Shown: positions 1 to 64,000 of the stretch, piece by piece
Numbering within the stretch: position 1 is the first letter of the stretch
Layout: every line of letters begins with the position of its first letter
Source: Draconibacterium sp.
GTDB taxonomy: Bacteria; Bacteroidota; Bacteroidia; Bacteroidales; Prolixibacteraceae
Assembly (NCBI GenBank): GCA_041583785.1
Contig: JBFHFE010000006.1
Coordinates: 44,409-108,408, forward strand
Direction: 5' to 3'
Length of the DNA: 64,000 bases
The notes under the pieces: model-generated
Database searches by the model: none
The model's input: only the letters and a program-made list of their open reading frames with translations
What the model was told of the DNA's origin: nothing
Program-made: the position numbers and the translations under genes

Positions 1-562
1 TGAAAACCACATTTTTTAACTGTTGAATTATCGTCCTTAACCAGGCTTCCGTATTCTTCTCCGGAAAGTTTAGAATTTGCTGAAACTCATCAATGGCGAA
101 TAAAACAGGTTTATCTTGTTTTTCAAGGAATGCAAACAACGATTCTATTTGCTGTCTGCTTTCAGTATCTTGAATTGAAAAAGTTACATTTGGCTCGCCT
201 GAAAGTGAATCGTAAGAAATTACGGGGCGTAAAGATTTTATAAAATTCCAGATTTTAATCCCAAGTGAGGTTCTTTCTGGTACTGTATTTACTATAGAAG
301 TAGCCAGACAATTCAAAAAATCAACACTATTCTCTGCCGATAAGATATCGGAATAAATGCATATCAACTCATCTTTTAGTTGGTATTGTATGTGTTTAAT
401 AAGCCCAGTTTTCCCAATTCTTCTAATGGCTACCAGCGTTGTTGACAAGCCGCCTTTAATGTTTGAAACCAAGCTTGCAACTTCCTTTTCTCTATCACAA
501 AAATATTGAGGCCCAAAATATCCCGTTGTTGGGAAAGGAGTTGCTGGGTGAATTGTTTTCAT
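1..562 (-). CDS. AAA+ ATPase (archaeal-ATPase/DUF234-type ATP-binding protein), N-terminal part; the C-terminus lies left of the window
   Basis: Absent from the ORF track because there is no stop in the window. Hand translation from the ATG (complement of 560-562) gives MKTIHPATPFPTTGYFGPQYFCDREKEVASLV...AIRRIGKTGLIKH (Walker A)...PVLFAIDEFQQI (Walker B-like). The N-terminus parallels the decayed copy at 32430-32660 (YFCDREAETQRL). Confidence 0.75.
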   Translation of the reverse strand, partial: MKTIHPATPFPTTGYFGPQYFCDREKEVASLVSNIKGGLSTTLVAIRRIGKTGLIKHIQYQLKDELICIYSDILSAENSVDFLNCLATSIVNTVPERTSLGIKIWNFIKSLRPVISYDSLSGEPNVTFSIQDTESRQQIESLFAFLEKQDKPVLFAIDEFQQILNFPEKNTEAWLRTIIQQLKNVVF

Positions 563-579
563 ACTTTTTATTTTTCGCA

Positions 580-607
580 AAATGCAATTTACAAAATGCG
601 ATTTACA
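580..607. repeat. Tandem 14-bp direct repeat (aaatgcRatttaca x2) in the ATPase upstream region
   Basis: aaatgcaatttaca (580-593) is followed directly by aaatgcgatttaca (594-607). In gene orientation each unit carries a GCATTTTG -7-like box. Confidence 0.6.
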
Positions 608-727
608 AAAAGGCAAAAATGGCGAAATATTTCAAGTATTCTCACTTACAAAAAACCATCCCTTAATTGAGATGGTTTTTCCATTGAGAGAATTAACTCC
701 ATATTATGTTTCTGGTGTTTCTACATA

Positions 728-757
728 CAAAAACCGCCCCTGCTTTCAGAGGCGGAT
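728..757 (-). terminator. Rho-independent terminator after the 789-1145 gene
   Basis: Stem ccgcc(734-738)/ggcgg(751-755). On the minus strand the hairpin is followed by a T-run (A-run 728-733 on plus). Confidence 0.6.
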
Positions 758-788
758 TCACTCTTAAGTATCTACAAAATTCCAGTCA

Positions 789-1145
789 TTACATAGAAGA
801 TTGTAGTTTTATCATAATATCATCTTCATTCGCTTTCACATTCAGCACTTTCGTTCCTTTCTCGTACGAAATGTAAGTAGTAACCATTTTGTATGCGCCC
901 GGTTTTACATTAGAAAATGAGAAGTTCCCGTCGAAATCGGTGTAAGTTTTGAGGTCAGTTCCTTCAATTTTAACTTCAACACCCACCAACGATTCTCCTG
1001 AAACCTGGTCGGCAACTGTTCCCGAAACAACCATTGTTGCCTCACTTTCAGTATCCGTTGTAGTTCCCGATTTTGTATCCGTTTCTTTAGCATTTACAAG
1101 TACTACTGAAAGGATAAACATTGTAGCGATTAAAATCTTTTTCAT
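789..1145 (-). CDS. Small secreted CarboxypepD_reg-like domain protein
   Basis: 118 aa with signal peptide MKKILIATMFILSVVLVNA. The segment VSGTVADQVSGESLVGVEVKIEGT..DFDGNFSFSNVKPGAYKM is a typical carboxypeptidase-regulatory-like fold signature. Confidence 0.7.
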   Translation of the reverse strand: MKKILIATMFILSVVLVNAKETDTKSGTTTDTESEATMVVSGTVADQVSGESLVGVEVKIEGTDLKTYTDFDGNFSFSNVKPGAYKMVTTYISYEKGTKVLNVKANEDDIMIKLQSSM

Positions 1146-1179
1146 ATCTATAATCTTTTGTTGTTTCTAACTTATACCG

Positions 1180-1226
1180 CAAAAATAAGCGATGTTAATT
1201 ACGGCTGAGTTACAGAATTATTACAG
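1180..1226 (-). promoter_or_regulatory. Predicted promoter: -7 box TATTTTTG plus three Pho-box-like heptamers at 11-bp phasing
   Basis: In gene orientation: CTGTAAT aatt CTGTAAC tcag CCGTAAT taacatcgct TATTTTTG. Heptamers lie at 1220-1226, 1209-1215 and 1198-1204, followed by a 10-nt gap and the -7 box at 1180-1187. Confidence 0.55.
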
Positions 1227-1241
1227 TTTAATTAAAAGAGA

Positions 1242-1700
1242 TTAATACTGTCTTTCACTTATTAGCTTGCCGTTTTCGTCGTATTTTTTCCATACTCCGG
1301 TTTTTTGCCCCTTTTTATAAGCCAGCTCGTAAAGTAAATTTCCGTAATCATTCCAGATTATCCACTTCCCGTTTTTCAGGCCACTTTTATAGCGAGCAAT
1401 CGAAATTTTTATTCCATATTCGTTGTACATCAACCACTTGCCATGCATCTGGTTGCTTTTGTACGAACGTATTTCGTTAACCCGTCCGTTAGCAAAGTAA
1501 ATAACGGCTTTCCCATGTTTCTTGCCATTTTTAATTTTCACTTCGCTTTTTATTGTTTTGTTTTCAAAAAGGCTCACATAAGTACCTGTGTATTTTTTAC
1601 CATTTTCGTAAAAAACACCATCAATTTCTTTAATATCCTGAGCTTTCGTTGCAGTGATTACCAAAGCTAAAAATCCGAATAAAACCAATAATTTTTTCAT
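1242..1700 (-). CDS. MORN-repeat-variant protein (YwqK-like), secreted
   Basis: Repeated G(K/R)xxGxxxxYxxNG motifs (NGKKHGKAVIYFANGR, QMHGKWLMYNEYG, LKNGKWIIWNDYG, QKTGVWKKYDENGK). Start chosen at MKKLLVLFGFLALVITATKAQ (signal peptide), not at the upstream ATG of the track ORF. Confidence 0.65.
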   Translation of the reverse strand: MKKLLVLFGFLALVITATKAQDIKEIDGVFYENGKKYTGTYVSLFENKTIKSEVKIKNGKKHGKAVIYFANGRVNEIRSYKSNQMHGKWLMYNEYGIKISIARYKSGLKNGKWIIWNDYGNLLYELAYKKGQKTGVWKKYDENGKLISERQY

Positions 1701-1821
1701 GTAAAAAAGATTAGAATCAAAAACACAAGAACCAAGACACCAGAAAAAATCCAAGGATAAATTCCGGACTAAAATTCATGTTCATATGCATTCTATATTG
1801 TTATTAAATTTAACTCAGAGG

Positions 1822-1850
1822 AAAGCCCCGGAATTGAATCCGGAGCTTTT
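1822..1850. terminator. Terminator-like hairpin downstream of the lipoprotein gene
   Basis: aaagccccgga-attgaa-tccggagcttt. The flanking T/A runs make it potentially bidirectional. Confidence 0.45.
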
Positions 1851-2002
1851 AAAACTGGTTTTAATACCAGCTTTAATAAACACTGCATTAAAAATTTATT
1901 TTGAAATTAATCCTTTGTACTAAACTCAAAACAGACTCTGCTAGATGCATAAAATATCCTCTTTGTTTCTTTTTCGTTCTGATGGACTGTTTATTTTAAT
2001 TT

Positions 2003-3982
2003 TTAAAATGTAGTGTCAATCCAAGTCCAGGTTGAAATGTCAATAGCATCAGCATCTTTACCTGAGTTTAAGGTATATTTTGAAGTTTCGCCTGAAATTA
2101 ATGTTGCATCAGCACTTGCTCCTGCTATATTTACATTCGACAAAGCTCCACCATCCTTCATATCCAGGTCTACATCGTAACCAGAAAGATTTAAACCGGT
2201 AATTGTAGCTCCCGACTCGGCTTTAAACTGAAGAGCTGTACCGCCTGTTGAAGAAACACAAGTAACATTTGTAAATTGTGGGTTATTGTTGGCTTTGTCG
2301 CCTTCAAATGCAGTTGAAAAATCTTCAATACTGTGAACGATGTAAGTATTAACAATGCCACCGCTCCAGCCTTCTGTCCAGTCTACAGCATCATCTTCGT
2401 TATTTTCAAGATAAATATTGGTAACACTTGCCGCTCCACCAAAAAACTCAACACCATCGTCGGAGCCATTAATTACGGCAATATTCTCAAGAGTAGTTCC
2501 CGAACCAACAGCATATAACGACACCCCGTTGTACTGCGATTCTTCGTTAATTTGAGCTCCTGTTCCTTTAATTACCAGGTAAGAGATTGAACCAGAATTG
2601 TCAGCGTCATCCGATCCTCCGTAGATAAATCCACCAACTTCGGCTTCCGAATTCTCGCCGGCACTAGTTGTTGCTTTACCACAAATGGTTAAACCACCCC
2701 AATCGCCTGCAGTGCTTAGGTCCGAAGCAATTACAACGGGCTCATCAGCAGTTCCGTTAATATAAATTTTACCTCCCATTAATACGGCAATATAAACATC
2801 AGTACCACCTGCATCGGCATGGATTTTTGTACCGGCCGGGATGGTTAAAGAAGCACCATCCTGAACAATGTACGAAGAGGTTAAACGGTACGAGTTTGAG
2901 GCATCTAAAGTAACATCCGTAGTTACACTTCCACTCAACGAAATAACTTCTACCAGTTCAACATCAATCCATGTCCAGTCGCTGGGGTCAACTGTGGCCG
3001 ATTTATTGTAACTATCAGTTGGGTCGGCAGATTCACCTTCAATAATAACATTATCGAGCGAACCATCATCTTTCATATCGATACTGGTAGTATAGCCTGT
3101 TAACGAAAGCCCTGTAATGGTTGCACCCGATTCAGCTTTAAATTGCAAAGCAGTACCACCGGTAGTAGAAACTGCAGTTAAGTTATAAATTTGAGGATTG
3201 TTGTTTACTTTATCGCCTTCAACAACTGTTGAAAAGTCTTCGATAGTATGCTCAACGTAAGCATTGGTAATTGTTCCGCTCCAACCCTCAGTCCAGTCAA
3301 TTGCATCGTCTTCGTTATTTTGCAGAAAAACATTAGTTGCAGAAACTGTTCCACCAAAGAACTCAACTCCATCATCAGAACCGTTGATAACCGCAATGTT
3401 TTCAACAGTAGTACCCGAACCAACTGCATAAAATGAAATACCGTTATACTGCGATTCTTCATTAATTTGCGCACCTGTTCCTTTAATAACCAGGTAAGTA
3501 ACAGACCCCGAACTGTCGGTATCATCGCTTCCTCCATAAATAAATCCACCCACTTCGGCTTCGGCATCAGTACCGGCTGTGGTGGTAGCCTTACCACAAA
3601 TAGTTAATCCGCCCCAATCGCCAGGCTCTGCAGCATTAGAAGACATAATAACCGGGCTGCTCGCTGTTCCATTAATATTAATTGTTCCACCCATTAGCAC
3701 GGCAATGTAAACATCAGTACCACCATCGTCTGCAATAATGTTCGTACCGGCCGGAATGGTTAAGGTAATGCCATCAGGAACAATAAAAGAACCTGTAAGC
3801 TGATAACTAATTGACGCATCGAGAGTATAACTCTCGGTAAGGGTTCCGTTCAAGATCCCATCTTCTATGTTTTCAATAACTTCTTCTTGCTCAATAACAA
3901 CAGGATCATCATCCTCGCAACTAGTAAAAACTGTTATTGCCAATAAAGCAAGACCTAAAACTTTTAAAAATGCTCGTTTCAT
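2003..3982 (-). CDS. Lipoprotein of unknown function with an internal tandem duplication (2 x ~300 aa, probably beta-helix-like)
   Basis: Lipobox MKRAFLKVLGLALLAITVFTSC. Two long homologous halves share the motifs GGTDVYIAVLMGG, GDWGGLTICGKATT, GGFIYGGSDD, INGSDDGVEFFGG, NEDDA(I/V)DWTEGWSG and TGGTALQFKAESGATITGL. It lies 35 nt downstream of the TBDR gene, so it is likely in the same operon. Confidence 0.8.
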   Translation of the reverse strand: MKRAFLKVLGLALLAITVFTSCEDDDPVVIEQEEVIENIEDGILNGTLTESYTLDASISYQLTGSFIVPDGITLTIPAGTNIIADDGGTDVYIAVLMGGTININGTASSPVIMSSNAAEPGDWGGLTICGKATTTAGTDAEAEVGGFIYGGSDDTDSSGSVTYLVIKGTGAQINEESQYNGISFYAVGSGTTVENIAVINGSDDGVEFFGGTVSATNVFLQNNEDDAIDWTEGWSGTITNAYVEHTIEDFSTVVEGDKVNNNPQIYNLTAVSTTGGTALQFKAESGATITGLSLTGYTTSIDMKDDGSLDNVIIEGESADPTDSYNKSATVDPSDWTWIDVELVEVISLSGSVTTDVTLDASNSYRLTSSYIVQDGASLTIPAGTKIHADAGGTDVYIAVLMGGKIYINGTADEPVVIASDLSTAGDWGGLTICGKATTSAGENSEAEVGGFIYGGSDDADNSGSISYLVIKGTGAQINEESQYNGVSLYAVGSGTTLENIAVINGSDDGVEFFGGAASVTNIYLENNEDDAVDWTEGWSGGIVNTYIVHSIEDFSTAFEGDKANNNPQFTNVTCVSSTGGTALQFKAESGATITGLNLSGYDVDLDMKDGGALSNVNIAGASADATLISGETSKYTLNSGKDADAIDISTWTWIDTTF

Positions 3983-4017
3983 TTTTGTAGATTTTTAAAT
4001 AATAAGTTGTGATATTT

Positions 4018-6756
4018 CTAATTCAGACTAATTTTTAAACTTAATTTCAGGCGAATACCTTTCTTATAAGAGTTAACTACCTCGGTTGTAGCTTCACCTG
4101 ACAAAGGCTCAATTACCTGCGTTTGTTTTATTTCCGGGTTCAATAGGTTTTTCCCGGAAAATTTGACAGAAACACGTTCCGAAAGTTTTTTGCTCACAAT
4201 AAGGTCGAGCGTTGTAAAACCTTTTTCAATTATTTCGTTGTTGAATAGCGTAGCACTATTGTCGTAGTCCTCCGGAGCACCCAGGGCATAAATCTTATCC
4301 GAAGAGTAGTTCCCGATAATGCTGGCTACAAACGCTTTTTCTTTATTATCCGAGAAAGTAAGCGCTGCGTTAGCTATAAAGCCCGCCGCACCTTGCAATT
4401 CGGTTTCCGTTTTACTATTGTATTGGAATTCATCCAGCAAATCCTGGTTAAACCACATTTTGGTAGCGTTTACAACCATATCTAAACCTGGCATACCATC
4501 GTGCGTGGCTTTTATTAATCCCAGGCGGGTTTCAAACTCAACTCCGTAAACATCGGCTCTGTTGCCCGTATTTTCGTATATAAAGTAGCCCGACGAGCCA
4601 CGTGTTTGTGCCAGGTTAATGGGATCGTTAATCATTTTATAAAAACCAGTTAACGAAACTAATTCGTTGCGGGCCGGGAACATTTCCCATTTTAAATCGA
4701 AGTTGTAGTTTTCAGAATTTACCAGGTCGGGGTTACCTTTAATAACACGGCCAGTTTGCGAAACATACTCAAAGGGAGCCAACTCTTTAAACTCGGGCAA
4801 GGTTACAGTTTTACTTGCTGCCAACCGAACAGAATTCTTTTCATTCAGTTGGTATTTCAGGTTCAATGCCGGTAATATCTTTGAATAATCGTTGGAGAGA
4901 CTTCCGGTGCGACCAACATAATTAGCTACGTCCCAGTTCGATTCAATATTATCTTTTTCGAAACGCAAGCCAACACTTCCCGAAAAGTTATTACGCTCGA
5001 ACAAAGCATTGGCATAACCGGCAAAAACAACCAGAGAAGCATCGTACAAGTCCTCTGTTTTTTCACGAATATCCAAAGTTCCATCGTTATAAAGCGTAGC
5101 ATCGAGCAAGGCCTCATCTAAATTATCAATCGATTCAACCTGCACACCTTTGGCCTTTACGCCAACAGCAAGAGAAGAAAATTCGCGTTGTTTTTTACGA
5201 AAATTTGCTCCAACATTAACTTTCAGCTTTTTATTTTTTTCATCAATTACTTTAAATTCATCTTTCAGGTAGCCGTTAATTTCGTTGTCACCAATACTCT
5301 GCGACGACTTACGTTGCTGGTAATCGCCAACGTGTGCAAACTGTACCGCATTCTCATCTAAAATATTTACTTCATTTCGTATACGGTTGGGTTCATCGGC
5401 GCTCACCCAGTTGTAAGCAATGGCCCAGTTAAGCTGGTTTTTCTCGTTAATTTTGTGCGAGCCCAGCATTTGGTTTATATATATTTTGGTTTCTTTTAAA
5501 TTTTGGTCGCGCACAAAAGCTCCTTCTTCCTGAGGATCCTGGTCGCGCACATAACCTTCGCCATTTCTTCCTTGCTCGTACAGCTGGTCAATAGTTTTAT
5601 AGATAACCATACTGTTAAAATTCAGGCTATGCCCTTTCTCAATATCATAAACCAGATTTAACAAGCCGGTGGTATTTATTTCAGTCGAATAGGTTTCAGC
5701 ATCAGTAAAATAACTGCTTAAACTATTCATTCGGTACTTTTGATAAACGCCTGTATGATAATCGTAATCGCGTGCGTGCGAAAGTGTAGCAAAAACCGAA
5801 AAATCCCTGTCGAGCAGCTTGAACTTCTTGCCTCCTAAAAAGGATAAGCCCTTATCAACTGGCAGGCTTTGTTCTTCGGTATTCCAACTTTGTAATTCAA
5901 TGGCATTTATAGTAGCATACGGTTGCTTATAAAAGCCAAAGCTTACATCATTAATATTTTGACTTGCTTTAAAATTGCCAAAAATACCCGTGCTTAAAAC
6001 ATTTGTTGAAGAACCAACAGAAGCTTCAAATTCTATCTTTTCAGAATACGTTTTCGAACCAATATTAACTGCTCCCGAAGACTGGTCTCCATAAGTTTCA
6101 ACCGCAAAAGTTTTGTTAATTCCCACATTACCAATTATGTCGGAGGCAAACAGATTTAAATCGATATTCTTCTTCTCCACATCATCCGAAGGAATGGGCA
6201 AACCATTCATTGTAGTGCTTAAGTACCTATCGCCAAGGCCTCGGATATATACATCGCCTGAACCTTCGTTTTTTGTAACCCCCGATATTTTTGAAGTGGC
6301 CGCAGCAGCATCAGAAACGCCCAGGCTTGACATACGTTTCGACCCAATACTCTCTTTAATTCCCGAAGCATTTTTCTGGTCGATTAACAACATGGCTTCC
6401 GATTCGCGCCTGGCCTTAGCCACAACCTGGACTCCTTCAATTTCGAGCGTTGCAGGAGCAAGCCTTACAAGTAATTCTGTTTCCAGGCCAGCCTTTACTT
6501 CAATCTGAGACTCTTGCGTATCGTACGAAATAAATGAAACCAACAGCGTGTAGTTTCCTGGTTGTACCTTTGAGATGACATAGTTTCCATCAAAATCGGT
6601 AATTGTTCCTTGAGTAGTTCCTTTAATTAATACGGTAGTCCCGATAAGCGACTCGTTTGTTTTTGCATCGGTTACAGTTCCTTTTATTGTCCCTGTTTGT
6701 GCTGTAACCATCATTACCTGGATTAGCAAAAAAATGCTAATAAATAACTGTTTCAT
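4018..6756 (-). CDS. TonB-dependent receptor with an N-terminal CarboxypepD_reg domain
   Basis: 912 aa with a signal peptide. Contains a CarboxypepD_reg motif (GTVTDAKTNESLIGTTVLIKGT..DFDGNY) and a plug motif (DVYIRGLGDRYLSTTMNGLPIPS), followed by a long beta-barrel region. Confidence 0.85.
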   Translation of the reverse strand: MKQLFISIFLLIQVMMVTAQTGTIKGTVTDAKTNESLIGTTVLIKGTTQGTITDFDGNYVISKVQPGNYTLLVSFISYDTQESQIEVKAGLETELLVRLAPATLEIEGVQVVAKARRESEAMLLIDQKNASGIKESIGSKRMSSLGVSDAAAATSKISGVTKNEGSGDVYIRGLGDRYLSTTMNGLPIPSDDVEKKNIDLNLFASDIIGNVGINKTFAVETYGDQSSGAVNIGSKTYSEKIEFEASVGSSTNVLSTGIFGNFKASQNINDVSFGFYKQPYATINAIELQSWNTEEQSLPVDKGLSFLGGKKFKLLDRDFSVFATLSHARDYDYHTGVYQKYRMNSLSSYFTDAETYSTEINTTGLLNLVYDIEKGHSLNFNSMVIYKTIDQLYEQGRNGEGYVRDQDPQEEGAFVRDQNLKETKIYINQMLGSHKINEKNQLNWAIAYNWVSADEPNRIRNEVNILDENAVQFAHVGDYQQRKSSQSIGDNEINGYLKDEFKVIDEKNKKLKVNVGANFRKKQREFSSLAVGVKAKGVQVESIDNLDEALLDATLYNDGTLDIREKTEDLYDASLVVFAGYANALFERNNFSGSVGLRFEKDNIESNWDVANYVGRTGSLSNDYSKILPALNLKYQLNEKNSVRLAASKTVTLPEFKELAPFEYVSQTGRVIKGNPDLVNSENYNFDLKWEMFPARNELVSLTGFYKMINDPINLAQTRGSSGYFIYENTGNRADVYGVEFETRLGLIKATHDGMPGLDMVVNATKMWFNQDLLDEFQYNSKTETELQGAAGFIANAALTFSDNKEKAFVASIIGNYSSDKIYALGAPEDYDNSATLFNNEIIEKGFTTLDLIVSKKLSERVSVKFSGKNLLNPEIKQTQVIEPLSGEATTEVVNSYKKGIRLKLSLKISLN

Positions 6757-6784
6757 ATATCTTAAAAGTTGCAGTGTTTATCAA

Positions 6785-6947
6785 GAAGTTGTTTAAAGCT
6801 AAATTGAAAAACTGCGAGCAAAATCTTGATTCCATTGGCTTTAGCTAATTTTTCGTTCATAGCTTTGGCTATGCAAGAAAAATGGAGCTTCGCCACTGAA
6901 AATCAATATGTCACTCTCGAAATTCCCATTCAACATTAAACAACTTC
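6785..6947. repeat. Long imperfect hairpin element (~163 nt), diverged member of the R1 family, inside the predicted TBDR 5' UTR
   Basis: Terminal inverted repeats gaagttgtttaa (6785-6796) and ttaaacaacttc (6936-6947). Apex CATAGC-tttg-GCTATG. Its length and central GGCTTTA...TAGCTnTnGCTATGC core match the copies at 15999-16160 and 60990-61150. Confidence 0.6.
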
Positions 6948-6967
6948 AATCATTTGATTTACGATGA

Positions 6968-7025
6968 CAAAGCAAGCTCTTAAATATTACAGGTAAATTA
7001 CAGTGTGTTTAAACTTGTATTACAT
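6968..7025 (-). promoter_or_regulatory. Predicted promoter of the TBDR-lipoprotein operon: -7-like TTGCTTTG plus phased Pho-box-like heptamers
   Basis: In gene orientation: ATGTAAT(7025-7019) ..weak GTTTAAA.. CTGTAAT(7003-6997) ttac CTGTAAT(6992-6986), a 10-nt gap, then TTGCTTTG(6975-6968). The geometry is the same as at 1180-1226 and 15662-15708. Confidence 0.5.
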
Positions 7026-7356
7026 TGTTTTAATGGATTTGTAATGAAGTTGGGGTTGGGGTAATTGTTTTGTAATAATGGGAAGTAGAATATTGAATTA
7101 CCCTGTATTTGTTACAAAATATCAAGTCAGAATAAGGTTAATAAGGTTCTGTCGTACATTAACTAATTTGGCTACTAAGGTTGAAGAAAACAGATAAGGT
7201 TGATTTGATTTTCATAGCATTAACAACCTTTTGTACTTCAACATATTCCATTTGAATGAGTAACAACCTTAATAGCAAAGAAACAAGCATTACACCCCAA
7301 CCTTAGTAACTTAGACGATAAATAAGCAACAGAAATAAGGTTAAACGGAAGAATAC

Positions 7357-7387
7357 AAAAGCCCCTGACCAAAGGTCAAAGGCTTTT
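7357..7387 (-). terminator. Terminator after the histidine kinase gene
   Basis: aaaagcccctgacc-aaa-ggtcaaaggctttt hairpin, 24 nt past the stop codon. Confidence 0.6.
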
Positions 7388-7410
7388 ATCGAATTATTTT
7401 CAACTAAAAC

Positions 7411-9183
7411 TTATTTTTTCGAAAGGGTAAATAAAAATTCTATTCCTCCCTGGGGTTTGTTTCTGGCCGAAATTTCACCCTTATGTAACTGAATTGCATT
7501 TTTTACAATAGACAATCCCAGTCCGGTTCCTCCCATCTCGCGGGTGCGCCCCGAGTCAATTCGGTAAAAGCGTTCAAAGATGCGTTTCAAATGCTCTTCG
7601 GGAATACCCACGCCAGTATCGGAATAACTAAAGTAATGGTACTTTTTGTCTTCCATATAATTCCTTATTTCAATTTTAATATTCTCGCCGGCATAGTTTA
7701 TTGTATTTTCAATTAAGTTCTGAAATACCGACGAAAGCAAGGAATCGTTTCCTTTGACAAAAATTTCGTTATCGATATTTAGTTTACATTTAATATTTTT
7801 TGATGCTAAGCGGCTTTCCAAATTCTCGATAACATCAGACACCAGGTATTTAATATTCACCTGTTTAAATTCGAAAAGCTCACCAGCATCTTCGATGTTA
7901 TTTAGTAAGGAAATATCGTTGAGCAGCAGATTTAAACGATCGGTCTGAGCACTTGCCCTTTCAATAAAATACTTTCGTTTTTCTGCGTCGATATCGGGAT
8001 TAGCCATTAAGGTTTCAATATACCCCTTTATTGACGCCAATGGCGTTTTCAACTCGTGAGCAATGTTTGATGTTAATTGTTGTTTTAGCAAGCGCCTTTT
8101 TTCGGGCCGGGTAATATCGGTTATCAGAATCTCGAAACTCTTATCGGCGAAGACAATACAAAGCACTTTAAAGTAACTGTCGTTTTTACTAATTGTAAAC
8201 TCCAATTGAGGCAATTCGCTACTTTGAAACTCCAGATCTTTGGCAAGATTCTTATTCAAAAAACTATTAATCTTTTTAAATTCAGGAATGGTAAAAATAT
8301 TCTGTGCCGAAATAGTAGAGGTATCGGAGATAATACTTACATACTGAATAAAATGGCTGTTTGCCAACATTTTCTCCTTGTTGGGTTTAAAAAAACCAAT
8401 CCCTTCGTGCAGAATATTCATGTGGTTCGACAACCTGTCTTTTTCCAGCGCCACATTATTTTTTGCTTTTCGCAGCTTGTTATAGATCTTTACAATCTGC
8501 GCACCAATTTCGCCCAATTCATTATCCGGAAACTCGCTTTCGCGTTCGTCAATCTCCTCATTTCGTCCGGCTTTAATAGCAAAGTCTTTCAACTTGGTAA
8601 TAGAAATCGACAAACGACGCGTTAATTCATTTATTACCAACCATATAACAACGAATATGGCAATTATAAAAAATATGAAAAACTTTTCGGCCTGCAAAAA
8701 ATGTTTCACGTCCACATCGTAAATCATGGCCGTACGTACAAAATAATCGCCATAATTTCGGGCATAATAATAAAAATCCTGGTTGGTTGTTTCCGAATAC
8801 CTGATGTTAGAACCTTCGTCGGAATAGAGTGCTTTTTGAATTTCGGGGCGCTCGAAATGATTTTCCATGCCCGCATAATCGAACACAAAACTGTCGAACA
8901 AAACAACTCCTTTTTTATCGACCACCGTTACCCGAATATTTTTTTGAGGGATAAGATATTTGAGGGTATCGGCTTTACTGAAATCCCTGTTCTGCATTAA
9001 TTTGTAAAACTCAATATAATTATGAGCAGTTTCGGTAACATTCTCAAGGGTATTTTCCAGCTGAGAGGTTTTATAATTCTTTTCGCGTTGAAGCTGGAAT
9101 AATAAAATTGCAACGGTAAAAACGAAAAATACAGCTATAAAATAATAAAATATTTTTCTTCTGAATGTTTGTTGTATCGGCAC
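7411..9183 (-). CDS. Sensor histidine kinase (PhoR-like by context)
   Basis: 590 aa with two TM segments. H-box NIAHELKTPLASIKGY and HATPase_c motifs (GVGIPEEHLKRIFERFYR, GGTGLGLSIVKNA). It is the last gene of the pst-phoU-RR string. Confidence 0.8.
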   Translation of the reverse strand: MPIQQTFRRKIFYYFIAVFFVFTVAILLFQLQREKNYKTSQLENTLENVTETAHNYIEFYKLMQNRDFSKADTLKYLIPQKNIRVTVVDKKGVVLFDSFVFDYAGMENHFERPEIQKALYSDEGSNIRYSETTNQDFYYYARNYGDYFVRTAMIYDVDVKHFLQAEKFFIFFIIAIFVVIWLVINELTRRLSISITKLKDFAIKAGRNEEIDERESEFPDNELGEIGAQIVKIYNKLRKAKNNVALEKDRLSNHMNILHEGIGFFKPNKEKMLANSHFIQYVSIISDTSTISAQNIFTIPEFKKINSFLNKNLAKDLEFQSSELPQLEFTISKNDSYFKVLCIVFADKSFEILITDITRPEKRRLLKQQLTSNIAHELKTPLASIKGYIETLMANPDIDAEKRKYFIERASAQTDRLNLLLNDISLLNNIEDAGELFEFKQVNIKYLVSDVIENLESRLASKNIKCKLNIDNEIFVKGNDSLLSSVFQNLIENTINYAGENIKIEIRNYMEDKKYHYFSYSDTGVGIPEEHLKRIFERFYRIDSGRTREMGGTGLGLSIVKNAIQLHKGEISARNKPQGGIEFLFTLSKK

Positions 9184-9227
9184 GTTTTTCTTTTTTTAAT
9201 TGTTTATTTTCTTTCTACTCACCTCAC

Positions 9228-9305
9228 TGTCATTACGAAAGAGAAACATAGGAGAAAAATTTAACCATAACAGGTTAGCTATTTTGCTCTTCGTTCGGAA
9301 TGACA
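9228..9305. repeat. REP-like palindromic element (TGTCATTNCGAA...TTCGGAATGACA family, R3)
   Basis: Left arm tgtcattacgaaagag; right arm ctcttcgttcggaatgaca. It sits between the RR stop and the HK start. A related copy lies at 52055-52137. Confidence 0.6.
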
Positions 9306-9314
9306 AAAATTGAA

Positions 9315-9998
9315 CTACTCTTTAAAGGCATAACCATAGCCCGATTTTCCTACAAGATATTTTCCATATTCGCCAATTTTCTTCCGAAGGCGAGCAATGT
9401 TAACATCCACATTTCTTTCGGTAACAATTACATCATCGCTCCAAATACGATTAATAATTTCTTCGCGACTAATGTACTGGCCCTTGTATTTTAGCAACAA
9501 AGCGATAATCTCAAATTCCTTTCGCGTAAGATTAACCTGCTCGTTATCAACAGCAACCGACTTGCTGTTTATGTCAACTTCAAATCCGTTAATTTTAAAT
9601 ACTTTCGAAGAACCAGCTTCCTGTTTGCCACGCTTTAGCACAGCTTTAATTCGCGCAACCACTTCTTTAATCGAAAAAGGTTTGGAAATATAGTCGTCGC
9701 CGCCCACATTAAAACCAGTAAGAATATCGTTTTCAGCTGTTTTGGCGGTCATAAAAATTATGGGAACCGAAAGCTGCAATTCTCTCCTGATTTTAGACGC
9801 CATTTTGTAGCCCGACATTTCGCCCATCATTACATCTAACAAAATCAGGTCGAACTCATCGAGCGACTTTTTTAAAGCTTGTTCGGCCGAGTGGGCAGTA
9901 TCGGTATCAAATCCTTCGCTTGAAAGATTAAACTCTAAAATTTCGCATAAGTCTTTTTCGTCGTCAACAATTAATATTTTCGGAATTGAATAGGCCAT
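9315..9998 (-). CDS. OmpR/PhoB-family response regulator
   Basis: REC domain (ILIVDDEKD...ILLDVMMGEMSG...AKT) plus a winged-helix Trans_reg_C domain (LTRKEFEIIALL...GYGYAF). Directly downstream of phoU. Confidence 0.85.
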   Translation of the reverse strand: MAYSIPKILIVDDEKDLCEILEFNLSSEGFDTDTAHSAEQALKKSLDEFDLILLDVMMGEMSGYKMASKIRRELQLSVPIIFMTAKTAENDILTGFNVGGDDYISKPFSIKEVVARIKAVLKRGKQEAGSSKVFKINGFEVDINSKSVAVDNEQVNLTRKEFEIIALLLKYKGQYISREEIINRIWSDDVIVTERNVDVNIARLRKKIGEYGKYLVGKSGYGYAFKE

Positions 9999-10003
9999 TT
10001 ATT

Positions 10004-10690
10004 TTATTCTACTTTTTTTGCGTGTCTAATGTCTTTTCCCTCTATGGAATAAATTGCAGCTTCAGCAATATTTGTAGCATGGTCGGCAATACGTTCAATA
10101 TTTGAAACCATACCAGTCATATTCATAAAATTGGTGAGCGTTTCCTTGTCTTCGTCAGAAGTGCTACTTTTTTTAATCGCTTTTTTCAGCATTTTATGGT
10201 TAATCTCGTTCACTGCCGAATCGTTCTTTATTGTCCAAACGGCAAACTCTCTGTCGTCGTTTGTAAAAGCCAATAAGGCTTTATTTACCATGTTAGATCC
10301 TTGCAAAAGCATGTTCGAAATTACATCCAGCAATTTAGCAAATACAGCTGAACCTCTAACCTTTTTAATGTGAAACAGAGTATCAACCACCATATCGCCA
10401 ACTCGTTCGAGGCTAATAATTATGCGGTAACAAGCCATTAACTTTCGAATATCGGAAGCAACCGGCTGATACAAGGCAATGGTATTTACAATCTTATCGC
10501 TGATTTTAACTTCCAGTTTATCCAGTTTTTTCTCGTTATTCAGAATTTCCGTAAAGAAATGCTCCGGAATTTCTTTCTCATCTGAAGAAATCACTTTCTC
10601 CAATAAATCGAGTTGAGTGAGTACCAGGTTGGCAAAACTTTCGAAATCGGATAGGATATTATTTATTGCTTCATCTTTTTTTGAAATCAT
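10004..10690 (-). CDS. phoU: Phosphate signalling complex protein PhoU
   Basis: 228 aa with two PhoU repeats (LERVGDMVVD and IERIADHATNIAE). Follows pstB. Confidence 0.85.
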   Translation of the reverse strand: MISKKDEAINNILSDFESFANLVLTQLDLLEKVISSDEKEIPEHFFTEILNNEKKLDKLEVKISDKIVNTIALYQPVASDIRKLMACYRIIISLERVGDMVVDTLFHIKKVRGSAVFAKLLDVISNMLLQGSNMVNKALLAFTNDDREFAVWTIKNDSAVNEINHKMLKKAIKKSSTSDEDKETLTNFMNMTGMVSNIERIADHATNIAEAAIYSIEGKDIRHAKKVE

Positions 10691-10720
10691 AATCTTTCGA
10701 ATTTAAATGAAATAAAAAAA

Positions 10721-11503
10721 TTAACCGAATTTTCCTGTTAAGTATTCTTCGGTACGGCGGTCTCTGGGGTTAGTAAACATATCTTCGGTTTTACCATATT
10801 CCACTAGTTCGCCCAGGTACATAAACATCGAATAATCGGAGATTCGTGCTGCTTGCGACATGTTATGTGTCACCATTAAAATCGAATAATTCTCCTTTAA
10901 CTTCACCAACAAATCTTCTATTTTTGAGGTTGCCACCGGGTCGAGCGCAGAAGTTGGTTCGTCAAGTAAAATTACTTCGGGGTCGAAAGCCAGTGCGCGG
11001 GCAATACATAGTCGTTGCTGCTGTCCTCCGGAAAGGAAACTTCCCTTTTTATGAAGAGTGTCTTTCACCTCATCCCACAGGGTAACATCGGTTAACGAAC
11101 GTTCTACAATGTCGTCACGCTCGTTTTTCTTTAAACGAATTCCGTTCAATTTATATCCGGCAATAACATTGTCGTAAATGCTCATTGTTGGAAACGGGTT
11201 TGGACGTTGAAAAACCATACCCACTTTTCTTCTTAACTGAATAGTTGGCATATCGGTAATGTCTTTCCCATTCAAAATCAAATTACCTTTTGTTTCAATG
11301 TTTTCGTACAATTCGTGCATGCGGTTTATGGCGCGCAACATCGTACTTTTTCCACAACCCGACGGCCCCATAATTGCAGTTACGGCATTCCGTTTTACAT
11401 CCGCCGAAACATTATCCACGGCATTTTTCCCTTTATCGTACGAAACACACAAGTTGCGAATAGAGAGTACGGGATTTTTTATTTTTACTGAATTATCGTT
11501 CAT
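10721..11503 (-). CDS. pstB: Phosphate ABC transporter ATP-binding protein PstB
   Basis: Walker A GPSGCGKST, signature LSGGQQQRLCIARA, Walker B ILLDEPTSALD. Start set at MNDNSVKIKN to avoid overlapping the pstA stop. Confidence 0.9.
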   Translation of the reverse strand: MNDNSVKIKNPVLSIRNLCVSYDKGKNAVDNVSADVKRNAVTAIMGPSGCGKSTMLRAINRMHELYENIETKGNLILNGKDITDMPTIQLRRKVGMVFQRPNPFPTMSIYDNVIAGYKLNGIRLKKNERDDIVERSLTDVTLWDEVKDTLHKKGSFLSGGQQQRLCIARALAFDPEVILLDEPTSALDPVATSKIEDLLVKLKENYSILMVTHNMSQAARISDYSMFMYLGELVEYGKTEDMFTNPRDRRTEEYLTGKFG

Positions 11504-11516
11504 TTTTACTTTTATT

Positions 11517-12401
11517 CTATTTGGTGGAGGCAGCAATTCGTTTCGAAACTAAATTAAGCGTTAATACCATCGCCATAAGCAATAACGACGAACTCCATAT
11601 TAAATCCACCATGTTCGGGTCGTTATAAAATTCCCAAATTAACAGCGGAACGGCACTTGTTGGTTTTGTAATATCGAGGTTTACAATTGTACTGCCCAAA
11701 GCTGTTAACATGAGCGGGGCAGTTTCACCCAGAACCCTCGAAATACCCAGTAAAATACCAGTAAGCAAGCCACTAAAACTGGTTGGAATTAGCACCCTAA
11801 GTATTACTTTGTAATACGGCACTCCCAGCGCCAATGCTGCTTCTTTAATCGTTTGCGGAATCATTTTCAGCGTTTCTTCGGTTGAGCGCACAATCATTGG
11901 CAACATCATTATCGACAAGGAAACACTACCAGCTAGTGCCGAAAACCCACTGGTTATTGGCTTTACAATCCACATGTAAGCAATTAGCCCTAAAACAATT
12001 GATGGTACACCTTGTAAAATATCGGAAATATTCCGGACTAAATTTGCCAGAAATTTCCCGGGGTTTTCATACAAATAAATGCCAGTAATAACACCCACCG
12101 GAATGGCAATTACCGAAGCCAGCACCACCATTAAAAGTGTTCCTGTTATTCCGTTGGCAATACCTCCCGGAATCAATTCACCATTACTTAAGGCTGTCAT
12201 TGCTTCGAAAGTATCGGGCGGCGTTTTAAGTATAAAGTCGAAACTTATCTGCCTTATTCCTTTGGCGATGAGCTCGTAAATAATTAATACAATAGGCGAA
12301 ATGGTAACCAGCGAGAGCAGTGCAACCAATCCCTTAACAAACTTGTCTTTAAACGTTCTTCGTCCAAGGTTATCAACCATTATTTTTTCAGGAGTACTCA
12401 T
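11517..12401 (-). CDS. pstA: Phosphate ABC transporter permease PstA
   Basis: 294 aa polytopic permease with an EAA-like loop (KEAALALGVPYYKVILRV). Sits between pstC and pstB. Confidence 0.85.
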   Translation of the reverse strand: MSTPEKIMVDNLGRRTFKDKFVKGLVALLSLVTISPIVLIIYELIAKGIRQISFDFILKTPPDTFEAMTALSNGELIPGGIANGITGTLLMVVLASVIAIPVGVITGIYLYENPGKFLANLVRNISDILQGVPSIVLGLIAYMWIVKPITSGFSALAGSVSLSIMMLPMIVRSTEETLKMIPQTIKEAALALGVPYYKVILRVLIPTSFSGLLTGILLGISRVLGETAPLMLTALGSTIVNLDITKPTSAVPLLIWEFYNDPNMVDLIWSSSLLLMAMVLTLNLVSKRIAASTK

Positions 12402-13253
12402 TTAGGCCATTTTTTTAATGATAAATTTCCCAATTGCATTTATAATCCCGGTCATTAGAAACAGCAACAGCCCAATAGCAATTAAAGCACTAAGTTTTAG
12501 CCCTTCGGCTTCGCCAAACTGATTGGCAATTACCGATGCCATGGTATTTCCTGTACTAAAAAAACCGTCAGGGATTACATTTGAGTTTCCTATTAACATA
12601 GTTACGGCCATGGTTTCGCCAAGAGCCCGCCCAAACGATAATATATAACCCGCAACAATTCCCGACCGCGCCGACGGCACAATTACATTTGAGATAACTT
12701 CCAGTTTTGTTGCACCAAGCGAATAAGCTGCTTCTTTTAGTTCGTTCGGAACCATTGCAATTATTTCGTTACTCAAAGACGTTGCATAAGGAATAATCAT
12801 AATTGCCAAAATAATACTGGCCGTAAAAACGCCGAATCCCTGGTTGGGTAAACCCATATCAATTAGAACCGGTCGAAGCACATAAAAGCCCCAAAGTCCA
12901 TAAACTATTGATGGAATTCCAGCCAGCAGATCGACCATTGTTCCCAGCACTTTAGCCAGCCTTGTCCCGCGGTAATATTCACCAATAAAAAGCGACGCCG
13001 AAAACGAAAGAGGTAAACTAATTAATAAAGCTGCCACAGCTGTTATTATAGTACCCGTAATAAAAGGCAATGCTCCGTAATTCTCTTTGCCATCGGTGGG
13101 ATTCCAGGTAGATGAGTAAATAAACTTTAAGCCAAAGGTTTTAAATGCCGGTATTGCCCCTTCAACCAAAGAATAAATCATTCCTCCTGCAACAAAGAGT
13201 ATTACTAGGGAAAACAGAAGAAGTACTGCTTTTGTTATTTTATCGCTGTTCAT
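12402..13253 (-). CDS. pstC: Phosphate ABC transporter permease PstC
   Basis: 283 aa permease with loop KEAAYSLGATKLEVISNV. Its stop abuts the pstA start codon. Confidence 0.85.
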   Translation of the reverse strand: MNSDKITKAVLLLFSLVILFVAGGMIYSLVEGAIPAFKTFGLKFIYSSTWNPTDGKENYGALPFITGTIITAVAALLISLPLSFSASLFIGEYYRGTRLAKVLGTMVDLLAGIPSIVYGLWGFYVLRPVLIDMGLPNQGFGVFTASIILAIMIIPYATSLSNEIIAMVPNELKEAAYSLGATKLEVISNVIVPSARSGIVAGYILSFGRALGETMAVTMLIGNSNVIPDGFFSTGNTMASVIANQFGEAEGLKLSALIAIGLLLFLMTGIINAIGKFIIKKMA

Positions 13254-13348
13254 CGATTAGACAAATAGAATTTTAATTGTGAGTTGTGAGATAAAAACTG
13301 ATACCAGAGGGATTCTGTGTTTATAGAAAAAATAGTGTGGGATTTGTT

Positions 13349-13366
13349 CGACCCCGGCCGGGGTCG
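13349..13366. promoter_or_regulatory. Perfect 18-nt GC-rich palindrome in the pstS-pstC spacer
   Basis: cgaccccgg|ccggggtcg. It is the only strong GC-rich hairpin in the 166-nt spacer. Confidence 0.6.
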
Positions 13367-13419
13367 CATTACCTTTCTAATTATAATTAGTATAAACACT
13401 AAATCCTCTGGCTTTATTC

Positions 13420-14493
13420 TTATTTCAACAACGGAGCTCCATCGAAAGTAACCGAGCGCAAAATTGCTGTTGCTTTTTCAGCTGCTGCTGCCGGAAGTGG
13501 AGCATAGTGCACTTTTTCGGCTTGCCCTTGTGCATCGGCGCTCACTAACCAATCGAGGAACGAAACTGTTGCCAGAGCCTGTTCTTTTGAACGCCCATTG
13601 TAGTTCTGCTCTTTGTACAGAATAATCCATGTAAATCCGCTAATGGGATAGGCTTCCGGATCGGTGGAGTTGGTAAGCATAATTCGTGTATCAGCAGGAA
13701 TTTCGCCTTTGGCAGCCGCACTAACCGAAGCAATGGATGGCACAATGTAATTACCCGAACTGTTTTGAACTTTCGCAGTCTGAATTTTCTGTGCGAAAGC
13801 GTATTCCGAGCCTATGTAACCAATGGCACCTTCGGTTTGTTTAATCGTTCCTGCTACACCCGGATTTCCTTTAGCTCCCATACCCACCGGCCACTGCAAG
13901 GATTTTCCAACACCCACTTTTTCAGCCCAAACCGAACTAACCTTAGTCATGTAGTCGCTAAAAATATAGGTTGTACCACTGCCATCTGAACGATGCACAA
14001 AAGTTATGTCCAGATCAGGAAGAGCTGCTCCCGCATTGTTTTCTTTTATTGCAGCATCGTTCCATTTGGTAATTTCGCCCATAAAGATTTTCTCCAACAG
14101 GGCATTCGATAGTTTAAGATCGTCAACACCGGGAAGGTTATAAGCAATTACTACTGCGCCTAATACCGTTGGAATATGAACCACTTCTGCTGGCATAGCA
14201 GCTAATTTTTCGTCGTTCAAATACGCATCGGTTGCTCCAAAGTCGACTACCTTATCGGTTAAACTGCGAATACCCCCGCCCGAGCCTATCCCGCCATAGG
14301 TTAAGAGGGTTCCGTTTTGCGAGGTGTAAGCTTTAAAAACCATATTGTAGTAAGGCATCGGAAAAGTTGCTCCCGCTGCCGTTAAAGTCACTTTTCTGGC
14401 ACTTGCAGACTTTTCGCTACTTTCTTTTTTCGAAGAATTTGAACAAGCTCCCAGGAAAAAAACTGCTAAAATTATTACTGCTAATTGTTTCAT
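13420..14493 (-). CDS. pstS: Phosphate-binding lipoprotein PstS
   Basis: 357 aa with lipobox VFFLGACS. Contains PBP-like motifs (TAAGATFPMPYY, GGIGSGGGI, HRSDGSGTT). Confidence 0.9.
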   Translation of the reverse strand: MKQLAVIILAVFFLGACSNSSKKESSEKSASARKVTLTAAGATFPMPYYNMVFKAYTSQNGTLLTYGGIGSGGGIRSLTDKVVDFGATDAYLNDEKLAAMPAEVVHIPTVLGAVVIAYNLPGVDDLKLSNALLEKIFMGEITKWNDAAIKENNAGAALPDLDITFVHRSDGSGTTYIFSDYMTKVSSVWAEKVGVGKSLQWPVGMGAKGNPGVAGTIKQTEGAIGYIGSEYAFAQKIQTAKVQNSSGNYIVPSIASVSAAAKGEIPADTRIMLTNSTDPEAYPISGFTWIILYKEQNYNGRSKEQALATVSFLDWLVSADAQGQAEKVHYAPLPAAAAEKATAILRSVTFDGAPLLK

Positions 14494-14589
14494 CTTATTA
14501 AAAATGTTAGTTTTCTAAGGTATAAGATAGAACTCGCATGATTTTAAGAAACCCCCGATGTGTGAATATTTCTCTCATGCTCGTTTCAT
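14494..14589 (-). promoter_or_regulatory. Conserved leader cassette R2, copy 1 (abuts the pstS ATG)
   Basis: Aligns along its full length with 28387-28481 (minus) and 59767-59859 (plus). See findings. Confidence 0.7.
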
Positions 14590-14634
14590 TTATACGTTTT
14601 TAAAATTTGTTTATCTTAGTTCTAAAGTATTCTC

Positions 14635-15624
14635 CTAAAATTTCAATTCCACACTTAAGTATAGATAAGTTGTATTTTCGGCACTACTTAAATCAGGATT
14701 CCAGTACCGTATATTTGGTGTAATTTTTACTCCTTTAACAGGAGAATATTCAAATCCAGCCAACAATAATTGCCCATCTGAATCTATATTCCAGGCTTCG
14801 CTTTCGCCAGTCAATTTTTTAGAATTTAAATCGTCGAAACGCGCGAACAACTTCATATTGCTTTTGGGTTTATACCAGGAATAAATCGATGTGCCGTACA
14901 TATTCTGCCCATCAACCATATCGTTATTCCACTGGTAATTATATTCTCCGGCCAAGGTAAATTTGCCGTTTGTATAGGCCAGCAATGTGGCCAGCGATTT
15001 TTGCCTCACATCGTCGCCCATTTGATCGACATAAACACGGGCAAGAACATTTTTAACCGGTGTAATGGTTGTTCCCAGGGCAAATCGGACAAGACTATCG
15101 CCTTGCAGTTTTTTATATCCTTCGCCGTTGGTAATCGAAAAATCGGCGCTAATAAAGTCGGCAAATGTATAATCAACACTAAGTCCAAGGTCGGCACTGG
15201 AGTTAAATTTATACTCATCCTGGTAGGATTTCATCATGTAACGATTTCCCCAAAGTTTTTCGGAAACTTTAAACTGGGTTGTAGAAATCATTCCGAAAAC
15301 TGTTTTGAAACTACCCGTTTCATATTGCAAGTAGGCATTTTTTAAAAACGCGGCTAATTCGTAGGCTCCATCATCTTTAGGATTTCCAACGTCGAAAACA
15401 ACTTTGGCATAAAACTCTTTACTGAAATTGTATTCGTAACCCAGGTATGCACGAGTATTTTCAAATTCAGGCATTGTTTCGCCGTTGCTAATAGCAGTAT
15501 GAAAATTTGAGAAAATCAAGGCTAGCGGTTTACCATTTGGCGTAAATTCTTCTGACGATTCCTGACTAAAACCCATTGTGATGGCTCCTAGAACCAAGAA
15601 CAACAGTAATGACATTTTATTCAT
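14635..15624 (-). CDS. Outer-membrane beta-barrel porin (phosphate-porin-like by context)
   Basis: 329 aa with a signal peptide, an alternating beta-strand pattern and a C-terminal ...YLYLSVELKF. It is the first gene of the pst string. Confidence 0.65.
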   Translation of the reverse strand: MNKMSLLLFLVLGAITMGFSQESSEEFTPNGKPLALIFSNFHTAISNGETMPEFENTRAYLGYEYNFSKEFYAKVVFDVGNPKDDGAYELAAFLKNAYLQYETGSFKTVFGMISTTQFKVSEKLWGNRYMMKSYQDEYKFNSSADLGLSVDYTFADFISADFSITNGEGYKKLQGDSLVRFALGTTITPVKNVLARVYVDQMGDDVRQKSLATLLAYTNGKFTLAGEYNYQWNNDMVDGQNMYGTSIYSWYKPKSNMKLFARFDDLNSKKLTGESEAWNIDSDGQLLLAGFEYSPVKGVKITPNIRYWNPDLSSAENTTYLYLSVELKF

Positions 15625-15661
15625 TATAACTTAAGAGTAAATTTTTGTTTTTCTACTGCAA

Positions 15662-15708
15662 CAAAAGTGAGTTAATGCTATTACATGCGAATTACAAAAA
15701 TGTTACAA
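15662..15708 (-). promoter_or_regulatory. Predicted Pho-regulated promoter of the porin-pst operon
   Basis: In gene orientation: TTGTAAC attt TTGTAAT tcgc ATGTAAT agcattaact CACTTTTG. Heptamers at 15702-15708, 15691-15697 and 15680-15686, then a 10-nt gap and a -7-like box at 15662-15669, 38 nt before the ATG. Confidence 0.6.
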
Positions 15709-15998
15709 AACGATTAAATTATTAATCGAAGAAAGCATTATATAACTGATAAAAAAGAAGGTACACTGCCAACACAAGACTAAAACGCGCCTTATTCTTT
15801 TGAAATTACGACGATAAGTTCATAGGAATTCACACCGGGTTCGATTATTTTTAAGACTAGTAGAAATGTATTTTCCATCAGTACAAACTTGTTTGCGTAA
15901 AATGAAACCCGACTAGGCTGCAAACAAACACTTCATTTACTTTTTAACTGTGTTGCGAAAGAAAATTGTATCGCTAAAAAAATGTTTATACGGCAGTT

Positions 15999-16160
15999 AT
16001 ACCAATATTACATTGAAATGAACCTTATTCTTTTGCCCTTTTGGCTTTATGCTTCGTTGAAAAATTGCACCGTAGCTGTTGCTATGCCTTAATTTTTCAA
16101 CTTGCCTAAACCCAAAATCATCAAAACAATTTAATGCTCATTTCAAAATAAAATTGGTAT
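15999..16160. repeat. R1 long-hairpin (MITE-like) element, copy B
   Basis: 162 nt with terminal inverted repeats ATACCAAT..ATTGAAATGA / TCATTTCAAA..ATTGGTAT. About 96% identical by hand count (6 mismatches) to the reverse complement of 60990-61150. Confidence 0.8.
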
Positions 16161-16184
16161 TATTTCCACATTGGCCCAAAAAAA

Positions 16185-16204
16185 GGCCGGACAAATTGCC
16201 CGGC
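16185..16204 (-). terminator. Rho-independent terminator of the PiT transporter gene
   Basis: ggccgg-acaaattg-ccggcc. On the minus strand it is followed by TTTTTTT. Confidence 0.7.
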
Positions 16205-16227
16205 CTTGAAATATCTTGTATTTAAGA

Positions 16228-18495
16228 TTATTTCGACTGTCGTGTAAAAGTTATAAAATCACGCTGAGATTTTACCAAATTAACAGTATGCAGCATCAAA
16301 TGCTCTACTTCTGAAATAATTTTGAAGAAAAGTTGCGAATTACGTGTATTCACCTCTTTGTTTTTAATTCGCTTAATTTGGTTTTTCATCAGTTTATGTA
16401 ATTCATCCAGAATTTTATCTCGCTGAGTAACCAAACTAGTTAGCTCATCAAAATGCTCTTCTTTCACCGTGTGCAACACATAATTGAAAAAGGCATCGAT
16501 TTGTGATACCAGGTCGTTTAATTCGGCAACCTGCCCGGGTGTAAATGGTTTATGATTATTCTCGACATGTACAATCATAGGCTCCATCAAAAAGTGAACG
16601 GCATGTGCCATTTCGCGCTTATGCTCGGTCATTTGCACATAATAATGCCCCGTTTCGAGCGTTCCATCGGTAAGCTTTGTTACGGTTGAATACACCTTGT
16701 CTTTATTACGTTTCGATTTTCTCGAAAACTCCATACAAGCTTCCTGTGCTTTTTTTAATCCGTTTCTGTCTTCTTTTAAGAAACTTTCGATACCCATTGT
16801 TATAATTTGATTGCTCGATACAATTGCTTTAACCATTTGTTTCGAACTTTTTCTCATTATCTCTTCAAAAGCATCTTCTTCTTTAATTTCTTCTTCTTCT
16901 ACAGCTGCTTCTTTACGTTTTTTAAGTATTGTATGGGTACGCAAAACCATAAACAAGGCTATTGCCACAAATACAAAAATCATAAACGTACCACTAATCG
17001 CAATAAGGAAGGCAATTATACCAGACACCGAAAACGCAATTAAAGCAGTTAAAAACCATCCGCCAATTACGGCAAACACACCCGAAATACGATATACGGC
17101 ACTTTCGCGGTCCCAAGCCCGATCGGACAATGAGGTTCCCATAGCCACCATAAAAGTTACGTAAGTAGTAGATAATGGCAATTTTAATGAAGTACCTATG
17201 GCAATTAGAATACTGGCAACAACCAAATTTACCGATGCACGCACTTTATCGAACGAAGGGGCATCTGTGTCGTCGCCGGCTACGTACGAAAATTTCTCGA
17301 ACCTCGAATGAATTCCGTTGGTAACACCAACAGGTAAAACATGCTCCAGCTTTTTATTAAAATTTGTTGCCCCTCGCACGATAACCCTGGCAGCTAACGA
17401 CGAACCAAAACGTTCTTCGCCTTCGTTTTGCCGGGATAAGTCGAGAGAGGTAGCAATTACCGATTTTGCCTTTTTCGACACGATGAGTGTAATAATCATT
17501 ATTAACCCGGCAATCAACAACATATAAGTTGGTGTTCCCACTTTTCCGGCAAGCATCGCCATTGAGAAACCATCGGGGTTTGTGGCACCCGCGGCAACCC
17601 AGGCCTGAAACGAGTTAAACCCTGCCAGAGGAACCCCAATAAAGTTTACAAGGTCATTCCCCGCGAAAGCCATCGCCAAAGCAAAGGTTCCGGCCAAAAC
17701 AACCACTTTTAGTATTTTTATATTGAATATCCATTTCAGCAGTTGAATAAACATAACCCAGAAGGCAAAACTGTACAATAACACCAGCCCTGAATTTGCA
17801 GAAAACCATGCTTGTAAGGTTTCTCCACTCGCGAGTTCGAAGTCGGCGAAAGAAGAACCTTTCATCCCTTTAATCAGGATAAAATAGGTAATAGCTGTTA
17901 TGGCCAGTCCGCCAAAAAGCGAACCGAAATATTTCATGGGTCCACGGTAATTAAAGGTAAACAACAAACGTGTAATATACTGAACAATAGCACCTACCGT
18001 AAACGCGATAAACACCGACATTAAAATTCCAGTAATAATTGCCAGAGCCTTACTCGAATTTATATATTGTGCCAATTCCATAGCAACAGATCCACCTGCT
18101 GATTTAATTTTAACGACCGAAACAGCCACTGCAGAGCCAAGCAATTCGAAAACGATTGAAACCGTTGTAGATGTTGGCATCCCAAAAGTATTGAACATAT
18201 CCAGCAGGATTACATCGGTAATCATAACCGCTAAAAATATGATCATAATCTCGGAGAAGTAAAACATCTCGGGATGAAAGATTCCCTTTCGGGCAACTTC
18301 CATCATTCCGTTCGAGAAAGTGGCACCAATTAGCACCCCCAAACTGGCCATTAAAAAGATTACCCATTTGGGAGCCGCTTTTGAGCCAATTGCTGAATTC
18401 AAGAAATTTACTGCATCGTTGCTAACACCTACAATTAAATCGGAAACTGCCAATGCAAACAGAACGACCACTAAAATCAAATAAAAATTTTCCAT
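16228..18495 (-). CDS. Inorganic phosphate transporter (PiT/PHO4 family) with a C-terminal PhoU-like helical domain
   Basis: 755 aa. The N-terminal ~520 aa are polytopic with GVSNDAVNFLNSAIGS and AGNDLVNFIGVPLAG (the duplicated PiT signature). The C-terminal ~230 aa are soluble, helical and charged. Confidence 0.8.
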   Translation of the reverse strand: MENFYLILVVVLFALAVSDLIVGVSNDAVNFLNSAIGSKAAPKWVIFLMASLGVLIGATFSNGMMEVARKGIFHPEMFYFSEIMIIFLAVMITDVILLDMFNTFGMPTSTTVSIVFELLGSAVAVSVVKIKSAGGSVAMELAQYINSSKALAIITGILMSVFIAFTVGAIVQYITRLLFTFNYRGPMKYFGSLFGGLAITAITYFILIKGMKGSSFADFELASGETLQAWFSANSGLVLLYSFAFWVMFIQLLKWIFNIKILKVVVLAGTFALAMAFAGNDLVNFIGVPLAGFNSFQAWVAAGATNPDGFSMAMLAGKVGTPTYMLLIAGLIMIITLIVSKKAKSVIATSLDLSRQNEGEERFGSSLAARVIVRGATNFNKKLEHVLPVGVTNGIHSRFEKFSYVAGDDTDAPSFDKVRASVNLVVASILIAIGTSLKLPLSTTYVTFMVAMGTSLSDRAWDRESAVYRISGVFAVIGGWFLTALIAFSVSGIIAFLIAISGTFMIFVFVAIALFMVLRTHTILKKRKEAAVEEEEIKEEDAFEEIMRKSSKQMVKAIVSSNQIITMGIESFLKEDRNGLKKAQEACMEFSRKSKRNKDKVYSTVTKLTDGTLETGHYYVQMTEHKREMAHAVHFLMEPMIVHVENNHKPFTPGQVAELNDLVSQIDAFFNYVLHTVKEEHFDELTSLVTQRDKILDELHKLMKNQIKRIKNKEVNTRNSQLFFKIISEVEHLMLHTVNLVKSQRDFITFTRQSK

Positions 18496-18519
18496 TTTTT
18501 AGTATTTTATGACGGGCGA

Positions 18520-18540
18520 CAAATATAAGCGATGTTACAA
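18520..18540 (-). promoter_or_regulatory. Promoter of the PiT gene (-7 box TATATTTG)
   Basis: caaatata at 18520-18527 is the reverse complement of TATATTTG. The adjacent ATAAGCGATGTTA block is shared with the promoter at 1183-1197. There is only one TTGTAAC half-site and no phased array. Confidence 0.5.
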
Positions 18541-18685
18541 GTTTAATTGTTTTGTAATATTACTAAAACATTAACTAACCATCAAATTACTATTAATCAA
18601 TAAGCAGCACAATTTTTATACTTTTGTTATTATTTCTTTTGACGAAAATTCATCTCTTTATCGATTAATAAATATAGTTTAAAAT

Positions 18686-19726
18686 ATGAAAACATACTCA
18701 TCAAAGTTTCTTGCTATAGTTGTTTCAACCACACTAACCATTTTAGCCCTTGCAATTACCTTAATTGCACACCACTTCGGGCAAAACTTCTTTGCAATAG
18801 CTATTTCAACGCTGTTATTTTTTGTGGCAGCATATTACTCCATCCTTTTTGTTATTCAAAAATATATTATTGACAAGATAAAACCTATTTATAATACCAT
18901 TCGCGACCTGCCTCTGAGTGGAAAAAAAATGGAAGAGAAGCAACTTCCCTCCAACAGTTTACTGCTTAACGTAAAGTTTGAAGTGGAAGAATGGGCAAAA
19001 ACTCAATTAAAAGAGATTGAACGATTAAAAGAACTGGAAAAATACCGCAAGGACTTTGTAGGAAATGTTTCTCACGAACTGAAAACCCCAATATTCAACA
19101 TTCAGGGATATGTATTAACCCTTCTCGAAGGAGGACTCGATGATCCTAAAATAAATACGCTTTACCTGAAACGAACCGAAAAAAGTATCGACCGAATGAT
19201 TTCAATTGTTGAGGATCTTGAATCTATTACAAAATTGGAATCGGGAGAATTAAAGCTTAACATGGATAAATTCGATATCGTTAAAACGGTTGAGGAAGTA
19301 ATTGAAATGGAACATTGGCAAGCTTCCGAGAATAAAATAAAGGTTCAGATTATTAATAAACCCGAGAAACCAATATTAATAAGGGCCGACAAGAAAAGAA
19401 TACTGGAAGTGCTTACTAATTTAATAGTAAATGCAATTAAATATGGGAAAAAGAAAGGCTACGTAAATATTGTGTTTCACGATATGGACGACAATATAAT
19501 TGTTGAAATTGCGGATAATGGCATTGGAATAGAGAAAAAAGACCTGCCGCGCATTTTCGAACGCTTCTTTAGGGTCGACAAGTCACGCTCGCGCGAACAA
19601 GGCGGCACAGGACTAGGCTTATCGATTGTTAAACATATTATAGAAGCTCACAACCAATCGATTAACGTACGAAGTGTAATCGACCAGGGAACCACATTTA
19701 ATTTTACACTTGAAAAAGCGAAATAA
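18686..19726 (+). CDS. Sensor histidine kinase (PhoR-like)
   Basis: 346 aa with two N-terminal TM segments, H-box FVGNVSHELKTPIFNIQGY, N/G boxes and GGTGLGLSIVKHI. Confidence 0.8.
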   Translation: MKTYSSKFLAIVVSTTLTILALAITLIAHHFGQNFFAIAISTLLFFVAAYYSILFVIQKYIIDKIKPIYNTIRDLPLSGKKMEEKQLPSNSLLLNVKFEVEEWAKTQLKEIERLKELEKYRKDFVGNVSHELKTPIFNIQGYVLTLLEGGLDDPKINTLYLKRTEKSIDRMISIVEDLESITKLESGELKLNMDKFDIVKTVEEVIEMEHWQASENKIKVQIINKPEKPILIRADKKRILEVLTNLIVNAIKYGKKKGYVNIVFHDMDDNIIVEIADNGIGIEKKDLPRIFERFFRVDKSRSREQGGTGLGLSIVKHIIEAHNQSINVRSVIDQGTTFNFTLEKAK

Positions 19727-19817
19727 TCGGCTAACTTTGTGTTTATAATAAGTTTAAAGAAGAGTTAATTGTTCTTTAATAATTAGCACCTAACTTTAGC
19801 ACAATATTATTAGTATC

Positions 19818-20519
19818 ATGAACGAAAATGAATTTAAAGTTTTATTGGTTGACGATGAGTTGGATATCTTAGAATTCCTGAGTTACAACCTACAAAAAGC
19901 TGGTTACATAGTATATACTGCCAAAAATGGCCTTGAAGCTCTAAAATTGGCAGAAAAACATACTCCTCACCTTATTATACTTGATGTAATGATGCCTGAA
20001 ATGGATGGCATTGCAGCTTGTGAAGAACTTCGGAAAATGCCATCGTTAAGTACTACTGTTATCGCATTTTTAACTGCCCGTGGCGAAGACTATTCGCAAA
20101 TTGCCGGGTTTGAAGCTGGTGCTGACGATTACATTACCAAACCGGTTCGCCCAAAAGTATTGGTTAGCCGTGTTAAAGCCCTTTTAAAAAGGACAGGAGA
20201 AGCTACTCAGCCTGTTGCTGAAGTTGTCGACACCAATACCGTTGTAATCGGAAATCTCGTAATTGATAAAGAAAGATACCTCATCCGAATGGGTGAAATT
20301 GAAATGATCCTTCCTCGAAAAGAATTCGAGCTGCTTTCGTTACTGGTATCGAAACCGGGAAAAGTTTTTACCCGCGAAGAAATTTACTCATCGGTTTGGG
20401 GAGAGAATGTTGTTGTTGGCGACCGGACAATTGATGTACACATCCGTAAACTGCGCGAAAAAATTGGCAACGAACACATTAAAACCTTAAAAGGTATTGG
20501 GTATAAATTTGTGGAATAG
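19818..20519 (+). CDS. OmpR/PhoB-family response regulator
   Basis: REC domain (VLLVDDELD, LDVMMPEMDG) plus a winged-helix domain (LPRKEFELLSLL...GIGYKF). Confidence 0.85.
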   Translation: MNENEFKVLLVDDELDILEFLSYNLQKAGYIVYTAKNGLEALKLAEKHTPHLIILDVMMPEMDGIAACEELRKMPSLSTTVIAFLTARGEDYSQIAGFEAGADDYITKPVRPKVLVSRVKALLKRTGEATQPVAEVVDTNTVVIGNLVIDKERYLIRMGEIEMILPRKEFELLSLLVSKPGKVFTREEIYSSVWGENVVVGDRTIDVHIRKLREKIGNEHIKTLKGIGYKFVE

Positions 20520-20524
20520 CTATT

Positions 20525-21130
20525 TCATCTAAAATAGATAACAAGATACAAAACAGCAAAGCCCAAAACATAACCGGCAATTACTTGCTTTAAATTGTGT
20601 TTGCCTAACGACAAACGGGCAGTGCCCACCAAGCCTGAAAGCAAAATAACAATTAACAGGGGGTAAACCGGGTTTATTCCGTTACGAAATGACATGCCGA
20701 ATAATGCTCCGGCCAAACCGCCTATGGCCGCCATATGGTTGCTAATTTTCCATTTAAACGAAATTATAAGAAGGCCAATAATTACCAGTACCGATGCCAA
20801 CATAAATATTCTAAACTCGGGAACAGCTCTTACTTTGTCAAGCAGCATAAATCCCAAGTAATAAAAAACAGCGCTCGACAGTAAAGGGAGTATTCGGTCT
20901 TTACTTTGGGGCATAGAAGCGTCGAATTTCTTATTTAATGCCATTACTGCCACCGCCAGCAAGGGCAAAATACAGGTACTAAAAAACACAACCAGCAAAA
21001 CAAAACGTTTGGCTTCTGGCGTTAAGAGCGAAAAATAAAATCCAGAATTCAGCAACAGTAAAAATCCAAGTGTTGGTATTAGCACCGGATGAAGAACGAC
21101 AGATATAAATCTGGCTATTTTATCCAACAT
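20525..21130 (-). CDS. PAP2-superfamily-like integral membrane protein
   Basis: 201 aa with ~6 TM segments. Weak PAP2 C2/C3-like motifs (SNHMAA; RLSLGKHNLKQVIAG). Confidence 0.5.
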   Translation of the reverse strand: MLDKIARFISVVLHPVLIPTLGFLLLLNSGFYFSLLTPEAKRFVLLVVFFSTCILPLLAVAVMALNKKFDASMPQSKDRILPLLSSAVFYYLGFMLLDKVRAVPEFRIFMLASVLVIIGLLIISFKWKISNHMAAIGGLAGALFGMSFRNGINPVYPLLIVILLSGLVGTARLSLGKHNLKQVIAGYVLGFAVLYLVIYFR

Positions 21131-21131
21131 A

Positions 21132-22583
21132 TTATAGTTCCTTTCGTAAACGTGCGACCGGAATATCTAATTGCTCGCGGTATTTGGCCACAGTTCGCCG
21201 GGCAATATTATATGATTTTTCTTTTAATATCAGCGCCAATTTCTCGTCGGTAAGCGGCTTGCGCTTATCCTCATTTTCAATACATTCCTGCAAAATCATT
21301 TTAATTTCGCGAGTAGAAACTTCTTCGCCATCATCTTTTTGCATACCCTCGGAAAAGAAATACTTTAACGGATATATACCAAAATGAGTTTGAATGTATT
21401 TGCTGTTCGAAACCCTCGAAATGGTTGAAATATCGAGGTTGGTTCGCTCTGCAATATCTTTCAGAATCATTGGCTTCAATTTGGTTTCATCACCTTCCTG
21501 AAAATACTCTTTCTGAAAACTAATAATTTCCGACATCGTAAGCAGCAGTGTTGTTTGCCGCTGCTGGATAGCATCGATAAACCACTTGGCAGAATCCATC
21601 TTCTGTTTTACAAAAAGCATGGCCTCCTTATCGTTTTTCTTGCTTTTTTGGCTATGGCTAAGGTTGCGCAACATGTCCTGATAAGAGTCGTTAATGATAA
21701 GGTTTGGCACATTCCGTTGGTTCAACGTAAGATTTAACTCACCATCCAAATTATCGAGAATAAAATCGGGAACAATATGCTGGTTAGACTTATTTAAGGG
21801 GTTGCTATACGAACTGCCGGGCTTCGGGTTCATTTTCAAAACCTCGTCTATTCCTTTCTTGAGTTCTTCTTCCGAAATCTCAAGTTTAGTCCTTATTTTA
21901 TCGTAATGCTTTTTAGTGAATTCCGTAAAAAAATCGCGTACAATAATTTTTGCGAGCTCAAACTCTTCACCTTCTTTTCTCGACAATTGCAAAATCAGGC
22001 TTTCCCGGAGGTCGCGTGCTCCAACTCCCGGAGGATCAAAATCCTGTATGGCCATTAAAACAGCCTCCAGCTTTTCCTCGGGAACATCCATGTTCATGTT
22101 AAAGGCCAAATCATCGCTGATGGCCATCATATCGCGGCGCAGGTATCCATCATCGTCGATGTTACCAATAATATACTCCGCCAGTTGATGCTCTTCTTCC
22201 GAAAGGCTAAGCAGACCTAACTGTTCGTATAGAAATTCGTGAAAGGTTGTGCCTACCGAGAATGGAATATCCAGATACTTATCGTCCTTCGAAAAATTAT
22301 TGGTGTTTAATTTATACGTTGGAATTTCCTCGTCCTCGTAATAATCATCAAGCGAAAATTCCTCATTGTCAACATCCTTAACCACCTCTTCATCCTGGCT
22401 GCCCGTTTCGTCGACTTGCAGCGGATTATCGGATTCCAACTCAAGAACCGGATTTTCTTCCAGCTCTTTTTTTATCCTCTGTTCGAGTTGCATAGTTGGG
22501 ATTTCCAAAAGCTTAATCACCTGTATTTGTTGAGGCGACAGCTTTTGAAGCAGCTTCTGTTGTAATGTTAGTTTTTGCTCCAT
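21132..22583 (-). CDS. rpoN: RNA polymerase sigma-54 factor
   Basis: 483 aa with a Gln/Leu-rich N-terminus and an acidic region. C-terminal RpoN box ARRTVAKYREQL. Confidence 0.95.
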   Translation of the reverse strand: MEQKLTLQQKLLQKLSPQQIQVIKLLEIPTMQLEQRIKKELEENPVLELESDNPLQVDETGSQDEEVVKDVDNEEFSLDDYYEDEEIPTYKLNTNNFSKDDKYLDIPFSVGTTFHEFLYEQLGLLSLSEEEHQLAEYIIGNIDDDGYLRRDMMAISDDLAFNMNMDVPEEKLEAVLMAIQDFDPPGVGARDLRESLILQLSRKEGEEFELAKIIVRDFFTEFTKKHYDKIRTKLEISEEELKKGIDEVLKMNPKPGSSYSNPLNKSNQHIVPDFILDNLDGELNLTLNQRNVPNLIINDSYQDMLRNLSHSQKSKKNDKEAMLFVKQKMDSAKWFIDAIQQRQTTLLLTMSEIISFQKEYFQEGDETKLKPMILKDIAERTNLDISTISRVSNSKYIQTHFGIYPLKYFFSEGMQKDDGEEVSTREIKMILQECIENEDKRKPLTDEKLALILKEKSYNIARRTVAKYREQLDIPVARLRKEL

Positions 22584-22645
22584 ATCCCAAATGTTAATCT
22601 CCGTAAATTTACTATTTTTTTCGGAGCACTCTTCCTTAACTTATT

Positions 22646-24082
22646 TTAGAATTCTGCATTCTTCGGAGTACGTGGAAAAGCGATAACGTCGCGAATGTTG
22701 CCCATTCCGGTTACAAAAAGGATAAAACGCTCAAAACCAAGGCCAAAACCACTGTGCTCTACCGAACCAAAACGACGGGTATCGAGATACCACCACATTT
22801 CTTCAGCAGGAATATTCATCTCTGCCATGCGGGTTTCCAGTTTTTCAAGGTCTTCTTCACGCTGCGAACCGCCAATAATTTCGCCAATTCCTGGAAACAA
22901 AACGTCCATAGCTCCTACGGTTTTGCCGTCGTCGTTTTGTTTCATGTAGAACGCCTTAATATCTTTGGGATAATCCGTTAAGATAACCGGACATTTAAAA
23001 TGTTTCTCCACTAAGTAACGTTCATGTTCGCTTTGTAAATCAACGCCCCAGTCAACCGGGAACTGGAATTTCTTTTTCTTGTAAGGTTTCGAATTTTTCA
23101 GAATATCGATAGCCTCGGTATAGGTAATTCTTATAAAATCATTTTTCAGCACAAACTCCAGCTTTTCAATTAAATCCATCGAACGCTGGTCTTCGGCTTT
23201 CCCTTTCTCTTCCTGTTTTAAACGTTCAGCCAAAAATTTCAGGTCATCCATGCAGTTATCCAAAGCATACTTTATACACGATTTCAGAAAATCTTCGGCC
23301 AAATCCATGTTGTCCTTCAAATTGTAAAAAGCCATTTCCGGTTCAATCATCCAGAATTCGGCAAGGTGACGTGTTGTATTCGAATTTTCGGCCCTAAACG
23401 TTGGCCCAAAAGTATAAATTTCACCCAAAGCCAAAGCTCCTAACTCGCCTTCCAGCTGACCGGAGACTGTAAGGTTGGTTGCCCGTCCGAAGAAATCCTG
23501 CGAGTAATCAATTTGGCCATCTTCGGTTAATGGCGGATTTTTCGGATCTAAGGTCGAAACGTGAAACATTTGTCCGGCTCCTTCTGCATCGCTGGCTGTA
23601 ACAATTGGCGTGTGCAGGTAATTAAATCCTTTCTCATTAAAATATTTATGAATGGCAAAAGCCATAGCGTGGCGAACACGGAAAATGGCACCAAACAAAT
23701 TAGTACGAAAACGCAGGTGCGCATTTTCGCGCAAAAACTCCAGCGAGTGTCGTTTGGGCTGAATCGGGAATTTTTCGGGGTCGGCGCCACCCAGCAACAC
23801 AAGTTCTTTAGCCGTAAGCTCAATATTTTGTCCGCTACCAGCTGATTCGGCCAGTTCCCCTTTTACCGAAATCGCAGCTCCGGTATTTATTTCGCGCATC
23901 ATTGCTTCGTCGAAGCTTTCAACATCAACAACTACCTGAAGATTATTAATGGTTGAACCGTCGTTAAGTGCAATGAAATTCACATTTTTACTTCCTCGTT
24001 TTGTTCTTACCCAACCTTTGGCAACTACCTCGCTACCAGCCTTTCCTTTCTCAAGGATGTCTTTAATTTTCAAACGTGTCAT
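22646..24082 (-). CDS. asnS: Asparagine--tRNA ligase
   Basis: Class II aaRS motifs ([21 protein letters not shown]; [25 protein letters not shown]). Start set at [10 protein letters not shown]; the 30-codon upstream extension in the track ORF is unlikely. Confidence 0.9.
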
Positions 24083-24245
24083 GATGTTCAATTTAATATC
24101 TAAACTATAATTCAGCCTGTAGCTGTTAAATCTTTCAAAATTTGAGGATACAAATTTAAATTTTCTAAGCAATTAATGGGTAGTTAACTTCAAATTCGAA
24201 GTTTTTTTAATAAAAACGTGAAAAAAATGGGGCTACAACAAAAAA

Positions 24246-24268
24246 AGCTGTCCGGAAACCAGACAGCT
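24246..24268 (-). terminator. Terminator of the ECF sigma operon
   Basis: agctgtc-cggaaacca-gacagct. Followed on the minus strand by TTTTTTT. Confidence 0.65.
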
Positions 24269-24294
24269 GTACAAAAAGTTATTTTTAATTTCGA

Positions 24295-25179
24295 TTAGCT
24301 TTTCCCATTGGCATTAGCATCCATGCCCGAGCCCGAACTTTCATTTTTGTTTACGTTACCTGTTCCGCCGGAGTTCGTATTTCCATTTTGGGTGCCGTTT
24401 ACCGAAGTGCTTTGCGTTTCATCGCAATCTGTACCCGGTGTAGCACTGTCTCCTTTATTTGCATTTGTATTGCCCTGCCCATTACCATTGGATTTACCTT
24501 TGTTTCCATTACCATTGGTATTTGCTGCAGCTAAAATGGCCTCGTATTCCTCTACTGAAATATACTGAGGCGAATAAATAATGCCCAGATTTTCCAAGGC
24601 CCCGACAAAAGCCCGCATATGGTTTTCAGAACCCTTTAAAAGATTAGTATAAACACGTACTACATCTTCGTTAACCGTTTCTTCCAACAATTCATTTAAA
24701 TCGTTTATGTCAAGATCCTCGATAGTAGCGCCAACCTTTAAGGCGGCGGTTAAACTATCGCTTCCCTGTTCAATTAAAGAAGCATACAAGTTGTTAAAAG
24801 CGTCGGTACTAAATTCGCCAACACCTTCCAGGGCCGGGTCGTCAATTCCATATCCTTCAAGAATTCTTAAAACTGCATTTCCATGTGCCGCTTCACTTTC
24901 TGCAATGTTCCCAAATACGGCCAGGTTATACAGCCCATCAAAATACACATAAACATCGTGCGCCAGTTTTTCTTCTTCACGCATTAGAAGCAGGCCATCA
25001 ATTTCACTCTGCGTTAATTCTCCATCGTAAGTACACGAGTCTCCAGGTTCTAAAGCTAGCATCGCGCTTTTTTCTGCTATTGTTAACGATTCGTCAATAC
25101 TCTCTGTTTCTGCACAGGCTGCCAATAAAAAAGCCAAACCTGCTACTGCTAAAATTGCTGTTAATTTTACTGTTTTCAT
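24295..25179 (-). CDS. DUF2202 (ferritin-like) lipoprotein with an Asn/Gly-rich C-terminal tail
   Basis: Lipobox LLAAC. Contains EEEKLAHDVY...AESEAAHGNAV...GSENHMRAF. The last ~75 aa are N/G/T/S low complexity. Confidence 0.7.
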   Translation of the reverse strand: MKTVKLTAILAVAGLAFLLAACAETESIDESLTIAEKSAMLALEPGDSCTYDGELTQSEIDGLLLMREEEKLAHDVYVYFDGLYNLAVFGNIAESEAAHGNAVLRILEGYGIDDPALEGVGEFSTDAFNNLYASLIEQGSDSLTAALKVGATIEDLDINDLNELLEETVNEDVVRVYTNLLKGSENHMRAFVGALENLGIIYSPQYISVEEYEAILAAANTNGNGNKGKSNGNGQGNTNANKGDSATPGTDCDETQSTSVNGTQNGNTNSGGTGNVNKNESSGSGMDANANGKS

Positions 25180-25211
25180 GTTTTCAAAATTTTATAGTTT
25201 CTGATTAAAAT

Positions 25212-25910
25212 CTATTCAATTACCTCAAAGCCTTCGTCGTCAATATTGCGGCTTCCGTGCGCGGTACAACTATCCTGCAAATGAGCACCCCTGCCCCATA
25301 CAGCATTCTGATTGCCATATCCTCTTCCGTAGTTCGCATTGGATGCCCGGAAATGATTTCTGCCATTACCATTATTCCCTTTGCCATTTGCACAGTTAAA
25401 GTAACGCTGATAATTTCCAGCCCTTCCCCTAAAATTCACATTCGAAACACAGACATCTCCACGCTCAAAACGCTGACTCCCATTTCCTTGCCCCTTCAGA
25501 TTACGAGCTCTCTGCCCGTTCACAAATGGCCGCTCGCCCCCATAATTGTGGTATGCATGTAAAAGATCGTATTGTTTTTGCTGCTCTGCAGTCAATATTT
25601 CCTTTACCTTACTGCGGTGTGCTTCCACTTTTTTCAGCATCTCGGTACGTATTTCACTTTTTTCAATCGCATTGGTAGTTGATTGCCGTTTAGTGCGCAA
25701 TGCAGCCATCTCTTCATGATGCTTGTTTTCCATCTCCTGAATCTGAATCTGCTGCTTTTCAGTTAAATCTGAAATAGTTGACAAACAGTCTTTATTTTGG
25801 CTCTGATAATACCTGTTTTCATTTCCCCGTCCTTGTGCAAGAACGCTTGTTGTCATTAACACCAGGGCAAAGAACACCCAGGCAATGTTTATTAACTTGC
25901 TAGTTTTCAT
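25212..25910 (-). CDS. Spy/CpxP-like periplasmic protein (LTxxQ motifs) with a Gly/Asn/Arg-rich tail
   Basis: Signal peptide present. LTEKQQIQIQEM and LTAEQQKQYDLL motifs. C-terminal 100 aa are G/N/R-rich with four Cys. Confidence 0.6.
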   Translation of the reverse strand: MKTSKLINIAWVFFALVLMTTSVLAQGRGNENRYYQSQNKDCLSTISDLTEKQQIQIQEMENKHHEEMAALRTKRQSTTNAIEKSEIRTEMLKKVEAHRSKVKEILTAEQQKQYDLLHAYHNYGGERPFVNGQRARNLKGQGNGSQRFERGDVCVSNVNFRGRAGNYQRYFNCANGKGNNGNGRNHFRASNANYGRGYGNQNAVWGRGAHLQDSCTAHGSRNIDDEGFEVIE

Positions 25911-25933
25911 GATTTTAAAAATTTAATTGTTAT

Positions 25934-26464
25934 TTACTCCACTTGTCGCCCTCTGCCGTTTTTTCCTCGCTTTGGCAGCGGAACATCTTCTTTTGATTTC
26001 GACATTGACATAAAAATCTGATTCAGCTTTTCCTGCTGATCGGTATCGCAAACCTCTTTCATATCGAGGCAATATTGAATGGTGATTTTTTTCAGTTCAG
26101 TATGAAGCCTACCGATGTCATCGGTAATCGAATTGAGTTTCTCCTCACTTGGACTAGATGTTCCCATTTCGTTTATCATATTAACCCGCAACTCCTCCAA
26201 ATTGTATGAAATCCGGCGTGCACTCCGGTTATAATCGCGGTTTAAATCCCTGAAAATGTCCATTTGATCCTGCCGTAGGTTTAACTGCTCCCTAAAAAAA
26301 CGGGTGCGTTGCTCCGAGGGCATTTCTATTTGTTGATCTTGTTTCTCAACAGCCTTTTTATCTTGTTGCTTATGGTACCAAAACGAAATGCCCATTGACA
26401 AGTTGGTTGCCGCTAAAATAACAATCACCCAAATGAATATGCGATATGTATTTTTAGTTAACAT
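25934..26464 (-). CDS. Membrane-anchored Spy/CpxP-like (periplasmic heavy-metal-sensor family) protein
   Basis: 176 aa with an N-terminal TM segment and a helical LNLRQDQMDIFRDLNRDY region. Its position after the anti-sigma gene is typical. Confidence 0.55.
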   Translation of the reverse strand: MLTKNTYRIFIWVIVILAATNLSMGISFWYHKQQDKKAVEKQDQQIEMPSEQRTRFFREQLNLRQDQMDIFRDLNRDYNRSARRISYNLEELRVNMINEMGTSSPSEEKLNSITDDIGRLHTELKKITIQYCLDMKEVCDTDQQEKLNQIFMSMSKSKEDVPLPKRGKNGRGRQVE

Positions 26465-26466
26465 AT

Positions 26467-26898
26467 TTACTTCATTAAAAATGTTTCGATGGGTTCGGCA
26501 TCCATCTCGTTTAAATACGGAATCATTTGCTGGTCGCTTAAAACATTAACTGCCACTGCTGATTTGTAGGGTTCTCCCAATTTTATTCCGCCGTATATTC
26601 CTATAATTAGCAGAATTGAAAAAGCGAGCGGCTGCAAAATCCGGGCTAAAACCGGTCGGCCGGCATATACTTCCTGTTCCTGGCTTTGCAACCTGGCTTT
26701 TACACGCGTATAAAAGAAAGGATTCACTTCCGCCGATTTTTCTTCGTCAAAAATACTGAGCGTACGTTTCATTTCTTCAACAAAGTGCGTGCATTCAGAA
26801 CAGCTGCTTAAGTGCTCTTTTACCCGAATCATTTCAGAATCGGGGAGCTCTTTTTCAAGAAAGAAAATGACTTTGCTATGTATTTTTTTACACTTCAT
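26467..26898 (-). CDS. Anti-sigma factor (zf-HC2 type)
   Basis: H-x3-C-x2-C motif (HLSSCSECTH) and a single TM segment. Immediately downstream of the ECF sigma gene. Confidence 0.75.
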   Translation of the reverse strand: MKCKKIHSKVIFFLEKELPDSEMIRVKEHLSSCSECTHFVEEMKRTLSIFDEEKSAEVNPFFYTRVKARLQSQEQEVYAGRPVLARILQPLAFSILLIIGIYGGIKLGEPYKSAVAVNVLSDQQMIPYLNEMDAEPIETFLMK

Positions 26899-26946
26899 TT
26901 TTTGTATTGTTATAGGTATGACACTTTCATTTTTAAAAACTTGCGC

Positions 26947-27528
26947 TTACATGCATTTTTTTTTGTAGCACTTGTATAATTTTTTTTGAAGGGCTTTTTT
27001 TGCACGAAAAAGTAACGATTCAACCGACGAAACAGAAAGATCCATTACCTCTGCAATTTCCTGATACGACAGCTCTTCGTACTTACTTAGCGCAAAAGCC
27101 ACTTTTTGATTTTTAGGCAAACTGTTAATCGCCTCATGTAAAATTATTGCGCGCTGTTTATTTTCCAGTTCAAATTCAGGATTCTCGGTTTTGGAGGACT
27201 GAAGTTGTTGCAATTGCATCTTTTTGGCAGCCACTTCATCTTCGAACGAATGAAACCACTTGTTCTTTTTATTGTCGCGAATATGGTTTAACGAACGGTT
27301 TACTGCAATGCGGTACAGCCAGGTAGAAAGTTTCGAATCGGCCCGAAATTTTTGAATGTTCCGATAAACTTCAATAAAAACATCCTGAGCAACATCCTCG
27401 GCATCTTCGCGGTTCTGCACCAAACCATAACAAGTATTCACCACCAGTTTTTGATGACGTTCAACCAGCTTCTTAAAAGCCGCTTCGCTTCCTTGCTTCA
27501 GTTGTTCTATAATTTCAGAATCGGACAT
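26947..27528 (-). CDS. ECF-type RNA polymerase sigma-70 factor
   Basis: 193 aa. Region 2 (DAEDVAQDVFIEVY..LSTWLYRIAVNRS) and region 4 (LSYQEIAEVMDLSVSSVESLLFRAKKAL). Confidence 0.9.
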   Translation of the reverse strand: MSDSEIIEQLKQGSEAAFKKLVERHQKLVVNTCYGLVQNREDAEDVAQDVFIEVYRNIQKFRADSKLSTWLYRIAVNRSLNHIRDNKKNKWFHSFEDEVAAKKMQLQQLQSSKTENPEFELENKQRAIILHEAINSLPKNQKVAFALSKYEELSYQEIAEVMDLSVSSVESLLFRAKKALQKKLYKCYKKKCM

Positions 27529-27567
27529 TTACCACTAAAAATTAGCTCAATTACCACTGATTTAATA

Positions 27568-28386
27568 CTATTCAGATATCAATTTGTAAATATCGCGCGC
27601 TACCATATTGTTATTTTCTGCAATAACCCTTAAGGTTTCTGTTGGTTTCGCATCAATATTATTCGCTTTCAGGATTTCCATAATATCGTCGACGCTTTTG
27701 TCTGTTTCCGCGGCATAGTCTTCCATGGTTTTTCTTCCAATGCCCGAACCTTGTTGCTGCTGATTTCCTGTCTTTTTTGAGATTATTTCGTAAATCTCTG
27801 CGGGTGTTAATTTATTGGCTAGCCCAATGTCTTGCAACTTTTGCGAATAAACATTATCATACTTAATTTTATGCCTATCCAATTTCCGTGTAATCTCATC
27901 AACCGATTCCAAATTCATCTGCTCCGAAAGTTCTGTTAATGTTAACTGTTCGGCATGCGGAACCGGCGCCCTATCTTCAACTTTCTCCCACGAATCAGTA
28001 AAATGTTCACCCAAATTCATCACCGTTTTAAAAGGAGGGATGGAAAAAATGGTTCCGAAAAAGAAAATTAATACCACCAGTGTAGAAACTATAAATTCGC
28101 GCTTTTTATTAAATCCGGTAGATGTTTTCGATTTGAGGTAAGAAACGAAGGTTTTCCAGTTAACCGAGAGTAAATGGAAGATTGAAAGGATAACAAAACC
28201 AAAAGAAAAAATAGTATGAATAGCCTGCCAGCCTTCTTTTGAAAACCCCCAGATTGTCCAGTTTACCCAGTGCGCGTATCGCCCAGGAGGGGCAACATAC
28301 AACATAATTCCCGAAAGCAGGATGATAACAATTGCATATGTCAATCCAAAACTAATGAAGGCACGCCAGCTAAACTTCTTTTTCAT
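27568..28386 (-). CDS. DUF4405-like membrane protein with a C-terminal repeated helical module
   Basis: Four TM segments with conserved His (AHWVNW, AIHTIFSF..FHLL). The C-terminal half has ~4 degenerate ~30-aa helix-turn motifs. It is the first gene of the ECF operon. Confidence 0.5.
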   Translation of the reverse strand: MKKKFSWRAFISFGLTYAIVIILLSGIMLYVAPPGRYAHWVNWTIWGFSKEGWQAIHTIFSFGFVILSIFHLLSVNWKTFVSYLKSKTSTGFNKKREFIVSTLVVLIFFFGTIFSIPPFKTVMNLGEHFTDSWEKVEDRAPVPHAEQLTLTELSEQMNLESVDEITRKLDRHKIKYDNVYSQKLQDIGLANKLTPAEIYEIISKKTGNQQQQGSGIGRKTMEDYAAETDKSVDDIMEILKANNIDAKPTETLRVIAENNNMVARDIYKLISE

Positions 28387-28481
28387 TTTATTAAAATTGA
28401 TTGTTTTCTATGGTATAGGATGTAACTCGCATGATTTTAATTAATCGCCTATATGTGAAAAACTTCTAATGCCCGTTTCAT
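28387..28481 (-). promoter_or_regulatory. Conserved leader cassette R2, copy 2 (abuts the ATG of the first ECF-operon gene)
   Basis: About 77% identical to 14494-14589 in a hand alignment. The alignment runs from the start codon to ATGAAACG. Confidence 0.7.
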
Positions 28482-28696
28482 CTCATTATTTTTTGCGTTT
28501 CTAAAGGTTTAAGACACGGGTGGAAGAAAATCCTTGCGCCTGAAACTAAATTAATTCTCTTTTACTTCGTGTTTTGAAGATTCCAATCGTCCACCACGAT
28601 ATAGAAACCGTTTCGACATGGTAAACAGAATTTATTTGCATCCCGGCGGTTAAGCGCTTAATAATCTAAGCCCGAAGATAGATTTACCGGTGCTGT

Positions 28697-31084
28697 TTAT
28701 TTTGGTAAAATTGTCATTTTAAACATGGCTGCCGCTTCAACTTCTGCTTTGCTAAAAGGATCGGCATGATACTCATTGTTCAGGTAAAATCTTGTTTGGT
28801 CGAGATAAAAATCGCTTGCCGGAATTCCGCTGGTTCCGGTAGGGATTATAGTTTCTGAATTATTCCAGCTGCCAACAGTATAAATATGACGATGTGATGC
28901 CCCATGATTAGCTTTATACAAATTTTTAAATGAATAAGCGTACGGGCAAACGGTGTGGTAGCTTCCGGGCACTTCAAATGGTCCCCTGTTTAAATTAAAA
29001 GCTTTATCCAGCGCCGAGACCACACCCAGAGGATGTTTTATGGTTAGCGAATGAATTTTTCCCCATTGCCATTGCTCCACATCGTTACCCAATTCGGCAA
29101 CAAACTCACTCACAGTTTCTTTAAACGACAAAACAACAATATCATCAAATGTCTCCTTTGCATCCGTGCTTACATCATCAATCCAGTCCGAACTGTTTGC
29201 GGCCAAAAGATTCATCATTAAATTTTCGAGCAACATCTTCTCTCCCAGCATATCTTTAAACAAGTCAGAAGAAAGTTCATCTTTCACAAGGTTCTCCATT
29301 GATTTCCGGTAAAGGACTTCAAATACAGCCGCAGCCTGGCTTTCCCGGGTTAAATTATAATCCCAGTTCTGAAGTTTATCAAAGGCTGCTTTTTCGGTTT
29401 CGCTCCAGTTTTTTCTTTTTTGCAGCGACGCCACAAAAACCCGGGTCATTTGTTCCGCAGTTTTCGATTTCCAATCGGCGTGCATGGCTTTAAAATCTTC
29501 AACGCCCAGTTTTTCTTTTTCTTCCAGCATCTCGCGAATACGATTTATACGACTTGGCGTGGCAAACCAATGCGTTATATAATATGGAAAGTCTTCGGAA
29601 ACTGTTTTATTGTTTGCCGACGAGACATAACCCCTTTCCGGATTAAATTCATAAGGCAATTCATCGAAGGGAACCAGTCCCTTCCACTCGTATTTACTGC
29701 TGTCGCCCGGATAGATTTGGATTCCTGAACCTTCGCGAATAGGAATTCCTGCACTGCATTGCAAGCCTATATTTCCGTCCACATCGGCGTACACAATATT
29801 CTGGCTCACAGCCTTAAACGTACTCACGGCATCTCTAAACTCGCTCCAGTTTGATGCTCTGTTCAACAAAAAAACAGTTCTTATTTCGTTGCTCATTTCG
29901 TTGCCCAGCCATCGAATGGAAAGGGGCGTTTCTTTCTCTTTTTTGAAACGATTTACCAAAGGGCCACGGTGTGTAAACTTTAGCTCCTCTTCAAAAATGT
30001 CTCCTTCTTTTGTTTTTATAATTTCCTTTTGAATCTTAAGGTCACGCCATTCCCCTTCGTACCGGTATTTTGTTGAATCTTCATTTAAAGTTTCGGCATA
30101 GAAATCCAGATCATCCACCATTACGTTGGTCATTCCCCAGGCAATGTTTTCGTTGTGTCCGCAAATCGCAAAAGGCTGCCCCGGAAGCACAACTCCAGTA
30201 ACATTAAGTTTACCCGGAACGTGTTGGTGCATTTGATACCAGATTCCGGGGGCAGAAATTCCCAAATGCATGTCGTTGGCAAGAAGCGGCATTCCTGTAT
30301 TGCTTTTCTTTCCGGATACAGCCCAGTTGTTACTGCCGTTAAAAATTTCGACGCCCAGCTTTGTCAGATTCTCGGTCGATGAAAGTAACATTTCGGCTCC
30401 TTCCAAGTCAAACTTTCCAAATTCAGGATAAATGGCAGTAGTATGATTTTTTAAATCAGGAATTAACTCGGCAATTTTTTCGTCCGACACCTCTGTGCGT
30501 AGTTTGTGTAAAAAATATTCGGTTCCCCATCCCATCGACAAGTCCCACGACATAAACCCAATAAGGTTAATGGAGCTGACCGGCTGCCAGGGCTCAGGCT
30601 TATACCCCAAAATTTTAAACTCTGGCGGCAAAGTGCTGTTTTCAATGAACTGGTTTACGCCATCGGAGTAGGCTTCCAGTGCTGAAATAATTTCGGGTGA
30701 TGAAGATGCAAGAATTTTTTCCGATTTTTCCTGAATCCGCAAAGCGCGCATCATCAAATCGGTATCCATCTGGTCTTTTCCAAGAATTTCCGACAATCTT
30801 CCCTGCGTTACCCTCCGCAGCAAATCCATTTGCCACAAACGGTCCTGAGCCATCACATAACCCACTGCCCTGTACAAATCCTTCTCATTTTCGGCGTAAA
30901 CATGAGGTATTCCGTGCGCATCGCGAAGAACCGTTACTGCTCCCGACAGGCCTTTTAGCTCACAGTTTTTATTGTAATCAGGAATTGCTGATGTTTGCAG
31001 ATTATGAAATAGAATTGCTCCAACAAGCAGAACTAAACCAATTAATATCAGCAAGCTCAGCAAGATACGTTTTACAGTCTTCAT
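28697..31084 (-). CDS. Penicillin acylase family protein (Ntn hydrolase; AHL-acylase-like)
   Basis: 795 aa. The GSNNWAVSGKKS motif holds the nucleophile Ser at the predicted beta-subunit N-terminus. N-terminal TM/signal sequence present. Confidence 0.8.
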   Translation of the reverse strand: MKTVKRILLSLLILIGLVLLVGAILFHNLQTSAIPDYNKNCELKGLSGAVTVLRDAHGIPHVYAENEKDLYRAVGYVMAQDRLWQMDLLRRVTQGRLSEILGKDQMDTDLMMRALRIQEKSEKILASSSPEIISALEAYSDGVNQFIENSTLPPEFKILGYKPEPWQPVSSINLIGFMSWDLSMGWGTEYFLHKLRTEVSDEKIAELIPDLKNHTTAIYPEFGKFDLEGAEMLLSSTENLTKLGVEIFNGSNNWAVSGKKSNTGMPLLANDMHLGISAPGIWYQMHQHVPGKLNVTGVVLPGQPFAICGHNENIAWGMTNVMVDDLDFYAETLNEDSTKYRYEGEWRDLKIQKEIIKTKEGDIFEEELKFTHRGPLVNRFKKEKETPLSIRWLGNEMSNEIRTVFLLNRASNWSEFRDAVSTFKAVSQNIVYADVDGNIGLQCSAGIPIREGSGIQIYPGDSSKYEWKGLVPFDELPYEFNPERGYVSSANNKTVSEDFPYYITHWFATPSRINRIREMLEEKEKLGVEDFKAMHADWKSKTAEQMTRVFVASLQKRKNWSETEKAAFDKLQNWDYNLTRESQAAAVFEVLYRKSMENLVKDELSSDLFKDMLGEKMLLENLMMNLLAANSSDWIDDVSTDAKETFDDIVVLSFKETVSEFVAELGNDVEQWQWGKIHSLTIKHPLGVVSALDKAFNLNRGPFEVPGSYHTVCPYAYSFKNLYKANHGASHRHIYTVGSWNNSETIIPTGTSGIPASDFYLDQTRFYLNNEYHADPFSKAEVEAAAMFKMTILPK

Positions 31085-31162
31085 TTCGGGATTCTTAAAG
31101 GTTGAAAATTATGGGTTGTTTTTTATATATTAGTCCTCTAAAATTAATCAAAAGTCTACAGT

Positions 31163-31606
31163 ATGAAAACGTTAACGATTCTTTTTTTTCTGGGAGTTTA
31201 TGCCCTGGCAGGTTTTGCACAGGAAGCCGATAAAATAGTAGGAGTTTGGTGGAACGACGAAAAAACAACAAAAATTGAAGTTGAAAAAAAGGATGGGAAA
31301 TACATTGGCACCATTGTATATATGATTCCTGAGAAATATAAAAATGGAGAAGCACCAAAAGACAATAAAAATCCTGACCAAACGCTTCAACGCCGTTCGC
31401 TTATTGGGATTCAAATTCTAACTAATTTTGAGTATAATACCAAGGACAAAGAGTGGAAAAATGGTTCGATTTACGACCCAAAATCGGGTAAGACCTACGA
31501 TTGTTATGCCTGGCTCGAAAGCGACAACCTGCTTAAACTGAAGGGTTTCGTTGCCGGAATCCGCTGGATGGGAAAAAGTTCGGAGTGGTATCGAACTACG
31601 CTGTAG
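31163..31606 (+). CDS. DUF2147 domain protein
   Basis: Signal peptide present. Contains GVWWNDEKTTKIEV..DGKYIGTIVYM...GSIYDPKSGKTYDCYAWL..LKLKGF. Confidence 0.7.
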   Translation: MKTLTILFFLGVYALAGFAQEADKIVGVWWNDEKTTKIEVEKKDGKYIGTIVYMIPEKYKNGEAPKDNKNPDQTLQRRSLIGIQILTNFEYNTKDKEWKNGSIYDPKSGKTYDCYAWLESDNLLKLKGFVAGIRWMGKSSEWYRTTL

Positions 31607-31628
31607 TTCCTGGTTTAAAGAACCAACT

Positions 31629-32660
31629 TTACATTTGCTTTTTTAGCCACAACGAAAAGTACCAATCGGCAACCCTCCAACCATTATTATTTACCAAAAG
31701 ACCTTTACTTTCAAGGTTTTTTATTGCCGACTTAACTGAGCTTGCAGAACCGAGTTCATATTTACGAAGAAAAGCCTGTGCAAAAGGTTTTTCCACCTGC
31801 TCTTCTGAAGCAACCGCCTTTAAAATATCATAATTTAATTTCGTTAATAAAGCCCTGTAGTTATAATACGCTATTTCATTCTCAGGCAGAATCTCATTCA
31901 ACAAGTTATCTATTACTCCATTATTTTTATTTTTTAAATTGGTGGAATATAACTTGTTGCATAAATACTGAATAATGCATGTAATACCTTTATTGATGTC
32001 GTAAATATAATTTGCCTGTTCTTCCTCCAGCAATATATTATTTCCCGCGAAGTGCCTTTTTATAAACGAACTGTATCTTTCTCTATCAATTCGTTTTAGT
32101 TCCATTATTTCAGTACTCTGGTAAAATGGCTGCGAATAATTATTAAAAATGGAAAGCAGCAGATGCGTATGACTTCCTCTAAAAATATAACAAGTATCAC
32201 TATCTTTTTGTATCTCGGTACGAAATAAGGCCTCTACATTCTTTTCCGGATAACTTTATCGATCTCTCCGCTTCTGTTAGAGAATTAATTGACAACTCCA
32301 GATCTGGCAGACCTGTTTGCGAGTCAATAGAAAATTTCACATTTAACGATTAAAAAAACTGAGTAAGTCTTCGCAAAACACTTTTGGAAAAGGTTTCAAA
32401 CTTTTGAATAATTGCATTTGCAAGTAGTTTTATGAAATCAGACAGTTTTTGTGTTGGATATATATCGATGTATAAAAACACAATATTTTTAGTAACCTGT
32501 TCGGAAAGATGATTAAGCAAGGCTGTTTTACCAATTTTCGTTCTGAAATCAACGTTATAGTACGCGAATTCGTAACAGCGTTTAATAACCTCTGGGTTTC
32601 TGCTTCCCTGTCGCAGAAATATTCCGGACTTTTATAAGCTGTTAAAAGGAAGGGTTTCAT
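31629..32660 (-). pseudogene. Decayed AAA+ ATPase (DUF234-type) paralog with multiple frameshifts and stops
   Basis: The N-terminal fragment ORF 32430-32660 (YFCDREAETQRLLNAV) loses frame at the Walker A region, which is readable in another frame as GKTALLNHL. The middle part, 32106-32429, contains stops in every frame. The C-terminal fragment ORF 31629-32105 ends in a DUF234-like tail. Confidence 0.7.
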
Positions 32661-32866
32661 ATTTTATGATTTTTTCGTCACGAGAATTACGTAATTTATA
32701 ACACAAGAACAATTCTTCAACCACAAAACACAAGAACCTTATATACATCACTTTACAAACTACTTTATTCGCGTAACGTTTTTTGCGTAATACTTCCGAC
32801 TGAAAAAGCCATGGATTCCGAAGCAATACTTCGGATTAGAACATACTCCACCCACTTTATACTCTT

Positions 32867-33646
32867 TTATCCCGAAACCTGAACATCTAAACCAAGCTCC
32901 CGAACCCGATTTGCAATGACATTTAATTCTTCAATCGGAACTTTTTCGAGCGTTTGAACAGGCGTATCGCGGGCAATGGTATAAATCATTACCTGACGTG
33001 GTTTAATTTTTTTAAGCAAATCTAACCAGGCAGAAATTTCTTTTTCGGTAGTATTATCAATGGTTTGCCCATTAAAACTTCCCCGCACAAACATGGTCTG
33101 AATAATTAGCTTTCCATCAAAAGCAATTAACCTTTCTACAATTTTAGCAAGCTCAAAATTGCCCTTCGGAGCATCAAGTAATTTTACTGTTTCTTCAAAG
33201 GCCGAATCCAGTTTCTGAATATTGTCTTTAATTTTTAGCAATGCTTCGAAAACCGGTTTCTTGTAATTCATTGTAGCATTGGCAAGTACGGCAATCCGGG
33301 CATTTGGCGCTAGTTTATCCCGTAATTCGATGGTATCGTCAATAACTCCTCCAAACTCGGGATGCAGTGTTGGCTCGCCATTTCCGGCAAAAGTAATTAC
33401 ATCGGGCAACTCGTTGGCAGCTGCCATCTCCTGTAGTTTAGCTTCCAATTTCTCACGCACTTCTGATCGCGAAGGCAAAGTCACCTTCTTTTTGTAATCT
33501 TTCGGCGTAAAACCACATTCGCAGTATATGCAGTCGAACGAACAAACCTTAACATCGGTAGGAAGTAAGTTTATGCCTAAAGAAACGCCAAGCCGCCGAC
33601 TTTTAACAGGGCCAAAAATTATTTTATCGAATAAAAATGTTGCCAT
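32867..33646 (-). CDS. Radical SAM protein
   Basis: CxxxCxxC cluster motif (CSFDCIYCECG). Start set at MATFLFDKIIFGPVKSRRLG. Confidence 0.75.
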   Translation of the reverse strand: MATFLFDKIIFGPVKSRRLGVSLGINLLPTDVKVCSFDCIYCECGFTPKDYKKKVTLPSRSEVREKLEAKLQEMAAANELPDVITFAGNGEPTLHPEFGGVIDDTIELRDKLAPNARIAVLANATMNYKKPVFEALLKIKDNIQKLDSAFEETVKLLDAPKGNFELAKIVERLIAFDGKLIIQTMFVRGSFNGQTIDNTTEKEISAWLDLLKKIKPRQVMIYTIARDTPVQTLEKVPIEELNVIANRVRELGLDVQVSG

Positions 33647-33741
33647 AAATTTTAAATGTCGTGCAAAGATAAAATGATTTTCGTACCACAAAGGGCTAAG
33701 CGAATTGTGATTTATTGTACTTTCAGGAAAAATTTTTGTTT

Positions 33742-34443
33742 ATGCCAAAATTTAGAATTCTCCAAAAACGCATAGGCTATTCAAATGCTACACTTATTAA
33801 GAATGGCGAAAATTCAATTCTTGTGGATACCGGAGTGAGGGGAGGCATTAAAAAGCTGAGGCTGTTAATATCCGAAGCGGAGCTGAAACCGGAAGATATT
33901 AAGCTTATTATTTTAACCCATACTCACAACGATCACACCGGAAACTTAAACGAGCTGGTTGCATTTACGGGAGCTCCGGTGCTTGTTCATAAGAATGAAT
34001 TCGAAAATCTTAAAAGCGGCTTCACACCAATTCCGGTGGGAAATGGAAAATATTCGGGTATAATTTCAAAACTTGGACGTAAAATAATGCCACGTTATGC
34101 ATCTCCAAAGCCTTTTTCTGCACAGTTAATAAATCACGGCGTTTTCCTTCTGAATGAATTTGGCATCGATGGGAAAATTATTTCTACACCCGGACACACA
34201 AGCGGTTCGCAATCTATATTAATCGGTGACATTCTTATTTCGGGCGACACATTTATTAATACACCCAACGGAAGAATCTTCCCTCCCTTTGCCAACGAGC
34301 CGGAAATATTAGTAAAGACCTGGGAAAAACTTTTTGAGGAAGGAATATCTACCATTTATCCCGGACACGGAAAACGCTTTAAAACAGAACAGGCTTTTTC
34401 TGATTACGAACGCTGGAAGAAGAAATTACTTCCCGAAGCATAG
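33742..34443 (+). CDS. MBL-fold metallo-hydrolase
   Basis: THTHNDHTGN (HxHxDH) motif and a later GHTSGS motif. Start set at MPKFRILQ. Confidence 0.75.
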   Translation: MPKFRILQKRIGYSNATLIKNGENSILVDTGVRGGIKKLRLLISEAELKPEDIKLIILTHTHNDHTGNLNELVAFTGAPVLVHKNEFENLKSGFTPIPVGNGKYSGIISKLGRKIMPRYASPKPFSAQLINHGVFLLNEFGIDGKIISTPGHTSGSQSILIGDILISGDTFINTPNGRIFPPFANEPEILVKTWEKLFEEGISTIYPGHGKRFKTEQAFSDYERWKKKLLPEA

Positions 34444-34529
34444 CAGAATTTCAAAAAAAAGCCAGGCAATTGCCCTATTACCACCCTGGGACGGCATCGC
34501 CGGGAGCGATTTCATCTTTTACGATTCTT

Positions 34530-35429
34530 CTATTTAATTGTAAAGGTAGTTTCACCAATCTCATTGCCATCGGCAAACAGATTAACCACATATTCTCCAG
34601 GCATCAGCTCTGGTTCGTTTGTGTTGTCCCAAAAAATTGCAACCGGCAAATCTTTCCCTTCATAAACCACTTCACGCATGGCCGAATATTGAATCTTCAA
34701 ATCTTCGAACTGAAAAACATCATTCTCCGATTTCACCATCAACAACTGGTCGGGGCGCATAATGCGGGCATAAATATTTTTTGGGCCACGCTTGGCCGTT
34801 GCATTATTCCCAAGCACAAAATATATCTTAATTTTTGCAGCCCTTCTGGCATACTTTGTTTCCTTGCTCCGCTCGTTTAACGGCGAAGCTATCAATTCGC
34901 GAGTTTCAAGCATGGCTGCCCGTTTCAGGTTTTGTTGCAATCGTTCTTTTTCCTTACTCAACTGCTTTTTCTCTTGTTCCGATTGTTTATATTGCTCTTT
35001 CACCTCACGGTTTTCAGCCATCAGTTGCTCGTTTCGGGCATTAAGAGAATCGATTTGAACCACAAAATCCCGCATAATCCCCCGCAAAGTAGTTACCTGC
35101 TGCTGATAGCCCGATATTTTCGAATAGCTTATTTTTTTAGTTTGCTCAACCTCCAGTAACAAATCTTTTACTTTCGCCTGTGCTACATATAATGCCTCAT
35201 TAATGGTATCGTTTTCAGTTTTCAGCGAGTCGTAACTGCTGGCAATTTCTGTTAATTCAAACTGAATGGAATCTTTTTCAGCCTTAATTTCATTTAAAAT
35301 AATATTATGATCGTGCCTCTGCATAAAAAACATAACCACAACCGCTACCAACACAACCGACAATACAATAACAATTATATTATTTCTACGGTCTTTCGCT
35401 TTTTGTCCGGCATTTAATTCACTGCTCAT
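34530..35429 (-). CDS. Membrane-anchored coiled-coil protein, function unknown
   Basis: 299 aa: one N-terminal TM segment, a ~150-aa heptad-rich region and a C-terminal beta-rich domain. Confidence 0.55.
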   Translation of the reverse strand: MSSELNAGQKAKDRRNNIIVIVLSVVLVAVVVMFFMQRHDHNIILNEIKAEKDSIQFELTEIASSYDSLKTENDTINEALYVAQAKVKDLLLEVEQTKKISYSKISGYQQQVTTLRGIMRDFVVQIDSLNARNEQLMAENREVKEQYKQSEQEKKQLSKEKERLQQNLKRAAMLETRELIASPLNERSKETKYARRAAKIKIYFVLGNNATAKRGPKNIYARIMRPDQLLMVKSENDVFQFEDLKIQYSAMREVVYEGKDLPVAIFWDNTNEPELMPGEYVVNLFADGNEIGETTFTIK

Positions 35430-35896
35430 ATCTATAATCCTCTTGCTCTACTTTAACAACGCCACAAATTTAATAATCTTTTATGCGGCAGCAAATCCGA
35501 TTATTTATTGTCGAAACCAATCGAATAACCCCTACGCGAAAAGTAATTCTATTTAGAATTTTTTTGACTTGTTTATGATTACCTGAAATGCAACTATTTC
35601 GGAGGATTCAGCCAGGCTGAAAACCGCTACATACAAATGAACGTTCACCAGCTGTTAGAGCCGTTTTAAAGCAGCAAATGTGGTGCCACCAAATTCCATA
35701 AAGACGTATTTTATTGACAATAAACTGTTTATGAACGAATAAATCGTGTCTTATATTTCCCCGGGGAAAATCAGGTAACCAGTTGCATCTTTTGTATAGC
35801 TCAGTTAATAACAGCACTACGCAAACGCTTAAGCAATGAACAAAACCTTTGCGGCGACAAATAATCACTCCTCTTTTTGCATATTCAATTAAAGTA

Positions 35897-35920
35897 CTAC
35901 TTTTGCAAGACGACCGGTCT
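35897..35920 (+). promoter_or_regulatory. TetR gene promoter (-7 TACTTTTG) with an adjacent GACCGGTC palindrome (candidate operator)
   Basis: TACTTTTG at 35897-35904. AGAC-GACCGGTC-T at 35908-35920, 11 nt before the ATG. Confidence 0.5.
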
Positions 35921-35930
35921 AATTATCCAT

Positions 35931-36497
35931 ATGCAAAAGAAACATAACAAAGAAGCTATTATAGAAAAAGCAGTCGATCTCTTTCATCATCTGGGATATC
36001 ACCATACGGGTATTAATCAGATTCTGAAGGAATTAAAGATTCCCAAAGGCTCGTTTTATAACTTTTTCGAAAGCAAGGAAGCTCTGGCGATAGCGGTTGT
36101 TGAGTGGCATATTGTGCAAACCAGGTTAATTTTTGAGTTATCAACCAAAGACCATAAAAGCATTGAAGGACTTCAGAAATTCTTTTCCGTTTTTTTTAGC
36201 CGGATAGAAGCGATGAATTACCTAAATGGCTGCCCCATTGGCAACCTGATTACAGAACTTGCAGATTTAAATGAACCGGTTCGACTAAAACTGCTGGAGT
36301 GGGTAGAATATCTCGAAAACGAAATCGCTGAAATTCTACAATTAGAAAAACAAATTTCGAGGGAAGAAGCGCATTCGCTCGCATCGTTTGTAATTGCAGC
36401 TTTCGAAGGTGTAATTATGATGGCCAAAGTGGAGCAAAACAGTAATGCATTACAACATTTTAATAAATACATAATAAAAAACCTGTTAAGCAATTAA
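35931..36497 (+). CDS. TetR/AcrR family transcriptional regulator
   Basis: N-terminal HTH (GYHHTGINQILKELKIPKGSFYNFFESKEAL). Confidence 0.85.
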   Translation: MQKKHNKEAIIEKAVDLFHHLGYHHTGINQILKELKIPKGSFYNFFESKEALAIAVVEWHIVQTRLIFELSTKDHKSIEGLQKFFSVFFSRIEAMNYLNGCPIGNLITELADLNEPVRLKLLEWVEYLENEIAEILQLEKQISREEAHSLASFVIAAFEGVIMMAKVEQNSNALQHFNKYIIKNLLSN

Positions 36498-36499
36498 TT

Positions 36500-36949
36500 A
36501 TGAGTGCAAAAGAAACCGTTAAACAAGTAATTGAAAAACACAATTTAGTACACATTGCCAGCCTCGACAGCGCGGGTGTTCCCTGCGTAAGAGGCGTAGA
36601 CTATGCGTCGGATGAAGATTTAAATCTTTATTTTATAACCAACCGCCACACCCGAAAAGTTGAACAATTTGCCAGTAACCAAAATGTTGGCTTTGTTATT
36701 GACCACGATTGTGCCAATATGGAGGCACTGCTGCGATTAAAGTACATAAAAGGCTCTGCAATTGCGACAGAAATCACTGCACCAGAAGAGATGCAAAAAG
36801 CCATGGGGCTTATAATGACTAAATTCCCCTATCTAAGTGGCTTACCTTTTGCCCCTGAGGATATGAAGGTTTATAAAGTTGAGCTTAAAGAAGTGTTACT
36901 TACCGATAACACAATTTCGTTTGACCATACCGAAACTGTAGAGCTCTAA
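36500..36949 (+). CDS. Pyridoxamine 5'-phosphate oxidase-family (general stress protein 26-like) protein
   Basis: 149 aa with a split-barrel-like pattern (HIASLDSAGVPCVRGVDY...LYFITNRHTRKVEQF). Confidence 0.6.
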   Translation: MSAKETVKQVIEKHNLVHIASLDSAGVPCVRGVDYASDEDLNLYFITNRHTRKVEQFASNQNVGFVIDHDCANMEALLRLKYIKGSAIATEITAPEEMQKAMGLIMTKFPYLSGLPFAPEDMKVYKVELKEVLLTDNTISFDHTETVEL

Positions 36950-36970
36950 ATAAAACTTAGAAGGAAAAAA

Positions 36971-36998
36971 GGCCGTTCAAAAATAATTTTGAACGGCC
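36971..36998. terminator. Bidirectional terminator between convergent genes
   Basis: ggccgttcaaaa-ataa-ttttgaacggcc, flanked by A-run/T-run. Confidence 0.75.
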
Positions 36999-37034
36999 TT
37001 TTTCGTTAATGCTTTACGGTATAACCCATCGTTA

Positions 37035-39398
37035 TTACAAGCTACCCAGTTTTATTCCGAAATAAATCGTACGCGGATTAATTGGCCCGTACACATAAGC
37101 AGGGTCGCGATCAACACCTGAATCGAAATCATCCTGATAGCTGTTAAGTATATTTTTAACGCCACCATTTAGCTGCAATTTCATGTTGTCGGTAATCCGC
37201 AAATCGTAGCTTAATTTTATTCCTGCATCAAAAAAAGAATCGCTTTCCCGCAATTCGCCTTCATCGGGGTTGGCAATCGTATTTCCAAAATAAGGCACCA
37301 GCATACTTCCGGTGTAATTCCCGGTAAACGATACATTTAAACGTGGCGTAGGAATATAATTCATACTTAAATAGCCATAAGTATTTGGCGTTCTAAAGAA
37401 TCGCCTTTCATCAAATTCCTGGGCATCTTCGTATTCACTTTTCTGAAGTGTTAATCCCGACTGTAATTGTATTTTTTGTGATGGAGAAGCGTTGAATTCG
37501 AGGTTAATTCCGGCAACTGTTGCGCCACCTTCAGCATTAACGCGAGTATAAACTACGGTTCCATCTTCGTCGGCTTCACCGTATTCATTAACAAAAGGAT
37601 CGATTAACTGAGTATAAAACCCTTCCATTAAAATTTGGTATTGCCAAGTCCCCGAATGGTTCGAGTAATCGAGCGATGCAGTTAAACTGTTTGACGATTC
37701 CTGGGTTAGATCGGGATCATTCTCATGAATTACGGTACGAGCTGCTGATGCTTCAATGTGCAAATCCTCATCGAAAATCTGAGGAGCACGGAATCCACGG
37801 CCATAGCTGGTTCTAAACTGCAAATCAGGAGATAAATTATAAAGTAAACTTACACGTGGACTTAGTACATCGCCTGAAACATCACCGTCATCATCCGCTG
37901 CATCTTCAATATTATAATGGTCGAAACGTAAACCAACACTAAATACCATTTTCCGGGTTTTCCACTCCGACTGCAAAAATGCTCCACTAATTGATAAAGT
38001 CTGGTCGGCAACAAGCGTATTATCGTAATATATATCTTCTGCCCTGTCGTAATATCCTAGCTTTTCATCTTTTAGCCGGCTTCCGTTCGTTTCAATCCCA
38101 CTGGTAAATGTTGCCGGAGCAAATAGAAAAAGATCACTGTTTCTGATGTATTCCATCCCCACAACATAGGTAAGGTCTTCTGTAGTTCCGTATGCCGACA
38201 AATCCTGTTCTGCGCCATAGTACGAGTCGCGGTTAACTCCTTGCATAGATGCGTAGGCCGAGAATTTGTCACTCTCGCGTAGCAATAAGCTAAAATTAAG
38301 CGCTCCCGAATTAATTTCGTGCTCCACACTTTCTGCAATATCTGCCTCATGTTCAGGCAAATCGAAATCATTTCCTCCTCTACGGGATTCATTAATATTG
38401 AAATAATCAAGCGTTAGTTTTCCGCGACTGGCAATACGCTGATAAAAGCGAGCACCCAAAGTTGCATTGTTAATGGTAGAAAGTTCTGAATAACCATCGC
38501 CATTGGCATCGAAAGGATCGCGTTTACGATGGAAGCCAAATATGCTCATTCCGGTTTTATAGTCGTCGCTTACAAATGAGCCGTTTAAATTCATATTATA
38601 ATCGTAGGCGGCATCGTAATCGTTTCCAAGCCCCACAAAACTATTCGACACCGAAGCCTCAAACACATTCGAGATTGGGTCTTTTGTTATTAAGTTTATA
38701 GTACCGGCAATGGCATTACTTCCATACATCGAAGAACCGCCACCACGAATTACTTCTACTCTTTCTATCATATTGGCAGGAATTAACTCAAGCCCGTAAA
38801 CCCCGGCCAAGCCACTAAATACGGGTCGTGAATTAATTAAGATTTGAGAATACGGCCCTTCCAAACCATTCATTCTAACTTGCGAAAATCCACAGTTCTG
38901 ACAATTATTCTCCATACGCAATCCCGGAGAGAAATTCAATCCTTCGCTAAGGGTTACACTTTGTACGCGTTCGAATAATTTGGGATTAATACTGTTAACA
39001 ATGGTAGGAGTTTCTTTACGACTTTTCGCATTTCGGTCGGCAGAAATTACCACTTGCTCCAAACCAATAACATCGGGGTTTAGTTCGAGCAAAAGAGTTA
39101 CACTTTCTTTAGCTTTTAAAACAACTTCCTTTTCCAGCGTTTCGTACCCAATGGCAGAAATCAGCAGTGTTTGTTTTCCTACCGGCAAATTCGTCATTTT
39201 AAAATGCCCGGTTGCATCGGCAGCCGTTCCTATTGTAGTTCCTTTAATGGTTACGGTGGCAAACGGAATGTGTTCTTCTCCCGACTTTACATCGCCAAAA
39301 AGCATGGCATCGGTTTTTGATTTTTTGTCGTCGTTTTCTTCGGCATCAACAAAAGTTACGCCGGTTAATAGTACAAAAAGTGCTAATATCAGTTTCAT
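37035..39398 (-). CDS. TonB-dependent receptor (CarboxypepD_reg + plug + barrel)
   Basis: 787 aa. Plug motifs (IERVEVIRGGGSSMYGSNAIAGTINLITK) and a barrel region. Confidence 0.85.
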   Translation of the reverse strand: MKLILALFVLLTGVTFVDAEENDDKKSKTDAMLFGDVKSGEEHIPFATVTIKGTTIGTAADATGHFKMTNLPVGKQTLLISAIGYETLEKEVVLKAKESVTLLLELNPDVIGLEQVVISADRNAKSRKETPTIVNSINPKLFERVQSVTLSEGLNFSPGLRMENNCQNCGFSQVRMNGLEGPYSQILINSRPVFSGLAGVYGLELIPANMIERVEVIRGGGSSMYGSNAIAGTINLITKDPISNVFEASVSNSFVGLGNDYDAAYDYNMNLNGSFVSDDYKTGMSIFGFHRKRDPFDANGDGYSELSTINNATLGARFYQRIASRGKLTLDYFNINESRRGGNDFDLPEHEADIAESVEHEINSGALNFSLLLRESDKFSAYASMQGVNRDSYYGAEQDLSAYGTTEDLTYVVGMEYIRNSDLFLFAPATFTSGIETNGSRLKDEKLGYYDRAEDIYYDNTLVADQTLSISGAFLQSEWKTRKMVFSVGLRFDHYNIEDAADDDGDVSGDVLSPRVSLLYNLSPDLQFRTSYGRGFRAPQIFDEDLHIEASAARTVIHENDPDLTQESSNSLTASLDYSNHSGTWQYQILMEGFYTQLIDPFVNEYGEADEDGTVVYTRVNAEGGATVAGINLEFNASPSQKIQLQSGLTLQKSEYEDAQEFDERRFFRTPNTYGYLSMNYIPTPRLNVSFTGNYTGSMLVPYFGNTIANPDEGELRESDSFFDAGIKLSYDLRITDNMKLQLNGGVKNILNSYQDDFDSGVDRDPAYVYGPINPRTIYFGIKLGSL

Positions 39399-39727
39399 AT
39401 GATTATGACTGTTAATTTATAAGGGATCATATGGAAGTCGCACTTTAATCAGGCGCTATAGCGCGCAATTTCCCATCCGACTTTCATTTGATTATACTTA
39501 AAAGTATCCTGTGAGACTTATCCTGCTTCCAATTTGAGAACAAAACACCGTATTGGATATGCCGATTCTTTCTTGTTTGCAAAGGGCAAAAAGAATCAAT
39601 TTACATGCGGCATTTTTTAATCAATTTGGCATACGTCATTCAGACAGGTCTCTGACGAATACATAAATCTGTTAATAATGCTTTAAACATTTAATTTGAG
39701 TAAGGGGCCTAAAATATGTAGAAAGCG

Positions 39728-40084
39728 TTAAGCGGGTGGACCCCGAGGAACCGGTTTTAGAAATACCGGAGCAGTATAATTGTGATTATAATACTGGAAA
39801 TAACTATGGTGTTGCTCGCAAAGATTGACATGTAATTCTGTCAACTCAGGTACATCGTAAAAATCGAGATGTAACGAACAGAACAAACAAATTTCCGTTT
39901 TTGTGTGGTCGTGTTGATTTATTGGAATGTCGCCCGAGGTATCAACCGGGTGCGAGTGGGTAACAACAATACCATTGGCATAAACGTGCGTATGTTTATT
40001 TTGTATTGAACTATGAACGATATACAAGTATACCGGCAGAACAAAAACAAACAGAAAATTGGTATGTCGCCTAATGAATTCCAT
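39728..40084 (-). CDS. His-rich small membrane protein upstream of the TBDR
   Basis: 118 aa with one TM segment. Contains the His clusters NKHTHVY, THSHPVD, NQHDHTK and EQHHSY, plus CLFC. A TAGATTTG -7 box lies at 40102-40109. Confidence 0.55.
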   Translation of the reverse strand: MEFIRRHTNFLFVFVLPVYLYIVHSSIQNKHTHVYANGIVVTHSHPVDTSGDIPINQHDHTKTEICLFCSLHLDFYDVPELTELHVNLCEQHHSYFQYYNHNYTAPVFLKPVPRGPPA

Positions 40085-40163
40085 TTACTAATTAAGAGCC
40101 GCAAATCTAGCAATCTTTATTCAATCTAAATAAGAATTTTATTAGTTTTGAAAAAAATTAACA

Positions 40164-40547
40164 ATGGGTAAACGACGACCTACATTTAAGATTTACAGTT
40201 ACGGAGAATATTCTCAATGGGATCGTAACAGCCGTAAAATACCTAAGATTATAGACTTTACGAACGAAATCAAAGCACATATTGGCACTGAATTTGGCTA
40301 CGTGCTCCACATTAAAAACGGGAAAGGAGAAAAAATAGATTTTTGCATCGATCATCCGCCATTTAAAGATGACCAGGGAAACATTCGGCCACCTTTTACC
40401 GGCGAACAATTTATACGCACAAACGATTTTGAGTTTTATTTGGGCGATTGCATTTGGGAACCTCTTGATGACAAACTTGGAAAATGGGAACTCACCACTT
40501 TTTACAATGGAAAAGTGATTGCAAAAAAAAGCTTTATCCTGAAATAG
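40164..40547 (+). CDS. DUF3859-like protein
   Basis: 127 aa: KIYSYGEYSQWDRNS..GTEFGYVLHIKNGKG...HPPF..G. The family assignment is from memory of the motif pattern. Confidence 0.5.
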   Translation: MGKRRPTFKIYSYGEYSQWDRNSRKIPKIIDFTNEIKAHIGTEFGYVLHIKNGKGEKIDFCIDHPPFKDDQGNIRPPFTGEQFIRTNDFEFYLGDCIWEPLDDKLGKWELTTFYNGKVIAKKSFILK

Positions 40548-40552
40548 CTTTA

Positions 40553-40846
40553 CTAAGCTACTTTTTTTACTTCTTGCGAAAGTTTCTCCAGAGCACCATC
40601 GGCAGCAGCCAACATATCTTTCACCAAATCTTTGTAATATCTCTTTATCAGTTTCGGATTATCTTTCCCGTCGGGGTGCATGGCACGTAATCTCAGTTCG
40701 CGATGCGATTGAATTATCTTGCCGGCAATCTCATAAACGGCTTTCTCGTCAACTTTAGAATTATATTCCAACACATAAAAACAGTCGCTAAGGGCTAATG
40801 ACATAATTAAGTCAATATCCTTTTTTATACCTCTTACACTTGCCAT
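40553..40846 (-). CDS. Hypothetical protein (97 aa)
   Basis: Clean ORF in a compact gene arrangement. No recognisable motif. Confidence 0.45.
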   Translation of the reverse strand: MASVRGIKKDIDLIMSLALSDCFYVLEYNSKVDEKAVYEIAGKIIQSHRELRLRAMHPDGKDNPKLIKRYYKDLVKDMLAAADGALEKLSQEVKKVA

Positions 40847-40912
40847 ATTTCGTAATATTTGTTTGATTAAAGTTAGAAAATAATTACAATTTGCGAACTA
40901 CCTTCTCTTATG

Positions 40913-42826
40913 TTATTCATTATTGCCCGAGCGGAATGGGCTGGTTTTTTGCTCTTTTTGTTTTTCCTTGCGCGCTTTTTCAGCTGCTTCTTTTCTTTTC
41001 TGTTCTTCAAGTTCCTCATCCCGAACATCTTTATCAAAAGTATTGTCGGGTGTTAAATCCCACTTGTGCTTTTCAGTCCAGTTCGATCGTAATTTTATAA
41101 CACTTGGCACATATGCAACTCGTTCGGGCTGTATTTTATCCTTATAATTTCCGGTGTCCCATTCTCCATTGCCATTTTTGTCGTAAATTACTTTAACCTT
41201 GTATTTCCCCGGTGCAAGAAAATTAAATTCAACAGAGCCGTCCTTGTCAAAACTAATTTCACGCAGCACATCCTCTTCATCGTTATTTTTAAGCAATTGC
41301 ACGAGCATTGGCATTTCAACATTGCTAAAATCAAAATTTAAAGCGCCGTAGTAATCTGCTTCGCGTACCTTAAAATTCTTATTTAGTTTCCTACTCGTAA
41401 TTCCAAAAATATTCACACATGCAGCCGAATCGATGCTTATCGAGTAATTTTCCTCCGGTTCCCATTTGTATTGAATGCTATAACTACGGTAAGCTGCCTC
41501 GTTTTTCTTAAACGTAAAGTTAAGCGGAGTTTTTAAGGTATCTTCGGTTAAATACAATAAAATTTTTGTGCTATCGAAAGAAGTCACAGGCTCAGGAGCC
41601 ACCAGTTTTAAATTGCTGTTTAGCTCAACGGTCGACGATATATTATTTTGCCAGTCAAACTGAATAACAGGTTCGGGCATTTCCTCTTCTTTTTCCCTTT
41701 TTCGATCCTTTTTTTTCGAATCCAGTTTACGTTCGGAATAACGCATCAACATGGTATCCCTCTTAATATACTTTTCATTGGCCGTATCCAGCATAGAGTA
41801 GGAAAGTTCCATATACAATGAATCCTGATTGGCAATCGTTGTATCTGAAATCCACATCACTATCGAATCTGCGTTCTCGTTATATTCAAAAAGCTGCCAA
41901 TCATCTGATTCTGCATTTACAAGCTTTACACTAAAAGAGTCACGCACCGACTCGTTAAACAAAAACAAACATTTATTTCGGGTCTCCCTTTCAGCCGATT
42001 CCATGTACTGTTCGAAAACATCTTCCATAAAATAGCGCATATAAAACGGGTCTGGAGAAAAATGCAAATGCCCTAAAATCAACATCGAATCAACTCCTTC
42101 TACCATTGTATCGAGCGATTCATGAAATTCTACCGTAGGAATTACGACACTGTCAACGAAAGCAATTTCATCGGAACCTTCGTCATAAAACAAGTCGCTA
42201 TTTAAATCATTAATCGCAAAAAGGTGGTATTTCCCGGGAGCAATATTGTCAAACAGAAACAAGCCATTGGCATCGGTTTTTGCAATATAGTTGGGGCGCA
42301 CCTTATAAACTGCGGTATCGTTCAGGTTGCTATGCAACAGAACCAAACCTTTCTCAAGGGGCTCCAGGCTAAAAGCATTTACCAGGCGTCCAGCTACACG
42401 AAGCGAATCCAAAACATTGCCGGTACTAAATGTGAGCCGCAAGTTTTTAATCGGATTTTTTTCGTTGTTATCCATAACCGAATTTTTAAAATCCATCGAA
42501 TACGTTGTGCTATCCGCTAATTTTTCGTTTAACTGAACAATTAAGGTTTTCGATTTGGTTCGGATGGTAGGTTTCTTTTGGAGGGGTGGCGAAATTACCA
42601 GTGATTCTGATATTTGATCAGTATTCAAGTACTCGCTGAACGTTAGTTTCATATTCGTTCCCTTGAAATTCAATTCTCCATACTCCGGATCGGAATTTAC
42701 CAAAAAAGGTGGTATTGAATCTTTTGGGCCACCGGTTGGCATACCAATATTAGCACACGACGAAATAATTACAACCCACGCCAGGGCTGCAACAACTATT
42801 AATGGAAATTTACCTCTAATCTTCAT
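40913..42826 (-). CDS. Ig-like-domain lipoprotein
   Basis: 637 aa with lipobox IISSCA followed by GGPKDSIPPFLV (SbsA-Ig-like start). Lys/Glu-rich C-terminus. Confidence 0.6.
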   Translation of the reverse strand: MKIRGKFPLIVVAALAWVVIISSCANIGMPTGGPKDSIPPFLVNSDPEYGELNFKGTNMKLTFSEYLNTDQISESLVISPPLQKKPTIRTKSKTLIVQLNEKLADSTTYSMDFKNSVMDNNEKNPIKNLRLTFSTGNVLDSLRVAGRLVNAFSLEPLEKGLVLLHSNLNDTAVYKVRPNYIAKTDANGLFLFDNIAPGKYHLFAINDLNSDLFYDEGSDEIAFVDSVVIPTVEFHESLDTMVEGVDSMLILGHLHFSPDPFYMRYFMEDVFEQYMESAERETRNKCLFLFNESVRDSFSVKLVNAESDDWQLFEYNENADSIVMWISDTTIANQDSLYMELSYSMLDTANEKYIKRDTMLMRYSERKLDSKKKDRKREKEEEMPEPVIQFDWQNNISSTVELNSNLKLVAPEPVTSFDSTKILLYLTEDTLKTPLNFTFKKNEAAYRSYSIQYKWEPEENYSISIDSAACVNIFGITSRKLNKNFKVREADYYGALNFDFSNVEMPMLVQLLKNNDEEDVLREISFDKDGSVEFNFLAPGKYKVKVIYDKNGNGEWDTGNYKDKIQPERVAYVPSVIKLRSNWTEKHKWDLTPDNTFDKDVRDEELEEQKRKEAAEKARKEKQKEQKTSPFRSGNNE

Positions 42827-43017
42827 TGTTCAAAAATGGTGTACAAACATACAAATTCCTGATAATACTGCGTGTTATGTGTTGTTAAATAAATCAATGA
42901 AAAGTAAAACCTAACAAAAGAGACTGCCAACCGGTGATTGTTTGCAATTTAGTTGCTTAATTATTCCGGTTATATCAGAATTATTATAACTTGTTTCTGA
43001 TTTTGAAAATTAAAACA

Positions 43018-45228
43018 ATGACCAAAAAGAAAAGAAATAAACTACGTACGAAAAAAAGCAGCGGAACGTACAACAAAAAAAAGCTGAAAAATGCCATACT
43101 GGCAAGCTTATACGAAGACCCCGGGAAAACGGCAAATTACCGTCAGATATCGGGAGTGTTGGGAATTAAAGATACCGAAACGCGCAAATTAATAAATGTT
43201 GTTTTACAAGAACTTGCCGACGATGGTTATCTGGATCAAATTTCGAGAGGGAAATTTAAACTGAAAGCAAAAACAGGTACAGCTACCGGAACTGTGGAAA
43301 TGCAACCACAAGGTTTTGCATACGTTGTTAGCGATGAACTGGAACAGCCTGTTGTTATCTCTTCGCGCAACCTGAAACACGCCATGGAAGGCGACAAAGT
43401 TAGAATTCATGTGTATGCCCGAAGAAAGAAACACGATCTGGAAGGCGAAGTCACCGAAATAATTGAACGTGCCAAATCGATATTTGTGGGAACGGTTCAG
43501 ATTTCGCGCAATTTTGCATTTTTAATCCCGGCCGGTAAGGTAAGCTTCGATATTTTTATTCCGAAAGAAAAACTGAACGGCGCAAAAGATGGTCAGAAAG
43601 CCATAGCCGAAATTAACGACTGGCCTGCCAAAGCCCGCAGCCCTTTTGGCGAAATTATTGAAGTATTGGGCGACACAGGAAATAACGATGCTGAGATGCA
43701 CGCCATACTTGCCGAGTTTGAGCTGCCGCATATTTTCCCACAAAACGTAGATAAAGCGGCCGAAAAAATCTCGATGGAGATTCCGGAAGAAGAAATAAAG
43801 AAGCGCCGCGACATGCGCAAAACCACCACCTTTACCATCGATCCGGTGGATGCCAAAGATTTCGACGATGCACTGTCGCTAAAAAAACTAAGTAACGGAA
43901 ACTGGGAAGTGGGCGTTCACATTGCCGACGTAACGCATTATGTGCGGCCAAACACAATTATTGAAAGCGAAGCTCAAGACCGCGCCACCTCGGTATACCT
44001 TGTCGACCGGGTTGTACCAATGCTTCCAGAAAGGCTCTCGAACGGAGTATGTTCGTTGCGCCCCAACGAAGACAAACTTTGTTTTTCAGCCATTTTTGAA
44101 CTAACTGAAAATGCCGCTGTAAAAAAACAATGGTTCGGGAAAACGGTCATCCATTCGAACCGGCGTTATACCTACGAAGAAGCTCAGGAAATTATTGAAA
44201 CCGGCGAAGGCGATTATGCAAAAGAAATGCTTACACTTAACGACCTGGCCATAAAGCTGCGCAATGAAAGGTTTGGCAGTGGTTCCATTGCTTTCGACCG
44301 CATCGAAATTAAATTCAATATTGATGAAAATGGCAAACCGCTTTCGGTTTATTTCAAAGAAGCCAAGGAATCAAATAAACTTATCGAGGAATTTATGTTG
44401 CTGGCCAACAAAAAAGTGGCCGAATTCGTGGGAAAAGTAGCTGAAAAGAAAACACCTAAAACTTTTGTTTACAGGATTCACGACAAACCCGATCCCGACA
44501 AACTGGTTTCGTTTAATACTTTTATAAAACGTTTTGGACATGGCATACAGCTATCTACACCAGGGGCAATTGCCACTTCGTTAAATAAATTACTAAACGA
44601 AGTAAAAGGGAAAAGCGAACAAAATGTAGTTGAAACGCTGGCTATCCGAACCATGGCCAAGGCTGCCTATTCAACACGTAACATTGGGCACTACGGGTTG
44701 TCGTTCGAATATTACTCGCACTTCACCTCACCCATTCGTCGTTATCCTGATATGATGGTTCATCGCTTGCTCGAAAAATACCTGGCAGGCGGACGCTCTG
44801 CCAACGAACAAAAATACGAAGAGCTCTGCAAGCATTCGTCTGACATGGAAGCAAAGGCGGCCAATGCCGAACGAGCTTCAATTAAATACAAACAGGTTGA
44901 ATTTATGCAAGACCACATCGGAAAAATTTATCCCGGAACCATTTCGGGTGTAACCGACTGGGGTATTTATGTGGAGCTGGAAAACAAAATTGAAGGCATG
45001 ATTCCCATCGCAGAACTCGATGATGATTTTTATATTTTCGATGAAAAAAACTATGCTTTGGTGGGAAGGCACTCGCACAAAACCTATCAGCTAGGAGAAA
45101 AGATAAACGTAAAAGTTTGGCGTACTAACCTGGAAAGAAAACAACTTGATTTTAGGCTGGCAAAAGGTGAGAATGGAGAGAATTTCGAATATCAAACCAA
45201 AGAAAATCAGCCAAACAAAGACATTTAA
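43018..45228 (+). CDS. rnr: Ribonuclease R
   Basis: RNB domain motifs (DPVDAKDFDDALS, HIADVTHYV, SVYLVDRVVPMLPE, HYGLSFEYYSHFTSPIRRYPD) and a C-terminal S1 domain. Start set at MTKKKRNK. Confidence 0.9.
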   Translation: MTKKKRNKLRTKKSSGTYNKKKLKNAILASLYEDPGKTANYRQISGVLGIKDTETRKLINVVLQELADDGYLDQISRGKFKLKAKTGTATGTVEMQPQGFAYVVSDELEQPVVISSRNLKHAMEGDKVRIHVYARRKKHDLEGEVTEIIERAKSIFVGTVQISRNFAFLIPAGKVSFDIFIPKEKLNGAKDGQKAIAEINDWPAKARSPFGEIIEVLGDTGNNDAEMHAILAEFELPHIFPQNVDKAAEKISMEIPEEEIKKRRDMRKTTTFTIDPVDAKDFDDALSLKKLSNGNWEVGVHIADVTHYVRPNTIIESEAQDRATSVYLVDRVVPMLPERLSNGVCSLRPNEDKLCFSAIFELTENAAVKKQWFGKTVIHSNRRYTYEEAQEIIETGEGDYAKEMLTLNDLAIKLRNERFGSGSIAFDRIEIKFNIDENGKPLSVYFKEAKESNKLIEEFMLLANKKVAEFVGKVAEKKTPKTFVYRIHDKPDPDKLVSFNTFIKRFGHGIQLSTPGAIATSLNKLLNEVKGKSEQNVVETLAIRTMAKAAYSTRNIGHYGLSFEYYSHFTSPIRRYPDMMVHRLLEKYLAGGRSANEQKYEELCKHSSDMEAKAANAERASIKYKQVEFMQDHIGKIYPGTISGVTDWGIYVELENKIEGMIPIAELDDDFYIFDEKNYALVGRHSHKTYQLGEKINVKVWRTNLERKQLDFRLAKGENGENFEYQTKENQPNKDI

Positions 45229-45339
45229 ACGCTTTTCAAGGCGTATCGTCTGCAAAGGTAAAATGTTCAAATGTTGTTTTTCAGCTAAAATAAATAGCTA
45301 TATTTGTCAACAGTTTTTAAAAAATAAACCAATTCATCA

Positions 45340-45942
45340 ATGCAAGATATTAGCAAGAACGGCCATAAGAAAGATGCCAACCGCGAGAATATTTTGAAAA
45401 TTGCCCGTGAAATTTTCAGTAGGTACGGATACAAAAAAACAACTCTCGACGATATTGCCAATGCCGTACGGAAAGGTAAAAGTTCGCTTTACTACTATTT
45501 TAAAAGTAAAGAAGACTTGTTTCAGGCTGTAATTATGAAAGAAGTTGAAATTTTAGGTTACGAACTGGAAATTGTAATTAACCGCAACACCGATCCGGTT
45601 GATAAATTACGCGACTATATTCTTACAAAAATGGCGACTTTTCGTAATCTGGCGAATTTCTACCATGCCATAGAAAACGATATTACAGCCGTGGATTTTA
45701 TCGATAACGTTAAACTAAAATACGAGCAAGATGAAATTCGAATGATTAAACGAATCCTGATAGAAGGTGTTCGGAAAAACGAATTCGAAATTTACGATTT
45801 CAACCTGGCAGCCATCGGTATTACTACTGCCATAAAAGGTTTGGAAATGCCACTATCGGCAGGAAACTACAGCGATGTAAACCTGGAACAAAGCGTTGAT
45901 ATTATTCTGAAAATTTTATGCTACGGGATTATGAAGCGATAA
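45340..45942 (+). CDS. TetR/AcrR family transcriptional regulator
   Basis: HTH motif GYKKTTLDDIANAVRKGKSSLYYYFKSKEDL. A -7 box TATATTTG lies at 45299-45306. Confidence 0.85.
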   Translation: MQDISKNGHKKDANRENILKIAREIFSRYGYKKTTLDDIANAVRKGKSSLYYYFKSKEDLFQAVIMKEVEILGYELEIVINRNTDPVDKLRDYILTKMATFRNLANFYHAIENDITAVDFIDNVKLKYEQDEIRMIKRILIEGVRKNEFEIYDFNLAAIGITTAIKGLEMPLSAGNYSDVNLEQSVDIILKILCYGIMKR

Positions 45943-45971
45943 GCTTGAATTAAAAAATATAACGATAACTT

Positions 45972-46014
45972 AGGCTGCTACTTGTCACTCGACCGGTAGC
46001 GGCCTTTTTTTTTT
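45972..46014 (+). terminator. Rho-independent terminator after the TetR gene
   Basis: 10-bp stem aggctgctac/gtagcggcct followed by T10. Confidence 0.8.
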
Positions 46015-46226
46015 CAGTATTGTATGGGTTATTGCAAATTGTAACACATTGGGAACCCGGAATACGAAAAACCACCTCTCCGTGAACATACAAACATGAA
46101 TTACATCTGGTACATTGTGGTCAATCTGGCGTTAAATAAACGTTTTGATTATTCCGGTTTTATGAAGAAATTGTTATTCTTATTTAGGATCAGGCATCCA
46201 GCCAGAATACAAACGAATAGAAAAAC

Positions 46227-46254
46227 AAAAGGCTGCCCTACTGACAGCCTTTTT
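46227..46254. terminator. Orphan terminator-like hairpin in an intergenic region
   Basis: aaaaggctg-ccctactga-cagcctttt. T-runs occur on both strands and no CDS ends here. Confidence 0.5.
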
Positions 46255-46290
46255 AACCTAAACCAACTAAACCTAATAAACCACAAACCT

Positions 46291-46317
46291 ACCAGAAAGG
46301 CAGGTCTGGTGTTTTTC
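46291..46317 (+). terminator. Second orphan terminator-like hairpin
   Basis: accaga-aaggcagg-tctggt followed by GTTTTTCTT. Confidence 0.45.
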
Positions 46318-46447
46318 TTAAATATTTTTTTGTATCTCTTAACCTTTCGTAGCGACAAAGATAAACTTTTTTTTTAGTTGAAAAACCGTTCGGCTAATTT
46401 CTGCGCATTTCATTTTTTCAAATCCAGTAATAACGTACTTTTACGTC

Positions 46448-47965
46448 ATGAATTCTGAAAAAAACTGGATGAAACTTTTTTATACCTGCAGCTTCCTTCT
46501 TCTCTTTTCATTTGTGCAAGCCCAACCCAAATACGAGTTTAGGGCTGTGTGGGTGGCTACAGTTGCCAACATCGACTGGCCATCGGCAAAAGGGCTAAGC
46601 ACCGACCAGCAGAAAAACGAAGCCATTGCAATACTCAACAAGCACCAACAACTGGGAATGAATGCCATTATCCTGCAGGTGAGGCCAACCGCCGATGCAT
46701 TTTATCCCTCAAAACTGGAACCCTGGTCGCGTTACATAAGCGGCACACAAGGGCAGGCGCCAAATCCCTTTTACGATCCGCTGAAATTTTGGATAGACGA
46801 ATGCCACAAACGCGGCATGGAATTACATGCCTGGCTGAATCCCTATCGCGTGTCGCAAAAATTCGATGAGCCGCTTTCTACGCAACACGTGGCCTTTCAG
46901 CATCCCGATTGGATTTTAAAGTATGGTAACAAATTATATTTTGATCCGGGAGTACCCGAAACCAGAAAATTTGTTGCCGAGGTGGTAAAAGATATTGTTG
47001 CCCGTTACGATGTAGACGCCATTCATTTCGACGATTATTTTTACCCATACCCGCTCGAAGAGGCCTTTCCTGATACAGCTTCATTCAGGCAATTTAACCG
47101 AGGATATTCCACCGAAAATATTGCCGACTGGCGTCGCGAAAATGTTGATATCTGCATTAAAATGCTAAACGATTCGATAAAAGCTACCAAACCATGGGTA
47201 AAGTTCGGAATCAGCCCTTTTGGAGTTTGGCGTAATAAAGAAAACGACCCGCGCGGCTCGGACACAAAGGCTGGAGCAACTAATTACGACCACCTTTATG
47301 CTAATATTATTAAATGGCAGGAAGCAGGTTGGATTGATTACTGTTTACCTCAGCTTTACTGGCGAATAGGGCATCCATTGGTCGACTTCGAGCTATTGGC
47401 AAACTGGTGGAAAAACCATGCCTACGGCCGGGCAATGTATATTGGTCACAGCGCTTACCGCGTGAATCCGGAATCGCAGATACACCAATGGACCGAAGCC
47501 GATCAGCTGCCAAAACAAATCAGGGTTTTACGAAGCATCCCCGAAATTACGGGCTCCGCCTATTTCAGCAGTAGAAGCTTTAATGGAAACCTGCTGGGTT
47601 TTCAAGATAGTCTGCGATTGAACCTATATAAAAAACCGGCAATTATTCCGCCAATGCCCTGGCTCGACAATACCCCGCCTAAAGCTCTTGCAAAAATCAA
47701 AAAATCGGGTAAAAAAGTAAAATGGAAAACCATTAATAATTCCAATGAAATGGATAAAGCCTGGCAATTTGTGGTTTATGTAAACGAAGAAGGGAAAGCA
47801 CTCAATACGCAGACAAGCGGCCAGATTGTAGACATAACCCGTATGCAGGAAATCCGATTCGACAGAAAAAACAAGAAGAAAAAGAAGTACGTAGTCCGGG
47901 TTTCGGTGCTCGACCGCTTGAACAATGAAAGCAGTTTGAGCCAGCCGGTAATTTTGAAGTTATAA
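46448..47965 (+). CDS. Glycoside hydrolase-like family 10 (DUF187/UPF0748, YddW/YngK-like) protein
   Basis: Signal peptide present. Contains EFRAVWVATVANIDWPS, GMNAIILQVRP, HAWLNPYR and IHFDDYFYP. Confidence 0.7.
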   Translation: MNSEKNWMKLFYTCSFLLLFSFVQAQPKYEFRAVWVATVANIDWPSAKGLSTDQQKNEAIAILNKHQQLGMNAIILQVRPTADAFYPSKLEPWSRYISGTQGQAPNPFYDPLKFWIDECHKRGMELHAWLNPYRVSQKFDEPLSTQHVAFQHPDWILKYGNKLYFDPGVPETRKFVAEVVKDIVARYDVDAIHFDDYFYPYPLEEAFPDTASFRQFNRGYSTENIADWRRENVDICIKMLNDSIKATKPWVKFGISPFGVWRNKENDPRGSDTKAGATNYDHLYANIIKWQEAGWIDYCLPQLYWRIGHPLVDFELLANWWKNHAYGRAMYIGHSAYRVNPESQIHQWTEADQLPKQIRVLRSIPEITGSAYFSSRSFNGNLLGFQDSLRLNLYKKPAIIPPMPWLDNTPPKALAKIKKSGKKVKWKTINNSNEMDKAWQFVVYVNEEGKALNTQTSGQIVDITRMQEIRFDRKNKKKKKYVVRVSVLDRLNNESSLSQPVILKL

Positions 47966-47992
47966 CAAAAAAATATCCATTGCAGTTGCTTA

Positions 47993-48391
47993 TTACTGCG
48001 GCGCCAAAACACAAAACGGATACCAGGGTAAATTCCTAACAATCCAAAACAATATTACCACCATAAAAATCACCCAGGGCGTTTTTGTGTGATAAAGCAA
48101 ATTGGGTAATTTCCATTTAAATGCTTTATTTAAAACAGGATGTGCATAATGGTAAAGAATTAAAAAAGACGCCGGAAGAAAAAGAAAATTGTAGCTCACC
48201 ACGCCTGCAATATCGAAATGCAACAAGCTATGTAAAGCTCTTTGCGAGCCACATCCCGGACAATATGCTCCCGTTAACGAATGAAACAGACATTTGGGAA
48301 ACAGGCTAACTTTATTCGGATCGAGTACAAAAAAAAGAACTGCTACACCTATAATTCCTAGTAGCAGTCCTCCTGTTAGAAATTTCTTCAT
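47993..48391 (-). CDS. DUF2752 domain membrane protein
   Basis: CLFHSLTGAYCPGCGSQRAL motif and 4 TM segments. Confidence 0.7.
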   Translation of the reverse strand: MKKFLTGGLLLGIIGVAVLFFVLDPNKVSLFPKCLFHSLTGAYCPGCGSQRALHSLLHFDIAGVVSYNFLFLPASFLILYHYAHPVLNKAFKWKLPNLLYHTKTPWVIFMVVILFWIVRNLPWYPFCVLAPQ

Positions 48392-48394
48392 CAG

Positions 48395-48688
48395 TTAAAA
48401 TTCACAACCACCAAATGCCAGGCCTGCAAACACACCTAACACCGACAACATGGTAATAATAATTGCAACAGCAATGCCACTTGCTAATCCAATCCAGGCC
48501 CACATTTTTGCATTTTTACTGGCATTTAACGCTCCTTCGTAATCGCCGGCATTCCATTTGGAATTTACCTGAGCCGCGAAAACAATTGAAACAATTCCCA
48601 ATATCTGACAGCAAAAAATGGTGACTAAAATTGCAAAAACAAGGTAATTTGGCGGAGGTGCCGCTGGTTTAGTTACTTGTACATTCAT
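48395..48688 (-). CDS. CD225/dispanin family membrane protein
   Basis: PPNYLVFAILVTIFCC..GIVSIVFAAQVNSKWNAGDYEGALNASKNAK is a typical CD225 core. Confidence 0.75.
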   Translation of the reverse strand: MNVQVTKPAAPPPNYLVFAILVTIFCCQILGIVSIVFAAQVNSKWNAGDYEGALNASKNAKMWAWIGLASGIAVAIIITMLSVLGVFAGLAFGGCEF

Positions 48689-49117
48689 AATTTATGCCGT
48701 TTTTTTTTTGATAATTAACAAAAAGAGATCATAAACAAATATACAAAAATAGTATACAAGCAACTAAACAATACTATTCTGTAAAACACGTAATAACTTC
48801 CTCCGTTCGATTCAGAATCTGAAGAAAAATATTAAAACAAACTGAGGCAATTACTCAAACCATTTCGTATTCATTTTGAACCAATATATCGTTCAAATCT
48901 TCAATGCTTCGGCAAACAAGCCACTCCATATCACCTCTTTATAAATCAAATACACACATTAACATCTTCTTAACAGCCTTTTGCTAAACCAGTAAAAGAG
49001 TTATTTGTCTTAAATGTGTGTTTAGGCAAAGAATAAAAATATTATTCATTTTTTTTTCGCAGAGGTTTTACCACCAAACACAAGTCATAGTACAACAGAA
49101 TTGAAAACAAAACTAAA

Positions 49118-51586
49118 ATGAAAACGATAAGCCTACTAGGAATGCTACTTTGCCTTAGCTTGTTGGCAAAATCCAATACCTTATTAAATAATGAAGACGA
49201 TTCGGGAGATAAAGGAGGCAAAGTTACCGGAGCCATAATAGACAGAACTACAAAAAAACCAATGTCCTATGCAAACGTTGCCATTTACACCCTGCAAGAT
49301 TCAGGTCTGATTTCGGGTGGAATAACAAATGATGATGGTCGGTTTGAAATCTCCAACCTGAAATTTGGAGACTTTTATTTGGAAGCACAATTTATCGGCT
49401 TTGATAAAACAAGTATTTCGAATATATCTCTTGATAGAAAAAATTCGTCGGTAGACATTGGAATGATAGAATTAAGCCCTTCCTCAATCGAATTAAACGA
49501 GGTAAATGTGGTAGCCGACAAGGCTTTGGTAGAATACAAACTTGATAAAAAAGTGGTAAACGTAAGCCAGGTACTTAGTGCAATTGGCGGAACAGCGGTA
49601 GATGTGCTCGAAAATACCCCATCAATCCAGGTTGACATTGAAGGGAATGTCTCATTACGTGGTTCTGGCAATTTTACCGTACTTATCGATGGGCGACCAA
49701 GCATTCTTAGCGGCAGCGATGCTTTACGCCAAATCCCCTCTTCTGCTATCGAAAATATTGAAATTATTACCAATCCTTCTGCCAAATATGAACCCGATAG
49801 AACGGCGGGAATAATAAACCTGGTAATGAAAAAAAATTCGATGAACGGTTTAAATGGAATAGTAAACACCAGCCTTGGAACAGGTGATAAATACCGCAGT
49901 GATTTTATGCTCAATTATAAACTTGAAAATGTGAATTGGTTTTTTGGAGCAGATTGGCGCGATGAAAACAATAAGGGAGAGATTACCTTAGAACGAGAAA
50001 CCTACTACAACGACACTACTGAATTCGTAAAAATAAAAGGGGATAGAAACAGAATTCGCGGCGGATACAGCATAAAAGGAGGGGCTGATTGGCATCTTAG
50101 CAAACGCAGTACATTAACGCTTTCCGGCGAATTTGGTAATTCAAATGGCGAATCCGGAGGAGGTGGTACAAACGAAAATTACACCACACCTACATCTGAA
50201 CACATTTACTCCGTAACCGAGGAAGTATCCGAACGGAACACTGATTTTTATACCCTTAACATGAATTTCCAACACAAATTTAACGATGAAGGGCACAACG
50301 TCGATGCATCCATATTTTATTCTGATGAGAGCGGTACAGATACTGACATAGAAGGCGAACTGCTCGCCAACGAGAATTTTGTACCGGGAAGCGAATATCT
50401 TTCGAGAATATCGACACTTGAAACCGAAGAAGAACAAGATATACGTATGAAACTTGATTACACCTACCCATTCAGTAAAACGGGCCGATTGGAAGCGGGA
50501 TATCAGGGCCGGCTGGAAGACGAAACCGAGGCTCTTGAATTTCGCGACTATGCACAGGGAAGCGATTTGTGGATTATAAATGAAGAGTATACCAGTTCTA
50601 CCGATTTCAAAAGACACATTCATGCGGCATATGCTACGTACAGCAATAAATTGGGTAGAATACAATTCATGGGCGGATTACGTGGCGAATTAACCCAAAG
50701 AGAAATTATGAACTCGCAAGCTGCTCAGGCTTCAAAACTAGACCGTTTTGATGTATTTCCCACAGCTCACCTTTCGTATCCTCTGGGAAAATCAACCGAC
50801 TTAACAACAAGTTACAGCCGACGAATTAACCGTCCGGGTGGTCGCGACCTTGACCCAACACCCACTTATTATAACCGATATACAATTCGTTATGGAAATC
50901 CCGATTTGGAACCTGAATATACCAACTCTTTCGAAATTGGGGCGATGAAACGTTTTGGAGAAAGCCGCTCATTTATTACGGCAGATCTATTCAGAAGAGT
51001 AACCAATAACAAGATACAACGACTTGAAAAACAGGGAGATAATGATGTTTTTTATCTCTACACCGACAATTTTGATAAAGACTATTCCACCGGTATTGAA
51101 GTAAGCGGAAACCTTAACTACAAAGAGTGGCTAATACTAAATGCCAGTATGAATGTTTTTAAATATAAACTAACCGGCGAGCTTGATAACGAGTCCATCG
51201 ACACGAGAAGTACAAACTGGGGAGGCCGACTAAACAGCACATTTAAATTAGCAGAAAACTCCCGTCTTCAGGTAACTTCATTTTTTGTAGGGCCATCCAC
51301 ATCGGCCCAGGGAGAAACCGGAAGCATGTTTTTTACCAATTTGTCGTATCGTCACGAATTCTTAAAGAAAAAATTATCGGCTACACTTAGCCTGCGCGAT
51401 CCATTTGGAACAGCCAAATACGAACGAAAATCATACGACGACAGTTTTAAAAGCTGGTTTCGCATGCAGCGGGAACCACGCGTACTTTTCCTAACCTTAA
51501 GCTATAAAATAAATAACTTTAAAGAAGAACGAAGCAGCGAAGGTGGCGGGGGCAGAGGAATGGATATGGATGCTGGAGAATTTTAG
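49118..51586 (+). CDS. TonB-dependent receptor / OM beta-barrel family protein with a CarboxypepD_reg domain
   Basis: 822 aa. Contains GAIIDRTTKKPMSYANVAIY...DDGRFEISNL and a plug (VLENTPSIQVDIEGNVSLRGS). C-terminal Phe. Confidence 0.8.
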   Translation: MKTISLLGMLLCLSLLAKSNTLLNNEDDSGDKGGKVTGAIIDRTTKKPMSYANVAIYTLQDSGLISGGITNDDGRFEISNLKFGDFYLEAQFIGFDKTSISNISLDRKNSSVDIGMIELSPSSIELNEVNVVADKALVEYKLDKKVVNVSQVLSAIGGTAVDVLENTPSIQVDIEGNVSLRGSGNFTVLIDGRPSILSGSDALRQIPSSAIENIEIITNPSAKYEPDRTAGIINLVMKKNSMNGLNGIVNTSLGTGDKYRSDFMLNYKLENVNWFFGADWRDENNKGEITLERETYYNDTTEFVKIKGDRNRIRGGYSIKGGADWHLSKRSTLTLSGEFGNSNGESGGGGTNENYTTPTSEHIYSVTEEVSERNTDFYTLNMNFQHKFNDEGHNVDASIFYSDESGTDTDIEGELLANENFVPGSEYLSRISTLETEEEQDIRMKLDYTYPFSKTGRLEAGYQGRLEDETEALEFRDYAQGSDLWIINEEYTSSTDFKRHIHAAYATYSNKLGRIQFMGGLRGELTQREIMNSQAAQASKLDRFDVFPTAHLSYPLGKSTDLTTSYSRRINRPGGRDLDPTPTYYNRYTIRYGNPDLEPEYTNSFEIGAMKRFGESRSFITADLFRRVTNNKIQRLEKQGDNDVFYLYTDNFDKDYSTGIEVSGNLNYKEWLILNASMNVFKYKLTGELDNESIDTRSTNWGGRLNSTFKLAENSRLQVTSFFVGPSTSAQGETGSMFFTNLSYRHEFLKKKLSATLSLRDPFGTAKYERKSYDDSFKSWFRMQREPRVLFLTLSYKINNFKEERSSEGGGGRGMDMDAGEF

Positions 51587-51613
51587 TCTATTATAAAAAC
51601 AGTATTTCCCAAA

Positions 51614-52048
51614 ATGATTAAAATTCTTCAGGTACAAACTATTCATTTTGCCGTAAAGCTTCTGAATCAGATTCCCGAGTTTACCGGAGAATTTACAGTT
51701 TCGTATTTGCAAAAGCGTTTAAAAACTGATGCAATTGTTTTGGTAGCTTTTAGTGAAGATAAGCCTGTTGGCTGCAAAATTGCTTACGAACGCTTCTCCG
51801 ATGGCTCGCTGTACTCGTGGTTAGGTGGTGTGCTTCCTACCTACCGAAAACAAGGCATTGCCCAAATGCTTAATCGCAAAATGGAAACGCTGGCCAAAGG
51901 CAAAGGCTACACTTCAATGACCTTTAAAACACGCAACAAGCACAAAGCCATGCTTCAGTTTGGCTTAAAAAACGGGTATCAAATTATCGGTTTCGAAGAA
52001 AAAGAGGATATTTCTGAAAATAGAATTATTCTAAAAAAGCTTCTTTAA
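51614..52048 (+). CDS. GNAT family N-acetyltransferase
   Basis: Acetyl-CoA-binding motif region (GGVLPTYRKQGIAQML). Confidence 0.7.
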   Translation: MIKILQVQTIHFAVKLLNQIPEFTGEFTVSYLQKRLKTDAIVLVAFSEDKPVGCKIAYERFSDGSLYSWLGGVLPTYRKQGIAQMLNRKMETLAKGKGYTSMTFKTRNKHKAMLQFGLKNGYQIIGFEEKEDISENRIILKKLL

Positions 52049-52054
52049 TATGCT

Positions 52055-52137
52055 TGTCATTTCGAAGGAAGAATAACTGAGAAATCGGTTTCTTCAGCAC
52101 AATTGACAGGAGATTTCTCACTGCGTTCGAAATAACA
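52055..52137. repeat. REP-like palindromic element (R3 family), copy 2
   Basis: Left arm tgtcatttcgaagg..tgagaaatc; right arm gagatttctcactgcgttcgaaataaca. Same arm core as 9228-9305. Confidence 0.6.
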
Positions 52138-52152
52138 ACATTGCATAAAAAC

Positions 52153-52205
52153 GAATTTTTCAGTTATGTAACTGATTTTTCAGTTGCAAAACTGAAAAAT
52201 CAGTT
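52153..52205 (+). promoter_or_regulatory. Nested CAGTT/AACTG repeats, including a perfect 16-bp inverted repeat ending 3 nt before the ATG
   Basis: AACTGATTTTTCAGTT (52170-52185), loop gcaa, AACTGAAAAATCAGTT (52190-52205). Also CAGTTAtgTAACTG (52161-52174). Confidence 0.6.
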
Positions 52206-52207
52206 GT

Positions 52208-53434
52208 ATGTTTGTTGTCATGATGAACAAACTATTTATATCCTTTGTATTTATTCATTTTTGTTTAGCTGTTTTCTCGCAAAACGAAAAACTCGAGCAA
52301 GTACTAGCTAAACTTTCAGAAATAAAAAGTTACAGCTGCTTAAACAGCCACTCATCCGACTTTCCTTTTCCACTTGTATACGAAGCACAAACCACCTTTG
52401 CCTTAACCAGCGAAGAATTTAACGACTCGGCTTTCTGTTACGTTTTCGATTATTTGCCAACCGTGGAAAACAAAGACCAAACAAGTGACTTTTCGTTGTA
52501 CAATGGCAACGAAGTTATTTCGATGTACGATGGAGAAGTAAGAAGAACAAGCCGTGCCGATAAACCGGAAGCCTTTAAAGCCCATGAAACGGACGGACCA
52601 TTTGGAAAAATGACAAGTCCGGCAAAGCACAAAAGTCCTTCGTTTTATAATTATCTAATTCCTCAGCTTTGCGCAAGTTTGCAAGAACTAAAAGATGAGC
52701 TTCAAATAAAACCCGACACACTCATCAATGGAACACCGCATTTCCATTTTCACTATCAGGAAGAAATGGAGATTCCTGGAAACAAAACATCAGCAGTGAC
52801 TCAAGATTACTATTTTAACGCAAACAACTATCTGCCAGCATTATGCACTCGAAATGCGAATTCAATAATGGGTCAACAAAACATTCGTATTGAATACTCA
52901 AATTTTGAATTGATAAACAATGTTTCGTTAACTACTTTTAACGAAGACTTGTATATAGATAAGCAGCGAGTGGTAAATGTTTCGAAACGCAAAACATCCG
53001 ACTCTTTTATTAATACTCAAGCCATTGATTGGCATTTAAAATCAGTGGCAAACGATTCACTTGTATCGCTTTCGCAATTTGCAGGCAAAACCGTGGTTAT
53101 GGAGTTTACGGCCACCTGGTGCGGACATTGCTGGGAAGCTGCCCTTGCCATGAACGAATTACACGAGAAGCTTAAAAATGATGAAAACATCGTTCTTTTA
53201 AGTATTTTCAGTAGTAATGTTGACAAAAAGAATTTGGTTGAGAATTTTGTAAAAAAACTTGAAATTAAAAACACGGTTTTGTATGATGCCGAAGAGGTTG
53301 GGGAAAAATACGAGGTAAGAAACTACCCTGCATTTTTTATTCTTGATAAAACCGGAAGAATTGTGAAACATTACTACGGCTATTCAAAAAACATTGAAAA
53401 AAAGGTGGTAGATATATTGAACGAAATAAAATAA
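52208..53434 (+). CDS. TlpA/redoxin-family thiol-disulfide oxidoreductase with an N-terminal extension
   Basis: C-terminal thioredoxin fold with the WCGHC active site (FTATWCGHCWEAA). The N-terminal ~260 aa is an uncharacterised domain. The start could instead be at 52220. Confidence 0.7.
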   Translation: MFVVMMNKLFISFVFIHFCLAVFSQNEKLEQVLAKLSEIKSYSCLNSHSSDFPFPLVYEAQTTFALTSEEFNDSAFCYVFDYLPTVENKDQTSDFSLYNGNEVISMYDGEVRRTSRADKPEAFKAHETDGPFGKMTSPAKHKSPSFYNYLIPQLCASLQELKDELQIKPDTLINGTPHFHFHYQEEMEIPGNKTSAVTQDYYFNANNYLPALCTRNANSIMGQQNIRIEYSNFELINNVSLTTFNEDLYIDKQRVVNVSKRKTSDSFINTQAIDWHLKSVANDSLVSLSQFAGKTVVMEFTATWCGHCWEAALAMNELHEKLKNDENIVLLSIFSSNVDKKNLVENFVKKLEIKNTVLYDAEEVGEKYEVRNYPAFFILDKTGRIVKHYYGYSKNIEKKVVDILNEIK

Positions 53435-53443
53435 AAATACAAG

Positions 53444-53812
53444 ATGGGAGCAATGAAAAAACTAACACGAAAAGAAGAGGAGTTGATGAAAATCCTCTGG
53501 AAACTGGAAAAAGCTTTTGTTAAAGATATTGTGGAATTGTACCCCGACCCTAAACCGCATTACAATACCATCTCTTCGTTGGTGCGTTTACTGCAAGACA
53601 AAGGCGTAATTGGCTTTACGCAATACGGAAACACCTACCAATATTTTCCATTGATTTCGAAAGAAGAGTACCGTCGTTCGTTTATGGGCGAAATTGTGAG
53701 CGACTACTTCGACAATTCGTACAAAAGTGCAGTGGCCTTTTTTGTAAAGGAGAAAAACCTCTCGGACGAAGAAATTGACGAGCTGGTAAAACTTATTAAA
53801 GACAAAAAGTAA
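53444..53812 (+). CDS. BlaI/MecI/CopY family transcriptional repressor
   Basis: 122 aa winged-helix (LTRKEEELMKILWKLEKAFVKDIVE...). Followed by an overlapping M56 peptidase gene. Confidence 0.8.
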   Translation: MGAMKKLTRKEEELMKILWKLEKAFVKDIVELYPDPKPHYNTISSLVRLLQDKGVIGFTQYGNTYQYFPLISKEEYRRSFMGEIVSDYFDNSYKSAVAFFVKEKNLSDEEIDELVKLIKDKK

Positions 53813-56800
53813 TGGAAACCTTCCTCATTTATATTGGCAAATCGGCGCTGGCTGCCGGAGCTTTCTACCTGGCCTACCTCGCACTTTTTCAGCACCAAAA
53901 ACATTTTCTGTTTAACCGAATTTATTTACCGGTTTCCTTAGCTGTAAGTTTTTTAATTCCACTAATAACTTTTACAAGCATTCGGTACATCCAACCGGTA
54001 CAAACAGAAATTTCAAACAGCTTTGCCTATTTGCCCGCAGCAACACCTGTTGCCGAACCCGAATTTGTTTACCAGTGGTATCATTATTTGTTTGCCCTCT
54101 ATTTATTGGGTGCCATTGCATTTTGTGGCAACCTTATTTTTGGCCACCTTAAAGTCATAAACATTGTACGCTTTAGCCGTTTAAAAGAAATTTTTGGCGT
54201 TAATGTAAACATAAGCCCTCTCGATGTTCATCCCTTCTCATTTTTTAATCGTATTGTGCTTTCTAAAAAAACGCTAAACGACCCGAACCTCGATATGATT
54301 GTTAGTCACGAGTTGGTTCATGTTAGCGAAAAACACACTCTAGACATTCTTTTTACCGAGCTGCTATTTTTGCTGCAGTGGTTTAACCCCTTTGCCTGGT
54401 TAATTCGCGATGCCGTTCGTAGCAACCTCGAATACCTTACCGACGATCAGATAACAAAACAATACAATGCCGAAACTTATCAACTAGCCATGGTAGGTTT
54501 AGCGCATAAAAAAGGAGTGGCTCCCTTTTTAACTGCGCTTAACGGCTCGCAACTAAAAACCAGAATTATTATGATGAAAAAGAAAACAGAAAATCGGTAC
54601 AGCCTGCTGAAACAGCTGGTTGTACTTCCGCTTTTGGCCATTTTGGTTATGGGCTTATCAAACAAAGAAGTGAAAACCGAGTTTGTGCAGGCTGAAAAAG
54701 AAATTCAGATTGTGGTGGATGGTGTTGAACTTCCTTCCAACCATTCTGCTTTAGAATCGGTTGACTTCTCCACTAAATTCGACGGCGAGGTGGTTATAGA
54801 AGCCTTAGGAATAAAAAATAAGGTAGTTGCTAATACGCTTGCACTTGAAGATGGTTCAGAAAGTGGCACTTACTACATTCAAACTACTGATTACAAGGAA
54901 GGAGCAAACCCTAATTTTGAATATTTTGTAAATGGATATCGCTCAACCAATGATAGATTTAAAACCATACAAAAGGTAAATAACTCAAACATAGTAATAG
55001 GAAAAATTAAAGATATTTATTCCAATTTACCTATTCAAGGGGCTTCAATACAAATTGATGTTCTAGGGCTTGATGTTAGTTCTGATAAAAATGGTAATTA
55101 CAATATGAGCTTTGGCAAAAATAAGGAGCCTTTGGTAATTCAAGTTTCTGCAGAGGGCTACTATGATAATAAAGTGATGTATTATGGAACCGATTCAGAA
55201 TTAGATATTTCTTTAGTACCCATAGAGAACCTTTCAGAAAAGAACACCATAGAAAAAGTATCTAAAGAAAAGGGGAAACCAAATAAAACACTTTATACCG
55301 TTGACGGAAAAATACTTAGCGAAAAAGAAGCAAAAGAAATTACCATTACCGGTAAAGTTACCAACGAAAAAGGAGAGCCAATCGCTTCATCTGCCACTTT
55401 AGCAAAGGATACAAAAACGGATATCCGTGCCAATTTATCTGGTAACTATGAACAAAAAGCAGGTGAAAAACAAGACATCGGAAAGGTTACATTAGCGGTG
55501 ATTCCTAAGGAAGAAGGAGCAGCTGAAAACGACCAATATGACAGGATATTGAATTTCGATACGGGAAAAACAGAGCTTGTAGCAAAGAAATACATTACCG
55601 GAAAAGTTACCGACACTGATGGAAACCCAGTTTCAGGAGTTAGCGTTTCTATTCTGAACAAAAGCATTGGCGACAAAACCGATTCGGAAGGAAATTTTAA
55701 AATCGCAACAAAAAATCGTGATATAACTCTTTCCGCCTGGGCCGATGGGTACAACGAGCAGCAGATTGAAGTTAACGGACGTGAAGAAGTAAATATCAGA
55801 CTAATTGCAGGAATCAACTCAGACGAGGTTATAGTAGTTGGTTATGGAAAACTTAAAGCCGAAGACAGTACGAAAGTTAGAGTTACAGGCAATGGTAAAA
55901 TGAAAGACGACACACCCGTTTGGGTAAAAGCAAAATTGTCGGGGAATGCTGAAAATCAACCTTTGTATTTTGTCGATGGCAAAGAAGTAGCAAGTATCGA
56001 GCATCTTGACCCAGAAAGTATTGAATCCATATCGGTTTTAAAAGACAAACAAGCCGAAAACCTATACGGAGAAAAAGGGAAAAATGGCGTGATACTAGTA
56101 ACCACAAAAGCCATTGACAAATCTCAAAAGCAATTCGATGCTACAGATAAAATTATAATTGTTGACGGGAAAAGTTTTGATGGTGATTTAAACGACATCG
56201 ACCCGAACGATATTTCAAGTATTAACGTGCAGAAAAACAAAGTCGACAACAATAGTTACGATGGCAATACACCGAAAAAAGATAAAATAATTATTCAGAC
56301 GAAAACAAAATACAATTCGCCAACTCCTTTAATAATTGTGGATGGCGTAAAATTCGAAGGTGATATGAATGAAATTGATCCGGAAGATATTGAAAGCGTG
56401 TCGGTTTTAAAAGATGCTTCGGCAATTGACAATTTTGGAGAAGAAGCAAAAGATGGGGTAGTATTAATTACAACAAAATCTAACTCAATAAAAATTACTT
56501 CAGAACTTGAACTACGCAAGTTTATTGCCCAGAGAATTAGATATCCTTTAAAACCTCAAGAGCATAATATTGAAGAAACCGTTCAGCTTTTTGTAAAAAT
56601 TGATAACGGAGGAAGGCTGTTTCCTATACCTCAGGAAAATGCAGCAGCCGATGTTTTTCTTGAGGATGTGGTTGTAGTAGGTTATCAAACAGACAAAACA
56701 CAAACCAGCGATATTTTAACCGGTGACTTCTCGAAATATTTTTCAACTGAAGTTAAAAGAGTGGTCTACCAAATTCCTAAGCTCGACATGGATCAATACA

Positions 56801-56844
56801 AGGGAAAAACCATAGGAATTACCGTAAAATTTAAATTACAGTAA
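53812..56844 (+). CDS. BlaR1-type M56 peptidase sensor fused to CarboxypepD_reg, plug-like and TonB-C-like modules
   Basis: HELVHVSEKH zinc motif in the TM domain. Has CarboxypepD_reg-like segments (GKIKDIYSNLPIQGASIQ; GKVTDTDGNPVSGVSVSI). Three plug-like units are present (IESISVLKDKQAENLYGEKGKNGVILVTTK; ISSINVQKNK..; IESVSVLKDASAIDNFGEEAKDGVVLITTK). The C-terminus is TonB-like. Confidence 0.75.
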   Translation: METFLIYIGKSALAAGAFYLAYLALFQHQKHFLFNRIYLPVSLAVSFLIPLITFTSIRYIQPVQTEISNSFAYLPAATPVAEPEFVYQWYHYLFALYLLGAIAFCGNLIFGHLKVINIVRFSRLKEIFGVNVNISPLDVHPFSFFNRIVLSKKTLNDPNLDMIVSHELVHVSEKHTLDILFTELLFLLQWFNPFAWLIRDAVRSNLEYLTDDQITKQYNAETYQLAMVGLAHKKGVAPFLTALNGSQLKTRIIMMKKKTENRYSLLKQLVVLPLLAILVMGLSNKEVKTEFVQAEKEIQIVVDGVELPSNHSALESVDFSTKFDGEVVIEALGIKNKVVANTLALEDGSESGTYYIQTTDYKEGANPNFEYFVNGYRSTNDRFKTIQKVNNSNIVIGKIKDIYSNLPIQGASIQIDVLGLDVSSDKNGNYNMSFGKNKEPLVIQVSAEGYYDNKVMYYGTDSELDISLVPIENLSEKNTIEKVSKEKGKPNKTLYTVDGKILSEKEAKEITITGKVTNEKGEPIASSATLAKDTKTDIRANLSGNYEQKAGEKQDIGKVTLAVIPKEEGAAENDQYDRILNFDTGKTELVAKKYITGKVTDTDGNPVSGVSVSILNKSIGDKTDSEGNFKIATKNRDITLSAWADGYNEQQIEVNGREEVNIRLIAGINSDEVIVVGYGKLKAEDSTKVRVTGNGKMKDDTPVWVKAKLSGNAENQPLYFVDGKEVASIEHLDPESIESISVLKDKQAENLYGEKGKNGVILVTTKAIDKSQKQFDATDKIIIVDGKSFDGDLNDIDPNDISSINVQKNKVDNNSYDGNTPKKDKIIIQTKTKYNSPTPLIIVDGVKFEGDMNEIDPEDIESVSVLKDASAIDNFGEEAKDGVVLITTKSNSIKITSELELRKFIAQRIRYPLKPQEHNIEETVQLFVKIDNGGRLFPIPQENAAADVFLEDVVVVGYQTDKTQTSDILTGDFSKYFSTEVKRVVYQIPKLDMDQYKGKTIGITVKFKLQ

Positions 56845-56898
56845 AGAACTAAACTAAATTCATAAAAACAGCGGTTTAAAACCTCCGCTCCCAAAAAC

Positions 56899-56946
56899 AA
56901 AAATGCCATCCCTTATTGAGAAAACTCTCATAGGAATGGCATTTTT
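56899..56946. terminator. Bidirectional terminator between convergent genes
   Basis: aaaaatgccat...atggcattttt long stem (11 perfect pairs plus an extension). Confidence 0.75.
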
Positions 56947-56963
56947 ATGCTTAAAGCTTGCAG

Positions 56964-58913
56964 CTATTTCTTCGTAATAATAGCAGCCCAGCCACCGCCA
57001 GGAGCCATTTTGACTTTTACTTTACTTGTCGAATTAACTTCCAACGTTTCCTGTGCAAAATCAGCAGCATGTCTATCGGCGTTTACTCCGTCTTTCCAAA
57101 CTTTTAGGGTATAGGTTCCTTCTCCAAGAAAATCTAAGTTCAACTCCAATTCGCGGGCATTCCAATCGGTCATGGCACCAATATACCAGCTGTCGCCCGA
57201 ACGGCGTGCAACAGCAATGTAGTCGCTCACTTTTGCGGCAAGCACTTTAGTATCGTCCCACACCGAAGGCACCGGCGATAGAAATTCCATACATTCCGGT
57301 TCGCGGTAATAATTCGATGGATTATCGGCCAGCATTTGCAGCGGGCTTTCGAACACCACATACATAGCCAATTGGTGGCAACGTGTTCCGGGGCTCATAG
57401 GCTCCTTTCCTACGGCTTTAAAATTCGCTCTATTCTTGTTAATCATCGCTCCGGGAGTAAAGTCCATAGGGCCGGCCACCATGCGGGTAAAAGGGAGCGT
57501 TACGTTGTGCTCGGGGTCGGGCAAAGTCGACCACTTGGCATTTTCAAGGCCTTTAACACCTTCGTACGAAACCACATTCGGATAAGCACGGTCCAAACCA
57601 CTTGGTTTGTAAGCTCCATGATAATCCACCAATAATTCGTGTTTGGCACACTCTGCTGCAATCTTCTCGTAGAAATTCACCATCCACTGGTCATCGCGCT
57701 GCATAAAATCAATTTTTATACCTTTCACGCCCCACGCTTCAAACTGATTGAGCGCCTCTTCCAACTTATCGTCTAAGGTTTTCCAAACCACCCAAAGAAT
57801 AATACCCACATTTTTTTCTTTCCCGTAGTCCACCAATTCCTGAATATTTATGTCTTTTTCAAGTTTCATAATATCGCCCAAAACATACCAGCCTTCATCA
57901 AGAATAATGTACTCGAGGCCATATTCCGAAGCAAAATCGATGTAATATTTATAGGTTTGCGTATTAATGCCCGACTTAAAATCAACACCGTAAATATTGT
58001 TGGCATTCCACCAGTCCCAGGCAACCTTACCTGGCTTAATCCAATCGGTATTTTCAATTTTACATTCAGGCGCCAATTTGTAAATCAACTCACTTTGCAC
58101 CAAGTCGGCATCATTCTCCGAGATTATCATTGCACGCCACGGAAACTCGCGTGGACCACTACATTCGGCAATGTAATTGGCATATTTGGTAGGTTTTACA
58201 TTACGATCGTTCAAATGCTTTTCTTCCAATACCACACCGGCGAATTTACCCACCAGCGCATTCGTATTTTTATCGCATCCCCTCAAAAACATTCCCGGGT
58301 AATCCATTAGGTTCGATTCCGAAATGTAAATTTTAACCCCATTGCCGCAATCAACCAACAAGCCGGTTGATGCAAAACGTTCGGCACCAATATTCGACAA
58401 AGTTTCGCGTAAATACTCGCGTTCCTGGTGCGAATACATACTTTCTTCTTCGGGAAACCAAAGTTTATGGTCGGCAGGGAAAACAAAGCTGGCCAACTCA
58501 TTTTTCACTTTATATTCACCTTCCTTTTCCGAAACCCAACGATAGGCAACTCCTTCGTTGTAAGCCCTAAACTGAAGGCTATATCCCTTAAACGAAAGGG
58601 TCATCAGATTATACTCGTCCTTCATTTTTGCATATTTGCGCGAAACGACCGGAGTAAGTTCCTCTGAAAATGTAATATTTTTCACTTTGCGGACTTTGGC
58701 ATTTTCACCCCAAACTGTCCCGTCATTGAGTTCCATAGAAATTACAGAAGGAGCAATTACCTCACTTTCATTCAACAGAACCGAATAGGAAATTTGCTCT
58801 TCCACATTCACAACAACTTCAATTTTTCCGGCGGGAGATTTAACAGAATATTCTTTTGCAGAAAGACTTACACATGTGCTTAGCAAAAGAAAAAAGGCAG
58901 CAATTTGCTTCAT
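56964..58913 (-). CDS. Glycoside hydrolase family 97 (SusB-like alpha-glucosidase/galactosidase)
   Basis: KPGKVAWDWWNA..GINTQTYKYYIDFASEYGLEYIILDEGW and GVKGIKIDFMQRDDQ resemble GH97. Start set at MKQIAAFFLL (signal peptide). Confidence 0.75.
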   Translation of the reverse strand: MKQIAAFFLLLSTCVSLSAKEYSVKSPAGKIEVVVNVEEQISYSVLLNESEVIAPSVISMELNDGTVWGENAKVRKVKNITFSEELTPVVSRKYAKMKDEYNLMTLSFKGYSLQFRAYNEGVAYRWVSEKEGEYKVKNELASFVFPADHKLWFPEEESMYSHQEREYLRETLSNIGAERFASTGLLVDCGNGVKIYISESNLMDYPGMFLRGCDKNTNALVGKFAGVVLEEKHLNDRNVKPTKYANYIAECSGPREFPWRAMIISENDADLVQSELIYKLAPECKIENTDWIKPGKVAWDWWNANNIYGVDFKSGINTQTYKYYIDFASEYGLEYIILDEGWYVLGDIMKLEKDINIQELVDYGKEKNVGIILWVVWKTLDDKLEEALNQFEAWGVKGIKIDFMQRDDQWMVNFYEKIAAECAKHELLVDYHGAYKPSGLDRAYPNVVSYEGVKGLENAKWSTLPDPEHNVTLPFTRMVAGPMDFTPGAMINKNRANFKAVGKEPMSPGTRCHQLAMYVVFESPLQMLADNPSNYYREPECMEFLSPVPSVWDDTKVLAAKVSDYIAVARRSGDSWYIGAMTDWNARELELNLDFLGEGTYTLKVWKDGVNADRHAADFAQETLEVNSTSKVKVKMAPGGGWAAIITKK

Positions 58914-59007
58914 AGTTAGTAGATTTAGTTGTTTAAAATTTAGGCGCATAAAGATGCAAAAATTAATTTTATACTTAACTTGAATGTTTAACTAAAATCG
59001 CAGCGAA

Positions 59008-59733
59008 ATGAGAACAATTATTCTACTATACCTGGTGCTTTTCTGTATTGAAATTTCTGCCAACGATTTCGAAAAAGATAATTTTAAAACCTCGAAGGGA
59101 GATTTAAACATCACCTTCATCGCCCACGGAACTTTAATGATGGAGTTTAACGGAAAGGTTATTCACATCGATCCGGTTTCGTGGTATGCCGATTATACAA
59201 CCATGCCTAAAGCCGATTTAATTCTGATTACTCACGAACACGGCGACCACCTGGATGCAAAAGCAATTGATGCCATAAAAAAAGACGGAACAGAAGTTGT
59301 ACTAACCGAAATTTGCAACAAAAAATATGATGGAACAGCTGTTTTGAAGAATGGGGAATCGGGCACTTTTGCAGGATTACAAATTGAAGCAGTTCCGGCC
59401 TACAATATAAAACACGAGCGCGAACCCGGAAAACCATACCACCCCAAAGGCAATGGCAATGGCTATGTAATTTATTTTGGAGATAAAAAGGTTTATGTGG
59501 CCGGCGACACTGAAAATATTCCGGAAATGGACGAACTGCAACAAATCGACATTGCCTTTTTACCCATGAATTTACCTTATACCATGACCCCGGAAATGGT
59601 TGCCAATGCGGCAAGTAAGTTCAAACCTAAAATACTGTACCCTTATCATTTTGGAAAAACAAATACCAATGAGCTGCTTGAATTGATGAAAAACCAAATA
59701 GAAACTGAAGTTCGGGTAAGAAAGTTGAATTGA
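59008..59733 (+). CDS. MBL-fold metallo-hydrolase (secreted)
   Basis: ITHEHGDHLD motif and a signal peptide. Confidence 0.7.
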   Translation: MRTIILLYLVLFCIEISANDFEKDNFKTSKGDLNITFIAHGTLMMEFNGKVIHIDPVSWYADYTTMPKADLILITHEHGDHLDAKAIDAIKKDGTEVVLTEICNKKYDGTAVLKNGESGTFAGLQIEAVPAYNIKHEREPGKPYHPKGNGNGYVIYFGDKKVYVAGDTENIPEMDELQQIDIAFLPMNLPYTMTPEMVANAASKFKPKILYPYHFGKTNTNELLELMKNQIETEVRVRKLN

Positions 59734-59766
59734 AATGGAATTTCTTTTTATTTTCGCGACCCTAAT

Positions 59767-59859
59767 ATGAAACGGCATGAAAAATATTCGCTCATCGGCG
59801 ATTTATTAAAATCATGCGGGTTTCATCTTATAGCCTAGAAAACAAACATTTTTAATACG
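59767..59859 (+). promoter_or_regulatory. Conserved leader cassette R2, copy 3 (abuts the rhodanese ATG)
   Basis: atgaaacggcatgaaaaatattcgctcatcggcgatttattaaaatcatgcgggtttcatcttatagcctagaaaacaaacatttttaatacg aligns with the reverse complements of 14494-14589 and 28387-28481. Confidence 0.7.
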
Positions 59860-60342
59860 ATGAAAAGAATACTTTTTTCACTGGCGCTGCTATTTATCAT
59901 GACGGCAGCTTCGAGTGCTCAGGAAACAAAAATATATTCAAGCTTTGCCGAAATGGTTGAAGCAGCCAAAGCTGTAATCGACGAAATTTCAATAAACGAT
60001 TTTCATGCCGAGTACGCACAAACACTTCAAAACGGAAATCCCGATTTTATTTTAATCGACATCCGCACCGAGGCCGAATACATCGAAGGATATATTCCGG
60101 GAGCATTTTTAATTCAACGCGGAACGCTTGAGTCGCGCCTCGAAAAAGATGAGGTTTGGGAAGCATTTAACTATACAAAGCCTGAAAAATCGGATACGAT
60201 AATTTTATATTGCCGAACAGGAAACCGCGGAGCGCTGGCTGCCCGAAGCCTCATGATGCTGGGCTACACCAATGTAAAATCGATGGAAGGCGGTTGGAAA
60301 GCCTGGAGCGAAGAATATCCAAACCTAATAATGACAAACTAA
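59860..60342 (+). CDS. Rhodanese-like domain protein (secreted)
   Basis: Signal peptide present. Active-site loop LYCRTGNRGA. Confidence 0.8.
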   Translation: MKRILFSLALLFIMTAASSAQETKIYSSFAEMVEAAKAVIDEISINDFHAEYAQTLQNGNPDFILIDIRTEAEYIEGYIPGAFLIQRGTLESRLEKDEVWEAFNYTKPEKSDTIILYCRTGNRGALAARSLMMLGYTNVKSMEGGWKAWSEEYPNLIMTN

Positions 60343-60393
60343 AAAAATGGTCTCCCGAATAAACCGGATGACCATTTTTTAAGGATCTCATCG

Positions 60394-60960
60394 CTATTTC
60401 TCCTCTAAATCAGTCCCCAAGTCGATTGTGTCGAAATTTTTTAGTTTCAGATTGGGAGCATCAATAATGGTGCTAATGACGTTAACATCCACCGATTTTT
60501 GTGCTATAAAATCGGCAGGAACAACTGCTATTTTAATGTAATGATTATCGGTATCACCCGATACCCAAACATCAGAAGTGCCTTCCATAAACACTTTCAC
60601 ATCCTGAATGGTATAATCGAAGTTGTAATAAATCAGGCCATTGTTATCGAGAAAGATGGTTTGCGGAAGCAGACGCCAAACATTCAGACCATTGTCCTGC
60701 TCCCAAAACATGTACACCAGCACCACATCCGATTCGTAAATCGGTTCGGGGAAATCGAAAAACAGACTATACCCGTTTTCAGCAGTAAAATCCCCAGTAA
60801 GTTCGTAGCTTGTTCCATAATAAAGGCCTCCATCTTCTCCCGGAGGACCCATTGGGCCAATTTCGCCTTCGCACGACGTTAAGCTTGCTGCAATCGAAAT
60901 TAAAAATAGAGCTGCAATATTTCGAAACGAAATATGTTGAATAAATTTAACTGTTTTCAT
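60394..60960 (-). CDS. Lipoprotein with a short collagen-like GPMGPPGEDG segment, function unknown
   Basis: Lipobox ASLTSC. 188 aa with an acidic C-terminus. Confidence 0.55.
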   Translation of the reverse strand: MKTVKFIQHISFRNIAALFLISIAASLTSCEGEIGPMGPPGEDGGLYYGTSYELTGDFTAENGYSLFFDFPEPIYESDVVLVYMFWEQDNGLNVWRLLPQTIFLDNNGLIYYNFDYTIQDVKVFMEGTSDVWVSGDTDNHYIKIAVVPADFIAQKSVDVNVISTIIDAPNLKLKNFDTIDLGTDLEEK

Positions 60961-60989
60961 AGTTTCAATTTTAAAGATTAATGGTATTG

Positions 60990-61150
60990 TTCCAATTTTA
61001 TTTTGAAATGAGCTTTAAATTGTTTTGATGATTTTGGGTTTAGGCAAGTTGAAAAATTAAGGCATAGCAACAGCTACGGTGCAATTTTTCAACGAAGCAA
61101 AAAGCCAAAAAGCCAAAAGAACAAGGTTCATTTCAATGTAATATTGGTAT
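60990..61150. repeat. R1 long-hairpin (MITE-like) element, copy C (inverted relative to copy B)
   Basis: The reverse complement matches 15999-16160 with 6 mismatches by hand alignment. Starts 30 nt upstream of the lipoprotein ATG. Confidence 0.8.
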
Positions 61151-61235
61151 TACCAACAGCTATGACAAGTTTAGTGCCAAAAAAAACCTCCGGTATTTAC
61201 CGAAGGTTCTATTGAATTGATTGATTTGCAGAAAC

Positions 61236-62612
61236 CTATTCTGTGGGCTTTTTCTCCAAACTTCCCGGAACAGGAACTTTAGCCTCTTTCATATAACCGA
61301 TATTACCCATAATAAAGGTTTCCGGCCCAAGTTTCATGTCCGAATTCATCATTTCCTCGAATGTTACTTCTTTTCCTGTATATGCCGAAACACGACCCAT
61401 AATGGCCGTCATAACCGAGTTAGCACAATTTTCGGCTTCGTTAAACGGAATATTCTGACGGATGCAGGTTATTAAATCCTTGTGCTCCTGAACATAAGGC
61501 GAGACTTCATTCTCTACCGGCTGGTGCTGCCACAACTGGTTGCCCGCGGCGTCGACAATCTGAGGCAAATGCCCCACCGTTGTTGCAATGGCTTTGGTTC
61601 CGTGAAAAACTTCATAAACGCCATTTGCACAACTATTTATCTGGCGACACATACTATGAATATGCATGCCGTCGTCATAAATATAATCGATACTAAAATT
61701 ATCGTACTGGTCGCCGGTTACCCTGCGTTGACGCGACCCAAAACCAACTGCTTTTACAGGATGTTTGCCAATAAACCAATTCGCCACATCAATATTGTGT
61801 ACGTGCTGCTCAACAATATGGTCGCCCGACAGCCAGCACCAGTTTACCCAGTCGCGGATCATCCATTCCATTTCGCTCCATTCCGGGTTATTATCGCGAT
61901 GCCATAGTTTTCCGCCATTCCAATATACATTAGCTCCGGTAATTCGGCCAATAGCATTTTGCTCCAATTGCTTATACAAGTTCACGTACGAAATTTCGTG
62001 GCGACGCTGCGTACCTGTAACCACTTTTAAACCGGCGGCATCGGCCATTTTTGCAGCTACCAGCACCTGACGAATTCCTTCCGGATCGACTGCAATTGGT
62101 TTTTCCATAAATACGTGTTTACGAGCTTTAACAGCAGCCTCGAAATGTTGAGGACGGAATTTTGGAGGAGTTGCCAGTATAACAATGTCAACTCCCGAGT
62201 CGATTACTTTCTCGAAGGCATCGAAGCCAACAAAACAGTTTTCAGCAGGAACGTCTTCCCCGGTTTGGTTTTTAATTTTCTCAACACAGCTATCAATCCG
62301 ATCTTTAAAAACATCGCCCAGCGCCGTTATTTTTACCGAAGCACCTCCTGCTTCCAAAAAATTTACGGCAGCGCCCGAGCCACGTCCGCCACAGCCAACA
62401 ACACCTGCCTTAAGTTCTTTTCCGGCGGGTACATCATCAAGCAATGGCGGAAACTTGTATTCACGCGGAATCCAGTCGAAGGAGCCTCCCGAATCAGCAG
62501 AACCTCCTCCGGTAGAACAAGACGACAGAGTTCCTACTCCCATGGCACCGGCGGCACCAACTGCGGCTGCACTTGCCAGAAATTTTCTTCTCGAAAAATT
62601 ATTTTCACTCAT
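61236..62612 (-). CDS. Gfo/Idh/MocA family oxidoreductase with a twin-arginine signal
   Basis: TAT motif SRRKFLASAAAVGAAGA. Rossmann motif GVVGCGGRGSGAA. Confidence 0.85.
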   Translation of the reverse strand: MSENNFSRRKFLASAAAVGAAGAMGVGTLSSCSTGGGSADSGGSFDWIPREYKFPPLLDDVPAGKELKAGVVGCGGRGSGAAVNFLEAGGASVKITALGDVFKDRIDSCVEKIKNQTGEDVPAENCFVGFDAFEKVIDSGVDIVILATPPKFRPQHFEAAVKARKHVFMEKPIAVDPEGIRQVLVAAKMADAAGLKVVTGTQRRHEISYVNLYKQLEQNAIGRITGANVYWNGGKLWHRDNNPEWSEMEWMIRDWVNWCWLSGDHIVEQHVHNIDVANWFIGKHPVKAVGFGSRQRRVTGDQYDNFSIDYIYDDGMHIHSMCRQINSCANGVYEVFHGTKAIATTVGHLPQIVDAAGNQLWQHQPVENEVSPYVQEHKDLITCIRQNIPFNEAENCANSVMTAIMGRVSAYTGKEVTFEEMMNSDMKLGPETFIMGNIGYMKEAKVPVPGSLEKKPTE

Positions 62613-62648
62613 AATCTAAAGGTTTTAGTTGAATTTAGGATTCAAAAT

Positions 62649-64000
62649 TTATTGATTATTTTCTATTCTATTGTTGTACTCACACACTACCCTAAAACTA
62701 ACGAAATTACAATCGGAAAGCCACCAGATACTTTTAGGCATCTGTGGGTCGGTTTTCATCCAGGCAACACTTTCGGTATGCGCACGTGCGGCACATCTCA
62801 CTTCCCCTATCGAGCTTTTAAACGAACCTCCCCGAATTACATGTTCTTCGCCTGAAACCGGACCTCGCGGATTACTTTCCCCGTCTTGCAATGTTGTATA
62901 AGCATCTTCGGCATACCAGTCGGAGCAGTACTCGGCAGCATTCCCCAGCATATTTTTTAACCCAAATGGATTGGCTTTTACATCAGCAGGTTCCGCCGTT
63001 CGCCCCATACTATTTTCCTTGTAAACGATGAACGAATTTATAGAATCGCCAGCATTCCCAAACACCTTACCCCACAATCCCCTTTCCCCAAAATCTTTAG
63101 GATTTCCTTGGAAATAAAATGGGGTTTCCGTACCGCCACGCACAGCATATTCCCATTCGGCTTCAGTGGGTAAACGATATGTTTTTCCGGTTACCTTCGA
63201 CAACCATTTACAGTAGGTTTCGGCAGAATGAAAACTCATTGTTATGGCGGGACGGCTTCCCAGTCCCCAATTCTGATCGGGCTGCCCATAAGGCGGAGTT
63301 GGCCCCGAAATAGCATCCACATCGGCTTCGGTGCGGGTTCCTTCGGTATCGGTTGAACGCCCTTCGGCAGCTGTAGCGCTGTAAAACGCCATGTACTCGT
63401 CCCAGCTTACCTCAATCTCTGCCATAAAAAAAGGGCTGATATTTACTGTTTTTTGCGGCTCCTCGTCTGCCTTACGCATTTGTTCCGAGGCCGGACTTCC
63501 TATCCTAAAACTCCCACCGGGAATAGCCTTCATGTTAAAGGCAATTGTTGTTCCGGGAATGGTTTCTGTATAATCTTCGTGTTTTGTAACAAGGGCAGCT
63601 TCTGTATATTTTTGTTTCTTTTCGTTTCCTACGCTTCCAAATTCCACATTTTTGGCGTGTATAGCATTCGGATCGAAGTGCCCAACATTTAGGTGACAGT
63701 TGATACAACGCAATTCTTCTTCATTTTGCGAATAATACAAGTGCGCATCCTGTCCATCTTTTGTTAGGGAAAGCGGAAACAAATTCTGATGACAGTCGAT
63801 ACACGATTCTTTGAAAACAAAATGCTCAGCCTGTTCAATAGTTGATTTAGCCTCCCAGTTAAAATCTACACTGTCTTTAAACACATAGCCATACAAATCT
63901 TTGGAGGCAGCTTTCACTTTTTCCTTTAAAAACCCATGTCCTTTGGGCGGCAAGTGGCAATCCACGCATCCTACATGAATACCGGATCGGTTATCGTAAT
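62649..64000 (-). CDS. Multihaem cytochrome c (NapC/NirT-like) fused to an FGE-sulfatase (SUMF1-type) domain; the N-terminus lies outside the window
   Basis: The frame stays open to the window edge: upstream of the track's GTG start it reads YDNRSGIHVGCVDCH. CxxCH motifs are CVDCH, CIDCH and CINCH. C-terminal FGE motifs are LPTEAEWEYAVRGG and HVIRGGSF. Confidence 0.75.
   Translation of the reverse strand, partial: YDNRSGIHVGCVDCHLPPKGHGFLKEKVKAASKDLYGYVFKDSVDFNWEAKSTIEQAEHFVFKESCIDCHQNLFPLSLTKDGQDAHLYYSQNEEELRCINCHLNVGHFDPNAIHAKNVEFGSVGNEKKQKYTEAALVTKHEDYTETIPGTTIAFNMKAIPGGSFRIGSPASEQMRKADEEPQKTVNISPFFMAEIEVSWDEYMAFYSATAAEGRSTDTEGTRTEADVDAISGPTPPYGQPDQNWGLGSRPAITMSFHSAETYCKWLSKVTGKTYRLPTEAEWEYAVRGGTETPFYFQGNPKDFGERGLWGKVFGNAGDSINSFIVYKENSMGRTAEPADVKANPFGLKNMLGNAAEYCSDWYAEDAYTTLQDGESNPRGPVSGEEHVIRGGSFKSSIGEVRCAARAHTESVAWMKTDPQMPKSIWWLSDCNFVSFRVVCEYNNRIENNQ

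Follow-up and report, generated by a model that had tools for sequence, protein, structure and literature searches.

The PUSIV (Pus4) locus of Flavobacterium johnsoniae encodes PhoR (Fjoh_0543), PhoB (Fjoh_0544), a TBDT (Fjoh_0545) and the 'hypothetical lipoprotein FII' (Fjoh_0546) (Lidbury et al. 2021, PMC8115612). Fjoh_0545 and Fjoh_0546 are increased by log2 8-10 upon phosphate depletion but not when N or Fe is limiting, and the exoproteome contains them in abundance; under iron limitation the genes were repressed, and they responded only to phosphate (PMC8115612). In Caulobacter crescentus, the lipoprotein ElpS (CC0170) accompanies the TonB-dependent receptor CC0171 (Le Blastier et al. 2010, PMC2996285). 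ElpS is made under phosphate starvation only and is surface exposed, the receptor gene was reported to be constitutive, and deletion of elpS gave no phosphatase phenotype (PMC2996285). Purified ElpS showed no phosphatase activity towards pNPP, though its overproduction raised the extracellular alkaline phosphatase activity (PMC2996285). In both F. johnsoniae and Caulobacter, the homologous pairs rank among the genes with the strongest induction by phosphate depletion (PMC8115612, PMC2996285). Phosphate-starvation induction (Fjoh_0545/0546 and elpS; PMC8115612, PMC2996285, PMC11208175) and surface exposure (PMC2996285) have been shown for homologues. BT4056 of Bacteroides thetaiotaomicron was described as a putative non-SusD 'lid' on the non-SusC transporter BT4055; AlphaFold-Multimer placed it on the outer face of BT4055 with few high-confidence contacts, and the two genes are neighbours in 621 genera (Price, Deutschbauer & Arkin 2023, bioRxiv 10.1101/2023.03.17.533168). 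Pus3 and Pus4 were still called unpredictable in a 2026 Pus preprint (10.64898/2026.09.03.749221).

We analyzed a 64,000-nucleotide stretch of Draconibacterium sp. DNA, referred to as the window, whose minus strand carries a cluster predicted to encode an outer-membrane transporter and a surface lipoprotein built of two beta-helix modules, probably controlled by phosphate starvation. The pair almost certainly is a member of the known and widespread ElpS / FII (Fjoh_0546) / BT4056 system type rather than a new kind. An earlier note on this DNA had called the module uncharacterised, which is true only of the substrate and mechanism because the family is already described. A sequence check of the 64-kb window found every element at the coordinates given in the note, on the minus strand. 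The transporter gene (4018..6756, 912 aa) is followed after exactly 35 nt by the lipoprotein gene (2003..3982, 659 aa), and Pfam identifies a secreted MORN_2-repeat protein (1242..1754, PF07661) and a stand-alone CarbopepD_reg_2 mini-protein of 118 aa (789..1145) 3' of the pair. A terminator-like hairpin (734..755) appears to close the cluster.

The transporter was assigned as a non-SusC TonB-dependent transporter from Pfam, NCBIfam and synteny. It possesses a signal peptide, an N-terminal CarbopepD_reg_2 domain, a Plug domain and a TonB barrel/OMP_b-brl_3 (PF13715, PF07715, PF00593, PF14905), together with a probable TonB box, EGVQVVA. Membership of the SusC family was rejected, as TIGR04056 gave 70 bits against a cut-off of 368 bits with an N-terminal match only; the cut-off of TIGR01782 was not reached either in the NCBIfam profile search. 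Partner transporters are homologous across phyla, in Bacteroidota, Gamma- and Alphaproteobacteria, with 30% identity over the full length to the Bacteroides partner (the B. finegoldii orthologue) and 24% to that of Pseudoalteromonas. The 5' leader of the transporter gene contains a palindromic insertion of about 170 nt (6776..6955, minus strand; fold z-score -5.5), which has one copy only within the window and is missing from the relatives L004 and L005.

The lipoprotein has the lipobox ...FTSC22 followed by EDDD, an acidic export-type signal, where the family consensus is SC-x-D-x-DD. The acidic stretch after Cys22 predicts a surface-type lipoprotein. Self-alignment reveals two tandem modules, residues ~40-343 (2954..3865, minus strand) and ~344-659 (2006..2953, minus strand), that are 69% identical over 308 residues (E 1e-151), far beyond chance. 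Module 1 displays the motifs GDWGG, YGGSDDxDSSG, DDGVEFFGG, EDDAIDWTEGW and VEGD, and all of their conserved residues are kept in module 2. AlphaFold2 modelled the whole lipoprotein with pLDDT 89 and a single module with pLDDT 89 and pTM 0.90, nearly all in beta-strand rungs; each module is confidently predicted as a right-handed beta-helix. Foldseek returned beta-helix proteins only, with PL3 pectate lyases as the top PDB matches and other beta-helix carbohydrate-active enzymes also present, all at the fold level only. The note's two copies of a ~300-aa module and its guess of a parallel beta-helix were therefore correct, and so was its reading that SusD-like features are missing, since PF07980 and PF14322 are unmatched and the predicted fold is an all-beta helix.

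The lipoprotein (P0002, L084) and all listed homologues are assigned to PF28492 (Beta_helix_4) by precomputed annotation. Our Pfam search set, which lacked PF28492, gave no match, no PDB sequence or profile matched, and the NCBIfam search gave a single sub-threshold match of 18.6 bits against a cut-off of 135 bits. The protein P0549 of B. thetaiotaomicron, which we take from species and gene context to be BT4056, is 39-42% identical to each window module (E 1e-44), and the B. finegoldii orthologue shows 39% identity. A Sphingomonas protein was used for testing the homology to ElpS, since it adjoins a receptor gene and type II secretion genes in exactly the published ElpS layout (PMC2996285); it is 31% identical (E 2e-19) and shares G-x-WGG, DDGIE-FGG and DD-x-x-D. 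The homologues contain from 1 to 17 modules per protein. Almost all conserved residues of the family are acidic, and from Proteobacteria to Bacteroidota there is no variation in the motifs DD, DD-x-x-D and E-x-D, which fall on successive rungs. In nearly every locus the lipoprotein is more conserved than the transporter (e.g. 77 vs 62%, 65 vs 53%, 55 vs 45%), which fits a chemically invariant ligand.

Pho boxes were searched with the pattern CTGTAAT-N4-CTGTAAT, allowing up to three mismatches, and compared with 100 shuffles. A total of 14 matches were found against 7.0 +/- 2.6 in the shuffles, none of which reached 14. Seven of the matches form 11-bp-phased arrays before the transporter, mini-protein and pst genes, and four others lie in intergenic regions of the phosphate island. 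The array before the transporter gene (6986..7014, minus strand) has three heptamers, GTTTAAA-CACA-CTGTAAT-TTAC-CTGTAAT, and the -7-like box TTGCTTTG 10 nt after it. Four phased heptamers precede the mini-protein gene (1198..1237, minus strand), with the -7-like box TATTTTTG 9 nt after the array, and three precede the porin-like and pst genes (15680..15708, minus strand). The three promoters thus have a common layout of 3-4 phased heptamers, a spacer of 9-10 nt and a TAnnTTTG-like box. A weaker Pho-box-like site is located between the PiT and second-kinase genes (18541-18558). The boxes of the transporter gene are kept in L004 and L005, and box-like repeats are 5.4-fold enriched upstream of transporter genes across loci. 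Pho-box-like promoters had been claimed before from the sequence; the sequence matches confirm this, and the transporter-lipoprotein pair is likely under Pho control.

The cluster borders a phosphate island, as the earlier note had stated. On the minus strand we found phoR (7411-9183; NCBIfam equivalog NF053855, 678 bits) and phoB (9315-9998; equivalog NF053854, 321 bits) of the Bacteroidota type, both above cut-off, together with phoU, pstB, pstA, pstC, pstS and a porin-like first gene (10004..15624; the porin-like gene, 329 aa, at 14635-15624) and a PiT/PHO4-type phosphate transporter of 755 aa (16228..18495). A second, short PhoR/PhoB-like two-component system lies on the plus strand (18686..20519); in Flavobacteriaceae, systems of this short type lie divergent to the adjacent transporter gene. 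The synteny holds in relatives. In each of the 48 long related loci the lipoprotein gene directly follows the transporter gene. In 35 of these 48, which span different taxonomic orders and different arrangements, phosphate genes (a PhoBR-like system, PiT or pst) lie no more than 10 kb away from the pair. The phosphate genes recurring beside the pair across taxonomic orders are the PhoBR-like system, PiT, the OprP-type porin and pst. PiT homologues lie within 10 kb in 20 related loci, an OprP-type porin and PiT adjoin the pair in 10 flavobacterial loci, and the order kinase, regulator, transporter, lipoprotein, matching Fjoh_0543-0546, occurs in about 16-21 flavobacterial loci. Among the related loci, only those of the closest relatives (L004, L005) have pstSCAB immediately next to the cluster, and no phosphate genes flank the pair in B. 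thetaiotaomicron, Tenacibaculum and Aquimarina.

The small proteins are conserved as well. Translation of the MORN_2 protein probably starts at the ATG at 1700, which yields the signal peptide MKKLLVLFGF..., and MORN_2 proteins adjoin the pair in 27 related loci. The mini-protein has a signal peptide and 34% identity to the N-terminal domain of the transporter; similar CarbopepD_reg mini-proteins (clusters 21 and 23) adjoin the pair in 13 loci.

The earlier proposal of a non-SusCD outer-membrane acquisition module for phosphate starvation is supported by the Pho boxes, the conserved pair and its phosphate neighbours, the conserved small proteins and the induced homologues. It is rather probable that the pair takes up a phosphorus compound. 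We somewhat favor a Pho-regulon uptake unit of the ElpS / FII (Fjoh_0546) / BT4056 type, in which the lipoprotein captures and the transporter imports an anionic phosphorus compound. At low phosphate, PhoB would bind the phased CTGTAAT boxes and switch on the transporter-lipoprotein operon and, separately, the mini-protein gene. The lipoprotein would be exported to the cell surface, where each beta-helix module may present a conserved acidic groove formed by DDG-E, DD-x-x-D and E-x-D on successive rungs, as suggested by the register of the sequence. Divalent cations bound in this groove would, we infer, capture an anionic phosphorus-containing ligand. [quoted passage not shown] There, phosphate may be released, or passed straight on to PstS-PstCAB and PiT, the products of the adjoining genes. 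Against this reading, no ligand, metal or activity has been reported for any member of the family.

The role of the lipoprotein in this uptake unit leans slightly to binding rather than catalysis, given the 1 to 17 modules per protein, the intact motifs of both modules in the window lipoprotein and a conservation above that of the transporter in nearly every locus. Paired aspartates on successive beta-helix rungs also serve polysaccharide hydrolases and lyases, so a catalytic role is conceivable. In that case the lipoprotein would act outside the cell as a lyase or hydrolase with a beta-helix fold, cleaving an anionic polymer rich in phosphorus (e.g. teichoic acid, phosphoglycan, extracellular DNA or cell-wall-bound organic phosphorus), and periplasmic phosphatases would process the fragments imported by the transporter. 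We regard this as doubtful. The invariance of the rung motifs and the structural matches to Ca2+-dependent PL3 pectate lyases are in its favor, and Lidbury et al. built their model of FI/FII on polygalacturonase, suggested organic phosphorus of the plant cell wall as the target and found the homologous proteins very abundant in the exoproteome (PMC8115612). However, the fold matches are generic (query-normalised TM up to 0.42, about 10% identity), with no sequence match to a CAZy-type Pfam family or solved structure, and tandem arrays of 2-17 modules, all fully conserved, would be uncommon in catalytic domains. Among the annotated neighbour families, none that recurs next to the pair is a phosphoesterase, and the recurring ones handle inorganic phosphate and not phosphoesters, and the purified ElpS lacked pNPP phosphatase activity (PMC2996285).

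The note had suggested an organic or polymeric phosphorus source, which is a hypothesis only, given recurring neighbours that handle inorganic phosphate. The ligand could also be inorganic. The pair would then be an energised outer-membrane route for orthophosphate, pyrophosphate or polyphosphate, probably as Ca/Mg complexes, with the tandem modules acting as cation-bridged phosphate or polyphosphate traps that feed a transporter supplying PstS and PiT directly. This is quite unlikely, although it is mildly favored by neighbours that are PstSCAB-PhoU, PiT, OprP-type porin and PhoBR and not phosphoesterases, as well as by the higher conservation of the lipoprotein, its acidic conserved residues and its freely multiplied modules. 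If true, the pair would represent the first TonB-dependent system for inorganic phosphate and, in Bacteroidota and many Proteobacteria, a functional counterpart of the PhoE/OprP porins.

A supply of metal cofactors for the phosphate-starvation response is very unlikely. Here the acidic modules would trap Ca2+, Fe3+, Zn2+ or Mn2+, and the imported cation would load induced phosphatases of the PhoX, PhoA/PafA and PhoD types. Such a role conforms to the nearly all acidic conserved residues, to the Tenacibaculum pair that adjoins MntR, ZnuABC and a second receptor, to the HMA-domain protein just 3' of the pair in Polaribacter, and to the extracellular alkaline phosphatase raised by overproduced ElpS, itself no phosphatase (PMC2996285). 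On the other side, the genes most often next to the pair encode phosphate sensors and transporters of phosphate rather than of metals, the sequence shows no known metal-binding motif, and the F. johnsoniae genes are repressed by iron limitation (PMC8115612). An ordinary glycan (pectin-like) uptake locus, beside the pst island by chance in this genome, would agree with the pectin-lyase-like fold and with the Bacteroides pair, which adjoins an AraC regulator and a PAS kinase and no phosphate genes, but it is extremely unlikely in view of the transporter gene's own Pho boxes kept in relatives, the phosphate genes near the pair in 35 of 48 loci of differing arrangements, the annotated recurring neighbour families, which include no glycoside hydrolase or lyase, and the induction of homologues by phosphate depletion (PMC8115612, PMC2996285).

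Compared with known systems, the lipoprotein shares the right-handed parallel beta-helix with PL3 pectate lyases (best PDB match, e.g. C. bescii 3T9G, probability 1.0, target-normalised TM 0.6), but the low identity and the missing Pfam, PDB sequence and profile matches speak against its membership in PL3 and other families of beta-helix carbohydrate-active enzymes. Like SusC/SusD systems, including the phosphate-induced and also Pho-controlled PusCD, the cluster encodes a CarbopepD_reg-bearing TonB-dependent transporter and a neighbouring surface-type lipoprotein. However, the transporter does not reach the SusC model cut-off, the lipoprotein is predicted as an all-beta helix whereas SusD is alpha-helical and TPR-like, and conservation is higher in the lipoprotein than in the transporter. 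As is predicted for the window lipoprotein, ElpS is a surface-exposed phosphate-starvation lipoprotein encoded beside a TonB-dependent receptor; it differs by its release through a type II-secretion-dependent protease, by its single module with a long N-terminal extension and by low identity, and in Proteobacteria the lipoprotein gene precedes the receptor gene.

BT4055/BT4056 have the same family (PF28492), gene order and spacing, with the identities given above for the modules and transporters. The Bacteroides lipoprotein is different in having a single module (403 aa) and in being encoded next to an AraC regulator and a PAS/GAF kinase instead of phosphate genes. The window transporter matches all three Pfam families of Fjoh_0545 (Plug, CarbopepD_reg_2 and OMP_b-brl_3), and Pus4 shares the pectin-lyase-fold lipoprotein directly 3' of the transporter, the adjoining PhoBR, the nearby OprP-type porin and the Pho regulon; marine flavobacterial loci keep the kinase, regulator, transporter, lipoprotein order of Pus4. 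The two-module window lipoprotein is linked to Fjoh_0546 and CC0170 by gene layout and the published papers. In distinction from Pus4, the window PhoR is of the long Bacteroidales type, the entire pstSCAB-phoU operon adjoins the cluster, and conserved MORN_2 and CarbopepD_reg mini-proteins are added to it.

The transporter gene (4018-6756, minus strand) encodes a TonB-dependent transporter of 912 aa, with a signal peptide and a CarbopepD_reg_2 domain at the N-terminus, followed by a plug and a barrel; the barrel matches OMP_b-brl_3 in Pfam too. The SusC/RagA model scores 70 bits on this protein, far below its cut-off of 368 bits, and membership in the SusC/SusD class is ruled out by the Pfam and NCBIfam results. 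The lipoprotein gene (2003-3982, minus strand) lies 35 nt downstream and encodes 659 aa. Its lipobox, ...FTSC22, is followed by EDDD; such an acidic stretch after the cysteine is typical of surface-exported Bacteroidota lipoproteins. Single-sequence and profile searches of the lipoprotein against the local Pfam, NCBIfam and PDB sequence sets returned nothing usable, the family profile had no match among PDB sequences, and the family name PF28492 (Beta_helix_4) is taken from precomputed annotations only.

The two halves of the lipoprotein are 69% identical to each other (E 1e-151). AlphaFold2 models the full protein as two right-handed beta-helices (pLDDT 89) and one module alone with pLDDT 89 and pTM 0.90. 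The best Foldseek matches of both the two-module and the one-module models are PL3 pectate lyases, with query-normalised TM scores of 0.40-0.42 and about 10% identity. The other matches are generic beta-helix enzymes and phage tailspikes; the likeness is at the level of the fold only, and no function was drawn from it. The 912-aa receptor, the 35-nt gap and the 659-aa lipoprotein of the earlier note proved right in every particular, and its description of a protein without SusD-like features, carrying two copies of one module with the look of a beta-helix, is borne out.

Searched with a family profile, 1.84 billion cluster representatives yielded 19,115 clusters (50% identity) at E <= 1e-3. 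Homologues of the lipoprotein number in the thousands, and PF28492 is precomputed on all among the matches listed. The modules are freely multiplied, with 1 to 17 per protein in the family profile search; a recent origin of the two modules was considered, and their module-by-module orthology is clear within Marinilabiliales and blurred in Flavobacteriaceae. Two giant proteins, P0253 (4910 aa) and P0370 (4806 aa), contain 14-17 matched stretches of the module, and repetitive surface proteins of very large size employ the beta-helix unit as well. Sequence conservation is higher for the lipoprotein than for its transporter in almost all loci, for instance 77 versus 62%, 65 versus 53% and 55 versus 45%. 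An alignment of family members from Bacteroidota, Gamma- and Alphaproteobacteria displays the invariant motifs G-[DQ]-WGG, GG..D-x-SG, DD-[GA]-[IV]-E-x-FGG, DD-x-x-D...G-[WY]-x-G and [IV]-[ED]-x-[DN]. They place six to eight invariant acidic residues on three successive rungs, and all of these residues are retained in both modules of the Draconibacterium protein. We infer that the lipoprotein is a multivalent binder, not an enzyme, and that its anionic ligand is chemically invariant and probably bridged by cations.

With somewhat better than even confidence, we read the pair as a Pho-controlled TonB-dependent uptake unit for an anionic phosphorus compound. The surface beta-helix lipoprotein would capture the compound and hand it to the transporter, and uptake would be completed by Pst and PiT. 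Alternatively, the lipoprotein may be a surface depolymerase of a phosphorus-rich anionic polymer; paired aspartates on successive rungs would equally suit a hydrolase or a lyase, and we allow this reading, which stands against the binder proposed from the family alignment, a modest chance.

Control of the uptake unit by phosphate is suggested by the promoters. The Pho-box pattern, allowing up to 3 mismatches, gives 14 matches in the window, compared with 7.0 +/- 2.6 in shuffled sequence, and none of 100 shuffles reaches 14. Seven of the 14 make up 11-bp-phased arrays located before the transporter gene (6986-7014, CTGTAAT-TTAC-CTGTAAT with a third heptamer in phase), the mini-protein gene (1198-1237, four heptamers), and the porin-like and pst genes (15680-15708). 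Four others fall in the same island. Three of these are in the region upstream of the transporter gene, two on the opposite strand and a third overlapping the phased array; the fourth, at 18541-18558, is in the gap that separates the PiT gene from the short kinase gene. In all three phased arrays a TAnnTTTG-like box stands 9-10 nt behind the last heptamer; we take it to be the Bacteroidota -7 promoter element. The Pho box thus replaces the upstream promoter element, an arrangement shared with E. coli Pho promoters. The two closest relatives, both Prolixibacteraceae (L004 and L005), keep the array and the -7-like box of the transporter promoter. Across all fetched loci, the 400 nt ahead of the transporter genes show a 5.4-fold enrichment of box-like repeats, which in Flavobacteriaceae are often found at -80 to -100. 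Scans for sigma-70 promoters and terminators performed no better than on shuffled sequence; failure of the sigma-70 scan is expected for Bacteroidota promoters.

Rfam found no RNA family in the whole window, the long transporter leader included. Downstream of the Pho-box promoter and ahead of the start codon, this leader carries a near-palindromic insertion of about 170 nt (6776-6955, minus strand), which as RNA has a far more favourable fold than shuffled sequence (z = -5.5). The insertion is missing from L004 and L005, whose leaders otherwise align, and has no second copy in the window; either a small mobile hairpin element or a structure of the leader could explain it. Further upstream, AACCTTA or TAAGGTT occurs at least nine times, in both orientations, at 7120-7350, filling the gap that separates the transporter promoter from the phoR terminator (7357-7387), and this stretch holds four of the nine window copies of the exact 8-mer AACCTTAT. 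The corresponding intergenic region in L004 and L005 is only 220 nt and lacks the stretch. The copies may be a regulator binding-site array or a remnant repeat.

Upstream of the pair and on the same strand are phoR, phoB, phoU, pstB, pstA, pstC, pstS and a porin-like ORF; phoR and phoB both score above the Bacteroidota equivalog cut-offs. The porin-like ORF (14635-15624, minus strand, 329 aa) is the first gene behind its Pho-box promoter, just before pstS; it starts with a signal peptide, resembles a beta-barrel in sequence and ends in F. Examined as a candidate OprP-type porin, it is without a Pfam match and shows only a weak similarity (E 0.012) to a flavobacterial Porin_O_P neighbour; a phosphate porin of a kind not yet described is its probable identity. 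Beyond the pst genes lie a PHO4/PiT-type transporter of 755 aa (16228-18495, minus strand), a second two-component system, PhoR/PhoB-like and with a kinase of only 346 aa (18686-20519, plus strand), and a PAP2 phosphatase. The PiT protein has a long extra C-terminal region with a weak DcpS_C/HIT-like match. The second system, next to the PiT gene and at a distance of 9 kb from the canonical phoR-phoB of the long type, clusters with the type that is divergent beside the transporter gene in Flavobacteriaceae; both Pho-type sensor pairs are therefore present in one island of this genome. None of the larger annotated ORFs in the 20-64 kb part of the window looks phosphate-related. A 1010-aa protein at 53812-56844 (plus strand), unrelated to the island, is an unusual fusion of a BlaR1-type M56 peptidase/sensor with CarbopepD_reg and plug-like segments.

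Downstream of the pair, a MORN_2 protein (1242-1754, minus strand) and a 118-aa CarbopepD_reg mini-protein (789-1145, minus strand) are encoded. The former type is found beside the pair in 27 loci and stand-alone CarbopepD_reg mini-proteins in 13, and this recurrence denotes that the "module" proposed in the earlier note is a real conserved unit. These stand-alone copies of the N-terminal CarbopepD_reg domain of the transporter are periplasmic or secreted (L011 6439-6828 and six similar loci), upstream of the pair in Flavobacteriaceae and downstream in Marinilabiliales. The MORN protein, the Pho-box-preceded mini-protein, the Pho-box-like promoters and the bordering pst/phoU/PiT island that the note had listed are all present, and its interpretation as a phosphate-starvation acquisition module is supported.

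We further compared 79 genome loci, 48 of them long (at least 17 kb). A homologous transporter gene lies directly upstream of the lipoprotein gene in all 48 long loci, and in the 79 wherever the sequence reaches far enough. The synteny with pho/pst genes that the note had proposed checking holds in part: at least one phosphate gene is found within 10 kb of the pair in 35 of the 48, and full pstSCAB-phoU-phoBR adjacency is confined to L004 and L005, which rules out a pair fixed to the pst genes. Within the same distance, 21 of the 48 have a PhoR/PhoB-like system (in 16 of these, fewer than 800 nt separate the end of the regulator gene from the transporter gene downstream), 15 a PiT-type transporter and four pst genes. 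Counted over the fetched loci, PiT homologues lie within 10 kb of the pair in 20, from several families, and ten flavobacterial loci have a Porin_O_P (OprP-type) gene beside PiT. These associations vary in order and orientation across Marinilabiliales, other Bacteroidales and Flavobacteriaceae, and hence are not simply inherited synteny. The Pi-specific neighbours favour inorganic phosphate or polyphosphate itself as the cargo of an energised uptake, a reading to which we assign a small probability.

Other neighbours hint at a metal connection. In Tenacibaculum (L001, L018/L023/L026/L064) the pair is beside an MntR-type repressor, a ZnuA/ABC metal importer and a second receptor, and in Polaribacter (L019-L021, L025) a gene with an HMA (heavy-metal-associated) domain is just downstream. 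The pair might thus supply metal cofactor to induced phosphatases, which would account for the Caulobacter family member ElpS raising phosphatase activity without being a phosphatase; next to the phosphate genes of the 35 loci, we find this improbable. Around the pair in the Aquimarina and Bacteroides loci no phosphate genes were seen, and that the pair is an unrelated glycan system seems to us very improbable indeed.

Several loci display variant arrangements. Aquimarina (L022 2432-6612; L024, L034, L048, L049, L050) has a second, paralogous pair a few kb from the main one, consisting of a transporter and a 442-aa lipoprotein with a single module, for which identity to the Draconibacterium proteins is 31% and 36-37%; lipoproteins of this type are often named "multidrug transporter" in databases, which looks like a propagated mis-annotation. 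On the second replicon of Pseudoalteromonas donghaensis (L082 1163-13376), a 1366-aa three-module member precedes the receptor gene, and the pair sits behind ExbB-ExbB-ExbD-TonB-TPR genes, which give it a dedicated energy-transduction cluster. In Bacteroides finegoldii (L081 8001-9254, NZ_OY725943.1) the lipoprotein gene is split into unannotated ORFs of 201 and 212 aa, probably an assembly or frameshift artefact; this sequence is labelled a 35-kb plasmid and yet carries ordinary chromosomal genes.

The pair had been called uncharacterised, which is true of the substrate and mechanism and not of the system, already described in Flavobacterium, Bacteroides and Caulobacter. Earlier work reports its induction by phosphate starvation and proposes its lipoprotein as a transporter lid, and the system is not new. 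The "PhoBR operon" (PUSIV) of F. johnsoniae, induced on phosphate depletion, comprises Fjoh_0543 (PhoR), Fjoh_0544 (PhoB), Fjoh_0545, a TBDT (pf07715, pf13715, pf14905), and Fjoh_0546, the pectin-lyase-fold "hypothetical lipoprotein FII"; its induction is phosphate-specific at log2 8-10, its proteins are abundant in the exoproteome, and FI/FII/FIII were related to ElpS (Lidbury et al., PMC8115612). ElpS, described in 2010, is surface exposed, produced only under phosphate starvation, released via a type II-secretion-dependent protease and devoid of phosphatase activity of its own, and its gene adjoins that of the receptor CC0171 (Le Blastier et al., PMC2996285). BT4056, with 40% identity to Fjoh_0546 and distant kinship to ElpS, was proposed as the "lid" of the non-SusC transporter BT4055, and the adjacent pair was found in 621 genera (Price et al., bioRxiv 10.1101/2023.03.17.533168). 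According to a 2026 preprint, the function of Pus3 and Pus4 still cannot be predicted (10.64898/2026.09.03.749221). In the organisms tested, the homologues are at the top of the phosphate-starvation proteins in both induction and abundance, and knowing the substrate would fill a gap in phosphorus acquisition by Bacteroidota and many Proteobacteria in ocean, soil and gut.

What the window adds is useful but incremental: a marine form with two modules that lies inside a complete Pho island and has readable promoters, two conserved accessory proteins, and specific residues and ligands as targets. Its links to Fjoh_0546 and CC0170 (ElpS) are drawn from gene layout and the papers: flavobacterial loci show the gene order of Fjoh_0543-0546 (kinase, regulator, transporter, lipoprotein), and a Sphingomonas locus with a 542-aa homologue, a receptor gene and then gspN/D/E has the published ElpS layout. 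The Sphingomonas protein is 30-31% identical to both modules (E 2e-19 and 4e-17), and the partner transporters are homologous across phyla. In B. thetaiotaomicron, the PF28492 lipoprotein P0549 (403 aa) directly follows a non-SusC transporter, as in Draconibacterium, and is 39-42% identical to each of the two modules (E 1e-44).

Follow-up and report, generated by a model that had tools for sequence, protein, structure and literature searches.

In the 64-kb stretch of Draconibacterium sp. DNA analyzed here (the window), the porin and pstS genes are separated by a 45-nt spacer followed by a 96-nt element, S1, which ends directly at the ATGAAA that opens pstS. Related copies precede the first gene of a DUF4405-ECF sigma-anti-sigma operon (S2) and a rhodanese gene (S3); in the latter case the stop codon of a metallo-beta-lactamase-fold gene (Pfam) lies 33 nt upstream of the element. 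An earlier note on this DNA had described these three stretches as a portable leader cassette fused to unrelated exported-protein genes, and it placed them correctly, each stopping exactly at the ATG of its gene. The three are homologous: a profile built from them and searched against the window with nhmmer returned E values of 5e-28, 6.5e-26, and 3e-25, and when aligned together with about 25 nt of flank at either end they had a mean column identity of 79%. The flanks and coding parts show no relationship to one another in the alignment, in keeping with the earlier note.

The count of three was one too low. A covariance model added a fourth copy at 39393-39487 on the minus strand (47.6 bits, E = 4e-6), a member of a diverged subfamily that had first appeared as the next-best match of the S1-S3 profile at an E value of 0.03 and reached 4e-5 with a better profile. 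All four copies lie in the sense orientation 5' of genes, and a full-sensitivity covariance-model scan of the 64-kb window detected no copies beyond these four. The coordinates are collected in Table 1.

Table 1. Positions in the window of the four copies, the parts of S1, and neighboring features (CM, covariance model score)
Feature	Position	Strand	Description
Copy S1	14494..14589	-	96 nt; CM 98.2 bits; between the 45-nt porin-pstS spacer and the pstS start
S1 P1 5' arm	14575..14589	-	ATGAAACGAGCATGA; opens with a second ATGAAA; pairs with 14527-14541
S1 P2 hairpin region	14561..14577	-	family consensus TGnnnn ... n'n'n'n'CA
S1 P1 3' arm	14527..14541	-	TCATGCGAGTTCTAT; includes the central TTC(C/T)AT, complementary to ATGAAA
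S1 P3 hairpin	14491..14529	-	(C/T)AT+CTTAT ... ATAAG+ATG; A-rich ~23-nt loop; start codon within the 3' arm
pstS ATGAAA	14488..14493	-	start codon plus Lys codon; conserved 3' junction/target hexamer
Gene 3' of S1	13420-14493	-	PBP_like_2/PstS
Copy S2	28387..28481	-	95 nt; CM 87.8 bits; 5' UTR of the DUF4405-ECF sigma-anti-sigma operon
Gene 3' of S2	27568-28386	-	DUF4405 membrane protein; heads an ECF sigma / zf-HC2 anti-sigma / Metal_resist operon
Putative native ECF promoter	28510..28539	-	ECF-type promoter-like motif GCGCAAGG-N14-GTGTCTTA; upstream of S2, outside the element
Copy 4	39399..39487	-	89 nt; diverged subfamily; directly 5' of the TonB-dependent receptor ATGAAA
Gene 3' of copy 4	37035-39398	-	TonB-dependent receptor
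Copy S3	59767..59859	+	93 nt; CM 84.8 bits; 5' of the rhodanese start codon
Gene 3' of S3	59860-60342	+	rhodanese

Three hairpins and a central TTCCAT

The element contains three hairpins, P1, P2, and P3, of which P2 and P3 covary. The stem drawn in the earlier note (GAAAC-GR-GCATGA / TCATGC-GR-GTTnC) is real and is present in S1, S3, and the family generally, but the 5' arm of S2 reads GCATTA, and the drawing was incomplete in that it lacked the other two hairpins. In P1, ATGAAACGAGCATGA on the 5' side of the family helix is paired with TCATGCGAGTTCCAT on the 3' side, and the helix contains tandem G.A/A.G mismatches. An A.C mismatch is found in P1 of 61 of 80 unique copies, and 59 of 60 cells at this position are unpaired in a 60-sequence alignment. 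The near-invariance of P1 in our alignments arises in part because retrieval used exact P1 patterns, and it therefore says little about conservation. In copy 4, P1 has been rebuilt by compensatory changes (ATGAAAGTCG/CGACTTCCAT): a C-G pair has become G-C and the G.A/A.G mismatches have become T-A and C-G, while the A.C mismatch is kept.

P2 is a 6-bp hairpin that begins at the TG of GCATG. It is intact with at most one mismatch in 54 of 70 copies, compared with 10.8 expected from shuffles, and its stems vary yet stay complementary (TGACAA/TTGTCA, TGTAAA/TTTACA, TGTTTA/TAAACA, and TGTGAA/TTCACA). P3 opens with CAT and five variable bases, which are followed by an A-rich loop (about 23 nt), the five complementary bases, and ATG, the last of these being the start codon wherever a gene follows. 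Its stems differ between subfamilies and are all paired: CATCTTAT/ATAAGATG, CATACTAT/ATAGTATG, CATATGAT/ATCATATG (the stem of copy 4), CATGTGTT/AACACATG, CATCCGA/TCGGATG, CATCAG/CTGATG, and CATACGAT/ATCGTATG. In the 60-sequence alignment, 87% of P3 cells are paired, compared with 16 to 36% when the partners are slid. Three P3 pairs (CG43/AU6/GC3/UA3, UA30/CG14/AU7, and UA28/GC27) each show 12 to 28 double changes, and none of 500 shuffles reached the observed score. Covariation, which the earlier note had put forward as a check, is thus present in both P2 and P3. The minimum-free-energy fold of S1 RNA includes both P1 and P3 (z = -2.1). Among P3 mismatches, which we counted to judge which strand folds, G.T outnumbers A.C by 11 to 6, an indecisive margin.

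Each junction ATGAAA, at the foot of P1 at the 5' end and at the foot of P3 at the 3' end, has its complement in the central TTCCAT. This complementarity includes the conserved A.C mismatch and would form a 7-nt helix, with a geometry unlike that of IS608. P3 keeps 6.6 of 8 pairs at sites that lack a gene and 7.1 of 8 where a gene starts, and it is thus about as intact in the one as in the other (p = 0.13); this speaks for a role of P3 in the biology of the element itself and against one in the regulation of a particular gene.

Distribution, empty sites, and insertion rule

An exact-pattern scan of species-representative genomes yielded 28 loci, nearly all in Prolixibacteraceae, and a gapped pattern applied to metagenome contigs yielded 53 more, giving 81 loci beyond the window. 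The retrieval patterns were derived from the P1 arms, and the metagenome pattern left P2, most of P3, and the flanks free. The family is found in Prolixibacteraceae (Bacteroidota), including Maribellus, Mariniphaga, Draconibacterium, metagenome-assembled genomes (MAGs), and many metagenomes; a scan of a viral collection produced no matches to the element. The covariance model gave 87 matches in the 494 kb of retrieved loci. A purely local duplication, which the earlier note had allowed for, does not describe a family of this extent. Elements are about 90 to 135 nt long and non-coding, with 22 to 38% G+C and a 35-nt unpaired A-rich part; the loops and P2 are variable, and hairpin insertions of about 20 to 50 nt are tolerated. 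Two orthologous copies, L021 and L024, diverge less within the element than in their flanks. No match at gathering score was found in the window with Rfam 15, and a permissive scan of S1 gave only noise (E of at least 0.77), in line with the earlier statement that the sequence fits no known riboswitch or leader family. Searching the literature by description and by the literal sequence brought up no earlier account of the element.

Empty orthologous loci show directly that the element is an insertion and portable: three of the four window copies (S1, S2, and copy 4) are missing from the orthologous loci of close relatives, and the family is widespread. At five pstS loci (L082 to L086), which share the same Pho locus (PHO4, a porin-like gene, pstSCAB, phoU, and a response regulator gene) and have pstS homologues that are 86 to 90% identical, the element is absent, the porin-pstS spacer measures 39 to 87 nt, and pstS already starts with ATGAAA. 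S2 is absent from the same DUF4405-ECF operon in three relatives (L091, L092, and L093), where the DUF4405 gene starts with ATGAAG in two, the closest ones, and with ATGAAA in one. Copy 4 is absent from the orthologous receptor loci of four relatives (L087 to L090), whose receptors are 77 to 78% identical and keep the ATGAAA start without the element; in two Draconibacterium species lacking copy 4, the receptor gene begins ATGAAACCC. In Prolixibacteraceae bacterium Z1-6, a single contig carries both the pst and the ECF locus, an arrangement like that of the window, and S1 and S2 are both absent. Conversely, in Draconibacterium halophilum an independently inserted copy separates the pstA stop codon from the ATGAAA of pstB; the gap consists of a 10-nt spacer and a 94-nt element, compared with a gap of 12 to 13 nt in relatives. 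The Draconibacterium assembly with an empty pstS site (L082) has the element at another locus (L012).

The element is multi-copy and has been recently active. MAG PL24a_bin.47 contains six copies: four are identical although their flanks differ, one has a single base changed, and one is cut by a contig end; a seventh copy, also cut, is found in bin.19 from the same sample. In several assemblies, contigs break off at the element. Two of these assemblies are from the strain of the window: independent Logan assemblies with the exact pstS of the window, which start 5 nt inside S1. Head-to-tail tandem copies with a single common ATGAAA occur at L027/L042/L076, L075, and L056 and in the flanks of L060, L066, L077, and L079. 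Tandem copies with one ATGAAA are what would be expected if each copy recreates the target at its own end.

All 67 distinct sites carry ATGAAA or a one-base variant (such as ATGAAT, GTGAAA, or ATTAAA) 3' of the element, in one orientation. With an ORF defined as in frame and either at least 60 codons long or running off the contig, one follows the ATGAAA at 36 of the 67 sites and none at 31. The earlier note had let the similarity stop at the start codon; instead, the ATGAAA is conserved family-wide, even where no ORF follows. Beyond the hexamer, the flanks are A/T-rich and show no conservation. ATGAAA is present at both junctions, and one-base variants at one end have no counterpart at the other: a 5' ATGAAAC is combined with a 3' ATGAAT in L021, L024, and L060, and a 5' TTGAAAC or GTGAAAC with a 3' ATGAAA in L012 and L026. 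Because the end variants are not mirrored, the two hexamers are not a duplication of a variable target. As read from the sequence, two inserted units fit equally: ATGAAAC...AAG, with the target on its 3' side, or C...AAGATGAAA, with the target on its 5' side.

A rough tally of the ATGAAA sites in 424 kb placed 61% within genes, 28% between genes, and 10% at predicted gene starts. None of the 67 element sites looks like an insertion within a gene, as judged by inspecting the ORF context and not by a separate scoring, and we attribute this to the loss of disruptive insertions. Gene starts are about 2-fold enriched compared with other non-genic ATGAAA sites (p between 2e-6 and 0.02, according to the baseline assumed), an excess that may reflect a preference for an A-rich context or a benefit to the host. 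Elsewhere in the family, the genes 3' of the element encode a response regulator, the PstB ATPase, and an NAD(P)-binding-type protein with an N-terminal GxxGxxG motif, so that a restriction to exported-protein genes does not hold; the bias toward such genes would be a side effect of Met-Lys starts. Copies within operons begin 0 to 13 nt past the preceding stop codon.

The element has no recognizable promoter or terminator signals. The Bacteroidetes -33/-7 motif (TTTG ... TAnnTTTG) is absent from it, its single weak sigma-70-like match is no better than those in shuffles, and no intrinsic terminator was found in it. Given the position of the operon-internal copies, transcription must read through the element. 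Relatives without S2 have the motif GCGCAAGTTTT-N13-14-GTGTCATA about 30 nt before the ATG, and in the window the equivalent motif, which we infer to be the native ECF promoter (Table 1), stands at the same distance before the element. Its conservation upstream of S2 and in relatives without the element suggests that S2 lies inside a native 5' UTR and supplies no promoter; an ECF promoter within the element was rejected on these grounds. A leader peptide was also rejected: the MKRA-stop mini-ORF that opens at ATGAAACGAGCATGA in 43 of 71 copies is a by-product of the conserved stem, the peptides of the other copies are unrelated in length, and the reading frame is open through to the gene ATG in 9 of 71 copies, which is about the chance rate. 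Copies with a longer 3' part (L054, L056, L057, and L078) are not autonomous parents, having just a 75-nt tail and no gene. A search for a Y1-type transposase in 560 kb of retrieved loci, with approximate queries, returned no match, although such an enzyme could be encoded far from the element. GC skew across the 64-kb window shows no sign change and indicates no replication origin.

Mobile DNA element or regulatory leader

These observations make it probable that the family is a non-autonomous, site- and orientation-specific mobile DNA element that is co-transcribed at gene starts. The element would insert in one orientation exactly beside ATGAAA, the commonest gene beginning (Met-Lys) in these genomes. 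Since insertions inside genes would be lost, surviving copies would lie mostly at gene starts, including those within operons, and insertion exactly before ATGAAA would give unrelated genes the same leader. At such sites, the element is necessarily part of the mRNA; transcription would come from the host's upstream promoter, and the gene would gain a new 5' leader or, within an operon, a new spacer between cistrons. The A-rich loop of P3, immediately 5' of the ATG, would replace the displaced translation-initiation region, which would explain why the element is tolerated before essential operon genes such as pstB. P3 is weak and AT-rich, its A-rich loop being placed where Bacteroidetes mRNAs need an unstructured A-rich region, and it plausibly keeps translation going.

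Movement probably proceeds as folded single-stranded DNA, perhaps with a trans-acting HUH/Y1 enzyme of the IS200/IS605 or REP-RAYT type, or a similar structure-recognizing recombinase, acting on the hairpins and the central TTCCAT serving as an internal guide that pairs with the ATGAAA at either junction. This route is suggested by the irregular conserved hairpins, the fixed flank, the strict orientation, the same hexamer at each junction, and the complementary internal segment, and a length of 96 nt, too short for a double-stranded circle, would favor a single-stranded substrate. Because the geometry departs from that of IS608, with one central guide-like segment, a 7-nt helix, and a large P3 loop, we consider a single-stranded HUH-type route less likely than not; a tyrosine recombinase acting on the folded strand, or a new mechanism, would be the alternative. 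A bolder version, which we hold to be rather doubtful, is a minimal self-guided single-stranded DNA transposon that homes to start codons, in which one "anti-start" TTCCAT between two hairpins is combined with a replacement initiation region, and in which the choice of pairing partner in the mRNA acts as a portable switch.

The principal alternative is that the element is mainly a cis-regulatory RNA leader (a riboswitch, a thermometer, or a translational toggle) that has spread by its usefulness. As a toggle, UUCCAU could in principle pair either with the decoy 5' AUGAAAC, leaving the start free, or with the real AUGAAA in an extended P3, hiding the start. The covariation of P2 and P3, the start codon lying inside P3, and the S1 RNA fold are all compatible with such a leader, as are the sense orientation of the four window copies, the enrichment at gene starts, and the slower divergence of the orthologous L021 and L024 copies relative to their flanks. 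The term "leader" fits the copies in the window but not the family as a whole, in which 31 of 67 sites lack an ORF, P3 is equally intact at those sites, and tandem copies as well as identical copies within one genome occur. Moreover, the conserved bases are in the stems while the loops and P2 vary and accept hairpin insertions, which is the opposite of a ligand pocket, and the downstream genes share no common function. We therefore consider a primarily regulatory RNA unlikely. Leader status would instead seem to be a consequence of the landing site and not a defining feature, and the evidence points to any RNA-level function being secondary.

It is very improbable that the element is a mobile promoter, read by sigma-A or by an ECF factor with TGAAAC as the -35 box, or a dCas12f-sigmaE target that brings new transcription. 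S2 does precede an ECF sigma operon, and the 5' end TGAAAC resembles ECF -35 boxes. Yet the promoter motifs looked for in the element are absent or at shuffle level, S2 lies downstream of a putative native ECF promoter that element-free relatives keep, and operon-internal copies sit 0 to 13 nt after stop codons. The concept of putative mobile promoters exists (PMC3575422), and dCas12f-sigmaE targets are known upstream of genes in Bacteroidetes (PMC13472631), but RNA-guided transcription of this type was rejected because there is no dCas12f context and the ECF sigma factor of the window is partnered by a zf-HC2 anti-sigma factor, not by dCas12f.

A folded tyrosine-recombinase site resembling an integron attC, in place of a transposon and with ATGAAA as the shared core, has hardly any claim on our confidence, and the same is true of the detailed attC-like layout, in which ATGAAAC/GTTCCAT would be the R box, GA/GA an unpaired spacer, GCATGA/TCATGC the L box, and P2 the variable terminal structure: the P1/P2 layout and the AAC...GTT triplets recall attC, site-specific recombination would leave an identical core at either end, and the short length would again favor a single-stranded substrate, but the R''/R' consensus RYYYAAC/GTTRRRY is unmatched except for AAC/GTT, no cassette arrays, attI, or integrase gene were seen in the window or loci, and the copies are scattered in ordinary operons.

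If the family is a mobile DNA element, as we favor, it has rewired the 5' leaders of many unrelated Prolixibacteraceae genes, in the window those for phosphate uptake, an ECF stress operon, and a TonB receptor, and it could impose a common post-transcriptional behavior on the genes that carry it; were the switch reading also true, dozens of unrelated genes would be under one translational control. It would be a selfish element that keeps its burden low by supplying a substitute for the displaced leader, and if the mechanism is as proposed, a compact natural case of structure- and pairing-directed DNA insertion. There are practical consequences as well: short-read assemblies break at the element, exactly at gene starts, and the decoy ATGAAA could mislead the annotation of start codons.

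Comparison with known systems

Small non-coding mobile repeats are known, and what is unusual here is the base-exact landing at start codons in one orientation, the lack of terminal repeats, and the target-complementary segment. The closest likeness is to the non-autonomous elements derived from IS200/IS605 (PATEs) and to REPs, which are served by Y1 HUH enzymes (TnpA_IS200 and RAYT/TnpA_REP). Like these, the element has no terminal inverted repeats but irregular, conserved, subterminal hairpins; it is inserted in strict orientation to a short fixed flank, with junction ATGAAAs unlike a target-site duplication; it is multi-copy, non-coding, and, as we infer, mobilized in trans; and it has a junction-complementary sequence beside a hairpin foot, which may correspond to the logic of guide and cleavage site (PMC6006769). 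It differs from them in using one central guide-like segment for both junctions, with the same hexamer at each, and in having AT-rich hairpins and a conserved A-rich tail of about 35 nt that abuts the start codon. Compared with IS608, the helix is 7 nt long and mostly Watson-Crick instead of a 4-nt guide, and P3 has a 23-nt loop. Y1 subclass 2.6, which is dominated by Bacteroidetes and flanked by "atypical secondary structures" (PMC6006769), is a candidate enzyme class for the element by analogy, although the REPs of this subclass were rejected as the same thing, their published structures not resembling it. REPs and REPINs are defined by GT[AG]G at the foot of a G+C-rich hairpin of 21 to 65 nt (PMC6006769), and the element was not assigned to them in view of its low G+C content, its unpaired A-rich part, and the absence of a GTAG or GTGG foot.

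Classical MITEs, deletion derivatives of DDE transposons, are likewise small, non-coding, and multi-copy and differ in presence or absence between genomes. The element was rejected as one of them, having neither terminal inverted repeats nor a variable target-site duplication: its 5' end ATGAAACGAGCATG and its 3' end ...TTTTAATAAG(ATGAAA) are not inverted copies of each other, and the only long inverted repeat, P1, is internal. An integron attC was rejected, with ATGAAAC/GTTCCAT sharing only AAC/GTT and with no arrays or integrase in the window, and so was a curated cis-regulatory RNA, with no match in Rfam 15 and no functional theme among the downstream genes.

Correia and ERIC repeats are about 100 to 150 nt long, form RNA hairpins, and can alter the expression or stability of neighboring mRNAs; they are bounded by terminal inverted repeats and a TA duplication and occur in either orientation at variable distances from genes. 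The element resembles them as a co-transcribed intergenic repeat that folds into hairpins, but it lacks terminal inverted repeats, keeps a single orientation, and has its junction fixed to the base at ATGAAA. Both the Correia/NEMIS repeats of Neisseria and the ERIC/IRU repeats of enterobacteria have been described as co-transcribed, intergenic, MITE-like elements (PMC3575422). The putative mobile promoters of Matus-Garcia, Nijveen, and van Passel (2012) are sequences of at least 50 nt and at least 80% identity upstream of non-homologous genes; most of these families are unmatched in Rfam, and they are shared between genera (PMC3575422). The element has the identity that defines this class, which is descriptive and implies no mechanism, but it contains no recognizable promoter, and its insertion site, structure, and boundaries are defined.

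Other elements home to landmarks, such as IS1397 and ISKpn1, which insert in REP loops, and bacterial class C group II introns, which insert after terminators; a landmark that recurs and can be hit without harm makes insertion less costly for the host. Here, the landmark is the start codon plus the first Lys codon, and what inserts is a very small passenger without coding capacity.

A predicted promoter and a switch in gene orientation

A bipartite motif, GCGCAAG(G/T)TTT-N13-14-GTGTC(A/T)TA, lies about 30 nt ahead of the native 5' UTR of the operon encoding DUF4405, ECF sigma, anti-sigma and Metal_resist proteins. The motif is conserved 5' of the DUF4405 gene in three element-free relatives (L091, L092 and L093) and is likely to be an autoregulated ECF promoter. 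Further along the window, gene orientation switches from minus, for nearly all genes on the left, to plus, for RNase R and everything on the right. GC skew keeps the same sign across this switch, which is therefore probably not the replication origin.

Coordinates of the features discussed
Feature	Sequence	Position	Strand
ECF promoter-like motif	window	28510-28539	-
Gene orientation switch	window	~42830-42990	
Copy between pstA and pstB	L084 (D. halophilum CP048409)	6968-7067	
Copy ahead of ATTAAA	L032	861-956	
Mariniphaga copy	L021	1217-1318	
Mariniphaga copy	L024	226-327	
Paired copy	L051	4648-4748	
Paired copy	L065	4524-4624	
Long-tailed copy	L054	1095-1260	
Long-tailed copy	L056	529-690	
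Long-tailed copy	L057	2897-3060	
Long-tailed copy	L078	1892-	

Copies in the pst operon and at start codons

Draconibacterium halophilum carries an independent copy of the element between pstA and pstB, in the same pst operon that harbors S1, the window copy 5' of pstS. Two separate insertions in one operon could reflect chance, given that both target genes begin with ATGAAA, or could be a hint of selection.

The reading frame from the ATGAAAC at the 5' end of the element is open, and in frame up to the ATG of the gene, in 9 of the 71 unique copies (L044, L048, L062 and L069 among them), which is close to chance expectation. If the old initiation region were still functional, these copies would add approximately 32 N-terminal residues to the protein. 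At the L032 copy, the downstream ORF (195 codons) has a signal peptide-like N terminus (KKLLFLAT), but its first two codons read ATTAAA rather than ATGAAA, perhaps owing to a mutated or noncanonical start or to a sequencing error.

Variation among and within copies

Orthologous copies in two Mariniphaga genomes differ at 3 of 102 positions, and their upstream flanks show 6 differences in 40 nt. The copies in L051 and L065 are identical over the first 42 nt and have a single base difference 5' of the 3' arm of hairpin P1; their P3 region has decayed. These patterns suggest uneven constraint or gene conversion.

A long-tailed subfamily retains hairpins P1 and P2 but diverges beyond them, with a tail some 75 nt in length and no obvious P3; its 3' end still lies at ATGAAA or GTGAAA. 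Several copies also contain an additional G+C-rich hairpin of roughly 20 to 50 nt at the same internal position, between GAGTTC and CAT (L067, L052, L034 and L049); L008, L023 and L027 have one in P2, and L056 likewise carries one. GGCAGG(C) forms the terminus of several of these hairpins. The extra hairpins may represent an expandable arm of the element, or else another small element, REP-like in nature, for which the present one serves as a target.
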